This document shows, piece after piece, positions 1 to 43,832 of a stretch of DNA of 43,832 bases; positions within the stretch are counted from its first letter, which is position 1; the number at the start of each line of letters is the position of its first letter. The notes below the pieces were generated by a model. It saw only the letters and a program-made list of their open reading frames with translations, had not been told where the DNA came from and ran no database searches. The DNA lies in IMG/VR virus record IMGVR_UViG_3300037797_000034, positions 1-43,832 of that record. One strand, given 5' to 3'. The DNA comes from a virus (taxonomy: Duplodnaviria; Caudoviricetes). The position numbers were made by a program, and so were the translations under genes.

Positions 1-123
1 CGAGAACAGCATCAAGATCGAGGGCGCCGCCCAGTCGATGGGCGACACGGTCCGCGGTGCGCTGGCCAATGCGGAGACCGCGCTGGCCAGGGTTGGCGCG
101 GCGCTTCTGGACGACTTCGTGCC
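1..123. repeat. Terminal direct repeat (circular assembly overlap), copy 1
   Basis: 1-123 matches 43710-43832 except one base (G9 vs A43718); reading frame is continuous across the junction. Confidence 0.95.
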
Positions 124-1309
124 GGCCATCAAGGAGGGCGCCGAAGCCTTCAAGGACTTCGGCAACGTTGCGATCGACGCCTTGGGCGAGGTGGATCGGT
201 TTGCCGAAAAGACCGGGCTGGAGAAGGCCAAGGATAAGATCAAAGATTTCAACGTCACCGGCGCCGAGGCGTTCGGAAACCTCGCCGACTCGGCGAGCAA
301 GTCCAACAACGCCATTGAGGGTTTCTTCGAGGAAGTCTTCGGTGTCCATAACGTCTCGCTGATGACTTTGATGGCTGATGAGACCGAGGGCGCAGCCAAT
401 GCAACCGGCTATTTCGGCGAGGTGGCCGCCAATGTCCGCACCAAGGTCGAGGAACTCATCCCGGCCGCCAGTGGGGCAGCCGAAGCGCTCGGCGAGAACG
501 CGGCCAGCGCAGAGGCGGCGAACGCGCACCTGGGCGCCTACCTGGAGACGCTGCAGCGGGCCACCGACCCCGTGTACGCACTGAATGCCGCCATCGAGGA
601 CGTTGACGCCGCGCATGCCGCCTACGATGCGACCCTGGCGGACTCGACATCCACCCAGGCCGACGTGGAAGCCGCAGCGCTCAAGGTCGCCCAGGCGGTA
701 TCTAAGGCTGAGGCCGCTGCCATCAACGGTGACCTGTCGTTCGCGGATTTCGACGCCAAACTGCGGGGATGGGTCGCATCCGGTGTCATCACCGCTAGGC
801 AGGCCGACAACATCCGCAGCCGAGTGAGCGGCCTCACCGCCACGGCGAAGGCTTACGAGGGGAACTACAACGCCACCGTGACTGCGGACACGAGCGGCGC
901 CTACACCGAGGTGGCGGGCCTGGTGCGGTGGATCGGCAGCCGTCGCGCCACCATCGGGGTGAACATCCGTCAGTTCGGCGGCGGCGCGCTGGAGTTCCAC
1001 GAGGGTGGGATCATCCCCCGCGCGCACTCGGGCATGATGCTCGGTGGCTTGAGTTCCGACGAGCGGATCGTGATCGGTCAGACCGGTGAGCGGATCCTGT
1101 CCCGGAAGCAGACCGACGCGTTCCACGAGCTGATGTCCGACATGGGCCGGCCGACTGGAGGATCGGCCCGCCGGCCGTCCGACGGTGGCGGGCTCGACTA
1201 TGACAAACAGGCTGAGGCGTTCGTTCGGGCGATGCGCCGCGCCGGGATCGTGATGCCACGCACCGACATAGCCCGCCGTGCCGACCTGATCTCAAGGGGT
1301 GGCGGCTAG
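1..1309 (+). CDS. Tape measure protein, C-terminal part (continues from 43054; ~654 aa total)
   Basis: Ala-rich helical ORF with FHEGG...GERIL motif near the end; in frame with the ORF starting at 43054. Confidence 0.88.
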   Translation, partial: ENSIKIEGAAQSMGDTVRGALANAETALARVGAALLDDFVPAIKEGAEAFKDFGNVAIDALGEVDRFAEKTGLEKAKDKIKDFNVTGAEAFGNLADSASKSNNAIEGFFEEVFGVHNVSLMTLMADETEGAANATGYFGEVAANVRTKVEELIPAASGAAEALGENAASAEAANAHLGAYLETLQRATDPVYALNAAIEDVDAAHAAYDATLADSTSTQADVEAAALKVAQAVSKAEAAAINGDLSFADFDAKLRGWVASGVITARQADNIRSRVSGLTATAKAYEGNYNATVTADTSGAYTEVAGLVRWIGSRRATIGVNIRQFGGGALEFHEGGIIPRAHSGMMLGGLSSDERIVIGQTGERILSRKQTDAFHELMSDMGRPTGGSARRPSDGGGLDYDKQAEAFVRAMRRAGIVMPRTDIARRADLISRGGG

Positions 1310-2713
1310 ATGGCGTCGAGCCTGAAGTTCGTCAACTCGATCGCATCGAGTCCGACGACGCGGCTAGATCTGAACGACCGGACGACGTGGCGGCTGCACG
1401 CTGAGGGCACCAGGTTCCCGCCACCGCCGCTGGATCAAGCCATCGCCTCGACGTTGCTTCAGGACGGCGCGGTGATCCCGTCGTCCGCGTACGGGCTGCG
1501 AACCATCCAACTGGAACTGTCGGTGAACGCGGCCAGCGCGGACACGGCGGCAACTCAGCTGCAGAACTTCTACCGCGAGCTGGACCGGCCGAACAACTTC
1601 CTGCAGTGGCAGCAGGAGACGACGAACCCGGTGTTCTTCCGCACGTTCCGCACGTCGGCGGACGATGTGCTGGACCTGGGGAAGATCGACGGCACGCGGA
1701 AGCTGTTGTCGGTGGCGTTCCTGGCCGAGCCCTTCGCGTACGGTCTGCTGGAGACCCCGGTGTCGGGCGTCACGGTCAACACGGACCCGGCGAATGGCAC
1801 GAACGGCTGTTTCGTGGATGTGACCGGGGTGAAGGGGGATGTGGAGTCCCCGGCGATCATTCAGTGGCCGTCGTCGACGATCGTGGATGATCACGAGACG
1901 ATATTCGCGACGCGCCGCCGGGGCACCCCGTCGTCTGCGCCGTTCTTCGTCCAGGCCGAAGCGATGACGCAGGGCACGGACACCTCGACGCAGGCGAACG
2001 ACGCGAACTTCTCCGGGTCGGGGAACAACTATTCGCGGACCACGTTCGCCACGAACGCCACCATGGTCTCCCGGCTGCAAGTCACAACCGTGGGCACGGC
2101 GGGTGTGGATTTGCGCGGCACGTACCGGGTGCTCGTGCGGTACGACAAGAGCGCGTCCAACGACGGGATCAACCTGCAGTTGGTGTGGGGGCCGGACAGT
2201 TTCGGCACGGTGTTCAATGATTCGGTTGCCACGGCTAGCACGATCAGCACGACTACGGCCGATCTGGGTCTGATAAGCATCCCTAGCGGCATCGACCCGG
2301 TGTACGGCCCTGACGGTGTCGAGTTGGCGGTGTCGAACACGTGCCTGCTGCAATTGCGGGCCGAGCGGACGTCGGGTTCGGGGACGATCGACTTCGATTT
2401 CCTGATGCTGGTCCCGGCGGACGACCGGTTGGGGATCGTGCATTGGGATGACGGTTCGTCGTCGCCGACGGATCATTGGATGCTGGATGCGAACGGCACG
2501 GTGTCGCATGCGCGGAACTCCTCCGGTGAGGTGATCGGCACGGCGGCGCCGTGGATCTCCGGCGGGTTGCCGTTCCTGACGCCGAACCAGACGAACCGGA
2601 TCATCATGCTGCGCTCGACGCGACCGAGCGACACATGGTCGTTGACCACGGTGACGCCGGTGTCGGTGAGCTATCACCCCAGGTATTTGACCGTTCGCCC
2701 GGCGAGCACCTGA
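1310..2713 (+). CDS. Minor tail protein (distal-tail-like)
   Basis: Immediately after the tape measure; beta-rich; AEPFAYG motif. Confidence 0.7.
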   Translation: MASSLKFVNSIASSPTTRLDLNDRTTWRLHAEGTRFPPPPLDQAIASTLLQDGAVIPSSAYGLRTIQLELSVNAASADTAATQLQNFYRELDRPNNFLQWQQETTNPVFFRTFRTSADDVLDLGKIDGTRKLLSVAFLAEPFAYGLLETPVSGVTVNTDPANGTNGCFVDVTGVKGDVESPAIIQWPSSTIVDDHETIFATRRRGTPSSAPFFVQAEAMTQGTDTSTQANDANFSGSGNNYSRTTFATNATMVSRLQVTTVGTAGVDLRGTYRVLVRYDKSASNDGINLQLVWGPDSFGTVFNDSVATASTISTTTADLGLISIPSGIDPVYGPDGVELAVSNTCLLQLRAERTSGSGTIDFDFLMLVPADDRLGIVHWDDGSSSPTDHWMLDANGTVSHARNSSGEVIGTAAPWISGGLPFLTPNQTNRIIMLRSTRPSDTWSLTTVTPVSVSYHPRYLTVRPAST

Positions 2714-4347
2714 TGACGCTGCCGATCCCGGTGTCGGTGCAGCTCTCGAATGGCCGGGCCGTCAAGCACATCGGGCGCGAGCTGAGGTCGCTGAACTACG
2801 GTGCGGTGATGCTGCCCGGCGGCGGCGGGTACGCCTCTGCCACGTTCGGTCTGGACCGGCCGCTGGCCTTCTCGCCGGATGAGCTGGCGTACTACACCGA
2901 CGTCGACGCGTACGACATGCGTAACGGCGGATGCGTGTGGTGCGGCCGGTTGGAGGATCCGGGCCGGGGCGTCGGGTCGGACGGCCAGATATGGGAGCTC
3001 TCGGCGGTCGGCGGGTCGGCGCACCTGCGGGACCGCACGGTGCCGCTGGTGTACGTGGACAAGCGGATCGACTCGTGGCAGCAGTTCTCCACCTCGATCA
3101 AGTCTGCGCGGTGGGACACCCAGGTCGACGGGAACGGCGCGGACTATCTGCAGGGTGTGTTCCAAGAGGGCATCACCATCGTCACGAACGATGACCTGAC
3201 GCTGGTGTACCGGCCCATCAACGAGGCCGGGGCCACGCTGGGCCGGGTGCGGGTGGCGGTCACCAACGGCGCCAGCTCCTCGTCGTGGAAGAACCGGCTG
3301 CTGACCACGCAGGGCGCCGGGTCCACCACCGTGCATGAGTTGGACTGGTCCACCACAACGGCGACGCTGGAAGGCTCGTCCGGCGGCGCGAACGCCATCC
3401 CGGCCGGGGATCATACGGCGTTTCTGCGGTTCGTGCGCACCGGGGCGAACACCGTGCTGGGGAACAATGCTTTCGGGAACCTGCAGAACTTCACGGTCAT
3501 GGTTCGTCGGCTCAAGGCCGACGGCACCACCGTCACCAGCGGCTACACCTCGGACACCATGACCGCCGATCTGATCGTCAGGGACATGCTGGGTCGGTTC
3601 CTCACCGAGTACGACGGGGCCAACGCCACCATAGCGACCACGTCGTTCGGCATCGAACAGTTCCTCAAGCAGGACGGCACCGACGCCTCCGGGGTGCTGG
3701 AGGATCTGGCGCTGCTGGAGCCTGACTACTACTTCGCCGCGTGGGACCGCAACACCGCCGGCAAATACAACGTGGAATACACGCAGTGGCCGACCACGGT
3801 GGACCTGGAAGCCGGGCTGGCCGACGGGTACACCTCCACCGGGTCGAGCGGGGGCCTGTACAACGCGGTGTCGGTGGTGTGGCGCGACGGCGGCGGGAAG
3901 CTGCGCCGCACCCGCACCACGGCCACGGTGCCGGAGCTGGATTTCACCCGCGAGGCCCGGCTGAACCTTCAGGACGAGCTGGCGTCGTCGGCCAACGCCA
4001 CCCAGATCGGCACGGCGTTCCTGAACGAGCACGCGAAGCCGCAGAACCAAGGCCAGTTGACGATCGCCCGCCCGATCTACAGCCACAGCCTGGGCCGATC
4101 ATTGATGCCGTGGGAGCTGCCGAGGCACGCGCCGGGGAAGCTGCTCCGCATCCGCGACGTCGCCCCGTCGACGGCCTCGTTGAGTGCGACCGCCCCGGAC
4201 GGGGTGTCGGTGTTCAAGGTGGTCGGCGCCACGTACAACACAGACAGCGCGTCGGCGACGCTGGATCTGGATTCGCAGCCGCGGACGGTGGCGCACCTGC
4301 TGGCGCGGGCGGCGACCCGGCCCGGACGGCGGCAGTTGCCGAAATAG
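2713..4347 (+). CDS. Minor tail protein (baseplate hub-like)
   Basis: TGATG coupling at 2711-2715; VWCGRLE motif; synteny. Confidence 0.7.
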   Translation: MTLPIPVSVQLSNGRAVKHIGRELRSLNYGAVMLPGGGGYASATFGLDRPLAFSPDELAYYTDVDAYDMRNGGCVWCGRLEDPGRGVGSDGQIWELSAVGGSAHLRDRTVPLVYVDKRIDSWQQFSTSIKSARWDTQVDGNGADYLQGVFQEGITIVTNDDLTLVYRPINEAGATLGRVRVAVTNGASSSSWKNRLLTTQGAGSTTVHELDWSTTTATLEGSSGGANAIPAGDHTAFLRFVRTGANTVLGNNAFGNLQNFTVMVRRLKADGTTVTSGYTSDTMTADLIVRDMLGRFLTEYDGANATIATTSFGIEQFLKQDGTDASGVLEDLALLEPDYYFAAWDRNTAGKYNVEYTQWPTTVDLEAGLADGYTSTGSSGGLYNAVSVVWRDGGGKLRRTRTTATVPELDFTREARLNLQDELASSANATQIGTAFLNEHAKPQNQGQLTIARPIYSHSLGRSLMPWELPRHAPGKLLRIRDVAPSTASLSATAPDGVSVFKVVGATYNTDSASATLDLDSQPRTVAHLLARAATRPGRRQLPK

Positions 4348-4362
4348 AGCAAGGGGGAAAGC

Positions 4363-4587
4363 ATGGCTGACATCAAGCCTGGCGACATCGTGGACTGGCC
4401 CGACCACGGGCAGTTCGTGGTGGTCGACACCGCAGATTACCGCGACGACGAGCACCCGGGTGATCTGTTCTGCCCGCTGCGGTACCAGGACGGCGACCCG
4501 CGGCGCGAGTTGAACCCCGACGGCTCGGACGCGATCGTCGACGCGCCGCGCGCTGGCGAGTTGACCGTGATCGGGCACATCTCGTGA
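4363..4587 (+). CDS. Hypothetical protein
   Basis: Purine-rich RBS; overlaps the endolysin start (GTGA). Confidence 0.65.
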   Translation: MADIKPGDIVDWPDHGQFVVVDTADYRDDEHPGDLFCPLRYQDGDPRRELNPDGSDAIVDAPRAGELTVIGHIS

Positions 4588-5546
4588 CCACGATCGCGGA
4601 GCAGCGCCAGAAGTGGAACGCCGTACCAGGCCGCCCGCCGATTCGGCTGCGTTCGCAGTGGGGTGCCAAGCGGTCCTACACCGACGCGCGCACCGTCACC
4701 GAGCCGGCGACCCGGCTTTTCTGTCACATCACGGTGACGAACCCGGCCAACTACAAGGGCAACGACGCGCACGCCCAGGCGATCGAGCGGATCGGCATCA
4801 GCCGGTTCCCGGCCACGGGCATCTCCTACAACTGGCTGGTCATGCCGGACGGCTCGCTGTACGAGGCGCAGCCTGTCGGGCGGCGTGGCGCGCACACCGT
4901 CAACGACTTCAAGCGCTCGACCTGTCTGACCACCGGCTGCCCCGGCCGCGGGTCGTCGCTGACCGCGCCGTCGTGGAACCTGAACTACAACGCGCGCGCG
5001 ATCGCGTTCTGCGGCCTCGAGTCCACCCCGGTGTCCGACGCCGTGGTCGAGACGTTCGCCCGCACCATCTACACCGCGTACAAGGCCGGGTTCATCACCA
5101 AGGCCGCGGCGCAGAACATCCACGGCCATCGCTGCTGCTCGTCGAAGTCGTGCCCCGGTAACCGGATGTGGGCGCGGATGAAGGACATCCAGGCCCGCGT
5201 GAACCAGCTGATCGCAGGCGCACCACTCCCGCCACCCCCGCCCCCACCTGTGGAGGAAGACATGCCTTTGACCTCTGACGACGCCGAGACCGTATGGACG
5301 GCGAAGCTGTTCAAGGAGTACGTGGACGAGGATGCCGACGGGACGCTAGAGGCCCGCACCCCGGCGGACATCCTGTACTCCACGCACAAGCTGGCCTACC
5401 TGGCCGCGAACCCGAACATCGACGCGCTGGCCGCGGCGATCGTGGCGAAGTTCCCGAACGCCGGGTCCGGCTCGATCGACCTGGCGACGGTGAAGGCCGG
5501 TGTGATCGAGGCCCTGCGTGAGGGTGTCGGGGATGCCCCGGCGTGA
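4584..5546 (+). CDS. Endolysin, N-acetylmuramoyl-L-alanine amidase (Amidase_2-like)
   Basis: CHIT, GISYNWLV, GAHT, GHR..CPG zinc-amidase motifs; poly-Pro linker. Confidence 0.88.
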   Translation: MTTIAEQRQKWNAVPGRPPIRLRSQWGAKRSYTDARTVTEPATRLFCHITVTNPANYKGNDAHAQAIERIGISRFPATGISYNWLVMPDGSLYEAQPVGRRGAHTVNDFKRSTCLTTGCPGRGSSLTAPSWNLNYNARAIAFCGLESTPVSDAVVETFARTIYTAYKAGFITKAAAQNIHGHRCCSSKSCPGNRMWARMKDIQARVNQLIAGAPLPPPPPPPVEEDMPLTSDDAETVWTAKLFKEYVDEDADGTLEARTPADILYSTHKLAYLAANPNIDALAAAIVAKFPNAGSGSIDLATVKAGVIEALREGVGDAPA

Positions 5547-5590
5547 GGTGGCCGCGGAGGTCGCCGTCCTGATCGTCTACTTCGTGGTGG

Positions 5591-5812
5591 GTGTTGCGAG
5601 CCGTGGAATCGAGCAACTCAAGACTCGGCTACGCCGCGCCTGAGCGCGGCGTGTGTCAGGTGTGCGGGCGGGAGCGTCCGCTGGCGTTCGGCACCGGCAT
5701 GGTGAAGCGGCACCGCGTCGGCGGGGAGCCGTGCCCGGGGGGTGCCCGGCCGCCGGCCGAGAGCAGGGCCGAGCAGGCCGAGCAGACGATACAAACCGAC
5801 GAGCGACTCTGA
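5591..5812 (+). CDS. Small Cys-containing hypothetical protein (start uncertain)
   Basis: CQVC...H...C motif; fills the gap in the operon. Confidence 0.4.
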   Translation: MLRAVESSNSRLGYAAPERGVCQVCGRERPLAFGTGMVKRHRVGGEPCPGGARPPAESRAEQAEQTIQTDERL

Positions 5813-5830
5813 GCGGGGGGGAGCAAATGC

Positions 5831-6226
5831 GTGGAGCTTCCAGAATGGTCCACCCTGATCCCCGGCGCGGGCTTCTTCGGGCTGCTGGTCTTCCTGGTCG
5901 TCCATCTCATGCGCCAGGCATCCGGTGACCGCGGCGACTATCAGCAGGTGCTGCGCGGTCTCCGCGAGCAGCACACCGCCGAGCTGAAAGAAGAACGTGA
6001 GCGGCACACTTCGGAGACCAAGGCGCTCACCGCCCGGCATGACGCCCAGATCCAGGACCTCCGCTCGCAGATAGGTGTGCTGCGGGCCGAGGTCATCGAC
6101 CTTCGCGAAGATGTCGAGCAGGAGCGGCAGGCTCGATGGGCTGCCGAGGACGCCGCCGCTCGCTACCGGCGCATGGTCGACGGTGGCGGGGACGCTGTAG
6201 AGGGCGGTACGGATGAGCGCACGTAA
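5831..6226 (+). CDS. Lysis-cassette membrane protein (N-terminal TM, coiled coil)
   Basis: Hydrophobic [11 protein letters not shown] followed by a heptad region. Confidence 0.7.
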
Positions 6227-6872
6227 CCAACTGCCCGCCATTCGCGGTAACCGGCTGACGGTCGTCCTGCTTATCCTGCTGTTGCTGCTGGTCGGGTGGA
6301 TTCTGTTCGACCGCGCCACGACCGAGCGGTCCGCCGAGCTGGCAGCCGACAACGCCGCGTCGATCGCCACTCAGGTTCGCGCCGCATGTGAGCGCCGCGG
6401 CCTGACGGCCGTAGAGCTAGGCGATCTGTGCCGTCAGGCCAAGGAGGTGGAGTCCCGACCGGCTGAGGTGATTCCCGGGCCACCAGGTCCGGCAGGGCCA
6501 CCCGGCAGGGATTCCACCGTTCCCGGCCCGACCGGTCCGCGAGGCTTTCCCGGCTCGATGGGCATCCAAGGTCCGCCCGGGCCGCCGGGCGCCAGCATCA
6601 CCGGCCCACAAGGCCCCGCTGGGGAGAGTGTCCAGGGGCCGCAGGGACCTGCTGGGGAGACTGGCGCGCCCGGGCCGCAGGGGGAACCCGGCACGAATGG
6701 CGCGAACGGTGACACCGGCCCGCAGGGTCCCACTGGTCCTGCTGGGGAGTCCGGCCCGGCCTGCCCGAACGACGCCGACCCGATTGAATGGACCGTCACC
6801 GACCCGCAGGCCGCGTTGATCGGCCTGACCGAGGGCACGTACCTGATCTGTCCCGCACCTGAGGAGTCCTGA
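6213..6872 (+). CDS. Membrane-anchored collagen-like (Gly-X-Y) protein
   Basis: TM helix plus a long interrupted GPx repeat region. Confidence 0.85.
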
Positions 6873-7009
6873 TGTTCGCCGTAATCGCCGCTGTGCTCAT
6901 CTTCCTCGCCGCCGTCGGTGTCAGCGCCGACGCCGTCGACCTGTTCCTGCTGGGGCTCGCGTTCCTGGCGCTGCACTTCGCCTGGGACTTCACTCCCTGG
7001 CACAGATGA
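6872..7009 (+). CDS. Small 2-TM membrane protein (45 aa)
   Basis: TGATG coupling; [16 protein letters not shown]...; not in the ORF track. Confidence 0.6.
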   Translation: MFAVIAAVLIFLAAVGVSADAVDLFLLGLAFLALHFAWDFTPWHR

Positions 7010-7022
7010 AGGGGGATTCACC

Positions 7023-7259
7023 ATGTGGTCTGCTGCTTTCTGGAAGGCATCCGCCGAGCGCGCGGTCAAGACGTTCGCCCAGGCATTTGCCGCGTACCTG
7101 GTCGCTGAAGCGACCGGAATCCTGGACATCGACTGGACGACCGGCGCGTCGGTGGCCGGCCTGGCCACGCTGCTGTCCGTGCTCACCTCGGTCGGATCGG
7201 ACGTGGTCACGTCTACGCCAGGGCCGTCGCTGACCAACTCCGAGACGCTCAGTGGCTGA
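7023..7259 (+). CDS. Holin, r1t-like
   Basis: FWKASAERAVKTFAQA signature; two TM segments. Confidence 0.85.
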   Translation: MWSAAFWKASAERAVKTFAQAFAAYLVAEATGILDIDWTTGASVAGLATLLSVLTSVGSDVVTSTPGPSLTNSETLSG

Positions 7260-7587
7260 CGGCATCCGCATCCAGCCGCAGCGGGCCCGGCTCGCCGCCG
7301 AAGGCATCACCGACGTTGCCGGCCGGTTGTTCGTCGTCCGTGACGTGTCCCGCCCGCTCCCCCCCGGCGACCCCTGCGGCACCTGCGGCTACCCGCACGA
7401 CTGCAAGACCTACCACCTCAAGCTCGACGCCGAAGGCACGATCATCGTCTCGACCACGGTCTGGGCGAACATGCGCAAGCTGTTCGACAACGGCGGCTTC
7501 GAGGAAGTGAACGTGGTAGGCAAGCCGCCAACCCAGGGCATCATCCTGCCGCCGGCAACCGTCAGCATCACCCCCGCGAGAATGTAG
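7252..7587 (+). CDS. Hypothetical protein with CxxC..H motif
   Basis: Overlaps the holin stop; GC3-biased codons. Confidence 0.65.
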   Translation: MADGIRIQPQRARLAAEGITDVAGRLFVVRDVSRPLPPGDPCGTCGYPHDCKTYHLKLDAEGTIIVSTTVWANMRKLFDNGGFEEVNVVGKPPTQGIILPPATVSITPARM

Positions 7588-7596
7588 GAGACTCAC

Positions 7597-8031
7597 ATGG
7601 CGACGATCATCCACACCAACTGGCTCGACCTGATGCTCGGCGCCGGTGCCCATTCCCTGCCGGACTTCGACGCCGACGACATCGAGGCCGCGCTGCTCGA
7701 CGCGACGGACGTCCCCGGCGGCGCGGTCAGCGGGTCCACGGACGTCGACTACGCCGACGTCGAAGCCGGCCTGATCGTCGCCGGGGCTCAGGCGGATGTC
7801 CCCGGAGGTACCGCTTCCGGTGGGGTGGTGACCCTCTCGGGTGCGCTCACGTTCTCGGCGATCACGGGGGACGCGGCCGACTATCTGACTGTGTTCAAGA
7901 ACACCGGCACCTCGTCGACCAGCCCGTTGATGATCACCTGGGACAGCGCCTCGACCGGCCTGCCGGTCACTCCGAACGGGGGCGACATTACGGCGACCTG
8001 GGGCTCGAACATCCTCGTCACGCTGGCCTGA
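7597..8031 (+). CDS. Putative virion structural protein
   Basis: AGGAG RBS; GLPVTPNGGDIT motif typical of tail-associated proteins. Confidence 0.65.
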   Translation: MATIIHTNWLDLMLGAGAHSLPDFDADDIEAALLDATDVPGGAVSGSTDVDYADVEAGLIVAGAQADVPGGTASGGVVTLSGALTFSAITGDAADYLTVFKNTGTSSTSPLMITWDSASTGLPVTPNGGDITATWGSNILVTLA

Positions 8032-8057
8032 TCTTCGTCCGGCCGATTGGGTGGGAG

Positions 8058-8318
8058 GTGGTCGTCGTGGCGTACCGCATGGGCGACCCGGACCTGTCCG
8101 GCCGGTGTTTCCGCAACAGCCTGGTCCTGCACGTCAAGTGCAACGGTGAGCTGTTCACCCATCAGCGCGGCGGGGACCGGTACTGGTGCGCCTGCGAATG
8201 CCACGGCGAAAGGCCCCGCCCCGGCGGGAACCCGAATTCAATCGAGCGTCGCCGCTGGGACACCTGGCGCGCCGGGTACGACCGGCTCGTCGGCACCGCC
8301 GAGGATTTGCCGGCATGA
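8058..8318 (+). CDS. Hypothetical protein
   Basis: GGAGG upstream; ATGA overlap with the next gene. Confidence 0.5.
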   Translation: MVVVAYRMGDPDLSGRCFRNSLVLHVKCNGELFTHQRGGDRYWCACECHGERPRPGGNPNSIERRRWDTWRAGYDRLVGTAEDLPA

Positions 8319-10012
8319 CGTTCGCCGTCACCGCCCGGCACCTCGGGGACAACGGCACCTCGTCCAGCCAGACGGTGGCCACCGGTTCGACCACACCCAC
8401 GGCGGACAGCCTGTTCGTCGTCGGCTGGGGCTCTGAGGCGGACAGCAGCAATACGGCGGTGGCGATCCAGCCCCCGACCGGCGGGTCGCTGTCGTACACG
8501 CAGGTGGCGACGCTGGGTGAGGGCACCGGCGGTTCGGTGATCCCGTGGGACGGGGACAGCCGGTTCCGCCTCGGCATGGGCGTGTACCGGGCCGACGTGG
8601 GCGGCTCCCCGTCGGCGTTCGCGGTCACCTGCGACTCGTACTCGGGCACCACCACCGCGTTCTACGCGGCGGCGTGCTGCGACATCACCGGCCACGACAC
8701 CGACACCCCGGTCGTGCAGTCGGCGGCACTCGGCGCCACCAAGGGCGCTGGGGATTCGGAGACCGGCACCGTCGTGCTCGGCTCGACCCCCACGGCGGGG
8801 AACCTGATCCTGGTGATCGTGACGGCCGGGGCGGACGGCGGCGGCGGGTTCGCCTCCCCGACGGCCGGGTCCGGCAAGACGTTCACCCAGGTTCTCAACG
8901 ACCCGAACGCTTTCCAGCAGACCGCCATCTTCTACCGGGTCGCCGACGGCGCCGAGTCGACCACGATCACCTTCTCCGACCTCGGGCAGGGCGTCGGGCA
9001 TTACGGCGCGGTGGCCGTCGAGATCGCCGCGGAGAGCGGAGCCGGCGCACAGAGCATCACCCCCGACGCGGTCACCGTCACGGCCACCCCTGGGGCGCTC
9101 ACAGTCGCCCCAGGAGCGGTCGACATCACGCCCGCGGCTGTCACGGTCAACGCAACGCCGGGCACGCTCTCGCTGGCGCTGAACGCCGCACTGACCGGCC
9201 CTACAGTCAGCGTCACGCCGGGCACCGTCACGGTGGCGCCGGGCGCGGTGGACATCACCCCGGATCCGACCACGGTCACGGTCACGCCGGGCACGGTGAC
9301 GGTCGCCAACGCCGGTGGCGAAGCGCAGGAGATAATCCCGGGCGCGGTCACAGTCACAGCGACCGCCGGGACGCTGAGCCTGGATATGGCGGTCGAGCTT
9401 GACGCGGCCACCGTCAACATCACGCCAGGCACCCTGACGGTCACAACCGGCGCGGTCGACATCACGCCAGACCCGGTCACGGTGACCACCACCCCGGGCA
9501 GCCTCACGGTCACCCAGGGCGCCGTCGACATCACACCCGAGCCGGTCACGGTCACGATTACACCCGGCACGCTCACCGTCGACCAGTCCGTCACGCTCAC
9601 CGCACCAACTATCGATGTCACACCGGGCACGCTCGCCGTCGGCCAGGGCATCGTCGTATTCCCCGACGCCGTCACCGTCACAGCCACGCCGGGCACGTTG
9701 ACGATGAGCACCGGGGCCGTTGACATCATCCCCGACCCGGTCGCTGTCACCGCGACACCGGGAACCCTGGCCGTCGGGCTCGGCGTCGAACTCACCGCTC
9801 CCATCGTCACCGCCACCCCCGGCACGCTGACCGTCGCGGCCGGCGCCACCGGGATCACCCCGGAAGCCGTCACCGTGCAAGTCACGCCCGGCGTGCTGGT
9901 GCTCACTGGCGGCGACACCGCCGACCCGAACCCGATCCGGCTGACCTACCGCCAGCAGACCAGGCTCACCCACCGCGAGACCAGCACGCTCACCTATCGG
10001 GAGGTGCAGTGA
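8315..10012 (+). CDS. Tail fibre/spike-like protein with Thr/Val-rich tandem repeats
   Basis: About 13 repeats of VTVTxTPGTLTV; globular N-terminal domain. Confidence 0.7.
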   Translation: MTFAVTARHLGDNGTSSSQTVATGSTTPTADSLFVVGWGSEADSSNTAVAIQPPTGGSLSYTQVATLGEGTGGSVIPWDGDSRFRLGMGVYRADVGGSPSAFAVTCDSYSGTTTAFYAAACCDITGHDTDTPVVQSAALGATKGAGDSETGTVVLGSTPTAGNLILVIVTAGADGGGGFASPTAGSGKTFTQVLNDPNAFQQTAIFYRVADGAESTTITFSDLGQGVGHYGAVAVEIAAESGAGAQSITPDAVTVTATPGALTVAPGAVDITPAAVTVNATPGTLSLALNAALTGPTVSVTPGTVTVAPGAVDITPDPTTVTVTPGTVTVANAGGEAQEIIPGAVTVTATAGTLSLDMAVELDAATVNITPGTLTVTTGAVDITPDPVTVTTTPGSLTVTQGAVDITPEPVTVTITPGTLTVDQSVTLTAPTIDVTPGTLAVGQGIVVFPDAVTVTATPGTLTMSTGAVDIIPDPVAVTATPGTLAVGLGVELTAPIVTATPGTLTVAAGATGITPEAVTVQVTPGVLVLTGGDTADPNPIRLTYRQQTRLTHRETSTLTYREVQ

Positions 10013-10344
10013 CCACGCCCACCTACACCGTCGGCGACGAGTTCCCGTCCATCACCATCGACTGGTACGTCGACGGCGCTCTCGTCGACTTCTCCAGCGG
10101 CCACACCTTCCGGCTCCGCGTCGGTCGCGGTGACACCGCCGCGCTCGAGAAGACCACTGGCATCAGCGGTGCCGCCACCTCGCCCAACGTCACCATCGAC
10201 TGGTCCGCCGACGATCTCGACGACCTGACCGGCGGCCTGATCTACACGGCGCAGCTACGGGCCCGGCGCACGAGTGACAACAAGGACCGCACGTTCGTGT
10301 TCCGGTTGAACGTGAACCGCGAGATGGGCGCAGTGCCCGCATAG
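10009..10344 (+). CDS. Small Ig/BppU-like tail-associated protein
   Basis: GGAGG RBS; GTGA coupling; beta-rich. Confidence 0.6.
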   Translation: MTTPTYTVGDEFPSITIDWYVDGALVDFSSGHTFRLRVGRGDTAALEKTTGISGAATSPNVTIDWSADDLDDLTGGLIYTAQLRARRTSDNKDRTFVFRLNVNREMGAVPA

Positions 10345-10371
10345 GCGTCGCCGCTCCCCCAAGGCGACGAG

Positions 10372-10406
10372 TCCCCCCGGCCCCCACGCGGCCGGGGGGA
10401 TCTTTC
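10372..10406. terminator. Intrinsic terminator between convergent operons
   Basis: 11-bp stem TCCCCCCGGCC/GGCCGGGGGGA followed by TCTTTC. Confidence 0.75.
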
Positions 10407-10428
10407 GCATGCCCGGCGACGCCACCCC

Positions 10429-10647
10429 CTAAGCGGCGCCGCCGGGATGGTCTGTCATCTCTGGGATCGGCCGGGGTTCCATGGCTACGACTATCGCGTA
10501 GATCATGCGCGGACCTTCGCCGGCACTGAGGGCCCAACATACAAGATCGTCCCAATCCAGTCGGTCATCCGTGGCAACGAGGTCGTAAACAAGCTGCCAG
10601 GCGCCGCGCGACCATGGCGTTACGACGGCCAGCTTTTCGGGTGTCAC
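10429..10647 (-). CDS. Hypothetical protein
   Basis: GTGA coupling to the upstream minus-strand gene. Confidence 0.5.
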   Translation of the reverse strand: MTPEKLAVVTPWSRGAWQLVYDLVATDDRLDWDDLVCWALSAGEGPRMIYAIVVAMEPRPIPEMTDHPGGAA

Positions 10648-10955
10648 GTCGCCCACTCCTCCCGCCAGCCCGGCCGCCCGGCGAACGGCTGGGCATGTTG
10701 GCGCACGTTCCATTCCATCGCCATCCGGTATGCCGTGGCAGTCTCCGGCGTCCATCCTTCCGGCGTCTCGCGGAGCGTCGCTGCCCATTGCTCGTAGTGG
10801 TCCAGGATGGCCCGCTTCGCCGCCACCTCGGCCAGCATGCGCGGCGCCAACGGCTCGCCATTCAGCAGTTGCACTACGTCACGAGCGGCGACCATCTGCC
10901 AGGCCCACTCGTCCACGTCGAGCTGCTGCCGCAGCCACGCCACCAACTCATCCAC
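10644..10955 (-). CDS. DUF6221-like protein
   Basis: LVAWLRQQLD...LAEVAAKRAIL...PGWREEW pattern. Confidence 0.7.
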   Translation of the reverse strand: MDELVAWLRQQLDVDEWAWQMVAARDVVQLLNGEPLAPRMLAEVAAKRAILDHYEQWAATLRETPEGWTPETATAYRMAMEWNVRQHAQPFAGRPGWREEWAT

Positions 10956-11190
10956 GTGCCAGCCTCCGTCTCGCGTCGTCGTACTCGCCGAGCTCGCGGG
11001 TCAACTCGTCCCGGAAATCCTGCAGCACCACGATAAGGTCACCGAGCAGCCGACACGCCCGCTCGTTCGCGCGGCGCGTCTCGAACCGTGGCCGCGCCGG
11101 GTCACGTTTGTTCCATTCCCGTACAGCATCCTGAATCTTCGCCGCTAGCGTGTGCGCTGTCGGCGGCAGTAATCTCTCCATCGCGGCCAT
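10948..11190 (-). CDS. Hypothetical protein
   Basis: RBS; overlapping minus-strand operon. Confidence 0.55.
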   Translation of the reverse strand: MAAMERLLPPTAHTLAAKIQDAVREWNKRDPARPRFETRRANERACRLLGDLIVVLQDFRDELTRELGEYDDARRRLARG

Positions 11191-11215
11191 CCCTTCTAGG
11201 TTGTGTGGCCGTACA

Positions 11216-11245
11216 GCCCGCCCCGCTCTAACCAGCGGGGCGGGC
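11216..11245. terminator. Hairpin (12-bp stem), possible terminator
   Basis: GCCCGCCCCGCT/AGCGGGGCGGGC, intergenic. Confidence 0.45.
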
Positions 11246-11246
11246 G

Positions 11247-11459
11247 CTATTCGTTTGTCTGGACCTGCTTCTCCCGGTCCTGCGCCACCCCGGCCATCAT
11301 CGCGTCGGCCAACGCCAGCACCGCCTCACGTGTCGACGTCGGCATGTACCTGACCTCCTGCCGCAGCAGCCGCAGCGACATGGCCCGGCCCTCCAACCAG
11401 CCGTCACGCCACTGCTCGCGGGCCAACTCGGTCGCCATCTCACGCGTCCAGGCGGTCAT
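11247..11459 (-). CDS. Hypothetical protein
   Basis: ATGA coupling with the GT2 stop. Confidence 0.55.
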   Translation of the reverse strand: MTAWTREMATELAREQWRDGWLEGRAMSLRLLRQEVRYMPTSTREAVLALADAMMAGVAQDREKQVQTNE

Positions 11460-12598
11460 GCTCGCGCCCCTTCCAGGCGGTAACGGCCGCGCTCCCTGCG
11501 GTGCTTGCCGCGCACGAACAGCAGGCTCACACCCAGCGTGAATACCGCCTTACGGCGCCGCGACATCGGCGTGATCTGCTTGGCGTAGCCGTGCCGGCCC
11601 GTCCACGACGCCCAGTGCTTACCCAGCACCCACTCGCGGAACATCGCGGCTATGTACAGCCACCGGTTGTAGGTGTTCATCACCAGCCACGGCACCAGGC
11701 CCATCGCGGCCTGCCGCAACCCGACCACGGTGGCCACCAGCGTCAGGTTGACCACCATGTGCACACCCAGCCATGCGACCCATCCGGCGACCAGCGGCGC
11801 ACCGGTCCCGGTGATGAGCCAGAACGCCAGCAGCCCATAGAACGCGAACAGCGACACCAAGTCGAACAGTGCCGTGCCGACCACTAGCAGCGATCGCCAC
11901 GACACCAACTGCCGCCGGTACTTCGCCATCGTCTGGAAGTAGCCCGCAGCCCAGCGCCGCATCTGATCCCGGTATTCGCGGAACGTCACCGGGTCTTGGG
12001 TCAGCGCCACCGCCTTGGGCGTATAGCCGACCTTGTAGCCGTCCTTGTGCAGCGCCCACGTGGCGTCCATGTCGGCTGAGATCAGCCCGTTCGGGAACCC
12101 GCCGACGTTGCGGATCGCTTCGGTGCGGAACGCGTACGCCGCGCCGGTCAACACCTGCATACGCCCAACCTTGGCCTGGCAGAGCCGCCACCAGCGCCGG
12201 CCCATCGCGTAGGAGAATCGGCGCGCCCGGATCAGAAAGCCGCGCTCCTGGCGGGGCAGGATCGTCGCGCACGTTGCGTCGAACCCGGCCTCGAGGTCGG
12301 CCATCATCAACTGGATGCAGTCGGGGGTCGGCAGGGTGTCCCCGTCGAAGCCGACGACCGCGTCGGTGTTGATGAGCGGGAGCGCGGCGTTCTGGTTCGA
12401 CGCCTTGTCCCGGAACTCGGTTTCGATGACGGCAGCCCCGGCACGTCGCGCGTGCTCGACGGTGTCGTCGGTGCATGAGTCAGCCACGACGATGACCTGC
12501 TCGACTGGGTACGGCTGGTCGAAGCAGGCCCGCACCGTCTCGGCGATCGCCGGCCCCTCGTTGTGCGCCGGGATGAGAACGGTCGCGGTCAACATCAC
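11456..12598 (-). CDS. Membrane GT2 glycosyltransferase (processive, cellulose synthase/PgaC-like)
   Basis: IPAHNE, DGD, QMRRW motifs; C-terminal TM helices. Confidence 0.9.
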   Translation of the reverse strand: MMLTATVLIPAHNEGPAIAETVRACFDQPYPVEQVIVVADSCTDDTVEHARRAGAAVIETEFRDKASNQNAALPLINTDAVVGFDGDTLPTPDCIQLMMADLEAGFDATCATILPRQERGFLIRARRFSYAMGRRWWRLCQAKVGRMQVLTGAAYAFRTEAIRNVGGFPNGLISADMDATWALHKDGYKVGYTPKAVALTQDPVTFREYRDQMRRWAAGYFQTMAKYRRQLVSWRSLLVVGTALFDLVSLFAFYGLLAFWLITGTGAPLVAGWVAWLGVHMVVNLTLVATVVGLRQAAMGLVPWLVMNTYNRWLYIAAMFREWVLGKHWASWTGRHGYAKQITPMSRRRKAVFTLGVSLLFVRGKHRRERGRYRLEGARA

Positions 12599-12702
12599 GA
12601 CCGGCCGAGCCAGCGCAGGACCGCGCCCGCGCCGCTGATGATGAGCGCGACGGCGGTCAGCAGTAGGACACCGGCGCCGGTGTGCGGGAGTTCGTTGTAC
12701 AT
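12595..12702 (-). CDS. 35-aa peptide resembling a sortase sorting signal (LPHTG + TM + basic tail)
   Basis: GAAGGA RBS; MYNELPHTGAGVLLLTAVALIISGAGAVLRWLGRS; stop overlaps the GT2 start. Confidence 0.65.
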   Translation of the reverse strand: MYNELPHTGAGVLLLTAVALIISGAGAVLRWLGRS

Positions 12703-12783
12703 AATGGGGTTCCTTCCCTCGGTTCCCTCGGTATGGTTTTGCCTGCCGCCGAACCCCCGAGGGCGAAGCCCGGCGGCAGGGGT

Positions 12784-13725
12784 CTATAGCGAGTCCGCGA
12801 CGCGCCGCAGGGCGCGGTCGCTGCTCCGTGCGTAGATTCGGGTGGTCTCAGGCTTGGCGTGGCCGAGGAAGTCCTGCACGGCGGCCAGGTCGCCGGTCTC
12901 GTCCAGCGCGGTGGTGGCCGCCCGGTGCCGTAGCTGGTGCGGCGTGGTGCCGTCGCCGAGCGCCGCGGAGATGAGCGACGACACCCAGGTCGGGGTCATC
13001 CCGCCGCGCTTGCCGGGGAACACGAACACGGCCGGGTCGCCGAGCCCGTACCGGAAGCCTGAGCCGAGGTGCCCGGTGGCGCGGCGCTCCTGCTCGGCGG
13101 TCAGTGCGGCCAACAGCCGGGGTGCGATACCCACCCGCCGCTCGGTGTCGCGCTTGCCGCGGATGATCAGCCAGTCACCGTCGATGCTGTCCCACCGCAG
13201 CCCGGCGATCTCATGCACCCGCAACCCGCCCTGCGCCGCCAGCAGCAGCATCAACGTCAGCCGGTCGTCCGCCCCGTCGAGGGCGGCCAGCAGCACCGCA
13301 TCAGAGGCCGGGCGTGGCAGCCGCCGCGGAACCGTGATCGGATCCAGCTTCTCCGCCGGGTTCCGCTTGGCACGCCCGGCCTTGACCGCCCAGGCGTAGA
13401 AGCTCCTGACCGCGCCGCGGGCCGACTTGCGGGACTCGGCGTTCCAGTCCTGCCCGCCGAGCCACGCCTCGAGCTGGTCCAGGCTCAGCTTGAACGGGTT
13501 GCGCTGTGGGTACGCCTCGGCGAGTTTACGTAGCTGCCAGCGGCGCTGCCGGATGGTGGTCGGTGATTTGCTGACTCGTAGTGAGGTGGTCCAGCCGTCG
13601 ATGGCTGCCGCCCATGTTTCGGTGTGGTCGTGCCCGAACACTGCGCCCCCCTCGGCGCTCTTCGACCCAGGGGCGTGACCATACTCTTGACCTTGGATTG
13701 TTGGAAGCGGTTCGACGGAAGTCAT
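12784..13725 (-). CDS. int: Tyrosine integrase lacking an arm-binding domain
   Basis: GLRVHE, HQLRH, LGH..ETTRIY catalytic residues. Confidence 0.92.
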   Translation of the reverse strand: MTSVEPLPTIQGQEYGHAPGSKSAEGGAVFGHDHTETWAAAIDGWTTSLRVSKSPTTIRQRRWQLRKLAEAYPQRNPFKLSLDQLEAWLGGQDWNAESRKSARGAVRSFYAWAVKAGRAKRNPAEKLDPITVPRRLPRPASDAVLLAALDGADDRLTLMLLLAAQGGLRVHEIAGLRWDSIDGDWLIIRGKRDTERRVGIAPRLLAALTAEQERRATGHLGSGFRYGLGDPAVFVFPGKRGGMTPTWVSSLISAALGDGTTPHQLRHRAATTALDETGDLAAVQDFLGHAKPETTRIYARSSDRALRRVADSL

Positions 13726-14111
13726 GACGATCGCCGTTCACGCGATGGAGCTATGCCAAGTTCGGCTTCAAGTTCGGTAATCCGCGCCTGCATGGTGGCA
13801 CGCTCCCAATCATCAAGCGTGGCGAGTCGCTTGCGTCGGGGCAGTTCGATGCGACCGGGTTTGGCCGCTTGAGCAAACAACCAAAACACTCCGGCCACGG
13901 CACCGATCACGATGAACAGTTGCCACGCCAGGAACGTCACGCCGCCAGCCATGAGCGGGATGACGACCAGCAGCAGGTTGGTTTCCAAGGGCTCGTCAAG
14001 TTGGTCTCGCCACACGAATCGGGCTCCGAACCAAGCTGCCGTCACAGCGAAGATTCCACTGATGACCCAATAGAACGGGCCGAGCACATCAGGCAACCAA
14101 GCAAAGCTCAT
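13722..14111 (-). CDS. Membrane protein between repressor and integrase
   Basis: 2-3 TM segments; ATGA coupling on both sides. Confidence 0.7.
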   Translation of the reverse strand: MSFAWLPDVLGPFYWVISGIFAVTAAWFGARFVWRDQLDEPLETNLLLVVIPLMAGGVTFLAWQLFIVIGAVAGVFWLFAQAAKPGRIELPRRKRLATLDDWERATMQARITELEAELGIAPSRERRSS

Positions 14112-14500
14112 GACGCCATCCTCAGAACTAATGCGAGCGCGGGGGTGAGCGGAATGCGCTTGCGGAGCCGGGTGATCTCGTTCTCGACCGGGGTGTGACC
14201 GGGAGTCGCGGGTTGGCTTGGTATACCAGCAGGTCTACGCTGGTGAACCGTAATACCGGGCTGACCTGCGGGTTCGTTGCCCATCAACCACTCCAGCGGC
14301 ACGCCGGTTCGCAGCGCCCAGAGGCGCAGGTCCGACCGGCGCGGCCGGTTGTGGTCGTTGCACCACCGGCTGATCGTCCCACGCGAGACGCCTAGCTCGT
14401 CGGCCATCTCCTGCACGGACACGCCGGCGTGGGCCAGTGAGCGTTGCAGCTTCCACCCGAGGGTCCACTCGGGTACGAGCTGTTCGACAATCTGACTCAT
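14108..14500 (-). CDS. Immunity repressor (XRE HTH)
   Basis: EMADELGVSRGTISRW HTH; WALRTGVPLEWL; divergent from the cro-like gene. Confidence 0.85.
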   Translation of the reverse strand: MSQIVEQLVPEWTLGWKLQRSLAHAGVSVQEMADELGVSRGTISRWCNDHNRPRRSDLRLWALRTGVPLEWLMGNEPAGQPGITVHQRRPAGIPSQPATPGHTPVENEITRLRKRIPLTPALALVLRMAS

Positions 14501-14625
14501 GACGCCAGTCTGCCTGACATGTCGCACGTGCGTCAATAGGTAGTGCTTGGTCAACATCGCAGACCCGCAGAATCTCTGAGCCTCGCATCCTTGACGCATG
14601 TGTGACATTGTGCGACAGTGACGCT
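14501..14625. promoter_or_regulatory. Divergent promoters/operators (lysis-lysogeny switch)
   Basis: TTGACG-17bp-GACAGT 6 nt before GTG 14626; TTGACG-18bp-CAGACT 6 nt before ATG 14500 (minus strand); shared 18-bp motif TTGACGCAYGTGYGACAT. Confidence 0.7.
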
Positions 14626-14823
14626 GTGAGCGCAACTGCACGACTCCTGAGCACCGGCCAAGTCGCCGAACGGCTCGGCCTGCACATCCGCAAGATCCAG
14701 CGCATGGCCGAGAACGGCGAACTGCCGTACGTCGAGAAGCTGCCCGGCCACAACGGTCGGTACGTCTTCGACGCTGCCCTCATCGACGTGCTCGCCCGCC
14801 AGCAACAGCGGGAGGCGTCGTGA
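14626..14823 (+). CDS. Cro/excisionase-like HTH (HTH_17/MerR type)
   Basis: LLSTGQVAERLG...IQRMAENGELP. Confidence 0.82.
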   Translation: MSATARLLSTGQVAERLGLHIRKIQRMAENGELPYVEKLPGHNGRYVFDAALIDVLARQQQREAS

Positions 14824-14826
14824 CGT

Positions 14827-15218
14827 GGCAGTCAGGGCACGGAAGGGCTGGGTCCGTCAGGTCTCGGCTGGGCGCTGCGTTTCGTGGCAAGGCCGGTCTT
14901 GGCAGTCACGGCTGGTCAGGTCGGCGCGGGTCGAGTCTCGGCAAGGCCCGGCCTGGCCGGGCAGGTTCGGCGCGGCAGTTCCCGTCAGGGCTAGTCAAGG
15001 CGTCGCACGGCGCGGTTTGTCCGGGCAGGCGTGGCCGGGTTTGGCAGCGCGTGTCTCGGCAAGGCCGGGTCCGGCAGGGCAGGCCGGGTCGGGCTTGTCT
15101 TGGCCGGGCTGGGCTTGTCGTGGTCGATCGAGGCGGTGCGAGGTCTGGCAGGCCAGGCACGGCCAGGTTTGGCTCGTTCGGGTGTGTCAGTGCACGTCTA
15201 GGCGCGGCCGGGCTGGCC
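14827..15218 (+). ncRNA. Pentamer (NN+GGY-like) array 1: six putative guide units
   Basis: Strict 5-nt period; units of 14, 11, 12, 10, 13 and 12-13 pentamers separated by GGC-A-GTC/GGY. Confidence 0.8.
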
Positions 15219-15230
15219 TGAAGTAACAGC

Positions 15231-15255
15231 GGCCCCGCTCACACGGAGCGGGGCC
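15231..15255 (+). other. 10-bp stem hairpin closing array 1
   Basis: GGCCCCGCTC-ACACG-GAGCGGGGCC. Confidence 0.7.
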
Positions 15256-15281
15256 ACCAACCAAGAAAGAGGGTAACAGCA

Positions 15282-15911
15282 ATGGCAGCACCGAAGAAGC
15301 AGGACGAGGGCCAGATCGAGATCAGCCGCATCCCGGCTGAGAGCCTTCGCATCCCCATCGTGGGGACCACTCCGCTGATCGTTCACAGATTTTCGGAGAA
15401 GGCCAAGCGCCAGATGCTCGACAACATGCAAGGCCGCAAGTCGCCGAAGGAGCCGAAGAACCCCGAGGCCGAGTACGAGGCCGCGTTCTACCGGCTCAAG
15501 GACGGGTCGCCCGGCTTCCCGGTCATCGCGTTCAAGGCGGCCACGGTCGGAGCTGCCCGGTTCTACGGGAATCTCACGATGACCTCGCTCAAACAGTCCA
15601 TCTTCTTTGCCGGCGAGGTCGGCGACGACGGACGGATGCTGACCGCGATCCACGGCGAACCTCGCATGCGTGAGGACGTGGTGACGGTCAACCGGTCCGG
15701 TTCGGACCTGCGTTACCGGCCCGAGTTCCCCGAGTGGAGTGCCGTTCTCGAGGTCACGTTCGTCAAGTCGCTCCTGACCCGCAACTCGGTGCTGTCGCTG
15801 CTGGACGCGGGCGGCATGGGTGTCGGGGTCGGCGAGTGGCGTCCCGAACGTGACGGCGACTTCGGCCAATTCAAGATCGACGAGACCAAGGATATCGAGG
15901 TCATCGGATGA
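15282..15911 (+). CDS. Cas7/RAMP-like protein, putative effector of the pentamer arrays
   Basis: IVGTTPLIVH first strand, FPVIAFKAA helix, YRPEF..W strand, C-terminal Gly-rich loop GVGVGEWRPERDGDFGQF. Confidence 0.72.
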   Translation: MAAPKKQDEGQIEISRIPAESLRIPIVGTTPLIVHRFSEKAKRQMLDNMQGRKSPKEPKNPEAEYEAAFYRLKDGSPGFPVIAFKAATVGAARFYGNLTMTSLKQSIFFAGEVGDDGRMLTAIHGEPRMREDVVTVNRSGSDLRYRPEFPEWSAVLEVTFVKSLLTRNSVLSLLDAGGMGVGVGEWRPERDGDFGQFKIDETKDIEVIG

Positions 15912-15915
15912 GCAT

Positions 15916-16320
15916 GGCAGGCGCGGCTCGTTTGGGCATGTTCGGTCTAGGCACGGCTCGTTGTACATGGTCCGGCAAGGCAGGCATGGTCCGTCCTGGT
16001 CGGGCGCGGCGAGTCGCGTTTCGTCGCGGCCTGTTCGGGCACGGTCGGGCAGGTACGGCATGGCTCGGCCCGGCTTTGCGGGTCGTGTCCGGTTCTGGTG
16101 TGGCGCGGCAGTCGCGGCCAGTCATGTCCTGGCGGGTCCAGGCACTGCGAGTCATGTCCTGGCACGGTACGGCAGTCGAGGCAGGGCTCGTCGGGGCCAG
16201 TCTCGGCGCGTCACGGCATGTTCAGACTCGGCTAGGTTCGGCATGGCAGGCGAGGCCAGGCTCGGCACGTCTAGGCCTGTCAGGTCCCGTCCAGGCCCGG
16301 CTCGGTCAGGCAGGTGCGGC
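15916..16320 (+). ncRNA. Pentamer array 2: six putative guide units
   Basis: Units of ~12 (one 4-nt step), 13, 11, 12, 14 and 12 pentamers; same linkers. Confidence 0.8.
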
Positions 16321-16734
16321 ATGAGCCTGCGCGACCAACTGCAAGCGGTGTACGACGCCCACGGTCAGCTCACACCAAAGCTGATCGTGGACGTCGCCCG
16401 CGACGAGACGCACCCGCTGCACTCCCGCTTCGAGTGGGACGACACGGTGGCGGCTGAGCGATACCGCCAGGACCAAGCGCGTGACCTGATCCGGAAAGTC
16501 CGCGTGGTGTACCGCGAAGGCGACGAGAAGAACCCGCCGCAAACCATCCGCGCCTACCACTCCGTGCCCGACGGCGACGGCTACGCCTACCGCTCCACAG
16601 ACGAGATCGTCCACGACCCGCTCCTGACAAAGATGCTGCTCGCCCAGATGGAGCGCGACTGGAAAGACCTGCACCGCCGCTGGTCACACATGGGCGAGTT
16701 CATCGAAATGGTGCGAAAGGACGTGGCGGCATGA
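16321..16734 (+). CDS. Hypothetical protein, partner of the RAMP-like gene (137 aa)
   Basis: LTPKLIVDVARDETHPLHSRFEWDD...QARDLIR; flanked by arrays on both sides. Confidence 0.8.
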   Translation: MSLRDQLQAVYDAHGQLTPKLIVDVARDETHPLHSRFEWDDTVAAERYRQDQARDLIRKVRVVYREGDEKNPPQTIRAYHSVPDGDGYAYRSTDEIVHDPLLTKMLLAQMERDWKDLHRRWSHMGEFIEMVRKDVAA

Positions 16735-16737
16735 CAT

Positions 16738-16801
16738 GGCAGTCGGGGTTTGGCGGGGCTGGTCGGGGCCGGGTCCGGTTTGGCATGGCGGGGCCTGTCC
16801 A
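16738..16801 (+). ncRNA. Pentamer array 3: single unit
   Basis: GGCAGTC linker plus 11 pentamers. Confidence 0.75.
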
Positions 16802-16802
16802 G

Positions 16803-16916
16803 ATGTCCAAGAACGGCTCCAAGGAACCCGAGCCCATCGACGGCAAACCGCATCCACGCCCGCCGCCGTCCAAGCCACTCCCGCCGCCGCAGAAACCGAC
16901 AGGGAAGCAGATATGA
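16803..16916 (+). CDS. Small Pro-rich peptide
   Basis: MSKNGSKEPEPIDGKPHPRPPP...; ATGA coupling to the next ORF. Confidence 0.5.
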   Translation: MSKNGSKEPEPIDGKPHPRPPPSKPLPPPQKPTGKQI

Positions 16917-17005
16917 GCCGCCGCCCGTTCGCGCCGCTGGCCGTGGCCGCCGTGCTCGCCGCGCAACTGCTCGCCTGGCTGACCGGCTGGAACTGGCCGG
17001 CCTGA
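16913..17005 (+). CDS. Small membrane peptide
   Basis: ATGA coupling; hydrophobic. Confidence 0.5.
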   Translation: MSRRPFAPLAVAAVLAAQLLAWLTGWNWPA

Positions 17006-17025
17006 CAACCAAGAAGGGGGGAACC

Positions 17026-17274
17026 ATGCCGCGCCAACACATGCAGGCCCAGATCGCCGAACACATCGCGCTGGCCCGCGCCGACCGGTGGGACGGCACC
17101 GACCTGCAGATCGCCGCCGGCATCGTCCGCCAGGTCATCGACCCGTTCCTGGCCGCGAGTGATGTGCAGCGCGAATTGGCGGCGGTGCGCGCGGCGGCGG
17201 CCCGTGAGCGTGAGGGGTTCCTGTTCGAGATCGCCGCGCTGCGGGCACGGCTCGCCGGGCGGGTGACGGCATGA
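17026..17274 (+). CDS. Hypothetical protein
   Basis: AAGGGGG RBS. Confidence 0.6.
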   Translation: MPRQHMQAQIAEHIALARADRWDGTDLQIAAGIVRQVIDPFLAASDVQRELAAVRAAAAREREGFLFEIAALRARLAGRVTA

Positions 17275-17507
17275 AGCAACTTATCCCGCTCGCCTTGTCG
17301 GCCAACACGCTGGCGCTGATGTGGCTCGTCGGCGACCGCAAGGTCCTCGGATGGTGGCTAGCAGTGTTCGGGCAAGTCGGCTGGGCGGTGTTCATTGTCA
17401 CGTTTGCGGCGTGGGGTCTGCTGCCGATGTGGGCCGGACTGAGCTTCACCTACACCCGCAACCTCATCAAGTGGCGACGTGAGCAGCGACAGGAGGTCTC
17501 CCCATGA
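17271..17507 (+). CDS. Small membrane protein (PnuC-fragment-like)
   Basis: Three hydrophobic segments; GWWLAVFGQVGW. Confidence 0.6.
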   Translation: MKQLIPLALSANTLALMWLVGDRKVLGWWLAVFGQVGWAVFIVTFAAWGLLPMWAGLSFTYTRNLIKWRREQRQEVSP

Positions 17508-17629
17508 CCGCCGCCCGCATCGTCGCCTGGGCCGCCGTCGCCGCCGGGCTGCTGCTGGTGATCGCCGTCGGTGCCTCACTGGCGATGCAGCCGCGCGGCA
17601 GACCGTTCGGGGACGACCCGGACCCCTGA
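17504..17629 (+). CDS. Small membrane peptide
   Basis: GGAGG RBS; ATGA coupling. Confidence 0.5.
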   Translation: MTAARIVAWAAVAAGLLLVIAVGASLAMQPRGRPFGDDPDP

Positions 17630-17820
17630 TCGGCGGGGTGGGTAGCCCACGACTCGCCTAGCTCTGGCGCCCGCCCCGACAAACGCCGCTGCCGGGTTGA
17701 GCCGGAGCCCCCCTTGAACGACACCCGGCTCCCCGGCAGCGGTGAACAACTGAAAAGCAAGCGGCGCCCAGTCACCTTCCCCGTGCGGCTGGACGCCACC
17801 CACTACAGAAGGAGTATCGC

Positions 17821-18342
17821 ATGGACATCAACGTCACCGTCGAGAACGTGGATCTGGACAGCGTGATCGGCGCCCACTATCGGCAGATCGGCGAAGAGGA
17901 CTATGCCGAAACGCCGCGGACTCTCGCCGATGTGGTGGCCGACCGCATCGTGGCCGACCTGAAACGCGACGATCACTATACCCGGCTCAAGGAGCGGGTT
18001 CGCGAGATCCGCGACGAGGAGATCCGTGAACAGATTCGCCCCATCATCGCCGAGGCGATCACCGCCCCGGTTCAGCGGACCAGTGACCTCGGAACGCCAA
18101 TCGGGCAGCCGGTCGCATTGGCGGAACTGATCGTCAAGGAGGCGCAGAGCTTCCTCACCCGCCGCGACGGTTATGACGCGCAGACCCCGCCGCAGAAGAT
18201 CATCCGGGACGAGGTCGACCGCGCCATCAAGTCCGAACTGTCGGCGGCCATCGCGGAAGAGAAAGCGAAGGTCGTCGCTGCAGTGCGGGCGAAGGCTGCT
18301 GATCTTATCGCGGAGGCCGTCAAACAAGGGGTCGGGCGATGA
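17821..18342 (+). CDS. Hypothetical protein
   Basis: AAGGAG RBS; helical. Confidence 0.75.
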   Translation: MDINVTVENVDLDSVIGAHYRQIGEEDYAETPRTLADVVADRIVADLKRDDHYTRLKERVREIRDEEIREQIRPIIAEAITAPVQRTSDLGTPIGQPVALAELIVKEAQSFLTRRDGYDAQTPPQKIIRDEVDRAIKSELSAAIAEEKAKVVAAVRAKAADLIAEAVKQGVGR

Positions 18343-18548
18343 ACAGCGAGCATATTCCGAAATACAAGCACCGTATCTGTCCGTGTGGTTGCGGCGAACT
18401 AGCTGACGAGTGCATGAGCCCCGGAAGCGCGCTCAATGCCTTCTCCGGCTGGGCGGCTCGTCCACGCCGACGACCGCCCGCAGACCTTCGCCGAGCATAC
18501 CGCCGAGGCGCTGGCGCTGATCCACGACCACGTGGAGGCCGGCGATGA
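18339..18548 (+). CDS. Hypothetical protein (CPCGC)
   Basis: ATGA couplings. Confidence 0.5.
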   Translation: MNSEHIPKYKHRICPCGCGELADECMSPGSALNAFSGWAARPRRRPPADLRRAYRRGAGADPRPRGGRR

Positions 18549-18856
18549 GTGAGATCCCGACGTTCGCAATGAGCGACGACGACCTGGACGGCATTGAGGC
18601 GCTGGCCGAGGCGTGCAAGCCGTGGAACCCGCTTCGTGAAGCAAGCGAGGCACTGGTGGGTGAGGTGCGCCGCCTCCGCGCCACCGTAGACGCCGCGCTC
18701 GCGCTGCACCAACGGGCAGTCCAGGGCCATTGGATCTATTGCGAACGCTGCGATTCCGAGGATTACGCAGAGCCTTGGCCCTGCGCCACCGTCCGCGCCC
18801 TGGCCCCGGTGGCCGACCCCGACCTGCACACCACCAGCGATGAGGAGACGACATGA
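18545..18856 (+). CDS. Hypothetical Zn-binding protein (CxxC..WPCAT)
   Basis: Motif common in actinophages. Confidence 0.65.
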   Translation: MSEIPTFAMSDDDLDGIEALAEACKPWNPLREASEALVGEVRRLRATVDAALALHQRAVQGHWIYCERCDSEDYAEPWPCATVRALAPVADPDLHTTSDEETT

Positions 18857-19374
18857 GGGCCGCGACATGGCTGACGGTTATCGACGAACAGCGCGACGCT
18901 GAGATCAGCCGCGCCATGCTGTCGGTGAAGCGGCGCCTGTACCGCGCCTACGACGAGGCGATCGCCGAGGCGCTAAACGGGGCGAGGCTGCCGAAGCGGT
19001 GGCCCACGGTGGACGACCTGATCGCACGCAGGCAGCAACCGGAACCGACCGCCGAATGGTCCGTTCAGTCGGGTTCAGTGAATGTCGCTGATGTGCCGTG
19101 GGCGACATTGCCCGGCGACGGTATTCCCGTGCTCGCCGAGGCTTACCGGCGAACCGCCGGATGGACGCCCCGTCCGGAGGACTTCGCGCCCGCCCCCGAC
19201 GAGAACATGCCCGGTAGGTACCGACTGACGCCCCGCTCCGAAGTGCAGGCCGGGCCGCGCTCACGGCCGGGCCGCTGGGTCGACGAGCAGCTACAGCGTC
19301 CCGGCAGGTGGTGGCGGCGCAAGAAGGCGGCCACCAACAAGCGCATGGGAATCACCGACGAACAGGAGGACTGA
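18853..19374 (+). CDS. Hypothetical protein
   Basis: GAGGAG RBS; coupling. Confidence 0.6.
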   Translation: MRAATWLTVIDEQRDAEISRAMLSVKRRLYRAYDEAIAEALNGARLPKRWPTVDDLIARRQQPEPTAEWSVQSGSVNVADVPWATLPGDGIPVLAEAYRRTAGWTPRPEDFAPAPDENMPGRYRLTPRSEVQAGPRSRPGRWVDEQLQRPGRWWRRKKAATNKRMGITDEQED

Positions 19375-19375
19375 C

Positions 19376-19540
19376 ATGTACGTAGGTGGCGGCGCGCAAG
19401 GCTCGATCGACTGGGTCGCGCGCAAGAGGCTCGAACAGCAGGCCAAGGACATGACCGCGCTGCAGGCGCAGGTGGCCGAACTGGCCGCCGCGCTCAAAGC
19501 CCGCGACGAGGCCGGCGAGCTGGTCGGGGGTGTGGTGTGA
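19376..19540 (+). CDS. Small hypothetical protein
   Basis: GGAGG RBS; GTGA coupling. Confidence 0.55.
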   Translation: MYVGGGAQGSIDWVARKRLEQQAKDMTALQAQVAELAAALKARDEAGELVGGVV

Positions 19541-20316
19541 GCGGGTTGCGGGAGAGGATCGCCAACGCGCTGATTCCCTGGTTGGAGCATGATCGGCGCA
19601 AGCGGATGCAAGCAACCGACGCGGTGTTGCGGGTGCTCGCCGAACACGGCGACACACAGCAGGTGCGGACTGAGATACGGGATGTCATCGAGCAGACCAC
19701 AGGCGAGCCGATCTTCCCGCCCACGATGGATGCCGTCATGGCTGTCGTCGCCCCCATCGTGGCCGCACGCGACGCCGCCGTCGAACAGCTAGAACGCTAC
19801 GACGGGCAGGCGTGGGAAGACCTGCGGGCCGACCTGGCCGCCGCGCGGCAGCAACTCGACCAGGTGCGGGCGCTGGTTACCAGCGTTGACATCCCCGAGA
19901 TCACTGACGATGACTTTTACGACACGGTTGTCGACATCCGCCGCATCCTTGACACCCTGGCCCGGCGGGCACCGAGCATTGACGCCGCCCACATCGCACA
20001 CCAACGCGAATGGAGCACCGAGACGTTCGGTCCAGGATTGCGGCTCGGAGTCATCGACCACATCCGCAAGGAACTAATCGAGGTCGAAGCCGCCCCCGCC
20101 GATCTAGGCGAGTGGGTCGACGTCATCATCCTCGGCCTCGACGGTGCGTGGCGGGCAGGCCACGAACCCCAAGCGATCATTGACGCGATCAAGGCCAAGC
20201 AGGCTCGCAACGAAGCCCGTACGTGGCCGGACTGGCGCACCGCCGACCGCGACATGGCCATCGAGCACGACCGCTCCCTCGACGCCCCCGCCGGGCACGA
20301 CGAGACGGGGCAGTGA
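19537..20316 (+). CDS. Protein with C-terminal DUF550/MazG-like dNTP pyrophosphohydrolase domain
   Basis: HQREWSTETFG...HIRKELIEV...EWVDVIILGLDGAWR. Confidence 0.78.
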   Translation: MSGLRERIANALIPWLEHDRRKRMQATDAVLRVLAEHGDTQQVRTEIRDVIEQTTGEPIFPPTMDAVMAVVAPIVAARDAAVEQLERYDGQAWEDLRADLAAARQQLDQVRALVTSVDIPEITDDDFYDTVVDIRRILDTLARRAPSIDAAHIAHQREWSTETFGPGLRLGVIDHIRKELIEVEAAPADLGEWVDVIILGLDGAWRAGHEPQAIIDAIKAKQARNEARTWPDWRTADRDMAIEHDRSLDAPAGHDETGQ

Positions 20317-20537
20317 TGGACACCGTGCAACAGGCCGCGCAAGTCATCGAACGGATCGCTCTCAGGCAGTCCGATGACGTCCACGTCAGCCCTGCCATGA
20401 TCGCGCTCGCCCTTGCCGAAGCCGGCCTGCTCGCCGACACCCGCTGCCGCAAATGCAACGGCACCGGCGGCACCGACCTCGGCGGGGCCTGCTGCGCCGT
20501 CTGCCACGGCACCGGACACCGGCGGGCCGAGACGTGA
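20316..20537 (+). CDS. Small CxxCxGxG zinc-finger protein
   Basis: CRKCNGTG, CAVCHGTG. Confidence 0.6.
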   Translation: MDTVQQAAQVIERIALRQSDDVHVSPAMIALALAEAGLLADTRCRKCNGTGGTDLGGACCAVCHGTGHRRAET

Positions 20538-20719
20538 ACCTACTCGCCGAAGCTGCCGGCTACTGGCCGCTGCTGCTGCTGCCCCCGCTGTACCCGCTCG
20601 CCGTGTGGGTACGCCGCCGCGAATGGGTCCGCACCGCACGCCGCCACTGGCGAGCCCACCCCAGCATCGACCAGGCATCCCACGAACGCGGACCCCAGCC
20701 AGGGCAGGAGGAACAGTGA
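20534..20719 (+). CDS. Small membrane protein
   Basis: GTGA couplings; hydrophobic stretch. Confidence 0.5.
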   Translation: MNLLAEAAGYWPLLLLPPLYPLAVWVRRREWVRTARRHWRAHPSIDQASHERGPQPGQEEQ

Positions 20720-21300
20720 GCGATCACTGGTGGGTCATCGGCATCGACCCGTCCCTCACCGCCACCGGCATCTGCACCAACGGCCGGCGACTCACCGCAG
20801 GCGGGACCGCGCAATACGGTGACGGGCGTCTCGCCGACATTCACAGCGCTATCGGCAAGAACCTACTCCGCAAGGAGCTGCGCGACCAGTGGCCGACGCT
20901 GGCCGTCGTCGAAGACCTGCCCTACCACGCCAAGTCAGCCGGCGCCACCGGCATGGCCCAAGGCGTGATCCGGCTCGCCCTCATCCAAGCCAAAGTGCCG
21001 TACGTCCTCATCCCCCCGGCCACGTTGAAGAAATACGCCACCGGGCGCGGCAACGCCACCAAAGCCGACATGCGGGTCGCCATGCTGCGCCGCTCCGACG
21101 AGGACGAACGCGACGACAACCTCGTCGACGCCTGGTGGCTTCATCAGATCGGGCTCGCCGCCGTCCACGACCCGCGCGCAATCGCTGTGCCGCGTGCCCA
21201 GCGCGAAGCCCTGTTCAACCGGGCCATCACCTGGCCACCCGACGTGGCCGCCCGCCTGCTCGAACCGTACGAGCGGCCCGTGCAGGAGGTGGCGCCGTGA
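20716..21300 (+). CDS. RuvC-like Holliday junction resolvase
   Basis: IGIDPSLTATG, VVED, LKKYATGRGNATK, DNLVDA. Confidence 0.85.
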   Translation: MSDHWWVIGIDPSLTATGICTNGRRLTAGGTAQYGDGRLADIHSAIGKNLLRKELRDQWPTLAVVEDLPYHAKSAGATGMAQGVIRLALIQAKVPYVLIPPATLKKYATGRGNATKADMRVAMLRRSDEDERDDNLVDAWWLHQIGLAAVHDPRAIAVPRAQREALFNRAITWPPDVAARLLEPYERPVQEVAP

Positions 21301-21701
21301 GCGCTGATTACGTCACCGTCACCTGCGCCGACTGCGGGCAGGCGCGGTCCATCCTCCGCAACGGCAAACCCCTGCCGCAGCGCTGCCGGACATGCGCCCA
21401 GCGGCGCCGCTCCAAGGGGGCGAAGAAAAGCCGGGCGACCGCACCCACCACCCGGACCAGCGACAAGGCCCGCCTGCGTGACCGGTTTCTCGAGCAGTTC
21501 CGCGACTACGACGCGCCCTGCAAGGACGCGCCCGACGTGTGGATGTCCGCCGTGCTCGCCGAACGCAACCGCGCCAAGAAACTGTGCCGCGAGAAGTGCG
21601 ACCTGATCGACGCCTGCCGCGCCTGGGCCGCCGAACCGCCCCGCGAAAAGTACGGCGTCCTCGGCGGACGGGACTGGACCACGAAGGAGAAGGAGACGTG
21701 A
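21297..21701 (+). CDS. whiB: WhiB-family regulator with N-terminal Zn finger
   Basis: C...AKKLCREKC...C...YGVLGG. Confidence 0.8.
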   Translation: MSADYVTVTCADCGQARSILRNGKPLPQRCRTCAQRRRSKGAKKSRATAPTTRTSDKARLRDRFLEQFRDYDAPCKDAPDVWMSAVLAERNRAKKLCREKCDLIDACRAWAAEPPREKYGVLGGRDWTTKEKET

Positions 21702-21892
21702 ACCAGATCGTCGCCATCAACGCCGTCGTGAAGTCCCAGCGCATCGTCGACGTTGTTGTCGACACCGGCCGCTCCCAGCACCGCATCGGCCACCTGCCCA
21801 GCGACGGCTGGTTCTGCATCTGCGCCAAAGGCAAACGCTGCAAGCACATCGACACCGTGAAACAACTCGTGCCCGAGATGGAGACCCCATGA
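21698..21892 (+). CDS. SWIM-type zinc finger protein
   Basis: WFCIC...CKHI. Confidence 0.65.
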   Translation: MNQIVAINAVVKSQRIVDVVVDTGRSQHRIGHLPSDGWFCICAKGKRCKHIDTVKQLVPEMETP

Positions 21893-22836
21893 GCCAGACC
21901 GTCATCCAGCCCGCCCCGCAAGTCGAACGCGACCGGTACGGCCGGCCCCTGGTCATCCCACCGGGCGGCGGTAAGAAGGTCTCCTACCGGCGCGTGACCA
22001 CCTTCATCGACGTGCTCGACGACCGGTACGCCCTCGAACTGTGGAAGCAACGGCAGGTCGCCCACGGCCTGGCCATGCGCCCCGACCTCGTGCTCAAGGC
22101 CGCGTCCGCGGCCGGGGACAAGAAGGTGCTCAACGAGGTCGTCAAGACCGCGTCCGAGGCCGCCGGGTCCACCCAGGCCGCCACCGTCGGCACCGCCTTG
22201 CACGCCATCACCGAACAACTCGACCGCGGCGAGGACGCCCTCATCCCGCCGTCCGCCCAGGCCGACGTCGACGCCTACCGCCGCGCCACCGAACACCTGA
22301 CCATGCGCATGATCGAAGTGTTCGTCGTCAACGACGACCTACAAGTCGGCGGCACCTTCGACCGGGTCGTCAAACACGACGGCGCCCTCTACGTGGCCGA
22401 CATCAAGACCGGCACCATCGACTGGGGCGCCGGGAAGATCGCCATGCAGCTCGCCCTGTACGCCCGCAGTCAATGCTACGACGTGCGCGGCGGCACCCGC
22501 ACCCCGCTCGACGTGGACACCACAAGGGGCCTCGTCATCCACCTGCCCGCCGGCGCCGGCCAATGCGAACTCAAATGGGCCGATCTGTCGATCGGCTGGT
22601 CCGGCGTGCAGATCGCCAAAGACGTGTGGGACTGGCGCGGCATGTCCGGGCAGCTCGAGGCCACGCCCCCGGGGCAATCCAACAATCTTCTCGATCTAGT
22701 CAACCTCGCCGGGAACGAGGAATCACTACGGCAACTGTGGACCGAGTTCCGCACCGACTGGACCGAGACACACACGGCAGCCGCCAAACGACGGCTGACC
22801 GCGCTGCAGCAAAAGACGGAAGGAGCAGCAGCATGA
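21889..22836 (+). CDS. PD-(D/E)XK (Cas4/RecB-like) exonuclease
   Basis: GTALH, GTFDR, ADIKTG, QLALY. Confidence 0.85.
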   Translation: MSQTVIQPAPQVERDRYGRPLVIPPGGGKKVSYRRVTTFIDVLDDRYALELWKQRQVAHGLAMRPDLVLKAASAAGDKKVLNEVVKTASEAAGSTQAATVGTALHAITEQLDRGEDALIPPSAQADVDAYRRATEHLTMRMIEVFVVNDDLQVGGTFDRVVKHDGALYVADIKTGTIDWGAGKIAMQLALYARSQCYDVRGGTRTPLDVDTTRGLVIHLPAGAGQCELKWADLSIGWSGVQIAKDVWDWRGMSGQLEATPPGQSNNLLDLVNLAGNEESLRQLWTEFRTDWTETHTAAAKRRLTALQQKTEGAAA

Positions 22837-23243
22837 GCACATTCAGCAAGCCCGCCGCCGCGGTGGGCATCCAGTGGGAGGACCTGATCGGCAGACTCCT
22901 GCTGGTCGAACCTAAGGAGTTCGAGCACAGCATCCCCACCACGTTCGGCGACAAGGATGCGGTGCGGGCCGACGTCACCGTCATCGACGGACCTGATGGC
23001 GGGACGGCGTACCCCGACGCCCTGATCTTCCCCGGTGTGCTGATCTCACAGACCCGTGGGCTCATCGGCGAGAAGGTACTGGGCCGACTCGGCCAAGGTG
23101 TCGCCAAGCCTGGACAGAAACCGCCGTGGCGGCTGGACGAGGCCACACCGGACGACGAGAGCCTCGCCGTGAAGTACCTCGAGCAGCGCGACCGTAAGAC
23201 GTTCGCGGCCCCGGCCGCCGACGGCAAGGCCCCCTGGGAGTAG
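22833..23243 (+). CDS. Putative ssDNA-binding protein
   Basis: Follows the exonuclease; aromatic/acidic C-terminus APWE. Confidence 0.55.
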   Translation: MSTFSKPAAAVGIQWEDLIGRLLLVEPKEFEHSIPTTFGDKDAVRADVTVIDGPDGGTAYPDALIFPGVLISQTRGLIGEKVLGRLGQGVAKPGQKPPWRLDEATPDDESLAVKYLEQRDRKTFAAPAADGKAPWE

Positions 23244-23298
23244 ATCCCGACAGCCCTGCGCCGTAGGCGGCCAGCCCGATCACGTCGGGCCGGGGCAC

Positions 23299-24909
23299 GT
23301 GACGACCCAACCGCAGCCGGGAGGAACCGTGGCGATGTGCAAACACGGCCGCCCGAACCCCGACGAGTGCCCGAAATGTCTCGCCGACGACATGTACCGA
23401 GCGTCCAGTGTCGCCGACCCCACGCCTGACTACATTCCACCTAAAGATCCATGCCAGCACGGCTGGGAACGCTCCGACTGCGTGCACTGTTCACCACCGC
23501 GCCACGGAACCTACAACGGCTTCTACCCGGCGCCGGCGGACGACGGATACGAACAACTCGCCTACTTCGAGCGGCAGGTGTTCGACGAGCTGGAGAAGCT
23601 GCGCATCCGCCGCGAGGCCCGCCGCCGGCTGGACGCCGAGGTCAGGACGAACATTGAGCCACCGGCGATCCTGACCCTGCGGGAGCGGCTCGCCATGCCC
23701 AAGGTGCCCGTGCGGTGGCGCATCGAGGGCTGGCAGCCGGCCGGATCGCGGATCGTCCTGGCGGCGCAGTACAAAAGCGGCAAGACCACACTCGTGGGCA
23801 ACTTAGTCCGCTGCCTGGTCGACGGACGGATGTTCCTGAACCGCAGCGAAGTCACCTCGATCGACGGAACAGTCGTGCTACTTGACTTCGAGATGGGTGG
23901 CGACCAGCTTGACGAGTGGCTACGCGACCAGGGCATCACCAATGACGACCAGGTCATGGTCATCCCGATGCGCGGATCGGCGTCCGGCTTCGACATCATC
24001 GATGAGCAGGTCAGGTCACGCTGGGCCGAACTGCTCAAGTCCCATCGGGCTTGCTACGTCGTGCTTGACTGTCTGCGGCCCGTGCTGGACGCCCTCGGAC
24101 TGGACGAGCACAAGGACGCCGGCCGGTTCCTCGTAGCGTTCGATGAACTTCTCAAGACCGCAGAGGTGGACGACGCGCTCGTCGTGCACCACATGGGCCA
24201 CTCCGGTGAGCGGTCCCGCGGCGACTCCCGTATCCGCGATTGGCCCGACGTCGAATGGCGGCTAGTCCGCGAGGATGAAGAACCGCACAGCCCACGCTAC
24301 GTCTCGGCATACGGCCGGGACGTCGACCAGCCCGAGTCACTGCTGCACTTCAACTCGGACACCCGGCACCTGTCCATCGCAGGCGGCAACCGAAAGCAGG
24401 CGGCGTCCCAGGCCGCACTCGTGGACGTTGTCAAGGTGCTTCGCGACAAGGACCCCGAGAAACTGTCGCTCCATCAGATCGAGATGGAAATGTACGCCAG
24501 CGACCACTCCCGCAACGCCATCCGCGATGCGCTGCAACTCGGTGCGCGGCAGCGAACGATCAACGTTGAGCCGGGTCCAAGGAACGCCAAGCTACATTCA
24601 CTGTTGTCTATATCCGCAGGTCAGAGCCAGTTCGCCAGTTCGCCGGGCAGGTCTCAGACCCAAGATCAGACAAGCCTAAACCTAGGCGGCGAGGTCATCA
24701 CCGCAGGTCAGGCCGCAAATTCAGACGACCTCGCCGCACCTCGCCGTAGTTCGCCGGCGAACTCATTCGACCTCGCCGCCGCCTTTATAAGGCGGCGAGG
24801 AGAACACGATGGTCCAGACGACCCCGCCAGCGGCGAACACGCCACCTGCATCCAATGCGGATTCGGACTCGACACCCAAGGCCACCAGATCAAGTGCGAA
24901 GGAGCCTGA
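23299..24909 (+). CDS. AAA_25/RepA-like helicase-ATPase
   Basis: Walker A AAQYKSGKTT, LLDFEM, VVLD, VVHH..RSRGDS. Confidence 0.85.
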   Translation: MTTQPQPGGTVAMCKHGRPNPDECPKCLADDMYRASSVADPTPDYIPPKDPCQHGWERSDCVHCSPPRHGTYNGFYPAPADDGYEQLAYFERQVFDELEKLRIRREARRRLDAEVRTNIEPPAILTLRERLAMPKVPVRWRIEGWQPAGSRIVLAAQYKSGKTTLVGNLVRCLVDGRMFLNRSEVTSIDGTVVLLDFEMGGDQLDEWLRDQGITNDDQVMVIPMRGSASGFDIIDEQVRSRWAELLKSHRACYVVLDCLRPVLDALGLDEHKDAGRFLVAFDELLKTAEVDDALVVHHMGHSGERSRGDSRIRDWPDVEWRLVREDEEPHSPRYVSAYGRDVDQPESLLHFNSDTRHLSIAGGNRKQAASQAALVDVVKVLRDKDPEKLSLHQIEMEMYASDHSRNAIRDALQLGARQRTINVEPGPRNAKLHSLLSISAGQSQFASSPGRSQTQDQTSLNLGGEVITAGQAANSDDLAAPRRSSPANSFDLAAAFIRRRGEHDGPDDPASGEHATCIQCGFGLDTQGHQIKCEGA

Positions 24910-24910
24910 T

Positions 24911-25234
24911 ATGACCGACCACACCGATCGGCTAAGCGCTGGTACTGAAAATCCACTGCGACCCGATTCACTTGTTGGGTCCTTCTTCCACTCAGGGCCA
25001 GACAAAGGATGGCAAGGCTGCGTCGTCGCCGAACCCTACCCCGGCACGTACCTCATTGAACTGTTCGGATGGCTTGCTGGAGACAGCACCTGTCAACAGC
25101 TCGTGAACATCGACACCATGACCGACTGGCAGTTCTATGACACCGCCGACTGGATGAGGAACGCCTATGAGCACGGCGGAGTCCAACAGCGATGGGAACG
25201 ACTCCGCTCTCAAGATGCGCAGGACGCCTCATGA
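24911..25234 (+). CDS. Hypothetical protein
   Basis: GGAG RBS. Confidence 0.65.
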   Translation: MTDHTDRLSAGTENPLRPDSLVGSFFHSGPDKGWQGCVVAEPYPGTYLIELFGWLAGDSTCQQLVNIDTMTDWQFYDTADWMRNAYEHGGVQQRWERLRSQDAQDAS

Positions 25235-25506
25235 AGCCGGCGCCGCCGTTGGATTGCAGCGTCTGCGGCAGACCAATCGGCAAGAAAGCCGGCCATTACC
25301 TGCTGGAGGGTGACCGACTTGCCTGTATGCGATGCGTCGAGAAGAAGGCGTTACACGCTGAGATATTCACCGACTGCCCCCACGCATGGCATGACCTGCT
25401 AGATCACTTGCAGTCCACGGGGACTCGTGCCGGCATGGCCATGAGGCTCAACCTGTGGCCCGCAGCACGCGCCGCCCTACACGCCGCCAGGAAGGACACG
25501 ACGTGA
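25231..25506 (+). CDS. Hypothetical Cys-rich protein
   Basis: ATGA coupling; two CxxC. Confidence 0.55.
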   Translation: MKPAPPLDCSVCGRPIGKKAGHYLLEGDRLACMRCVEKKALHAEIFTDCPHAWHDLLDHLQSTGTRAGMAMRLNLWPAARAALHAARKDTT

Positions 25507-25733
25507 GCGACCCACTGGATCTCGAGAAGCTGCTCGCTGCCGAGGAGCACCGCCAGGGGCTGCCCTACTTGGCCGATCCCGGGCACTGCGTTGACTGTGC
25601 TGCAGTGGACTTGGCTTGGCACCAGGCGGTCTGCCAGCACGATGACGATTACCAGGACTTGGTCACTCTGGGAAGCCCGGTCGTGACGCGACTGTGCAAC
25701 CAGTGCGGCGCGATCACCGAGGTGGCACGGTGA
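25503..25733 (+). CDS. Hypothetical Cys-rich protein
   Basis: GTGA couplings. Confidence 0.55.
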   Translation: MSDPLDLEKLLAAEEHRQGLPYLADPGHCVDCAAVDLAWHQAVCQHDDDYQDLVTLGSPVVTRLCNQCGAITEVAR

Positions 25734-26491
25734 CCTGCGCCACCGGCTGCGGCCGGCCTACCCGCGACACCCTCGCGCTGTGCAACGGCTGCTTGTGGGC
25801 GCTGGAGTGCGACCTCGGCGACGTGGCGTGGCTGGACGAGCAACTCGAGCTGGTCCTGTCCCGGCTGGCGGTTCTAGGCGAGCACAACGGCGGGCGCTCG
25901 GCCGAGACGCCGATGCCGGTGCACCCCGGCGCGCTCAAGGCCCGCTCGGAGCTGCGGGTGGCACTGGTCGGCTGGGTGCGGGACATGGCCGAAGGCACCA
26001 CGCACTGGCCGGAGGACACCCTGCCCGACATGGCCGGCTGGCTGCTCAAGCGCATCGACCGCATCGCCGTGCACGCTGCCGCCGAGGACATCCACGGCGA
26101 GATTGTCGGTGCCGTGCGGTTCGCTGCCAGGGTGATCGACCTGCCGGCCAACCGAACCACGTTCCCCGTCGGGCCCTGCCCCGAGCTCGGCTGTGCTGGT
26201 GAGATCCGCGCGTACATCCCGGCCCAGCCCGAGCGGCCGGCGCGGATGGAGTGCTCGGCGTGTGAGACCAGATGGGAGCCGCACCAGTGGCTGCGTGCAG
26301 GTAGGCGCATCCTGGCCCGCAAGGGTGAGGTCATCGGCTACGTGGATGTGCAGGTGGCGGCGCAGTCGATGGGTGTGGTGGACCGCACCATCCGGCGGTG
26401 GGTGGAGACAGGCAGGCTGGCCAACCACGGCACGCAGTCGCGGATCATGGTGGACTTGGTTGAGGTGCAGCGTGTCCTGGATGTGGCGTGA
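25730..26491 (+). CDS. Zn-finger plus C-terminal HTH protein (putative late regulator)
   Basis: Cys motifs; VVDRTIRRWVETG HTH; last gene of the early operon. Confidence 0.7.
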   Translation: MTCATGCGRPTRDTLALCNGCLWALECDLGDVAWLDEQLELVLSRLAVLGEHNGGRSAETPMPVHPGALKARSELRVALVGWVRDMAEGTTHWPEDTLPDMAGWLLKRIDRIAVHAAAEDIHGEIVGAVRFAARVIDLPANRTTFPVGPCPELGCAGEIRAYIPAQPERPARMECSACETRWEPHQWLRAGRRILARKGEVIGYVDVQVAAQSMGVVDRTIRRWVETGRLANHGTQSRIMVDLVEVQRVLDVA

Positions 26492-26633
26492 GGACAATGT
26501 CCGCTACAGTGTGGTTGACTGCGATGCAGTCCGCCCATAGGCCGCGTCAGGTCTGCACGTAGCGCCCCTGTCTCATGGCAGGGGTGCTCTCACGTGGCCC
26601 TGCTTTCGGGGCCGCCACCATTCGGGAGCGGGC

Positions 26634-26972
26634 ATGACAACCCGGCCGTGCCTTGACTGCGGCACCCTCGTGCAAGCCCGGCCCGGCAGCAAGCAGGGCA
26701 CCAGGTGCCCGGGCTGCCAGCGGGACAGGGACCAGGCCAAGCGGGCCACCCGACCCCACACCTACGCCGAGGACCAGCGCCGCACCCAGGTGGTGCAGGC
26801 ATGGCGTGCCGAGCATGGGGACTGGTGCCCTGGATGGCAGCGCCCACCCCACCCTGCTGCTGACCTGACCGCTGATCACGTCGTTGCATTCGCTGTTGTT
26901 GGACACGAGAACTCGCAACTCGTTGTGCTCTGTCGATCATGCAACAGCGCGAAGGGCAAGCGCTCGGGCTGA
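26634..26972 (+). CDS. Terminase-associated HNH endonuclease
   Basis: TADHVV...LCRSCNSAKG; upstream of the terminase genes. Confidence 0.85.
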   Translation: MTTRPCLDCGTLVQARPGSKQGTRCPGCQRDRDQAKRATRPHTYAEDQRRTQVVQAWRAEHGDWCPGWQRPPHPAADLTADHVVAFAVVGHENSQLVVLCRSCNSAKGKRSG

Positions 26973-27070
26973 GCGGCGGGCCAGGGGGGTACCCCAATCA
27001 CGGCGAACCGGACAATGCTCCGGACCCCGCCCCAGGTGTCTCGCTTTTTGTACGCATTGGGAGGTCGGTC

Positions 27071-27466
27071 ATGCCCCCCACGCCGAAGATCAACCCTGTT
27101 CGCCGCAACTCGCGGGTCGGCCCGCTGCAGTTGCCGGCCGAGGGTCGCAAGGGTACGCCGCCCGTATGGCCGCTGGGCGGCAAGCCGAATGCGCAGATTC
27201 AGCGCATGTGGCGGCAGCTGTGGTCTACGCCGCAGGCTGTGGCGTGGGAGCGGCTGGGTTGGACGCGGGTGGTGGCGCGCTATGCCCGCGTGGCGCTGGC
27301 TGCCGAGGTGCTGGACAAGGATGCGCTGGCTGAAGCGCGCCACCTCGAGGATCGGCTGGGCTTGACGCCGAAGGCGATGCGGATGCTGTTGTGGGAGATC
27401 GTCGCCGACGAGGTGAAAGAGCATCGTGAGGCGTCGGATGTTCGCCGCCGGATCAAGGCGGTCTGA
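27071..27466 (+). CDS. Terminase small subunit
   Basis: GGAGG RBS; EDRLGLTPKAM; synteny. Confidence 0.8.
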   Translation: MPPTPKINPVRRNSRVGPLQLPAEGRKGTPPVWPLGGKPNAQIQRMWRQLWSTPQAVAWERLGWTRVVARYARVALAAEVLDKDALAEARHLEDRLGLTPKAMRMLLWEIVADEVKEHREASDVRRRIKAV

Positions 27467-29074
27467 GTGCCGTGGCGCGGCCCTGAGCACGAGGGCGAGT
27501 ACCCGACGCTGGGCTATGACGTCGGCGAGTGGATCGAGTCGCATTGTGTGATCCCGGACGGCTACCGGCAGGGTAAGCCGTTCATGCTGACGGACGAGAT
27601 GTGGCGGTTTCTGCTGCAGTTCTACCGGCTGGACCCGGAGGCTGAGCCGTGGCCGGGGCCGATCGGGCTGTCGCACACGGGCGCGCAGTTGCGGCGGTCG
27701 CAGAAGTGGGGCAAGGACCCGTTCGGGGCGGCGATTTGCTGGGCCGAGGCGCTCGGTCCGACCAGGTTCGATGGCTGGAATGCTGCCGGTGAGCCGGTGG
27801 GTGCGCCGTATCCGACGCCGCTGATCGTGTGTCTGGGCACGTCGGAGGATCAGACGGACAACACGTGGCGGCCGTTGCTGGCGATGGCGCGGTTGGGTCC
27901 GATTCTGGACTTGCCTGAGGTGCGCGAGGTTGGCCAGACGAAGGTGGATCTGGCGTCGGGCGGGAAGCTTGAGCCGGCTACGACGTCGGCGAAGGCGCGG
28001 CTGGGTGCGCCGATGACGTTCGTGACGATCACCGAGTCGCATCTGTTCACGCTGCAGGGCGGTTATCGCCGGGTGTGCGGCGCGGTGAAGCGGAACGTGG
28101 CCGGCATGGACGGGCGTTGGCTGGAGTTGACGAACGCCTACGATCCGACGGAGGGTTCGGAGGCGCAGGTCACCGCGGAGTCGTCCGACCGGGACGTGTT
28201 CGTTGACACGGTCGAGACGCGGCGGGTCGAGGATCTGGACGACGATGAGGCGCTGTACCGGGAGTTGTTGCGCCAGTACGGCGATTCGGCGCGTGAGCGC
28301 GGCGGCTGGGTGAACATCAAGGGCCGGATCATGGGCGAGTGCCGCTCGTCACGGCACCTAGAGGCTGACCGGCGCCGGTTCTTCCTGAACGAGATCGTTG
28401 TGGGCCAGTCGGTGTTCGTGGACCCGCTGCGCTGGGACTTGCAGGCCAAGGACGACGAGGCGCTGATCAAGGACGTGCCGGTCGCGCTCGGCTTCGACGG
28501 GTCGAAATACCGGGACGCCACGGCGCTTATCGCTTCGCGGATCTCCGACGGCCGGTTGTTCGTGGTGCGGATCTGGGAGCGCGGCGAGGCTGACGGCCCG
28601 GACTGGAAGGTGCCGACCGCCGAGGTCGATCGGGTGGTTCGGGACACGTTCGAGCTTTACAACGTGGCGTGCATGTTCGCCGACCCGTATCGCTGGCAGG
28701 ACTACCTGGACAACTGGGTCGCCGCGTTCGGCGAGCAGCGGGTGGTGGAGTTCCCGACGAACGTCGAGCAGCGCATGGACCGCGCCATCGAGCGGTTCAC
28801 TACCTCGTTCGGCGCGGGGGAGATCACATACGCGCCGGACGGTGCGCTGAGCAGGCACGCGAAGAACGCGGTGCTGGTGAAGGGGTCGAAGAAGAAGCCC
28901 CGGCCCGGTGAGGACGAGACGTTGACCACCCATTACATGAAGATGGCCAAACGTGGCGACGGGTTGCTCATCGATGCTGCGGTGGCTGGCGTGCTGGCGC
29001 ACGAGGCTCGGGCCCATGCGATTGAGCATGGCCTGGTCAAGAAGCCCGAAGAGGCTTTGGTGGCCTGGGGGTGA
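27467..29074 (+). CDS. Terminase large subunit
   Basis: RSQKWGKDP Walker A-like; LGFDGS..D and IDAAVA nuclease motifs. Confidence 0.92.
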   Translation: MPWRGPEHEGEYPTLGYDVGEWIESHCVIPDGYRQGKPFMLTDEMWRFLLQFYRLDPEAEPWPGPIGLSHTGAQLRRSQKWGKDPFGAAICWAEALGPTRFDGWNAAGEPVGAPYPTPLIVCLGTSEDQTDNTWRPLLAMARLGPILDLPEVREVGQTKVDLASGGKLEPATTSAKARLGAPMTFVTITESHLFTLQGGYRRVCGAVKRNVAGMDGRWLELTNAYDPTEGSEAQVTAESSDRDVFVDTVETRRVEDLDDDEALYRELLRQYGDSARERGGWVNIKGRIMGECRSSRHLEADRRRFFLNEIVVGQSVFVDPLRWDLQAKDDEALIKDVPVALGFDGSKYRDATALIASRISDGRLFVVRIWERGEADGPDWKVPTAEVDRVVRDTFELYNVACMFADPYRWQDYLDNWVAAFGEQRVVEFPTNVEQRMDRAIERFTTSFGAGEITYAPDGALSRHAKNAVLVKGSKKKPRPGEDETLTTHYMKMAKRGDGLLIDAAVAGVLAHEARAHAIEHGLVKKPEEALVAWG

Positions 29075-29244
29075 ACGTGCTCGCTGTCCTGTTGGCCGTC
29101 CTGGGCGTCACCGCTATCGCGACCGCCGCGTTCCTCGTCGCCCTACCGCTGGGCCTGCTCGTCGCTGGCCTCGAGGCCGTGCTGACTGCTTACGTGATTC
29201 GATACCTGGAGGCGCGACGTGAAGCTGCTCGACGCGCTTCTTAA
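29071..29244 (+). CDS. Small 2-TM membrane protein
   Basis: GTGA overlap; hydrophobic; lies between terminase and portal. Confidence 0.55.
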   Translation: MNVLAVLLAVLGVTAIATAAFLVALPLGLLVAGLEAVLTAYVIRYLEARREAARRAS

Positions 29245-30631
29245 TCCCACCGAGCCCGAAATCGAGCGGTACGACCTGGGCTGGTATCTGCAGCAGATCA
29301 TGCAGCACGGCGGGTTGGGCGACCCGCTGGGGTATCGGACGAGCTGGAAAAACGAGCCGGCCGAGCCAGTCGGCGACAGCTTCATCGACTACGTGCATCA
29401 CCTGTACAGCACGAGCGGCCCGGTGTTCGCGTGCCAGGCGGTGCGCGGGAAGGTGTTCTCCGAGGCCCGGTTCCAGTTCCAGCGGCTGTCCGACGGGCGG
29501 CCCGGGGAGCTGTTCGGGACCGAGTCGCTGTCGATTCTGGAGCGGCCGTGGGTTGGCGGCACGACCGGTGACCTGTTGACGCGGATGATCCTGGATGTGG
29601 ACCTGGCCGGGAACTGGTTCGGCGCGGTGATAGACGACGAGGTCGTGCGGCTGCGCCCGGACTGGACGGATATCGTCCTGGAGCCGCGGTACGGGCCGAA
29701 CGGCGGCGTGGTCGGCATGAAGCGGGTTGGCTACGTGTACTACGAGGGCGGCAAGGACATGACTGCCACCGGGTTGTACACCAAGTCGGGGTCGGCGCCG
29801 GAGCCGTTCCCGGTCGGCGAGGTGGCGCATTTCATCGACCAGCCGGACCCGTTGGCGAGTTACCGCGGCATGACGTGGTTGACGCCGGTGGTCCGTGAGA
29901 TTCAGGGCGATGTGCAGGCGACGAGGCACAAGCTGAAGTTCTTCGAGAACGGTGCGACGCCGAACGTGGCCGTCAAGCTGCCGCAGCAGATGACCCCGGA
30001 GCAGTTCCGCGAGTTCATCGGCATGATGAACGAACAGCATCAGGGCGTGGAGAACGCCTACAAGACGCTGTACACCGCCGGCGGGGCCGACGTGACGGTG
30101 ATCGGCGCGGACATGAAGCAGCTTGACTTCAAGGTGACGCAGGGCGCGGGTGAGACGCGGATCGCGAACGCGGCCGGTGTCCATCCTGCGGTGGTCGGTT
30201 TGTCTGAGGGGATGCAGGGCTCGTCGCTGAACGCGGGGAACTTCGGTCAGGCGAAGCGTGCTACGGCGCAGATCACGATGCGGCCGTTGTGGCGTAAGGC
30301 GTCTGGTTCGCTGGAGGTCCTTGTGCCACCGCCGTCGGGTTCGCCGTCGCGGTTGTGGTACGACGACCGGGACATCGAGTTCCTGCGTGAGGACGAGAAG
30401 GACGCGGCGGAGATCCGCAGCAGCGACGCGACGACCGCGCGGCAGTTGGCCGACGCTGGCTGGAAGACGGACGCGATCGTGGAGTACCTGGCTTCCGGCG
30501 AGATCACCAGGCTGCGCGGCCAGCATTCGGGCCTGTTCTCGGTGCAGTTGCAGCCGCCGGGCACGCAAGCACCTGAGCCTGAGTCGGAGCCGGTTCCGGC
30601 TATTTCGAGTAACGGATCGTCGGGAGGCTGA
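29219..30631 (+). CDS. Portal protein (HK97 family)
   Basis: LAGNWF, FFENGATP, IANAAGVHP. Confidence 0.92.
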   Translation: MKLLDALLNPTEPEIERYDLGWYLQQIMQHGGLGDPLGYRTSWKNEPAEPVGDSFIDYVHHLYSTSGPVFACQAVRGKVFSEARFQFQRLSDGRPGELFGTESLSILERPWVGGTTGDLLTRMILDVDLAGNWFGAVIDDEVVRLRPDWTDIVLEPRYGPNGGVVGMKRVGYVYYEGGKDMTATGLYTKSGSAPEPFPVGEVAHFIDQPDPLASYRGMTWLTPVVREIQGDVQATRHKLKFFENGATPNVAVKLPQQMTPEQFREFIGMMNEQHQGVENAYKTLYTAGGADVTVIGADMKQLDFKVTQGAGETRIANAAGVHPAVVGLSEGMQGSSLNAGNFGQAKRATAQITMRPLWRKASGSLEVLVPPPSGSPSRLWYDDRDIEFLREDEKDAAEIRSSDATTARQLADAGWKTDAIVEYLASGEITRLRGQHSGLFSVQLQPPGTQAPEPESEPVPAISSNGSSGG

Positions 30632-30633
30632 CG

Positions 30634-31374
30634 ATGACCACTGACCACATCACTTTTGACCGGTCGTGGGATCTTGAGGACTGCATTATCCGCTCCGGCG
30701 GTGACGGTCGCACCGTCGAGGCGTATGCCGCGGTGTTCGACACCCCGGCCGAGATCCAGGACCGTCACGGTCACTACATGGAGTCGGTCGACCCGAAGGC
30801 GTTCAACCGAACGCTGTCGCACGGCATCGAACGGTTCCGGGTGTTCTACAACCACGCCATGACCATGTTCGGCACCCCGTCCGAGCTCGGCAGCGTTCCG
30901 ATCGGCCGACCGGTGGAGGTCAAGGCGGACAAGCGCGGCCTGCTCACGGTCACCCGGTACAACCGCTCCGAGTTGGCGGACGCGGTGCTCGAGGCGATCC
31001 GCAACGGCGACATCACCGGCTACTCGTTCCGCGGGCCGATCATCCGTTCGACGCCGAACCGGCCGCCGCGAGCGCGCGCCGGTCGGCCGCTGCCGACGTG
31101 GCGGCACCTGGAGCTCGGGCTGAAGGAGTTCGGCCCAACTCCGGCCCCGTCGTATGCAGGCGCAGGCGTCGTTGCTGTTCGTTCTGCGACGCAACTGGCC
31201 GCCGCACTGGATGAGGCCAAGCAACTGATCATGTCGTCGTCCACTCCGCAGGACCCGGACGACGAAACCGCCACTCCCGCAACGGGACCCGGCACCGAGG
31301 ACTCGCCCGATGGGCACTCCGGTCGGCAGAAGATGCTCCGGCTCCGGTCGGAGATTCGCGCACGAGGAGTGTGA
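30634..31374 (+). CDS. HK97-family prohead protease
   Basis: YAAVFD, FYNH, GYSF, PAPSYAG. Confidence 0.9.
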   Translation: MTTDHITFDRSWDLEDCIIRSGGDGRTVEAYAAVFDTPAEIQDRHGHYMESVDPKAFNRTLSHGIERFRVFYNHAMTMFGTPSELGSVPIGRPVEVKADKRGLLTVTRYNRSELADAVLEAIRNGDITGYSFRGPIIRSTPNRPPRARAGRPLPTWRHLELGLKEFGPTPAPSYAGAGVVAVRSATQLAAALDEAKQLIMSSSTPQDPDDETATPATGPGTEDSPDGHSGRQKMLRLRSEIRARGV

Positions 31375-31375
31375 C

Positions 31376-32836
31376 ATGGCAAAGAAGCGAAGCGAGATCC
31401 TCAGCGAGGAGCTCGAGGTCCTGCGTTCGGAGCTGAAGGTCATCGAAGAGGCCGAGGATGCTTCGGACGACGACATCAGCCGCGGCGAGAATCTGCTCGC
31501 CGAGTGGGACGAGAAGAAGGCCGCCTACGACAAGGCGCTGGAGCGGGAGAAGCAGGTAGACGAGGTGTTCCGTACGGCGCTGGAGCGTCGGGCGGAGTCC
31601 GAGTCCGGCGACGCGCCGGCCGCGGTGCGCAGCGGCGCCCCCGAGATCAAGCGCACCATCGACCCGTACGACAACCAGGAGCAACTGTTCCGGTCGCTGT
31701 TCGGGGATGTGCTGCTCAACGCCAGCGATACGGTCAGCCGCGCCCAGGTGGCCATCGACACCGCCCCCCGGCATGTCGACGACGCCGCCAAGGAGCGGAT
31801 GCACGAGCTGGTTGAGCTGGACAACAAGCACGCCGCGTCGATCGCCCGGCACATGCTGCTGACCGGGTCGCCGGCGTACCACGAGGAGTTCCGCGACTAT
31901 GTGAAGTCACGGGGGACTCTGGTCGGGGACGCGATGCGTGCCGCGATGTCGCTGACGAACGACAACGGCGGTTACATGGTGCCGTTCACCCTGGACCCGA
32001 CGATCATTCTGACGAACGCCGGGATCATCGACCCGCTGCGCCAGATCAGCACCGTCAAGACGATCACGACGGACAACTGGAACGGCGTCACGTCGGCCGG
32101 TGTGAATGCCGAGTGGCTCGCTGAGGGTGCCGAGGCGGCGGACAAGTCGCCGACGTTCGGCCAGCCGACGATCACGCCGCAGAAGGCCGCGGCGTGGGTG
32201 TTCGGTTCGTACGAGGTGCTCGCCGACTCCGGGTTCGCCAACGAGCTCGGTCGGCTGCTCGCCGACGCGAAGGCCCGCCTCGAGGGCGAGGCGTTCGCCA
32301 CCGGCAACACGGTGGGTCAGCCGTACGGCGTGGTAACCGGCGTGGCGGCGGTGACGGCTTCGATCGTCACCTCGACTACGGTCAACGCCTACGCGGTCTC
32401 CGATGTGTATCGGGTTGCCGATGCGCTTCGACCCCGTGACGCGGCGCAAGCGTCGTGGATCGCCAACAAGCGGGCTTTCACGCTGACGCGGCAGTTCGAC
32501 ACTGCCGGCGGTTCCTCGTTCTGGGCGAACCTCGGGATGGCGGTGCCGCAGCAACTGCTCGGCCAGCCCATCTATGAAGCGTCGTCGATGACCGGCGTGG
32601 TGTCCACGTCCGCGAACTTCCTGCTCGCCGGGAACTTCAGCGAGTTCTACATCATCGACCGGGTCGGAATGTCGGTGCTGTACGAGCCGATGGTCAAGTC
32701 GACCGGTTCGAATCGCCCAACCGGCCAGGCCGGATGGTTTGCGTTCTGGAGAGTCGGCAGCGATGTCGTCGACCCTGACGCGTTCCGGCTGCTGAAGCTG
32801 GCCACCACGGCGACCTTCACCGCGAAGGCCACCTGA
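31376..32836 (+). CDS. Major capsid protein (HK97 fold with delta domain)
   Basis: Coiled-coil N-terminus; GGYMVP; WLAEG; LLGQPI; GNFS. Confidence 0.93.
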   Translation: MAKKRSEILSEELEVLRSELKVIEEAEDASDDDISRGENLLAEWDEKKAAYDKALEREKQVDEVFRTALERRAESESGDAPAAVRSGAPEIKRTIDPYDNQEQLFRSLFGDVLLNASDTVSRAQVAIDTAPRHVDDAAKERMHELVELDNKHAASIARHMLLTGSPAYHEEFRDYVKSRGTLVGDAMRAAMSLTNDNGGYMVPFTLDPTIILTNAGIIDPLRQISTVKTITTDNWNGVTSAGVNAEWLAEGAEAADKSPTFGQPTITPQKAAAWVFGSYEVLADSGFANELGRLLADAKARLEGEAFATGNTVGQPYGVVTGVAAVTASIVTSTTVNAYAVSDVYRVADALRPRDAAQASWIANKRAFTLTRQFDTAGGSSFWANLGMAVPQQLLGQPIYEASSMTGVVSTSANFLLAGNFSEFYIIDRVGMSVLYEPMVKSTGSNRPTGQAGWFAFWRVGSDVVDPDAFRLLKLATTATFTAKAT

Positions 32837-32850
32837 TCGGTCTACTGACT

Positions 32851-32884
32851 GGAAGCCCCGGGGACCCAAGGCTCCGGGGCTTCC
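32851..32884 (+). terminator. Hairpin after the capsid gene
   Basis: GGAAGCCCCGG/CCGGGGCTTCC 11-bp stem. Confidence 0.6.
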
Positions 32885-32891
32885 GCCTACC

Positions 32892-33635
32892 TTGGGAGAT
32901 TCTGTGCCGAACGACCGCACTAACGAGAAGGTCGTGGTGGCGTACTGCCATCCCGGCAACATCGACGCCGCCTTCCACGAGTCGCTGCTGGATCTGCTGG
33001 TCTACGACATGGCGTTCCACCGGCGCATCGTCAACGGCGGCGGTCGGCTGGCGCACCAGGCGTCGGCGAACCTGTCGGGGCCGCGTAACGACGTGGTCCG
33101 GAAGTTTCTCGACGGCTCGGACGCCGACTGGTTGTGGTTCGTGGACACCGACATGGTGTTTCTGCCGGACACGGTCGAGAAGCTGCTTGAGTTCGCCAAC
33201 CCGGTCACCGCGCCGATCGTCGGCGGGTTGTGCTTCTCCATCGACAAGGGCCACATCTACCCGACCCTGTACGGGCTGATGGGCGAAGAGGACAACCCGC
33301 AGGTGATTCGGTTCCACGAGTGGGCGCCGGATGCGATGTTCCAGGTGGCTGCGACTGGCACCGGCTGCATCCTGATCCACCGTTCGGTGTTCGAGCGGAT
33401 CCGCGACTTCAAGGTCCCGGGCACCGGGCAGGTCGGTTTCAACGCGGCGTTCCCCTGGTTCCAGGAGACCGCGCACCACAGCCGACCGGTGGGTGAGGAC
33501 ATCACGTTCTGCTGGCGGGCCGGCGTGGTCGGCATCCCCGTACACGTCAACACCGCTGTGCATATCGGGCATGTCAAGCAGCGGCTGCTCGATCTGGACG
33601 CGTATCTGCAACAGCGCGGAGAGGTGACGGCATGA
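32892..33635 (+). CDS. GT-A fold glycosyltransferase
   Basis: WFVDTD, GTGCILI, GEDITFC. Confidence 0.85.
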   Translation: MGDSVPNDRTNEKVVVAYCHPGNIDAAFHESLLDLLVYDMAFHRRIVNGGGRLAHQASANLSGPRNDVVRKFLDGSDADWLWFVDTDMVFLPDTVEKLLEFANPVTAPIVGGLCFSIDKGHIYPTLYGLMGEEDNPQVIRFHEWAPDAMFQVAATGTGCILIHRSVFERIRDFKVPGTGQVGFNAAFPWFQETAHHSRPVGEDITFCWRAGVVGIPVHVNTAVHIGHVKQRLLDLDAYLQQRGEVTA

Positions 33636-33871
33636 AGTACCCGAAGATCAACGGATTCGTCGGTTTCCGCGGTGACAGCGTTCCGCTGGAGCCGGTATCG
33701 GACGATCATCCGATCGTCGCGGCGTTCCCGGATCTGTTCACCGACACCCCGCCGCCCGGGGTGGAGAAGCCGAAGCGGCGGACTTTGAAGAAGGCCGCGG
33801 CCACTCCAGTCGAAAAGCCGGCGGAAAAACCGGTCGAACAGCCGACGGGCACGGAGCAGCGCCCGCGATGA
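33632..33871 (+). CDS. Small head-region hypothetical protein
   Basis: DDHPIVAAFPDLF; ATGA couplings. Confidence 0.65.
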   Translation: MKYPKINGFVGFRGDSVPLEPVSDDHPIVAAFPDLFTDTPPPGVEKPKRRTLKKAAATPVEKPAEKPVEQPTGTEQRPR

Positions 33872-34512
33872 CGGTTGACACGGCTGTCATCGTCCCCACT
33901 ATGCGGCCGGCGAACGCGGAGTCGTTCATGGCTTCCCTGAGCGCCTCGACCGATACGGCCACGGTCTACGCCGTGACCGACGCCGAAAGTGCCGCGGCGT
34001 GGCGCTCAGCGGGCGCCGAGGTGTTTGTGGGCGACGAGGTGTCGTTCGCGCAGCGGGTCAACGCCGGATACCGGGCCACCGACGAGCCGTGGCTGTTCCT
34101 GGTCGGTGACGACGTGCGGTTCCACCGCAACTGGCTCATCAACGCCAAGCTGATCGCGTCCCGCCGCCATCACGTGGTCGGGACCGCCGATCTGGCGAAC
34201 CCGCGGGTGATGTCCGGCGACCACGCCACCCACCTGCTGATCCGCCGCTCCTATGTGGACGAGGTCGGCGCGTCGTGGGACGGGCCGAAGACGGTGTGCC
34301 ACGAGGGGTACCGGCACTGGTTCGTTGACGATGAGATCGTGACGGCGGCCCAGCGGCGGGGCGTGTGGGCATTCGCCCGCTCGTCCGTGGTGGAACACCT
34401 GCATCCGCTGACCGGTAAGGCCGACTGGGACGACGTGTACGAGATCGGCATCGCGCACAAGGACGCCGACGAGGAACTGTTCCGGTCCCGTCTGCTCGAG
34501 CACCTGGGGTGA
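33868..34512 (+). CDS. GT2-like glycosyltransferase
   Basis: VIVPT, LVGDD, FVDDE, VEHLHP. Confidence 0.8.
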   Translation: MTVDTAVIVPTMRPANAESFMASLSASTDTATVYAVTDAESAAAWRSAGAEVFVGDEVSFAQRVNAGYRATDEPWLFLVGDDVRFHRNWLINAKLIASRRHHVVGTADLANPRVMSGDHATHLLIRRSYVDEVGASWDGPKTVCHEGYRHWFVDDEIVTAAQRRGVWAFARSSVVEHLHPLTGKADWDDVYEIGIAHKDADEELFRSRLLEHLG

Positions 34513-35123
34513 TCTCCTACATTGTCGCGTCGAACGACGCGAAGATCCTGGATGCGAACCTGAAGGCCACGCTCGAACTCGCAGGCGAGGATGAGCTGAT
34601 CGTGGTCGATGATCCTCCGTCGATCGCGGTGGCCTACAACCAGGGCCAGTCCAGGGCACGGAACACGATCCGCTGCTACGTCCATTCGGACGTGCAGATA
34701 CTGGATCCGATCCAGTTGCGCGCCGATCTACTACGCACTTGTGTGCCAGCGGTCGGCATAGTGGGAGTGATCGGCAGTTTCGACCGCGTGGTGCCCTGGT
34801 GGTGTTGTAGACAGCCGAAGGGCAGCGTGATCGATGCGCGGACGGGGCTGCTCAACTACGACGGCGGCGGTTATTGCATCTACCTGGACGGGTTGCTGCT
34901 CGCCACCGCGCAGGATCTCACCTGGGACGAGTCGTACACCGGATTCCACATGTACGACCACGACATCTGTGAGCAGATGCTGGCCCGCGGCCTGCCGAAT
35001 TACTGCATACCGGGCGGCCAGTCGGTGCTGCACAACACTCGGAACCCGGCGGACGTGTCCCAACTCGACGGTTGGGACGCGGCCGTGGCCAGGTTCCGCG
35101 GCAAATGGGGGATGGCTGCATGA
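34509..35123 (+). CDS. Glycosyltransferase-like protein (Glyco_tranf_2_5-like)
   Basis: AYNQG, YVHSD, LDGLLLA, FHMYDHDIC. Confidence 0.8.
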   Translation: MISYIVASNDAKILDANLKATLELAGEDELIVVDDPPSIAVAYNQGQSRARNTIRCYVHSDVQILDPIQLRADLLRTCVPAVGIVGVIGSFDRVVPWWCCRQPKGSVIDARTGLLNYDGGGYCIYLDGLLLATAQDLTWDESYTGFHMYDHDICEQMLARGLPNYCIPGGQSVLHNTRNPADVSQLDGWDAAVARFRGKWGMAA

Positions 35124-36295
35124 ACAGGACGCACTGCGGCGGTTGTGGCTCGCCGGGCTTGCAGCCGTTCCTAGATCTAGGGTCTTCGCCGTTGGCCGAT
35201 CGGTTCCCAGGAACCCCCGGCGAGCCGGAAGAAAACTACCCGCTGCAACTGGCGGTATGCACGTCCTGCTGGTTGGCGCAGTTGACCGAGGTCGTCCCCG
35301 ATGGACTGCTGTACGGGGCGGACTACGGGTTCTACACCGGGTCGTCGCCGTCGGCGGTCGAGTACTTTCAGCAGTACGCGGGCTGGGTGAATGACCGCTT
35401 CGACCAGGACGGCAAGTTCTTGGTCGAGATCGCCTGCAACGACGGGACGATGCTCGCCGAATTCGAGTGTCGCACGCTCGGTGTCGAACCAGCCGACGGC
35501 CCCGCCACTGCGGCGCGAGCCAAGGGCCTGTCTGTGGTGCACGAGCCGTTCGGGCTGGACACGGCGCGGCGGATCGTCGCCGACCACGGCCCGGCCGACG
35601 TGGTTATCGCGAACAACGTGGCAGCGCACGTCGCCGACCTGCACGACTTCTTCGCCGGCGTCGAGCGCCTGCTCGCGCCCGGCGGTGTCGCCGTGGTGGA
35701 GGTGCAGTACCTAGCGGACCTGATCGCCGGGAACCAGTTCGATCACGTCTATCACGAGCACCGCTGCTACTTCACCGTCGACTCGTTGGCGCGGGTCGCG
35801 TCGCGGCACGGCCTCGCCGCTGAATCGGTGACCAGGACCTCGGCGCAGGGCGGGTCGATACGGGTCACGCTCTGCCGCGGGGAGCCACATGAGCCGATCG
35901 AGCCGGTGTGGCTTCGGCGGCCGTCGACGTTCCTGAGCCTGCAAGGGCGGGCCGAACAGATCCGGAACCGGCTGCTGGAGCTGATTGACGAGCAGATCCG
36001 TGCCGGCCGCAAGGTCGCCGGCTACGCCGCATCGGCCAAGTCGGCCACGCTGCTGAACTTCTGCGGCATCGGCCCCGACCAGCTCGACCACATCGTCGAC
36101 ACCACACCGCACAAGATCGGCCGCTACACCCCCGGCACGCACATCCCGATCGTCGGGCCGGGCGACCGGCCCGAACCCGACGTGTACCTGCTGCTGGCAT
36201 GGAACTACCTACCCGGCGTGCTGCGCCGCGAACGGGAGTTCATCGATCGCGGCGGCCGGTTCTTGGTGCCGATCCCGTACCCGGTGCTGCTATGA
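35120..36295 (+). CDS. NDP-sugar C-methyltransferase (Zn-binding, class I SAM)
   Basis: CxxC..DLG.SPLA, EIACNDG, ANNVAAH, YHEH, LLAWN. Confidence 0.88.
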   Translation: MNRTHCGGCGSPGLQPFLDLGSSPLADRFPGTPGEPEENYPLQLAVCTSCWLAQLTEVVPDGLLYGADYGFYTGSSPSAVEYFQQYAGWVNDRFDQDGKFLVEIACNDGTMLAEFECRTLGVEPADGPATAARAKGLSVVHEPFGLDTARRIVADHGPADVVIANNVAAHVADLHDFFAGVERLLAPGGVAVVEVQYLADLIAGNQFDHVYHEHRCYFTVDSLARVASRHGLAAESVTRTSAQGGSIRVTLCRGEPHEPIEPVWLRRPSTFLSLQGRAEQIRNRLLELIDEQIRAGRKVAGYAASAKSATLLNFCGIGPDQLDHIVDTTPHKIGRYTPGTHIPIVGPGDRPEPDVYLLLAWNYLPGVLRREREFIDRGGRFLVPIPYPVLL

Positions 36296-37239
36296 AGGCG
36301 CTTATCACCGGGGTCACCGGACAGTCTGGCTCGTACCTCGCCGAACAACTCCGCAACGACGGCCACGAGGTCTGGGCACTGCTACACGGCCAGCACAACC
36401 CCAAGAAGGCTTGGGTCGAGTCGCTGGTCCCCACGATCCGCTGGGTTCCCGGCGACCTGCTCGACCCGTCGTCGCTGCACCGGGCACTTGAAGCGTCGCA
36501 GCCGGACATCGTCTACAACCTGGCCGCGATCACGTTCGTCGGCATGAGCTGGGACCAGCCGACCCTGGTCAGCGAAGTCACCGGCCTGGGCGCGCTGCGG
36601 ATGCTGGAGGCGATCCGCCAGGTCGACCCGCAGATCCGGTTCGTGCAGGCGTCCTCTTCGGAGATGTTCGGATCTAACCCGCCGCCGCAGAGCGAGACCA
36701 CCAAGTTCCATCCGCGTTCGCCGTACGGCGTGGCGAAACTATTCGCGCACTTCACCACCGTGAACTACCGGGAGTCGCACGGGATCTTCGCCGCGACGGC
36801 GATCATGTTCAACCACGAGAGCCCCCGGCGCGGCGTCGAGTTCGTCTCGCGGAAGGTCGCCATCGCCGCGGCCCGGATTTCCCGCGGCCTGGACCGCACC
36901 GTGCGGCTGGGGAACATCAACTCGTACCGCGACTGGGGTTACGCCCCGGACTACATGAACGCCGTGCAGATGATCGGCAACCATGCTGAGCCGGACGACT
37001 TCGTGGTCGCCACCGGCGATTCCCGCCAGGTCAAGGAGCTGTGTGAGATCGCGTTCCGCGAGGTCGGCCTGGACTACCGCGACCACGTGGTGATCGACCC
37101 GCAGTTCTACCGGCCGGCGGACGTGGAGTTCCTGCGCGGCGACGCGTCGAAGATCCGCGACGTGTTGGGCTGGCGGCCGACGGTGCCGTTCGAGGAGATG
37201 ATCGCCCGAATGGTCAAGCACGAACTGGCGCAACTGTGA
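36292..37239 (+). CDS. gmd: GDP-mannose 4,6-dehydratase
   Basis: ITGVTGQSGSYLAE, QASSSEMFG, PRSPYGVAK, FNHESPRRG. Confidence 0.92.
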   Translation: MKALITGVTGQSGSYLAEQLRNDGHEVWALLHGQHNPKKAWVESLVPTIRWVPGDLLDPSSLHRALEASQPDIVYNLAAITFVGMSWDQPTLVSEVTGLGALRMLEAIRQVDPQIRFVQASSSEMFGSNPPPQSETTKFHPRSPYGVAKLFAHFTTVNYRESHGIFAATAIMFNHESPRRGVEFVSRKVAIAAARISRGLDRTVRLGNINSYRDWGYAPDYMNAVQMIGNHAEPDDFVVATGDSRQVKELCEIAFREVGLDYRDHVVIDPQFYRPADVEFLRGDASKIRDVLGWRPTVPFEEMIARMVKHELAQL

Positions 37240-37850
37240 GCGCGCTGGTCTCGATCGTCACCCCCACCATGCCGGGCCGCGAGGCTCTATTGCTGGACCG
37301 GTGCATCCCGTCGGTGCGGGCGCAGACGTGGCCGCACGCCGAGCACGTGATCGTGTCCGACCGCAACCCCGGCTTGGCCGAGAAGATGGCTGCCCACCCG
37401 GACATCCGGTTCGTGCAGATCAACGAGACGTGGCGGGACGGGCACGCCGACCACTGCCCCGGCGCGCTGCCCTGGCAGGTCGGCTCACTGTTGGCGCTCG
37501 GCGAGTACATCGGGTTCGTCGGCGATGACGACGAGCTGCTGCCCGATCACATCGCCCGGCACGTGTCTGTGATGACTGAGCATGACCTGCACTTCACTAT
37601 CTCGCCGGTGCGGTTCGTGGTGCATGGCCAGGAACGGTTTGTCGTCGGCGACGACACGCTCGCGGTCGGGCACGTCGACTCCGACGGGATCATGTGCCGA
37701 GCCGAGGCGCTGCGCACCGCCACCTGGCAACTCGGGGTGGACGCACCAGACGCCCTGCTGCCGCACGACTGGGCCGCCGGCGGCCTGCGCTGGATGTTCA
37801 TCGGCGGCGAGCCGACAGCGATCCACCACGACGGGTGGGCCGCACGATGA
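37236..37850 (+). CDS. GT2 glycosyltransferase
   Basis: VSIVTPT, SVRAQT, FVGDDD. Confidence 0.8.
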   Translation: MSALVSIVTPTMPGREALLLDRCIPSVRAQTWPHAEHVIVSDRNPGLAEKMAAHPDIRFVQINETWRDGHADHCPGALPWQVGSLLALGEYIGFVGDDDELLPDHIARHVSVMTEHDLHFTISPVRFVVHGQERFVVGDDTLAVGHVDSDGIMCRAEALRTATWQLGVDAPDALLPHDWAAGGLRWMFIGGEPTAIHHDGWAAR

Positions 37851-37861
37851 CTGGGGGAAGC

Positions 37862-38869
37862 GTGACGAACGTACTTATCACCGGTGGTGCCGGGTTCGCC
37901 GGCCACCACCTGGTGGAGCACCTCCTGGAGACCACCGACTGGGATCTGGTGGTCCTGGACTCGCTTACCTATGCCGGCCGTACGGATCGGCTTACCGACT
38001 GCGCCGGATACGACCCGGCCCGGGTGCGGTTGCTGTGGCACGACCTGCGAGCCCCGATCCACCCCCACCTGGACGAGCAGATCGGCGACGTCGACGCCGT
38101 GCTGCATCTGGCCGCCGAGTCCCACGTCGACCGGTCCATCACGGATCCGGGCCCGTTCGTGCGAAACAACGTGGACGCGACGCTGAACCTGCTTGAATGG
38201 GCGCGCACCCGGACCTTGACCCACTTCGTGCAGGTCTCCACCGACGAGGTGTACGGCCCGGCGCGCGAGGGTCAGCGTCACGTTGAGTGGGATCCGCACT
38301 TGCCGTCGAATCCGTACGCGGCTTCGAAGTCGGCGCAGGAGGCCCTGGCGATCGCCTGGTGGCGCACCTACGGCGTGCCGGTGGTCATCTCGAACACAAT
38401 GAACATGTACGGGGAGCGGCAGCACCCCGAGAAGTTCGTCCCCAAGGTCCTACGCGCCGCACTGAGCGGCGAACAGATGAATCTGCACGCCCGGGTAGCC
38501 CCCGACGGCTGGGAGCCCTCGGCGAGGCACTGGCTGCACGCCCGCAACCACGCCGACGCGCTGCGCTGGATGATCGCCGAGACCACCCCGGCCGCGTACC
38601 CCGCCGCAGACCGGCCCGACCGCTGGCATGTGGCCGGCGAGGAGTTGGACGTGTTGCAGATGGCCGAGCGGATCGCCGCCGCTGCCGGTCGACCGCTGCG
38701 GTACGAGTTCGTGGACTACCACGCGTCACGGCCCGGTCACGACCATCGGTACGCGCTGGACCCGTCGAAGGTGCACGCCGCCGGGTGGAAACCGCCGATC
38801 GGCGTGCACGAGTCACTGGAGCGGACGGTCCGGTGGGCGATGGCCCACCCGGAATGGCTGCGCGACTAA
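37862..38869 (+). CDS. rfbB: dTDP-glucose 4,6-dehydratase-like SDR
   Basis: TGGAGFAG, HLAAESHVDRSI, STDEVYG, PYAASK, RPGHDHRY. Confidence 0.88.
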   Translation: MTNVLITGGAGFAGHHLVEHLLETTDWDLVVLDSLTYAGRTDRLTDCAGYDPARVRLLWHDLRAPIHPHLDEQIGDVDAVLHLAAESHVDRSITDPGPFVRNNVDATLNLLEWARTRTLTHFVQVSTDEVYGPAREGQRHVEWDPHLPSNPYAASKSAQEALAIAWWRTYGVPVVISNTMNMYGERQHPEKFVPKVLRAALSGEQMNLHARVAPDGWEPSARHWLHARNHADALRWMIAETTPAAYPAADRPDRWHVAGEELDVLQMAERIAAAAGRPLRYEFVDYHASRPGHDHRYALDPSKVHAAGWKPPIGVHESLERTVRWAMAHPEWLRD

Positions 38870-38878
38870 GGGGTATAG

Positions 38879-39508
38879 ATGCCGAACCTGTACGCCACCC
38901 CCGAAGAACTCAAGGCCCGTTTCAGCATCGGCGACAACTTCGAGGACACGATGGTCGAGTCGGCGCTGGACTCGGCGTCGCGGGCCATCGACCAGCACTG
39001 CCAGCGCATCTTCTATACGACGGCATCCACCACGGCGACGTTCGTTGCCACGGACCGGTACCGCGTCAAGCTCGCTGATACCGACGTGTGGGTTGGCGAC
39101 CTCGTCACGGTCACCAGCCTCAAGACCGACGCCGCCGGCGACGGGACGTTCGAGACGACGTGGGCCGCGACGGACTACCAACTGTGGCCGGCGAACGCGG
39201 CCAGCGGCCCGGAGGCGCGGCCCTACTCCGAGGTGCGTGCGGTCGGGGCGAATCTGTTCCCGGTGCCGTACAGCCGGTCGCAGCGCGCAGACCGGGTGCA
39301 GATCGTCGGCACGTTCGGCTGGCCCACCGCGCCGCCGTCGGCGGTGAAGGAAGCCTGCCTGATGCTGGCTGCTGAGCTGTTCAAGCTCAAGGACGCCCCG
39401 TTCGGGATCGCCGGCGTCTCTGATTTCGGCGTGGTGCGGATCCGGGAGAACCCGAAGGTCGCCTCGTTGCTGATGCCGTATCAGCGGTTCTCGGTGCTGG
39501 TGGGCTGA
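38879..39508 (+). CDS. Head-tail adaptor
   Basis: YATPEELK...ASRAID...FGW..P..VKEACL. Confidence 0.8.
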   Translation: MPNLYATPEELKARFSIGDNFEDTMVESALDSASRAIDQHCQRIFYTTASTTATFVATDRYRVKLADTDVWVGDLVTVTSLKTDAAGDGTFETTWAATDYQLWPANAASGPEARPYSEVRAVGANLFPVPYSRSQRADRVQIVGTFGWPTAPPSAVKEACLMLAAELFKLKDAPFGIAGVSDFGVVRIRENPKVASLLMPYQRFSVLVG

Positions 39509-39906
39509 TGGCCACGGTGCAGGAGATCCGCGAGGGCATCGACGACCGGCTCGCCACCATCGCCGACTTGCGGCACAGTCCCGTCGTGCCGGGGGTCGTC
39601 AACCCGCCGCACGCGTTCGTCAAGCGTCGTCAGACCACGTTCGGCGTATCCATGGACGGCGAGGACGACGTAACGTTCGCGGTCACCGTCCTGGTGTCGT
39701 GGGCCGACCAGACGACCGCCCAAGAGTCTCTCGACGAATACCTGGCGTCGACCGGGGCCAAATCCATCAAGGCCGCCATCGACGCCGACCCTACGCTTGG
39801 CGACATCGTCGACTTCGCGCACGCGACGATCGTTGAGGACGAGCGGATCACGGCGTTCTACGGCGTCGACTACCTGGCCGCAGACATCGTCGTCGAGGTG
39901 GGCTGA
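39508..39906 (+). CDS. Tail terminator/neck protein
   Basis: Synteny; size; DPTLG motif. Confidence 0.7.
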   Translation: MATVQEIREGIDDRLATIADLRHSPVVPGVVNPPHAFVKRRQTTFGVSMDGEDDVTFAVTVLVSWADQTTAQESLDEYLASTGAKSIKAAIDADPTLGDIVDFAHATIVEDERITAFYGVDYLAADIVVEVG

Positions 39907-40928
39907 TGCGCTGGGTTGTGTGCCACCCCGGCCCCGCGTTCAGCGTCCACGACGTGTACGCAGGCTGGATCGAGGCCCTTGAGGAGCTCGGCCAGCAGGT
40001 GCAGATCTTCAACCTCGAGGACCGGCTCACCTTCTACGACGCGGCCTACTTCAACGTTGCCGAAGGTTCGTTCCGCAAGGCCGTCCCCCCGGAGCAGGCC
40101 GTCGAGCTCGCGGTCAACGGGCTGTACGCGCCGCTGTACCGGTTCCGCCCGCACGTGCTGCTGATCGTCTCGGCGTTCCTGATTCCGACCGAGTTGATGG
40201 ACCTGGCCCGTGCCTACGGCACCAAGGTCGTGGTCCTGCACACCGAGGCCCCGTACGAGGACACCCGCCAGCTCGACGTTGCCGCGCACGCCGACCTGAA
40301 CCTGCTCAACGACCCGGTGAACATCGACCGCTACCGGGCCGTGGCGCCGACCGAGTACATGCCGCACGCCTACCGGCCGAAGCTGCACCGCCACGGCCCG
40401 ATGGACAAGGACCTGGCCGCGGACCTGGCGTTCGTCGGGACCGGGTTCGAGTCGCGCATCGAGTTCTTCGAGGCCATGAACCTCGACGGGCTGGATGTGC
40501 TGCTCGCCGGGAACTGGCAGCGGCTCTCCGAGGATTCTCCGCTGCGCAAGTACGTGGCGCACGACATCAAGCAGTGCGTGGACAACTCCGAGGGCGTGCG
40601 GATCTACCAGTCGGCCAAGCTGGGGTTGAACCTGTACCGCCGCGAAACCGTGGACGGCGACTCGCACGCCGGCTGGGCGATGGGTCCGCGCGAGGTCGAG
40701 ATGGCCGCGGTCGGGTTGCCGTTCCTACGCGACCCCCGCGGCGAGGGCGACGAGGTGCTGCCGATGCTGCCCCGGTTCGACTCGCCGGACGAGGCGGCCG
40801 AACTGACCCACTGGTGGCTGAACCATGAAGGACTTCGGGCCGAGGCCGCACGGCAGGCCCGGGAAGCGATCGCCGACCGGACGTTCGCGAGTAATGCTAA
40901 GGAGTTACTCCGACTGCTTGACGCGTAA
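39906..40928 (+). CDS. GT-B glycosyltransferase (CgeB/Glyco_trans_1_2-like)
   Basis: DLAFVGT, YQSAKLGLN, PREVEMAAVG. Confidence 0.82.
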   Translation: MRWVVCHPGPAFSVHDVYAGWIEALEELGQQVQIFNLEDRLTFYDAAYFNVAEGSFRKAVPPEQAVELAVNGLYAPLYRFRPHVLLIVSAFLIPTELMDLARAYGTKVVVLHTEAPYEDTRQLDVAAHADLNLLNDPVNIDRYRAVAPTEYMPHAYRPKLHRHGPMDKDLAADLAFVGTGFESRIEFFEAMNLDGLDVLLAGNWQRLSEDSPLRKYVAHDIKQCVDNSEGVRIYQSAKLGLNLYRRETVDGDSHAGWAMGPREVEMAAVGLPFLRDPRGEGDEVLPMLPRFDSPDEAAELTHWWLNHEGLRAEAARQAREAIADRTFASNAKELLRLLDA

Positions 40929-41501
40929 GGCATCTGCTCGGGCATAGCCACCCTTACGTCCGGCAGCACTCCGTTGTTCGCGTATCTGCTCGGTGACCAC
41001 AATCCGCCCGTTGTTCTCAGCTTGACTGACGAGTTCCATGTGAGCTGGGTTTACGCAACGTCGGGTGCGGCAGAGGTGATCGATCACCAGGGATAAGGGG
41101 ATGGCGCCGTGCTCAAAAATGTATGCCACTCGGTGTGCCGACTGAGTGCGACCTAACCACCAAAAGTTCCCATAGCCGGTGTTGCTGCTGACCCCACCAA
41201 GCCAAAGCCAGCAGGCATCTGGCCCACCAGAGCGATCCACCTTGGTCCAGAAGCGGATTTCATCGGGAGCTGTAGCTATCGGCTGTTCCAGCCGTCCGAT
41301 CTTTGTTAGTCGCTGGTAGTGCATCGCGCATAGCCCGCGAGCCTCGTGGTCGCGGCCGCAGTTCTCGACGGCACATTCGGTAGGCCGCAGTGAAAGCGGC
41401 GGCAACGTGCCGTGTCGACGTCGATACGCGTAATGAGTTCCACATAGACCCCGCCCGCGTGCCGGGCGGTCGCAGTCAGATTCAGAGCAGGTAGCCCGCA
41501 T
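40905..41501 (-). CDS. Free-standing HNH endonuclease, opposite strand
   Basis: Two GLCxxHY repeats; RFWTKV; CWLW; AHRVAY; DHLCRTRRCVNPAH; lower GC. Confidence 0.9.
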   Translation of the reverse strand: MRATCSESDCDRPARGRGLCGTHYAYRRRHGTLPPLSLRPTECAVENCGRDHEARGLCAMHYQRLTKIGRLEQPIATAPDEIRFWTKVDRSGGPDACWLWLGGVSSNTGYGNFWWLGRTQSAHRVAYIFEHGAIPLSLVIDHLCRTRRCVNPAHMELVSQAENNGRIVVTEQIREQRSAAGRKGGYARADALRVKQSE

Positions 41502-41521
41502 GAGGCTACTCTACCGAAGGA

Positions 41522-41929
41522 GTGGTCAAAATCGCACGCATACACGGCCGGAACGGCAGGGTCTACCTCAACCTGGCGTCCGGCGGCACCGCTGAACCAG
41601 TTGCGTACCTGAACAGCTGGACCATCAACTTCGCCACCGAGAAGGCGGACGTAACCGCGTTCGGCGATGCCAACAAGGTCTATGTCGCCGGCCTGCCCGA
41701 CTCGTCCGGAGACTTCTCCGGGTTCTACGACGACGCCACCGTGCAGACCTACACGGCCGCACTGGACGGGCTGCCCCGCAAGTTCTACCTGTACCCGTCC
41801 ACCAACACCAACACGCAGTACTTCTTCGGCGAGATTCTGCCGGACATGAACATCAACGCCACCGTCAACGGTGCGGTCGAGATCTCCGCATCCTGGAACG
41901 CTTCGAGCGCCATCACCAAGCAGGGCTGA
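41522..41929 (+). CDS. Major tail (tube) protein
   Basis: AAGGAG RBS; DVTAFGD..K.YVAGLPD. Confidence 0.82.
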   Translation: MVKIARIHGRNGRVYLNLASGGTAEPVAYLNSWTINFATEKADVTAFGDANKVYVAGLPDSSGDFSGFYDDATVQTYTAALDGLPRKFYLYPSTNTNTQYFFGEILPDMNINATVNGAVEISASWNASSAITKQG

Positions 41930-42387
41930 TGATCGAAGTCCGGGTGGTCGACACCGAGGACTTCATCGCGCTGTCGCGCGCGCTGCGCAAGGTCGGGTCC
42001 CGGGAACTCAAGAGCGAGCTCACGAGGGGCATCACGGCTGCGTCGAAGCCGTTGAAGAAGGCGGCGAAGGATTCAGCGCGTTCGATTCTGCCGTCTCGCG
42101 GCGGGTTGGGCCGTCGGGTCGCCCGCACGTCGTTGCCGCACAAGCGCCGCACCACCGGCGCCGCCGCTGGCATTCGCATCGAGGCCAAGTCGAATGCGGT
42201 GGCGGACCCGTTTCGCATCGACCGGGGCCGGGTGGCGCACCCGGTGTTCGGCCGTGGCCCGTTCGTGTTCCAGAACGTGCCGTCGGGCTGGTTCACCGAC
42301 CCGATGGAGTCCGGCGGGCCTGTGGTGCGCAAGGAGCTGCTGATCGTGATGGAACGGGTCGCGAACAAGTTGGCGAGGTCGATTTGA
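41929..42387 (+). CDS. HK97 gp10-like neck protein
   Basis: Basic; HPVFG motif; synteny. Confidence 0.65.
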   Translation: MIEVRVVDTEDFIALSRALRKVGSRELKSELTRGITAASKPLKKAAKDSARSILPSRGGLGRRVARTSLPHKRRTTGAAAGIRIEAKSNAVADPFRIDRGRVAHPVFGRGPFVFQNVPSGWFTDPMESGGPVVRKELLIVMERVANKLARSI

Positions 42388-42710
42388 ACAAGATCAAGGT
42401 CGTCTACCTGGACGGGGCCGAGCAGGAGACGACGGCCGGCGCTCGTGCCGAGGTGGAGTTTGAGCGCAAGTTCGAGATGGCCTTCGCCGATGCGTTCCAC
42501 CCCCGCGTGAAGGGCGAGCCACGTGGCCGGCAGGAGTGGCTGTACTACCTGACCTGGATCAGCTTGAAGCTCGGGAGCCTTGTCGGCGACGACGAAGAGT
42601 TCGAGACGTGGCTCGACCGCGTCGACGACATTGAAGTGTTGGGCGGGTCGGCCGAGGACCCTACGAAGCGGGATCGACGACCCGCGAAATCGTCGAACTC
42701 AGCATCCTGA
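42384..42710 (+). CDS. Tail assembly chaperone; probable -1 frameshift extends it to 42796
   Basis: Upstream of the tape measure; EDPT at GGACCCT 42656-42662; -1 frame open to 42796. Confidence 0.7.
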   Translation: MNKIKVVYLDGAEQETTAGARAEVEFERKFEMAFADAFHPRVKGEPRGRQEWLYYLTWISLKLGSLVGDDEEFETWLDRVDDIEVLGGSAEDPTKRDRRPAKSSNSAS

Positions 42711-42762
42711 CGCACGTCCCGTTCGATGACCTGCTGGCCATGGACGAGCGGGTGCGGGCGAC

Positions 42763-43032
42763 CTACTTGGACGTTGTGCGTGGGCGGCGGGCGTGATCTT
42801 GTGCAGATGCCGGCGTCCAGTTGGCGCCGACGAATCCGCCGAACAACCCTCCAGTGACCATCGCCAGTGTGAACTCACCGATGGTGCTGTAGCTCGCGTA
42901 AGCCGCTAGCAAGATTCCCAGGATGACACCAAGGAAGCTGAACACGGCCACATTGGTGCGGCGCTGAGTCATCGAGTCCCCCTTCTTCTGCTTCCAGCGT
43001 ACGTCTAGTTCGGCGAGTTGCCAATAGGTCAT
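42763..43032 (-). CDS. Small membrane protein, opposite strand
   Basis: Two TM segments; lower GC. Confidence 0.5.
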   Translation of the reverse strand: MTYWQLAELDVRWKQKKGDSMTQRRTNVAVFSFLGVILGILLAAYASYSTIGEFTLAMVTGGLFGGFVGANWTPASAQDHARRPRTTSK

Positions 43033-43053
43033 AGGTCACATCGGAGGTGAGCA

Positions 43054-43832
43054 GTGCCCGCGCTCAACTTCGACATCATCGCCCGCGATAGGGCGAGCAA
43101 GGTTTTCGACCAGATCGGCTCCAAGTCGGCTAAGACCGAGCAGAACCTGTCGAAGCTCGGCTCGGGTTCTAGCGCGATATTCGGCAAGATCACCGGCGCT
43201 CTGGCAGGCGTGGTGACTGGCTGGCAGGCTTGGGACAAGGTCATGGTCGGCGGGTTCAACCGACTCGCGAACCTGGATGACGCCCGTAAGCGAATGGACT
43301 CGATGGGTTTGTCGACGGCCGAGACCGAGGGCCTGATGGCCGGGCTATCCGACACGGTCACCGGGACCGCGTTCGCGTTGGATGAGGGCGCGCAGATCAT
43401 GGCGCAGTTCATCTCTGCCGGCACCGACCTGGACGAGGTCAACAGTCGCCTTGAGATGACCGCTGATACGGCGGCGTTCGCCCAGCAGCCGCTGAAAGAG
43501 ATCGGCATGATCTTCGCCGAGATCCAGACTCAGGGGAAGCTCACCGCCGGAGAGATCGGCATGCTGCAGGAGCGCGGCGTCCCGGCGCTCGTGCTGTTGG
43601 CGGACGCTGCGGGCGTCACCGCCGAGGCGATGAAGGACATGATCTCGCGCGGCGAGATCGACGCCGAACGGTTCTTCGAGCTCTGGGAAGCCGGCTCGCA
43701 AGGCTTCGGCGAGAACAACATCAAGATCGAGGGCGCCGCCCAGTCGATGGGCGACACGGTCCGCGGTGCGCTGGCCAATGCGGAGACCGCGCTGGCCAGG
43801 GTTGGCGCGGCGCTTCTGGACGACTTCGTGCC
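43054..43832 (+). CDS. Tape measure protein, N-terminal part
   Basis: GGAGG RBS; FDIIARDRAS; tape-measure domain (GTAFALDE...QGKLTAGEIGMLQERGVP). Confidence 0.9.
   Translation, partial: MPALNFDIIARDRASKVFDQIGSKSAKTEQNLSKLGSGSSAIFGKITGALAGVVTGWQAWDKVMVGGFNRLANLDDARKRMDSMGLSTAETEGLMAGLSDTVTGTAFALDEGAQIMAQFISAGTDLDEVNSRLEMTADTAAFAQQPLKEIGMIFAEIQTQGKLTAGEIGMLQERGVPALVLLADAAGVTAEAMKDMISRGEIDAERFFELWEAGSQGFGENNIKIEGAAQSMGDTVRGALANAETALARVGAALLDDFV
43710..43832. repeat. Terminal direct repeat, copy 2
   Basis: Same as 1-123 with 1 mismatch. Confidence 0.95.

Follow-up and report, generated by a model that had tools for sequence, protein, structure and literature searches.

VIPR was described in Escherichia phage SUSP1 and in a Pseudomonas fulva prophage as a combination of the RAMP protein Vipr, vrRNAs built of GGY/NN repeats, and vap (10.64898/2026.04.26.720920, 10.64898/2026.04.26.720927). 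In the SUSP1 work, the RNA is described as coated by Vipr; its NN dinucleotides pair with DNA so that one base in three is passed over, and a gene bound within its body is repressed. A match of 80% is the published cut-off for a natural VIPR target, and the targets published so far comprise satellites, REP elements, the loci of other VIPR systems and the lysis–lysogeny regulators of prophages (bioRxiv 10.64898/2026.04.26.720920). A described precedent for the guide considered here is SUSP1 vrRNA4, which is directed against the active-site codons of the F5 satellite recombinase with the wobble bases skipped, so that escape would cost enzyme activity (10.64898/2026.10.15.759431). The second system of relevance is RosmerTA, an anti-phage module of a toxin, RmrT, and a Zn-peptidase antitoxin, RmrA (bioRxiv 10.1101/2022.05.11.491447). 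RmrA is reported to carry an N-terminal HTH domain, which is suggested to be cleaved, the RosmerTA of Gordonia phage Kita is reported to be anti-phage (PMC10440598), and RosmerTA is listed third among the defence systems of actinobacterial prophages (PMC10023795).

The DNA analysed here, called the window in what follows (the whole stretch of 43.8 kb), is a temperate phage record with a GC content of 67% and a completeness of 76%. Most of the cultured phages with relatives of its capsid and Vipr proteins infect Gordonia or Mycobacterium, and the best named relative of its integrase is from a Jiangellaceae MAG (68%). A 5-nt period is present in three tracts, all on the + strand at about 14.8–16.8 kb and nowhere else in the window, and no 5-nt register was found on the − strand of the window. 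The tracts parse into 13 guide units with 4-nt GGCA linkers between them, and they lie behind a cI-like repressor gene (14108..14500, − strand), which is divergent from the VIPR operon, and of a xis/cro-like HTH_17 gene (14602..14823, + strand), which heads a rightward operon running on into the VIPR locus. Array A (14827..15215, + strand) begins 3 nt past the stop codon of the xis/cro-like gene and consists of six GGCA-separated guide units in the staggered layout. It is followed by a 10-bp hairpin (15231..15255, + strand; folding z −3.0 for a folded stretch of 66 nt), which is identical in sequence in the nearest relative, L001, and then by vipr (15282..15911, + strand), whose 209-aa product is predicted from homology and a structure model to be a RAMP-fold guide-binding protein. 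Array B (15916..16323, + strand) has six guide units, one of them irregular; a 4-nt ACAT step at 15965–15968 replaces GGCA there and interrupts one unit. A conserved 137-aa partner gene (16321..16734, + strand), vap-like by position, matches phrog_15946 (E 3e-29), with no match in Pfam or PADLOC, and separates array B from array C (16737..16800, + strand), which is a single guide unit. No promoter or terminator consensus was found at the locus in a scan for the sigma-70 consensus, which also revealed no internal promoter. The possibility that the arrays are protein repeats was rejected, because their open frames miss the codon-position GC pattern of real genes.

The 209-aa protein matched the SUSP1 Vipr (PDB 36pp) with an E value of 2.5e-5 in a single-sequence phmmer search, and a profile of its family (31 sequences) matched SUSP1 Vipr with an E value of 6.6e-12. 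Its structure model (pLDDT 84) resembles Csm3/Cmr RAMPs, with a best E value of 5e-6, and no cas genes were found among the 43 window ORFs scanned. The 13 units are composed of about 9–15 pentamers, each with a GGY-like triplet and a variable NN; in the first unit of array A (unit 1), 7 of the 14 triplets are GGY and 4 are GTC. Thus, the locus shares with the VIPR of SUSP1 and P. fulva a Vipr homologue, pentamers with variable NN, 9–16 repeats per guide and the wobble skip, without which the target matches described below are not obtained. Also shared are the staggered array layout (fig. S18 legend, 10.64898/2026.04.26.720920) and the lack of a self-target: no self-target at 80% or above was found in the window, a record that is 76% complete, and the best self-match of unit 1 in the phage record is 19/28. 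Unlike the published VIPR systems, this one resides in an actinomycete-type temperate phage, its scaffold triplets are often GTC or TGC, and it comprises three arrays with 13 units. The locus is a VIPR locus of the staggered layout, and unit 1 is predicted to be a vrRNA guide.

Unit 1 occupies positions 14831..14900 (+ strand), with 14 GGY-like/NN pentamers between GGCA linkers at 14827–14830 and 14901–14904, and has no notable fold of its own (z −1.1). The original prediction, made from the letters of the window, was that this unit decodes to the HExxH motif of ImmA/IrrE metalloproteases. Its 14 NN pairs and their reverse-complement decoding were reproduced exactly; its end coordinate, 14903, overshoots by 3 nt into the next linker. 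Read with a one-base skip, the reverse complement gives [KN]-R-[FL]-T-T-A-[HQ]-[DE]-L-G-[HQ]-L-V-L, so that in Peptidase_M78 (PF06114) genes the predicted partner of unit 1 is the coding strand at the codons for R-F-T-T-A-H-E-L-G-H-L-V-L.

The exact 28/28 target was found in none of the viral, genome and metagenome collections, and the search pattern put forward in the original prediction returned near-exact matches instead: 11 loci match unit 1 at 27/28, and all of them lie in Peptidase_M78-type HExxH genes, in coding sequence. A scan with a 20-base core gave 46 genome loci, the best sites being all in frame and reading R-F-T-[TA]-A-H-E-L-G-H. The seven at 27/28 (three Streptomyces, Kitasatospora, Paractinoplanes, Polymorphospora and Dactylosporangium) belong to two clades and are all actinomycete, against 14 of the 46 loci with actinomycete names, and a 26-base scan of metagenomes added four more loci at 27/28. 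The sole mismatch at 27/28 is every time the first target base, opposite the guide's final variable base; in one metagenome locus (L099) it is a U:G wobble, and all 28 positions pair there if one U:G is allowed. A relaxed scan of viral sequences gave 11 loci at 24–26/28, all of them PF06114, and in 11/11 viral and 7/7 best genome matches the stretch covered by the guide includes the HExxH of a PF06114 domain. Unit 1 reads the HExxH codons of ImmA/IrrE-family genes, as had been proposed. The proposal that the skipped base falls on the wobble position is borne out as well, with a conservation of 89%, 97% and 48% at codon positions 1, 2 and 3 in a set of 51 different sites, chosen for scores of 25/28 or above, and the best matches point to an actinomycete host. 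No such gene had been noticed in the phage, and no PF06114 gene is present in the record (76% complete). A 129-aa hydrophobic ORF (13722–14111, − strand) between the cI-like gene and the tyrosine integrase (12784–13725, − strand) occupies a spot where an immA gene often sits, and was rejected as immA; it has no HExxH.

Short motifs may arise by chance in a GC-rich repeat, and the lack of an exact match in any of the three collections could be taken to favour a fortuitous likeness. For a looser M78 motif of 10 codons, which was picked post hoc, the probability is about 7e-10 per position, given the NN frequencies, and about 2e-7 over the arrays of the window. On 52 M78 loci of actinomycete genomes, reading with a one-base skip gave 12 sites at 21/28 or above, skips of 0, 2 or 3 bases gave no such site, and 60 shuffled versions of unit 1 never exceeded 20/28. 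Sites with at most three mismatches to unit 1 were present in 14 of 401 Actinomycetes genomes, against none for a reversed-pattern control. The skip, shuffle and reversed-pattern controls thus refute a chance likeness, to which we attach practically no credence; the recurrence of such guides in related phages, described below, speaks against it too.

The M78 genes that unit 1 matches best are of a particular kind. All seven best genome matches are fusions of HTH_3 and M78. Among the 11 loci at 27/28, ten encode XRE-HTH–M78 proteins that score as RmrA, an N-terminal HTH fused to a Zn-peptidase, in PADLOC, with E values of 3e-79 to 1e-161; at L099 the contig ends before the N-terminus. The seven genome loci are all RmrA by PADLOC, four of them with an RmrT gene in front, and the four metagenome loci include three RmrA, one with RmrT, and one stand-alone gene (L098), whose best PADLOC match is capP. 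In total, RmrT precedes the target at 5 of the 11 best loci (E at most 4e-65 at L056, L058, L064 and L087, and 2e-13 at L101). Pairs of RmrT and RmrA with sites at 25–26/28 were also found in three proviruses (L170, L040, L044). RosmerTA is the predicted target and not part of the phage, and it is met with in actinobacterial proviruses and defence islands. Six chromosomal target neighbourhoods comprise two among defence genes (one with pPIWI-RE and Tiamat, one with pPIWI-RE and RAMP genes), one in an island of low GC content, one close to a helicase gene and an IS, and two with no clear mark.

In an unbiased sample of 400 Actinomycetes genomes, taken without the centre genome, 13 carried a site at 25/28 or above, 12 of them in full RmrA-type genes and one in a broken gene. 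Most of these sites read H-R-F-T-A-A-H-E-L-G-H-L-V-L, the second mismatch being a U:G wobble. The 13 matches are not independent, as 11 full-length ones share PDLC03955 as their best RmrA model, and a PADLOC RmrT lies in front of 1 of the 13. As a background we used 52 of 58 M78 matches from 61 genomes, leaving out six in five unpublished genomes (G011, G019, G028, G040, G047); 45 had HExxH, and 43 remained after the removal of the centre genome. Of these, 15 are fused and 28 unfused, which differs from the unbiased matches (Fisher p 4e-5), and the fused ones score 20.0 versus 17.0 for the unfused ones (p 0.007), although both p values overstate the case, because the 11 full-length matches belong to one RmrA subfamily. 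Only 2 of the 15 fused background genes reach 80%.

The commonest rmrA-type targets are preceded by a conserved gene of 260–300 aa (at L102, L103, L106–L108, L110–L115, L060, L074, L086 and L089), which gave no PADLOC match to RmrT, and no Pfam match in the four members scanned. In front of the remaining unbiased matches its length is 260–280 aa. A comparison of this family with RmrT by hhalign gave a probability of 1.75%, in a test that also linked no known RmrT families to each other, and the family was not found in cultured phages. We regard it as a candidate new RmrT-like toxin.

Judging from these sequence comparisons, the best target of unit 1 is probably the RosmerTA antitoxin gene rmrA rather than a classic immA. 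The original prediction was therefore right about the family and probably wrong about its member: it had named the anti-repressor proteases of prophages and ICEs, yet RmrA-type genes make up all but one of the 11 loci at 27/28, and classic immA-like genes do not exceed 19/28. The latter figure comes from cultured phages, in which an immA-like query returned 266 records; the five that were scored, IrrE-like or metalloprotease genes of Gordonia and Mycobacterium phages, match unit 1 at 13–19/28 and seven other guides at 73% or less. The immA-like genes of two viral contigs (L273, L271) match unit 1 at 16–17/28. Hence, among these five cultured-phage and two contig genes, no classic ImmA target, a stand-alone M78 gene beside a repressor and an integrase, was found at 80% or above.

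A related interpretation, which builds on the original prediction, is that stand-alone proteases of the ImmA/IrrE/CapP type are silenced, which would block the induction of prophages, ICEs and protease-controlled defence operons. The motif is common to the whole family, and stand-alone M78 genes do match unit 1, at 27/28 in L098, at 26/28 in 8 of the 46 genome loci, none of them actinomycete, and at 24–25/28 in five viral genes. Two of these five lie before a small hydrophobic gene by an integrase, another two come immediately after an HTH gene, and one is near HTH-like genes. There is also a parallel in the immobilisation of a satellite by SUSP1 through its recombinase (bioRxiv 10.64898/2026.10.15.759431), and CapP/CapH modules are reported to control defence operons (10.1101/2022.04.27.489752). 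However, besides the low scores of the classic actinophage genes, no intact stand-alone gene occurs among the 13 unbiased actinomycete matches, though most background M78 genes are unfused, and the matches in L273 and L276 precede the small hydrophobic gene, the immA-like gene of L273 being a distinct one at 16/28. We consider silencing of stand-alone proteases unlikely. The arrangement in the two contigs (L273:1924-2864, L276:358-1339), in which a stand-alone M78 gene matching at 25/28 and then the small hydrophobic gene converge on a phage integrase, is possibly a two-gene defence cassette.

Guides of this kind recur in related phages. From 116 Vipr loci, which include some contigs fetched twice, 740 distinct units were parsed, and nine of them, unit 1 and eight others, decode to H-E-x-G-H, every one in the orientation complementary to the coding strand, though the L200 unit among them is short and its parse is poor. 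Shuffling gave a mean of 0.06 such units and a maximum of 2 in 1000 shuffles. The guide of a second phage (L202) has sites in 7 of 401 genomes, two of them exact, against none for the control. This tally includes G011, whose locus (L258) was left out of the classification; the six classified targets are all RmrA, three with RmrT at E values of at most 1e-5 and a fourth at 0.006. When 539 guides of at least nine pairs were compared with 57 rmrA-type regions, 11 reached 85%, as compared with 1–2 after shuffling, seven of them on HExxH, two on a second M78 motif and two elsewhere. Since the 57 regions were partly chosen with these guides, the count on HExxH is not an independent test, whereas the pair on the second motif is. 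That motif (E-A-N-x-F-A-A ... L-M-P) lies 22–25 codons past HExxH and is matched by the guides L192:3757 and L008:4142.

The recurrence might reflect detection rather than selection: guides may be picked up from many mobile genes without special selection for this target, and remain recognisable only where they sit on an ultra-conserved motif. The 12 remaining guide units, for which no match at 80% or above was found in a small pool of loci, are compatible with this, and so is the shared descent of some H-E-x-G-H guides, which are scattered over a quick, poorly resolved Vipr tree with seven changes (49 of 500 shuffles as low). We nevertheless think such a detection effect improbable, as one or other of the two M78 motifs accounts for 9 of the 11 strong guide matches, the nine H-E-x-G-H guides are unlike one another in length, start codon and register, scaffold letters and array position, and the nearest Vipr relative, L001, at 94% identity, has no HExxH guide in its parsed arrays. 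Several origins of these guides are likely, given their differences in length, register and scaffold and their spread over the Vipr tree. Comparison of the window with L001 indicates that guides drift and get replaced: the units at 16175, 16249 and 16742 share 7–8 NN pairs in register with L001 units, and array A shares none.

An M78 gene is carried by 1 of 8 guide-bearing relatives versus 2 of 27 other Vipr records, numbers that are uninformative about self-avoidance; in the M78 gene of that guide-bearing relative (L269, G412:C1:40472-40657), HExxH is replaced by HALAH, and the match to the phage's own guide is 17/22. Vipr and staggered arrays are also found in cultured Gordonia and cluster F mycobacteriophages (Gordonia phage UmaThurman, L095 3617-3927; L096, L097), the UmaThurman array being annotated as hypothetical protein gp40; three cultured Vipr phages with arrays contain no HExxH guides. 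Another recurring decode among the guides of related phages is H-x-L-R-H, the tyrosine recombinase motif; it occurs in three guides in coding-strand orientation (L016:3999, L203:2317, L238:4024) and one in the opposite orientation, with 0.17 expected.

What would a phage gain from a guide against rmrA? It is about an even call, in our judgement, that unit 1 is used to repress RosmerTA-like modules carried by the host or its resident prophages, likely early in lytic growth. By analogy with SUSP1, Vipr would coat the vrRNA, the NN pairs would pair with DNA with every third base skipped, and binding inside rmrA would repress the gene. Expression early in lytic growth is suggested by the spot of the locus behind the xis/cro-like gene and divergent from cI. 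Repression may disarm the module, for example because the protease that acts as its trigger switch is lost, or because less of the entire two-gene transcript is made. With the catalytic codons aimed at and the wobble bases skipped, one guide could cover many divergent rmrA alleles. We favour such counter-defence because RosmerTA is anti-phage and is found in actinobacterial prophages.

The position of the target site allows for the opposite outcome. At the five loci measured, the site lies 596–683 nt past the stop codon of the toxin gene, and attempts to transform an rmrA deletion are reported to have failed (bioRxiv 10.1101/2022.05.11.491447), so that a block there might free the toxin. The guide would then be a weapon, silencing the antitoxin and releasing the toxin of a rival element, so that a lysogen aborts an incoming temperate phage that carries RosmerTA or blocks its settling. 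Consistent with that, the toxin precedes the antitoxin and the site is inside the second gene, rmrA-type two-gene cassettes matching at 24/28 are carried by temperate phages (the cultured Gordonia phages BBQValindra and Howe, and prophiGD44-1), and published VIPR targets are mostly rival phages (bioRxiv 10.64898/2026.04.26.720920). Yet the locus belongs to the rightward operon, which is divergent from cI and likely off in a lysogen, the sigma-70 consensus scan offered no internal promoter, and cell killing would be costly in the phage's own lytic cycle. Such use as a weapon therefore seems doubtful to us, and we keep to counter-defence as the preferred role of unit 1. For the family as a whole, we lean slightly towards the reading that actinophage VIPR has repeatedly gained guides against the zinc motif of the RosmerTA antitoxin and may act as a programmable, family-wide anti-defence system, either disarming the modules or turning the toxin of a rival prophage on it.

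VIPR itself, staggered arrays, wobble skipping and the targeting of active-site codons are already in print. Whereas vrRNA4 has six repeats and one satellite family as its target, unit 1 has 14 repeats and is predicted to read a motif of a wide family in a protease-repressor antitoxin, with nine parallel guides. Phage crlRNAs (Cracr), which silence CRISPR-Cas and CreTA toxin genes, are likewise small RNAs repressing host immunity, including its toxin–antitoxin layer; they are reported to use host Cas and to pair contiguously, whereas the VIPR locus brings its own Vipr and a gapped code (10.1101/2024.10.29.618823). The M78/RosmerTA target class, for which a guide is seen in nine phages, was not found in print. 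ImmA and IrrE are absent from the main text and supplement PDF of 10.64898/2026.04.26.720920, whose Data S1–S4 may list such targets, and from the available main texts of 10.64898/2026.10.15.759431 and 10.64898/2026.10.21.760802, whose supplementary tables may do so. No paper treating vrRNA and RosmerTA together was found in the literature searched, which covers few subscription journals.

A recurrent guide against an anti-phage toxin–antitoxin module, if true, would extend VIPR from phage-against-phage conflict to RNA-guided counter-defence, and would offer a handle on how RosmerTA gets switched on, a question left open by the RosmerTA papers in their available parts. Both halves are present in culturable Gordonia terrae phages, Vipr in UmaThurman, Pipp, Ecliptus and ODay, rmrA-type cassettes in BBQValindra, Howe and Opie, and RosmerTA in Kita, which makes the idea directly testable.

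Apart from the VIPR locus, the window has a sugar-handling block after the major capsid gene (32892–40928), with several glycosyltransferases, a C-methyltransferase and two GDP-mannose dehydratase-like genes, which may serve virion or host-surface glycosylation. One further glycosyltransferase gene lies near the integrase gene (11456–12598).

Follow-up and report, generated by a model that had tools for sequence, protein, structure and literature searches.

We asked what the runs of short DNA units flanking a small RAMP-like gene in an actinophage genome encode and, in particular, at which gene one of these units, unit 10, is aimed. The system considered was VIPR, an RNA-guided silencer of DNA that is related to CRISPR and was published in 2026 (10.64898/2026.04.26.720920). 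In the parts of the preprints consulted, each NN dinucleotide of a guide pairs with the target and one target base, mostly the wobble base, is skipped (10.64898/2026.04.26.720920, 10.64898/2026.04.26.720927). Because of the skipped base, the non-target strand reads NNx.

The window, meaning the whole stretch of 43,832 nucleotides that was analysed, was the complete, terminally redundant genome (43.8 kb, 67% GC) of a temperate actinophage. Relatives of its Vipr and its integrase were found in actinomycetes and in phages of actinomycetes. The nearest named relatives were Thermoactinospora and Nonomuraea for Vipr and a Jiangellaceae metagenome-assembled genome (MAG) for the integrase. The features of the region were as follows.

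12784..13725, minus strand: tyrosine integrase of the phage (PF00589, E 5e-20)
14108..14500, minus strand: XRE/CI-like repressor
14629..14823, plus strand: HTH_17 excisionase/Cro-like gene, first of the rightward gene run that contains the VIPR locus
14827..15215, plus strand: guide array A (units 1–6), beginning right after the stop codon of the HTH_17 gene
14831..14900, plus strand: unit 1 (14 pairs), antisense decode equal to the IrrE/ImmA HExxH site
15282..15911, plus strand: vipr gene, 209-aa RAMP-like protein (PDB 36pp, SUSP1 Vipr; phrog_4652)
15916..16312, plus strand: guide array B (units 7–12), by pentamer pattern
16107..16110, plus strand: GGCA punctuation (4 nt) before unit 10, one-base register shift
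16111..16170, plus strand: unit 10, 12 pentamers of scaffold G[GT]Y (once TGC) plus NN
16120..16163, plus strand: 14-nt internal repeat of unit 10 (copies 16120–16133 and 16150–16163)
16171..16174, plus strand: GGCA punctuation (4 nt) after unit 10, one-base register shift
16321..16734, plus strand: accessory gene (137 aa), candidate vap (phrog_15946, E 3e-29)
16738..16801, plus strand: guide array C (single unit 13), 3' of the accessory gene

Elsewhere in the genome, a family 2 glycosyltransferase gene (11456–12598, minus strand) adjoined the integrase gene, and several genes at about 32900–41000, past the predicted head genes, resembled glycosyltransferases or sugar-nucleotide enzymes when their N-termini were inspected by eye. 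ARAGORN called a tRNA-Trp at 3927–4012 (minus strand), which is probably spurious as it lies inside the open frame 2551–4347.

Organization of the VIPR locus

The 209-aa protein was matched by phmmer to SUSP1 Vipr (PDB 36pp, E 2.5e-5). The thumb arginine of YRP and the W-R of the G-loop GVGEWRP were conserved in the alignment, and Asp177 of SUSP1 Vipr was aligned with a glutamate in the phage protein, for which 3447 homologues were found. Around the vipr gene lay 13 guide units of 9–14 pentamers, each pentamer consisting of a G[GT]Y scaffold and an NN pair. Between the pentamer runs stood a GGCA of 4 nt, which displaces the register by a single base; at the unit boundaries, GGCA led directly into the scaffold G of the next unit, which gives a one-base overlap of adjacent guides. 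Among the 156 pentamers, the scaffolds GGC (74), GTC (40), GGT (21) and GTT (8) were counted. A stop codon lay a few bases ahead of each of the three arrays. In unit 7, a 4-nt slip (ACAT, 15965–15968) broke the register without a GGCA mark; the 9 + 2 pentamers at 15920–15978 that it splits were counted as one unit, and the name unit 10 depends on this count.

The two-gene layout of VIPR was present, with vipr and the accessory gene at 16321–16734, for which no Pfam, PADLOC or significant PDB match was obtained. A scan of eight genes around the locus gave no Cas family match, and no CRISPR-like tandem array was found within the window. A search of 14450–17100 for sigma-70 promoter or terminator consensus sequences was negative. 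On this sequence evidence, the stretch 14827–16801 constitutes a VIPR locus of the staggered-guide kind. As far as the parts of the preprint consulted describe them, published staggered arrays likewise comprise vipr, one accessory gene and guides of 9–16 pentamers, with a one-base boundary overlap, a 1-nt skip and targets on either strand (10.64898/2026.04.26.720920). They differ from the phage arrays in having strict GGY scaffolds, whereas GTC or GTT made up 48 of the 156 phage pentamers, and in the position of the guides, which in the phage stand before, between and after the genes (10.64898/2026.04.26.720920).

Array B is also spanned by a 138-aa open frame (15908–16324), and the stretch of unit 10 could be read as part of a protein, with its decode an artefact. 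We regard this as extremely improbable. Third-position GC content was 0.65 in the frame, whereas vipr and the accessory gene had 0.86; the pentamer grammar recurred next to relatives of Vipr, with NN pairs of unrelated content; and unit 1 has real targets.

Targets of unit 1 and the other guides

Decoded antisense, unit 1 (14831–14900) reads [KN]R[FL]TTA[HQ][DE]LG[HQ]LVL, which corresponds to the HExxH site of IrrE/ImmA (Peptidase_M78) genes. It matched 9 of 251 actinomycete genomes at 25–26 of 28 bases (control: 0; about 0.003 expected), and all nine sites were in frame on the HExxH motif of genes combining HTH_3 and Peptidase_M78 domains, which supports the 1-nt-skip reading. Viral matches were found in four stand-alone Peptidase_M78 genes (4/4, 23–25 of 28 bases). 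Guides with a unit-1-like decode were present at L011:6145, L015:2615 and L034:915, so that four phages in all carry one. The motif was absent from the phage's own genome.

All six of the nine target genes that were tested had RmrA as the best match. RmrA is described in the consulted part of its source as the zinc-peptidase antitoxin of RosmerTA (10.1101/2022.05.11.491447). A match to RmrT adjoined the unit-1 site in only one of the nine cases. When the other guides were compared with the four viral and nine genomic unit-1 loci, none scored above background, and no convergence on one element was seen. Judged by its matches, unit 1 is a stronger predicted target call than unit 10 and the better lead. 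A counter-defence role is possible, with RmrA, CapP-like regulators and prophage ImmA as candidate aims. Since unit 1 follows the published code and is aimed at a catalytic motif, the prior for a similar aim of unit 10 is raised.

Several other guides were recognizable across phages. Units 11 (16175–16244) and 12 (16249–16308) had diverged relatives in the closest phage (L001:5693 and L001:5929). The antisense decodes of these guides, like YE-[IL]VAEWP and GW[AG]L-Y[VI]EWS, suggest that both units may be aimed at two sites in one conserved gene; the pattern shared by unit 11 and its relative had no viral matches. Unit 13 (16742–16801), read antisense, resembled the peptide EPIDGKPHPRP encoded at about 16826–16870 (15 of 24 bases by hand count, which is chance level), and a related guide was located at the same place in L001. 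Unit 13 could be aimed at rivals' copies of the gene encoding this peptide. Two guide families recurred in actinophage arrays, GT.TA.GA.AT.CA in L002–L005, L007 and L012, and GC.GT.AT.AC in L001–L003 and L008. Another guide (L012:6269) reads AIVGLGGTGSIL in antisense, which we take to resemble the Rossmann/ThiF glycine motif, perhaps of a defence E1-like gene.

Unit 10 and the tyrosine recombinase motif

Positions 16107–16175 read GGCA gtcGC ggcCA gtcAT gtcCT ggcGG gtcCA ggcAC tgcGA gtcAT gtcCT ggcAC ggtAC GGCAG, with the first NN beginning at 16114 and the pentamers covering 16111–16170. The NN pairs, GC CA AT CT GG CA AC GA AT CT AC AC, were exactly those given by a sequence-only reading of this DNA. 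Its decode was likewise reproduced with the published 1-nt-skip rule: taken in sense as codon positions 1 and 2, the pairs give A[HQ][IM]LG[HQ]T[DE][IM]LTT. That reading had named the stretch LGHxxxxTT box II of tyrosine integrases, a customary name for the whole stretch. According to the consulted part of Gibb et al. 2010, the corresponding His/Trp III region of tyrosine recombinases (PF00589) likewise has LGH with the catalytic His III, then x4-TT and the catalytic tyrosine; the histidine of LGH is the catalytic His/Trp III residue and is a histidine in 92% of the family (PMC2943603).

The fit to this motif was evaluated with a profile built without reference to the guide. From a PF00589 search of 25 actinomycete genomes, we examined 107 loci of published genomes and left aside three of unpublished genomes. 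Of the 107 loci, 82 yielded a parsable box and 25 did not; removal of 10 duplicates left 72 distinct boxes. Over these boxes, the 1-nt-skip sense reading had the best mean fit, by a small margin (13.1, compared to 10.1–12.1). Against a phage-coding background, unit 10 scored 11.3 bits (p 9.6e-4 compared to random guides, p 6.9e-3 compared to its own shuffles) and ranked third of 257 guides. With a background of guide composition and 0–10% error, it scored 14–15 bits (p 0.7–1.1e-4), with a likelihood ratio of 500–1000 over all placements, and ranked first of the 241 distinct guides that remained of the 257 after three duplicate VIPR loci were dropped. The exact LGHxxxxTT core occurred in unit 10 only (1 of 241 guides; p 4.5e-6 per guide, an optimistic value because the core was picked after the decode was seen). 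The resemblance proposed by the sequence-only reading thus lies beyond chance, at a per-guide p between 1e-3 and 1e-4 according to the background used. From an estimated prior of 0.5–1% that a guide is aimed there, the posterior for an integrase motif was roughly 70–90%. The second-best guide on the profile, L013:2328, decodes to AVY[IM]GH[RS]SAS (about 12 bits) and may be another integrase guide.

The signal of unit 10 stemmed from L, G, H, T and T and their spacing; pairs 2, 3, 7 and 10 scored negative. Its 11 bits against the coding background lay below the 5th percentile of real boxes (15 bits) and their median (25 bits), both of which are in-sample values. Three residues of the decode were uncommon among the actinomycete boxes sampled: Ala (pair 1), Thr (pair 7) and, most of all, Leu (pair 10). 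Leu at pair 10 (CT) occurred in none of the 72 profile boxes and was also absent among the residues listed for 158 + 119 further boxes. Integrases of the Bacteroidales type (SKMLGHTNI[VL]TT) fitted unit 10 as well as or better than actinomycete boxes.

Unit 10 also contained an exact 14-nt repeat (16120–16133 and 16150–16163), six pentamers apart, by which pairs 9–10 with their scaffolds are a copy of pairs 3–4 (shuffle p 0.004; repeats of at least 14 nt in 9 of 241 guides). Contigs from four DNA sequencing runs did not extend over unit 10 and showed no variants of the guide. This repeat could account for the odd leucine at pair 10, or it could mean that the guide was reshaped. Such reshaping is part of an alternative that deserves some weight, even if we give it clearly less credence than an integrase aim: the guide slot would be real, and its integrase likeness partly an accident of slippage, recombination or drift, with the true target another gene or one that is gone. 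The placement of pairs 3–4 onto pairs 9–10, the atypical pairs 2, 3, 7 and 10, and a search that returned no cognate target fit this alternative. Moreover, because many motifs are recognizable to a reader, per-guide p values of 1e-3 to 1e-4 over 13 guides are not overwhelming. It is opposed by the informative pairs, since unit 10 scored 16 bits without pairs 8–10 and its score is thus independent of the repeat, by the low p value of the exact core and by the real, wobble-aligned guide in the same array, unit 1. In a related idea, the repeat had overwritten pairs 8–10; the search with these pairs left free gave no integrase and lent this idea no support.

Candidate targets and proposed role of unit 10

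The check proposed by the sequence-only reading, a search with the full 24-base pattern, gave no exact matches in three contig collections (viral, genomic and metagenomic), in scans that may omit records very near the window's own. The last nine pairs had no match in viral contigs. The first nine pairs, which lack the TT, matched five viral sites; four of these were in frame on the LGH box, and they belonged to one clade of 44–45% GC (21/24). Second-position patterns gave 3 of 7 and 15 of 16 matches in frame on the LGH box, called as integrases by motif, with Pfam confirming 4 of the 15 and none of the 3. All 32 matches of a 19-base pattern were in frame in PF00589 genes. Except for the first nine pairs, all of these partial patterns were built round LGH/TT and are therefore biased; they demonstrate a real motif but do not demonstrate a target.

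The best integrase matches were 22/24 (L087) and, in several cases, 21/24, mostly in non-actinomycete genes. Because the collections are so large, with about 240 sites at 21/24 and about 11 at 22/24 expected per 1.2e12 positions, these are no better than chance. Bacteroidales-type integrases (20–22/24) were rejected as targets, the host being implausible and the scores within chance. The sole actinomycete match was an integrase fragment in a Pseudonocardiaceae MAG (L078), reading QQILGHTDMRTT (21/24), which came from a motif-biased scan. Its 150 nearest relatives reached up to 20/24, the seed itself apart, and Ala was the first residue in only 3 of 158 boxes. With up to three mismatches, a search of 401 + 401 actinomycete genomes (779 distinct) recovered only the pre-selected seed (G001) and nothing in the 778 others (control: 0). 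The last ten pairs with three mismatches gave 13 matches in 151 genomes, compared to 1 in the control. Three of the 13 were integrases of the L078 clade (the seed, L100 and L104, the last from the unpublished genome G015) and ten were not integrases. With pairs 8–10 free, two viral and eight genomic matches were found, none of which (0/10) was an integrase.

Among these matches, the sequence AQILGHTMFN[IM]T came from seven actinomycete genomes; one such sequence was checked and was that of an EamA transporter. Unit 10 might accordingly be aimed at another family with an LGH-like motif, either EamA transporters (AQILGHT) or IrrE/ImmA peptidases, whose AHELGH differs from its first six pairs in a single pair. 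We consider this unlikely, as the EamA sites reached just 18/24, in genomes of 1.3–1.4 Mb with 48–49% GC, and the best match in the IrrE loci examined was 14–16/24.

The integrase of the phage itself (12784–13725, minus strand) has a box that reads QDFLGHAKPETT, followed by RIY, and matched unit 10 at 14/24 bases. Its 119 relatives matched at most at 17/24, 15 Xer-type boxes at 13–15/24 and other mobile recombinases at 8–16/24. At an 80% cut-off, which is a bioinformatic search filter and not a measured mismatch tolerance, unit 10 is thus not a general integrase silencer. No self match of at least 80% was found; the best site anywhere in the phage was a chance site (16/24). In the main text of the structural VIPR preprint, the words mismatch and seed do not occur (10.64898/2026.04.26.720927). 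From these match counts, sparing of the phage's own integrase by unit 10 is plausible.

The array adjoins the switch of integrase, repressor and excisionase, and the LGH and TT codons of the phage's integrase do match unit 10. Both would suit a guide that sets the choice between lysis and lysogeny by tuning this integrase or the XerC/D of the host. This reading is, if anything, slightly less probable than that of another LGH-like family: the own integrase, its relatives and the Xer-type boxes match too poorly, the integrase is outscored by the chance site at another place in the phage genome, and the consulted part of the VIPR preprint reports no self hits at 80% (10.64898/2026.04.26.720920).

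Our preferred explanation, to which we assign a probability of about 0.7, is that unit 10 is a VIPR guide against a rival mobile element of the same actinomycete host and silences that element's integrase gene. Transcription of the array would accompany that of the early rightward genes, and cleavage at GGCA would release single guides. One Vipr per pentamer would then present the NN pair, and pairing would skip every third target base, as published for SUSP1 and assumed here. As the decode and the matches show, the footprint lies on the codon of the catalytic His III and, in most matches, ends three codons before the catalytic tyrosine. With the skip on the wobble base and a catalytic footprint, escape of the target would need amino-acid changes. 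On unit 10, the Vipr filament would bind a foreign integrase gene in its 3' portion and prevent its transcription; that silencing can act from within a coding sequence is taken from the VIPR literature. By analogy with SUSP1 vrRNA4, such nuclease-free binding would block excision or integration of a resident prophage, satellite or integrative and conjugative element (ICE). Silencing would spare the integrase of the phage itself and the host Xer genes because only 13–15 of 24 bases match. The proposal of a foreign integrase as target, made in the sequence-only reading, keeps the motif likeness and the poor match of the phage's own integrase in its favour; the exact hits it had called for were absent and no cognate target was found. 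The closest relative of the phage (L001, Vipr 94% identical) was without a unit-10 guide.

The nearest published case is vrRNA4 of the SUSP1 type II VIPR, which, in the part of the source consulted, covers the active-site codons of the excision recombinase of the F5 satellite (10.64898/2026.10.15.759431). Common to vrRNA4 and unit 10 are a phage guide, skips on wobble positions and a footprint on active-site codons of a site-specific recombinase, and both loci have a small accessory gene and no nuclease seen. They differ in that vrRNA4 concerns a catalytic serine enzyme, with a target in 119 satellites and a measured effect, whereas unit 10 concerns a tyrosine recombinase motif for which no target element was found; unlike SUSP1, the phage locus has an actinomycete host and staggered guides. 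The word tyrosine does not occur in the main text of that source (10.64898/2026.10.15.759431), nor do integrase and actino in the main text of the VIPR preprint, a statement that leaves aside its data S3, which lists targets (10.64898/2026.04.26.720920). In the VIPR literature, the preprint target tables apart, no published guides against tyrosine integrases or ImmA were found. The principle of VIPR silencing of recombinase active-site codons is thus already published, for a serine recombinase, and unit 10 is a supporting example without a cognate target.

If the preferred explanation is true, it widens the serine-recombinase case of SUSP1 to tyrosine recombinases and actinomycete hosts, and it speaks for the view that the purpose of the wobble-skipping code is to pin codons unable to change. 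The decode by itself would then suffice to assign a guide target to an enzyme family. More tentatively, and with the odds against it, staggered actinophage VIPR arrays may form a motif-level arsenal. Their guides would read catalytic motifs common to whole enzyme families, namely tyrosine integrases and, with unit 1 and its counterparts in three other phages, IrrE/ImmA peptidases. In place of one cognate competitor, a single phage could then hold in check prophages and ICEs of many unrelated kinds, together with defence modules under peptidase control such as RosmerTA or CapP. If true, this would extend VIPR from serine to tyrosine recombinases, and beyond the conflict of phage and satellite to counter-defence.

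Follow-up and report, generated by a model that had tools for sequence, protein, structure and literature searches.

The outermost predicted guide of a phage VIPR cassette matches relatives' alleles of the adjoining gene better than its own

The VIPR cassette and its phage context

The analysed stretch of DNA (the window, 43,832 nucleotides) is that of a temperate actinobacterial-type phage with integrase, repressor, WhiB, portal and capsid genes and a G+C content of 65-70% in most bins. The integrase showed 84-96% amino acid identity in six related contigs; a search for it in genome contigs gave 45 candidates, none of which was confirmed. After the capsid gene, positions 32892-40928 hold a cluster of glycosyltransferases, a C-methyltransferase and two GDP-mannose dehydratase/epimerase-like genes, which is shared in part with the sequence G004 and suggests virion glycosylation. 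The locus between the excisionase-like gene and the remaining early region is a VIPR system of the staggered-array form. The features of this part of the window are as follows.

12784..13725, minus strand: tyrosine integrase (Pfam Phage_integrase, E 5e-20)
14108..14641, minus strand: repressor-like HTH protein (Pfam HTH_3 and Phage_CI_repr)
14602..14823, plus strand: excisionase/Cro-like HTH gene, adjoining the cassette on its left (Pfam HTH_17, E 7e-9)
14827..15220, plus strand: vrRNA array 1, units 1-6, staggered GGCA + (GGYNN)n (unit parse)
15231..15255, plus strand: 10-bp G+C hairpin after array 1 (read from the sequence)
15282..15911, plus strand: vipr, 209 aa, RAMP-like, with a glycine-rich loop (homologue profile against PDB)
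15789..15817, plus strand: site in vipr fitted by a guide of L001, the closest VIPR relative (19/20 here, 16/20 in the vipr of L001 itself)
15916..16308, plus strand: vrRNA array 2, units 7-12, then a two-pentamer stub to 16324 (unit parse)
16321..16734, plus strand: vap, an accessory gene of 137 aa (adjacent to vipr in most related loci; PHROG 15946, which has no functional annotation)
16738..16801, plus strand: unit 13, the last predicted vrRNA (unit parse; orthologous unit in L001)
16803..16916, plus strand: proline-rich ORF, 37 aa (small family in related phages)
16833..16862, plus strand: own allele of the unit-13 target, with a poorer fit than that of the relatives (7/10 dinucleotides, 15/20 bases)
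17026..17274, plus strand: 82-aa gene, downstream synteny marker (41-53% identity in L001, G001, G002 and G003)

Three blocks of five-base repeats are arranged around two genes, vipr and vap. The blocks were parsed into 13 units, each consisting of GGCA and 10-14 pentamers, in which a fixed GGY/GTC triplet is combined with a variable pair (NN). The 9-16 GGY/NN repeats beside vipr that are typical of VIPR were found, with GTC/GTT instead of GGY in many scaffolds. The second typical element, a vap gene beside vipr, is represented by the 137-aa gene, which is conserved in related loci. According to the text of the VIPR paper, the Vipr-vrRNA complex binds double-stranded DNA on either strand with a one-base skip and represses transcription, and the published targets are satellites, lysis-lysogeny regulators of resident prophages, REP decoys, vipr and vrRNAs (10.64898/2026.04.26.720920). 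The gapped code deduced from the window in the earlier note was correct but not new, since the one-skip code is the published VIPR rule.

The assignment of vipr was based on a profile of 32 homologues (alignment A5), which matched the PDB entry 36pp_D, 'SUSP1 Vipr protein', with an E value of 5.9e-12 in the C-terminal glycine-rich region. A tblastn search with Vipr gave weak matches in Felixounavirus-type phages, covering residues 143-200, and the closest vipr homologues in cultured phages were those of Gordonia and Mycobacterium phages. The vap product had no Pfam and no PDB match. Searches of Pfam, PHROGs and PDB sequences assigned neither vipr nor vap to a nuclease family; a weak REase match (E 0.07) was obtained for a single protein among 27 vap members. 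The hairpin after array 1 is without a T run and was not called as a terminator. Units 1-12 had no match of at least 80% in the window or in G001-G004, and none in 47 further sequences (unit 7 was searched there in truncated form only). In unit 7 (15916-15978), a one-base deletion breaks the pentamer register near the 3' end. Stop-free frames span all three array blocks (14820-15221, 15908-16324 and 16731-16916); each begins where an RTGA motif overlaps the preceding stop codon, and array 2 leads into vap via an ATGA overlap, an arrangement in which translational coupling through the arrays is possible.

Unit 13 and alleles of the proline-rich ORF

Unit 13 is composed of GGCA (16738-16741) and 12 pentamers (16742-16801), and all 12 of its scaffolds are intact GGY/GTC triplets. 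Its variable pairs are GG TT GG TG GG CG CC TT AT GG CT CA, of which the first ten (16745-16791) spell P-[IM]-[NK]-G-R-P-[HQ]-P-[NK]-P. The closing GGCAG handle, present after the last units of other loci, is absent after unit 13, making its processing uncertain. The proline-rich ORF that follows is also open in frame from the ATG codons at 16731 and 16785, and had neither a Pfam nor a PHROG match. Its family comprises about 40 phage proteins of 32-48 aa with two C-terminal sub-types.

The gapped complementarity between unit 13 and this ORF, described in the earlier note, proved to be real. The reverse complement of NN 1-10 agreed with positions 16833-16862 at 7/10 dinucleotides and 15/20 bases. 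The matched stretch keeps the reading frame of the ORF, covering codons 11-20 (PIDGKPHPRP), and the skips fall on third codon positions. No other of the 87,608 positions of the window, both strands included, reached 7/10. The shuffle check proposed for this match was borderline on its own: at least seven NN matches within the next ~100 bases were obtained in 1.1-1.2% of 10,000 order shuffles, a figure which alone is unconvincing because there were 13 units to choose from (about 0.14). When the NN were drawn from all units, at least seven matches nearby arose in 0.02-0.1% of draws, and 32 of 600 order shuffles reached 7/10 somewhere in the whole window. NN 11-12, omitted previously, matched 0/4 bases on the own ORF; the whole unit scored 7/12 dinucleotides and 15/24 bases, and the base score was reached by 13% of shuffles. 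The own match, 75% for NN 1-10 or 63% for the whole unit, is below the 80% cut-off of the VIPR paper. Among the sequencing runs listed for this DNA, which contain only small shares of it, none was of RNA; in the four of ten runs examined, no contig spanned unit 13 and the footprint.

It is the evidence from homologues that lifts the match above chance. The proposal that unit 13 targets the homologous locus in related phages was borne out by the ORF orthologues of G001, G002 and G003, each of which matched NN 1-10 at 9/10 dinucleotides and 19/20 bases, in frame; shuffled guides reached 19/20 on these three ORFs with p values of 0.0002-0.0005, and units 1-12 scored at most 13/20 on them. NN 11-12 matched none of the three relatives, so that over all 12 NN the score was 19/24 (79%), just under the 80% cut-off of the VIPR paper. 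The perfect ten-NN site that had been predicted did not appear, with no match among viral contigs and none in the 42 members of the ORF family. As for the predicted amino acid variants, the K>R and R>K exchanges were present in all three relatives, but D>N was seen in G002 only, which has a different single mismatch instead.

Further orthologues were sought with several patterns. A relaxed target pattern (two positions relaxed and a third left free), designed after L001 had been seen, returned four matches among viral contigs, namely the three ORF orthologues and one chance match (L040), and the predicted CG was present at the free dinucleotide in all three orthologues. A pattern placed outside the footprint gave 78 matches, including the same three sequences and 75 unrelated ones, and a further outside-footprint pattern recovered one of the three plus L001. 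A pattern for the 3' end of the ORF gave two matches in metagenome contigs, both unrelated by translation, and none in genome contigs. With protein alignment A2 as a query for related loci, 53 candidates were obtained and none was confirmed. L040 and L044 were rejected as target orthologues, being chance matches in unrelated sequence.

In the three relatives, which are temperate phages, the genes follow each other as repressor, excisionase-like gene, variable cargo, proline-rich ORF and 82-aa gene, with other genes instead of the cassette, and their integrases are 90-96% identical to that of the window. No vipr match was found in these contigs, which are only 47-66% complete. The cassette slot is occupied by a DNA methyltransferase gene in G001, and no pentamer runs were found in the slot of G002, G003, L138, L139 or L140. 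When the family of 42 sequences, including those of the window and related loci, was scored at the protein level (arginine taken as CGN), ten sequences reached 19/20 and none 20/20. Five of the ten read PIDGRPHPKP and five PINDRPHPKP, each one base off the guide. One base separates the guide from each of the two commonest arginine-bearing alleles, as would be expected if it served to cover a family of variable sequences.

The closest VIPR relative, L001, whose Vipr is 94% identical, carries a last unit orthologous to unit 13 followed by a diverged copy of the ORF. The two guides differ at 5/12 NN. The L001 guide matched its own ORF at 8/13 dinucleotides, with a permutation p value of 0.004 on dinucleotides and 0.07 on bases. 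On DNA, it matched 21/26 bases in the cassette-free L140 versus 17/26 in its own ORF; it fits the PINDRPHPKP sub-family, with up to 23/26 at the protein level. Covariation between each guide and its own ORF was considered and dropped, as each guide fits the ORF of the other phage about equally, which points to the gene family and not to self.

The own allele of the window has K15 (AAA) and R19 (CGC), where the relatives have R (CGN) and K (AAA); these are conservative swaps, each of which removes both read bases. An escaped self-target, suggested in the earlier note, is compatible with these swaps, but the ORF differs more outside the footprint than inside it: compared with G001 and G003, 4/20 read-position bases differ in the footprint and 10-11/20 in codons 1-10. 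The footprint of P0020 is identical to that of the window, the cassette-free L139 and the cassette-bearing L001 agree in their footprint residues, and L138 has nearly the same ones. These comparisons did not reveal selection for escape within the footprint, and a selected escape of the own allele is no more than possible.

Last guides across VIPR loci

To place unit 13 among other guides, 244 units were parsed from 35 VIPR loci, comprising the window, 31 of 37 related loci and three cultured phages; L026, L029, L030 and L035 (likely duplicates), L037 (short match) and L024 (no tract) were left out. Every unit of a locus was compared with the same 450 bases after the last unit, and matches with p <0.05 were counted. 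Flank matches were found for 9/35 last units versus 8/209 other units (Fisher p 1e-4), and the difference persisted without the window and L001 (7/33 versus 8/187, p 0.0025). In a subset chosen post hoc, after the full-set result, namely the loci whose cassette ends with the array, flank matches were found for 8/25 last guides versus 3/142 others; the remaining 17 of the 25 last guides had no flank match. In this subset, skips of 0, 2 and 3 bases gave 0, 3 and 1 matches of 25 last guides. The two-base-skip control on the full set gave 4/35 versus 5/209 (p 0.027), including one 7/11 match, which indicates that the null is not perfectly flat. Last guides swapped in from other loci matched the flank in 10/210 cases. 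In arrays ending before vap, no clear last-guide match was found beyond vap, and the first guide did not differ significantly with respect to the upstream flank (3/40 versus 4/203, p 0.09).

Among the last guides, only those of the window and L001 resemble each other, and the flanking genes that were matched differ by locus (the proline-rich ORF, a head-tail adaptor, a tape measure and a virion protein gene). In seven of the nine matches, the exceptions being L004 and L009, the skips coincide with third positions of codons in the gene considered most plausible, which was the author's choice among the ORFs and had PHROG families in five cases. Three more clades have an orthologue of the neighbour gene to which the guide fits better than to the own copy. 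The last guide of L002 matched its own flank at 18/24 and L004 at 22/24 on DNA; L004, the better target, itself carries VIPR. For the head-tail adaptor of L013, the own match was 17/22, with an own protein-level upper bound of 18, whereas five of the 124 covering homologues reached at least 19/22 and one 22/22 as protein-level upper bounds, and 11/11 codon boxes agreed in P0120. The tape measure gene of L023 scored 10/14 (own bound 11), in contrast to 13/14 boxes as an upper bound in 4/14 homologues, and these better homologues again include a K/R difference. The neighbour genes of L002 and L027 had only 30-40% identical counterparts or no match in the annotated phage set.

Several observations were made alongside this survey. 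In L022, the third-from-last guide (2780-2844) matched the adjacent terminase large-subunit gene (3094-3131) at 7/13, wobble-aligned. VIPR cassettes annotated as hypothetical proteins are present in the Gordonia phages UmaThurman and Ecliptus and the Mycobacterium phage Saal; the cassettes of the cultured phages lie at 4617-4927 (L148), 4629-4820 (L149) and 3670-3832 (L150), and gene 40 of the UmaThurman annotation corresponds to the array. The L001 guide at 5639-5688, the first after vipr, which matched the vipr of the window at 19/20 and its own at 16/20, matched 16-18/20 in the vipr of 19 other loci; from this, VIPR relatives appear to target each other's VIPR. The L005 guide at 6439-6488 matched 16-17/20 in the N-terminal part of the vipr of six distant loci.

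Interpretation and relation to known systems

We consider it likely that unit 13 is directed at rival phages: it fits their allele of the neighbouring gene (19/20) better than its own (15/20), and Vipr would likely silence the rival early operon while largely sparing its own. This presupposes that unit 13 is expressed and processed as a guide, that a 19/20 match silences and a 15/20 match does not, and that the window phage and the target relatives meet in one host; the shared integrases may reflect a shared host and attachment site. Vipr bound in the ORF would block the rival early operon just past the cargo slot, and judging by gene order the block would presumably lie upstream of the replication and recombination genes. 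We explain the adjacency of the target by linkage: if a guide is aimed at a gene that all relatives have in common, recombination between mosaic phage genomes would expose its own carrier to it, unless a resistant allele moved together with the guide. Such an allele would have to be linked to the cassette, as are the alleles of the flanking gene and of vipr.

Alternatively, unit 13 could be a relic which once fitted an ancestral allele, its own or a rival's, and is now decaying, partly absorbed into the 5' end of the ORF and without function as a guide. The missing closing handle, the lack of any match of NN 11-12 and the frame shared with the ORF from the ATG codons at 16731 and 16785 agree with such decay, as do the array-like leaders at the start of the related proteins P0002, P0026 and P0027. 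We nevertheless regard it as rather unlikely, given that all 12 scaffolds are intact and that the diverged guides of the window and L001 each fit living family alleles (19/20, and 21/26 on DNA or up to 23/26 on protein, respectively). Cis autoregulation or insulation, in which weak Vipr binding downstream would damp read-through into the phage's own early genes, is also unlikely. In its favour, unit 13 and the residual own match, which exceeds chance, are 31 bases apart within one apparent operon, no terminator-like site was called between the cassette and the ORF, and own matches of 55-77% recur at cassette edges. Against this, some orthologues fit better than the own gene wherever close ones were found, indicating a non-self target, the residual own match follows from homology alone, and the VIPR paper reports no self match of at least 80% (10.64898/2026.04.26.720920). 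The autoregulation raised in the earlier note gained no positive support beyond that residual match. A chance meeting of a G-rich guide with a C-rich, proline-coding stretch is very improbable: the single-locus permutation p value of about 0.011 with 13 units available and the whole-unit base score reached by 13% of shuffles would allow it, but shuffles that preserve composition attain 19/20 on the ORFs of the relatives with p ≤0.0005, the relatives match at positions where the own gene fails, the same arrangement is seen with unrelated guides and genes, and ordinary RNA folding of 16731-16920 gave a guide-ORF hairpin no better than shuffles (z +1.47).

The locus resembles the staggered-array form of VIPR outlined in the legend of fig. 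S18 (10.64898/2026.04.26.720920). In both, a temperate phage carries vipr and a single accessory gene bordered by pentamer arrays, the units keep a 4+5n register with 10-14 repeats, the own match is below 80%, and the targets in competing phages are wobble-aligned with a one-base skip. The differences are that here the last guide aims at orthologues of the cassette-flanking gene and that many scaffolds are GTC/GTT. The VIPR system itself is known, and the rule that last guides point towards flanking-gene orthologues appears undescribed: guides aimed at the flanking gene are not described in the text of 10.64898/2026.04.26.720920, 10.64898/2026.10.15.759431, 10.64898/2026.04.26.720927 and 10.64898/2026.10.21.760802, the figures, data files S1-S4 and supplementary tables of which may list such guides. 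The vipr- and vrRNA-targeting guides treated in the text of 10.64898/2026.10.15.759431 are alike in that guides against shared sequence score lower on the own copy, and the L001 guide against the vipr of the window (19/20 versus 16/20 on its own) is a case of this type. There, however, the shared target is VIPR itself, whereas here it is an unrelated neighbour gene that differs per locus.

A further likeness is found in the free-standing homing endonucleases SegA, SegE, SegF, SegG and MobE of T4, which the text of PMC2988022 presents as optional intergenic elements with a target in the neighbouring gene of an element-free relative. A neighbour-gene target in element-free relatives, with a poorer own allele, is seen here as well, at the level of sequence match only. 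The T4 enzymes are protein-guided nucleases that act by cutting and gene conversion (PMC2988022), whereas Vipr is an RNA-guided binder, and the searches of vipr and vap against Pfam, PHROGs and PDB sequences revealed no site-specific nuclease domain. As a tentative idea, which we think possible but not probable, VIPR cassettes could act as an RNA-guided, nuclease-free drive, in which the last guide silences or stalls replication of the rival flank allele and recombinants with the resistant allele gain the cassette.

Self-avoidance and the origin of guides are open questions in VIPR because the system is without a PAM and without a described acquisition step. If the drive idea is true, the outermost guide would mark the homing address of the cassette, be re-programmed at each new insertion site, and open a direct route to the origin of vrRNA guides. 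With the naturally occurring pairs of alleles (15/20 own, 19/20 rival), a single assay can show how far mismatches are tolerated, and UmaThurman, Ecliptus and Saal offer experimental entry points. For guides without a database match, the rule would be to look in the family of the flanking gene. A position effect that stems from linkage or drive would account for the many different places in phage genomes at which VIPR cassettes are found.
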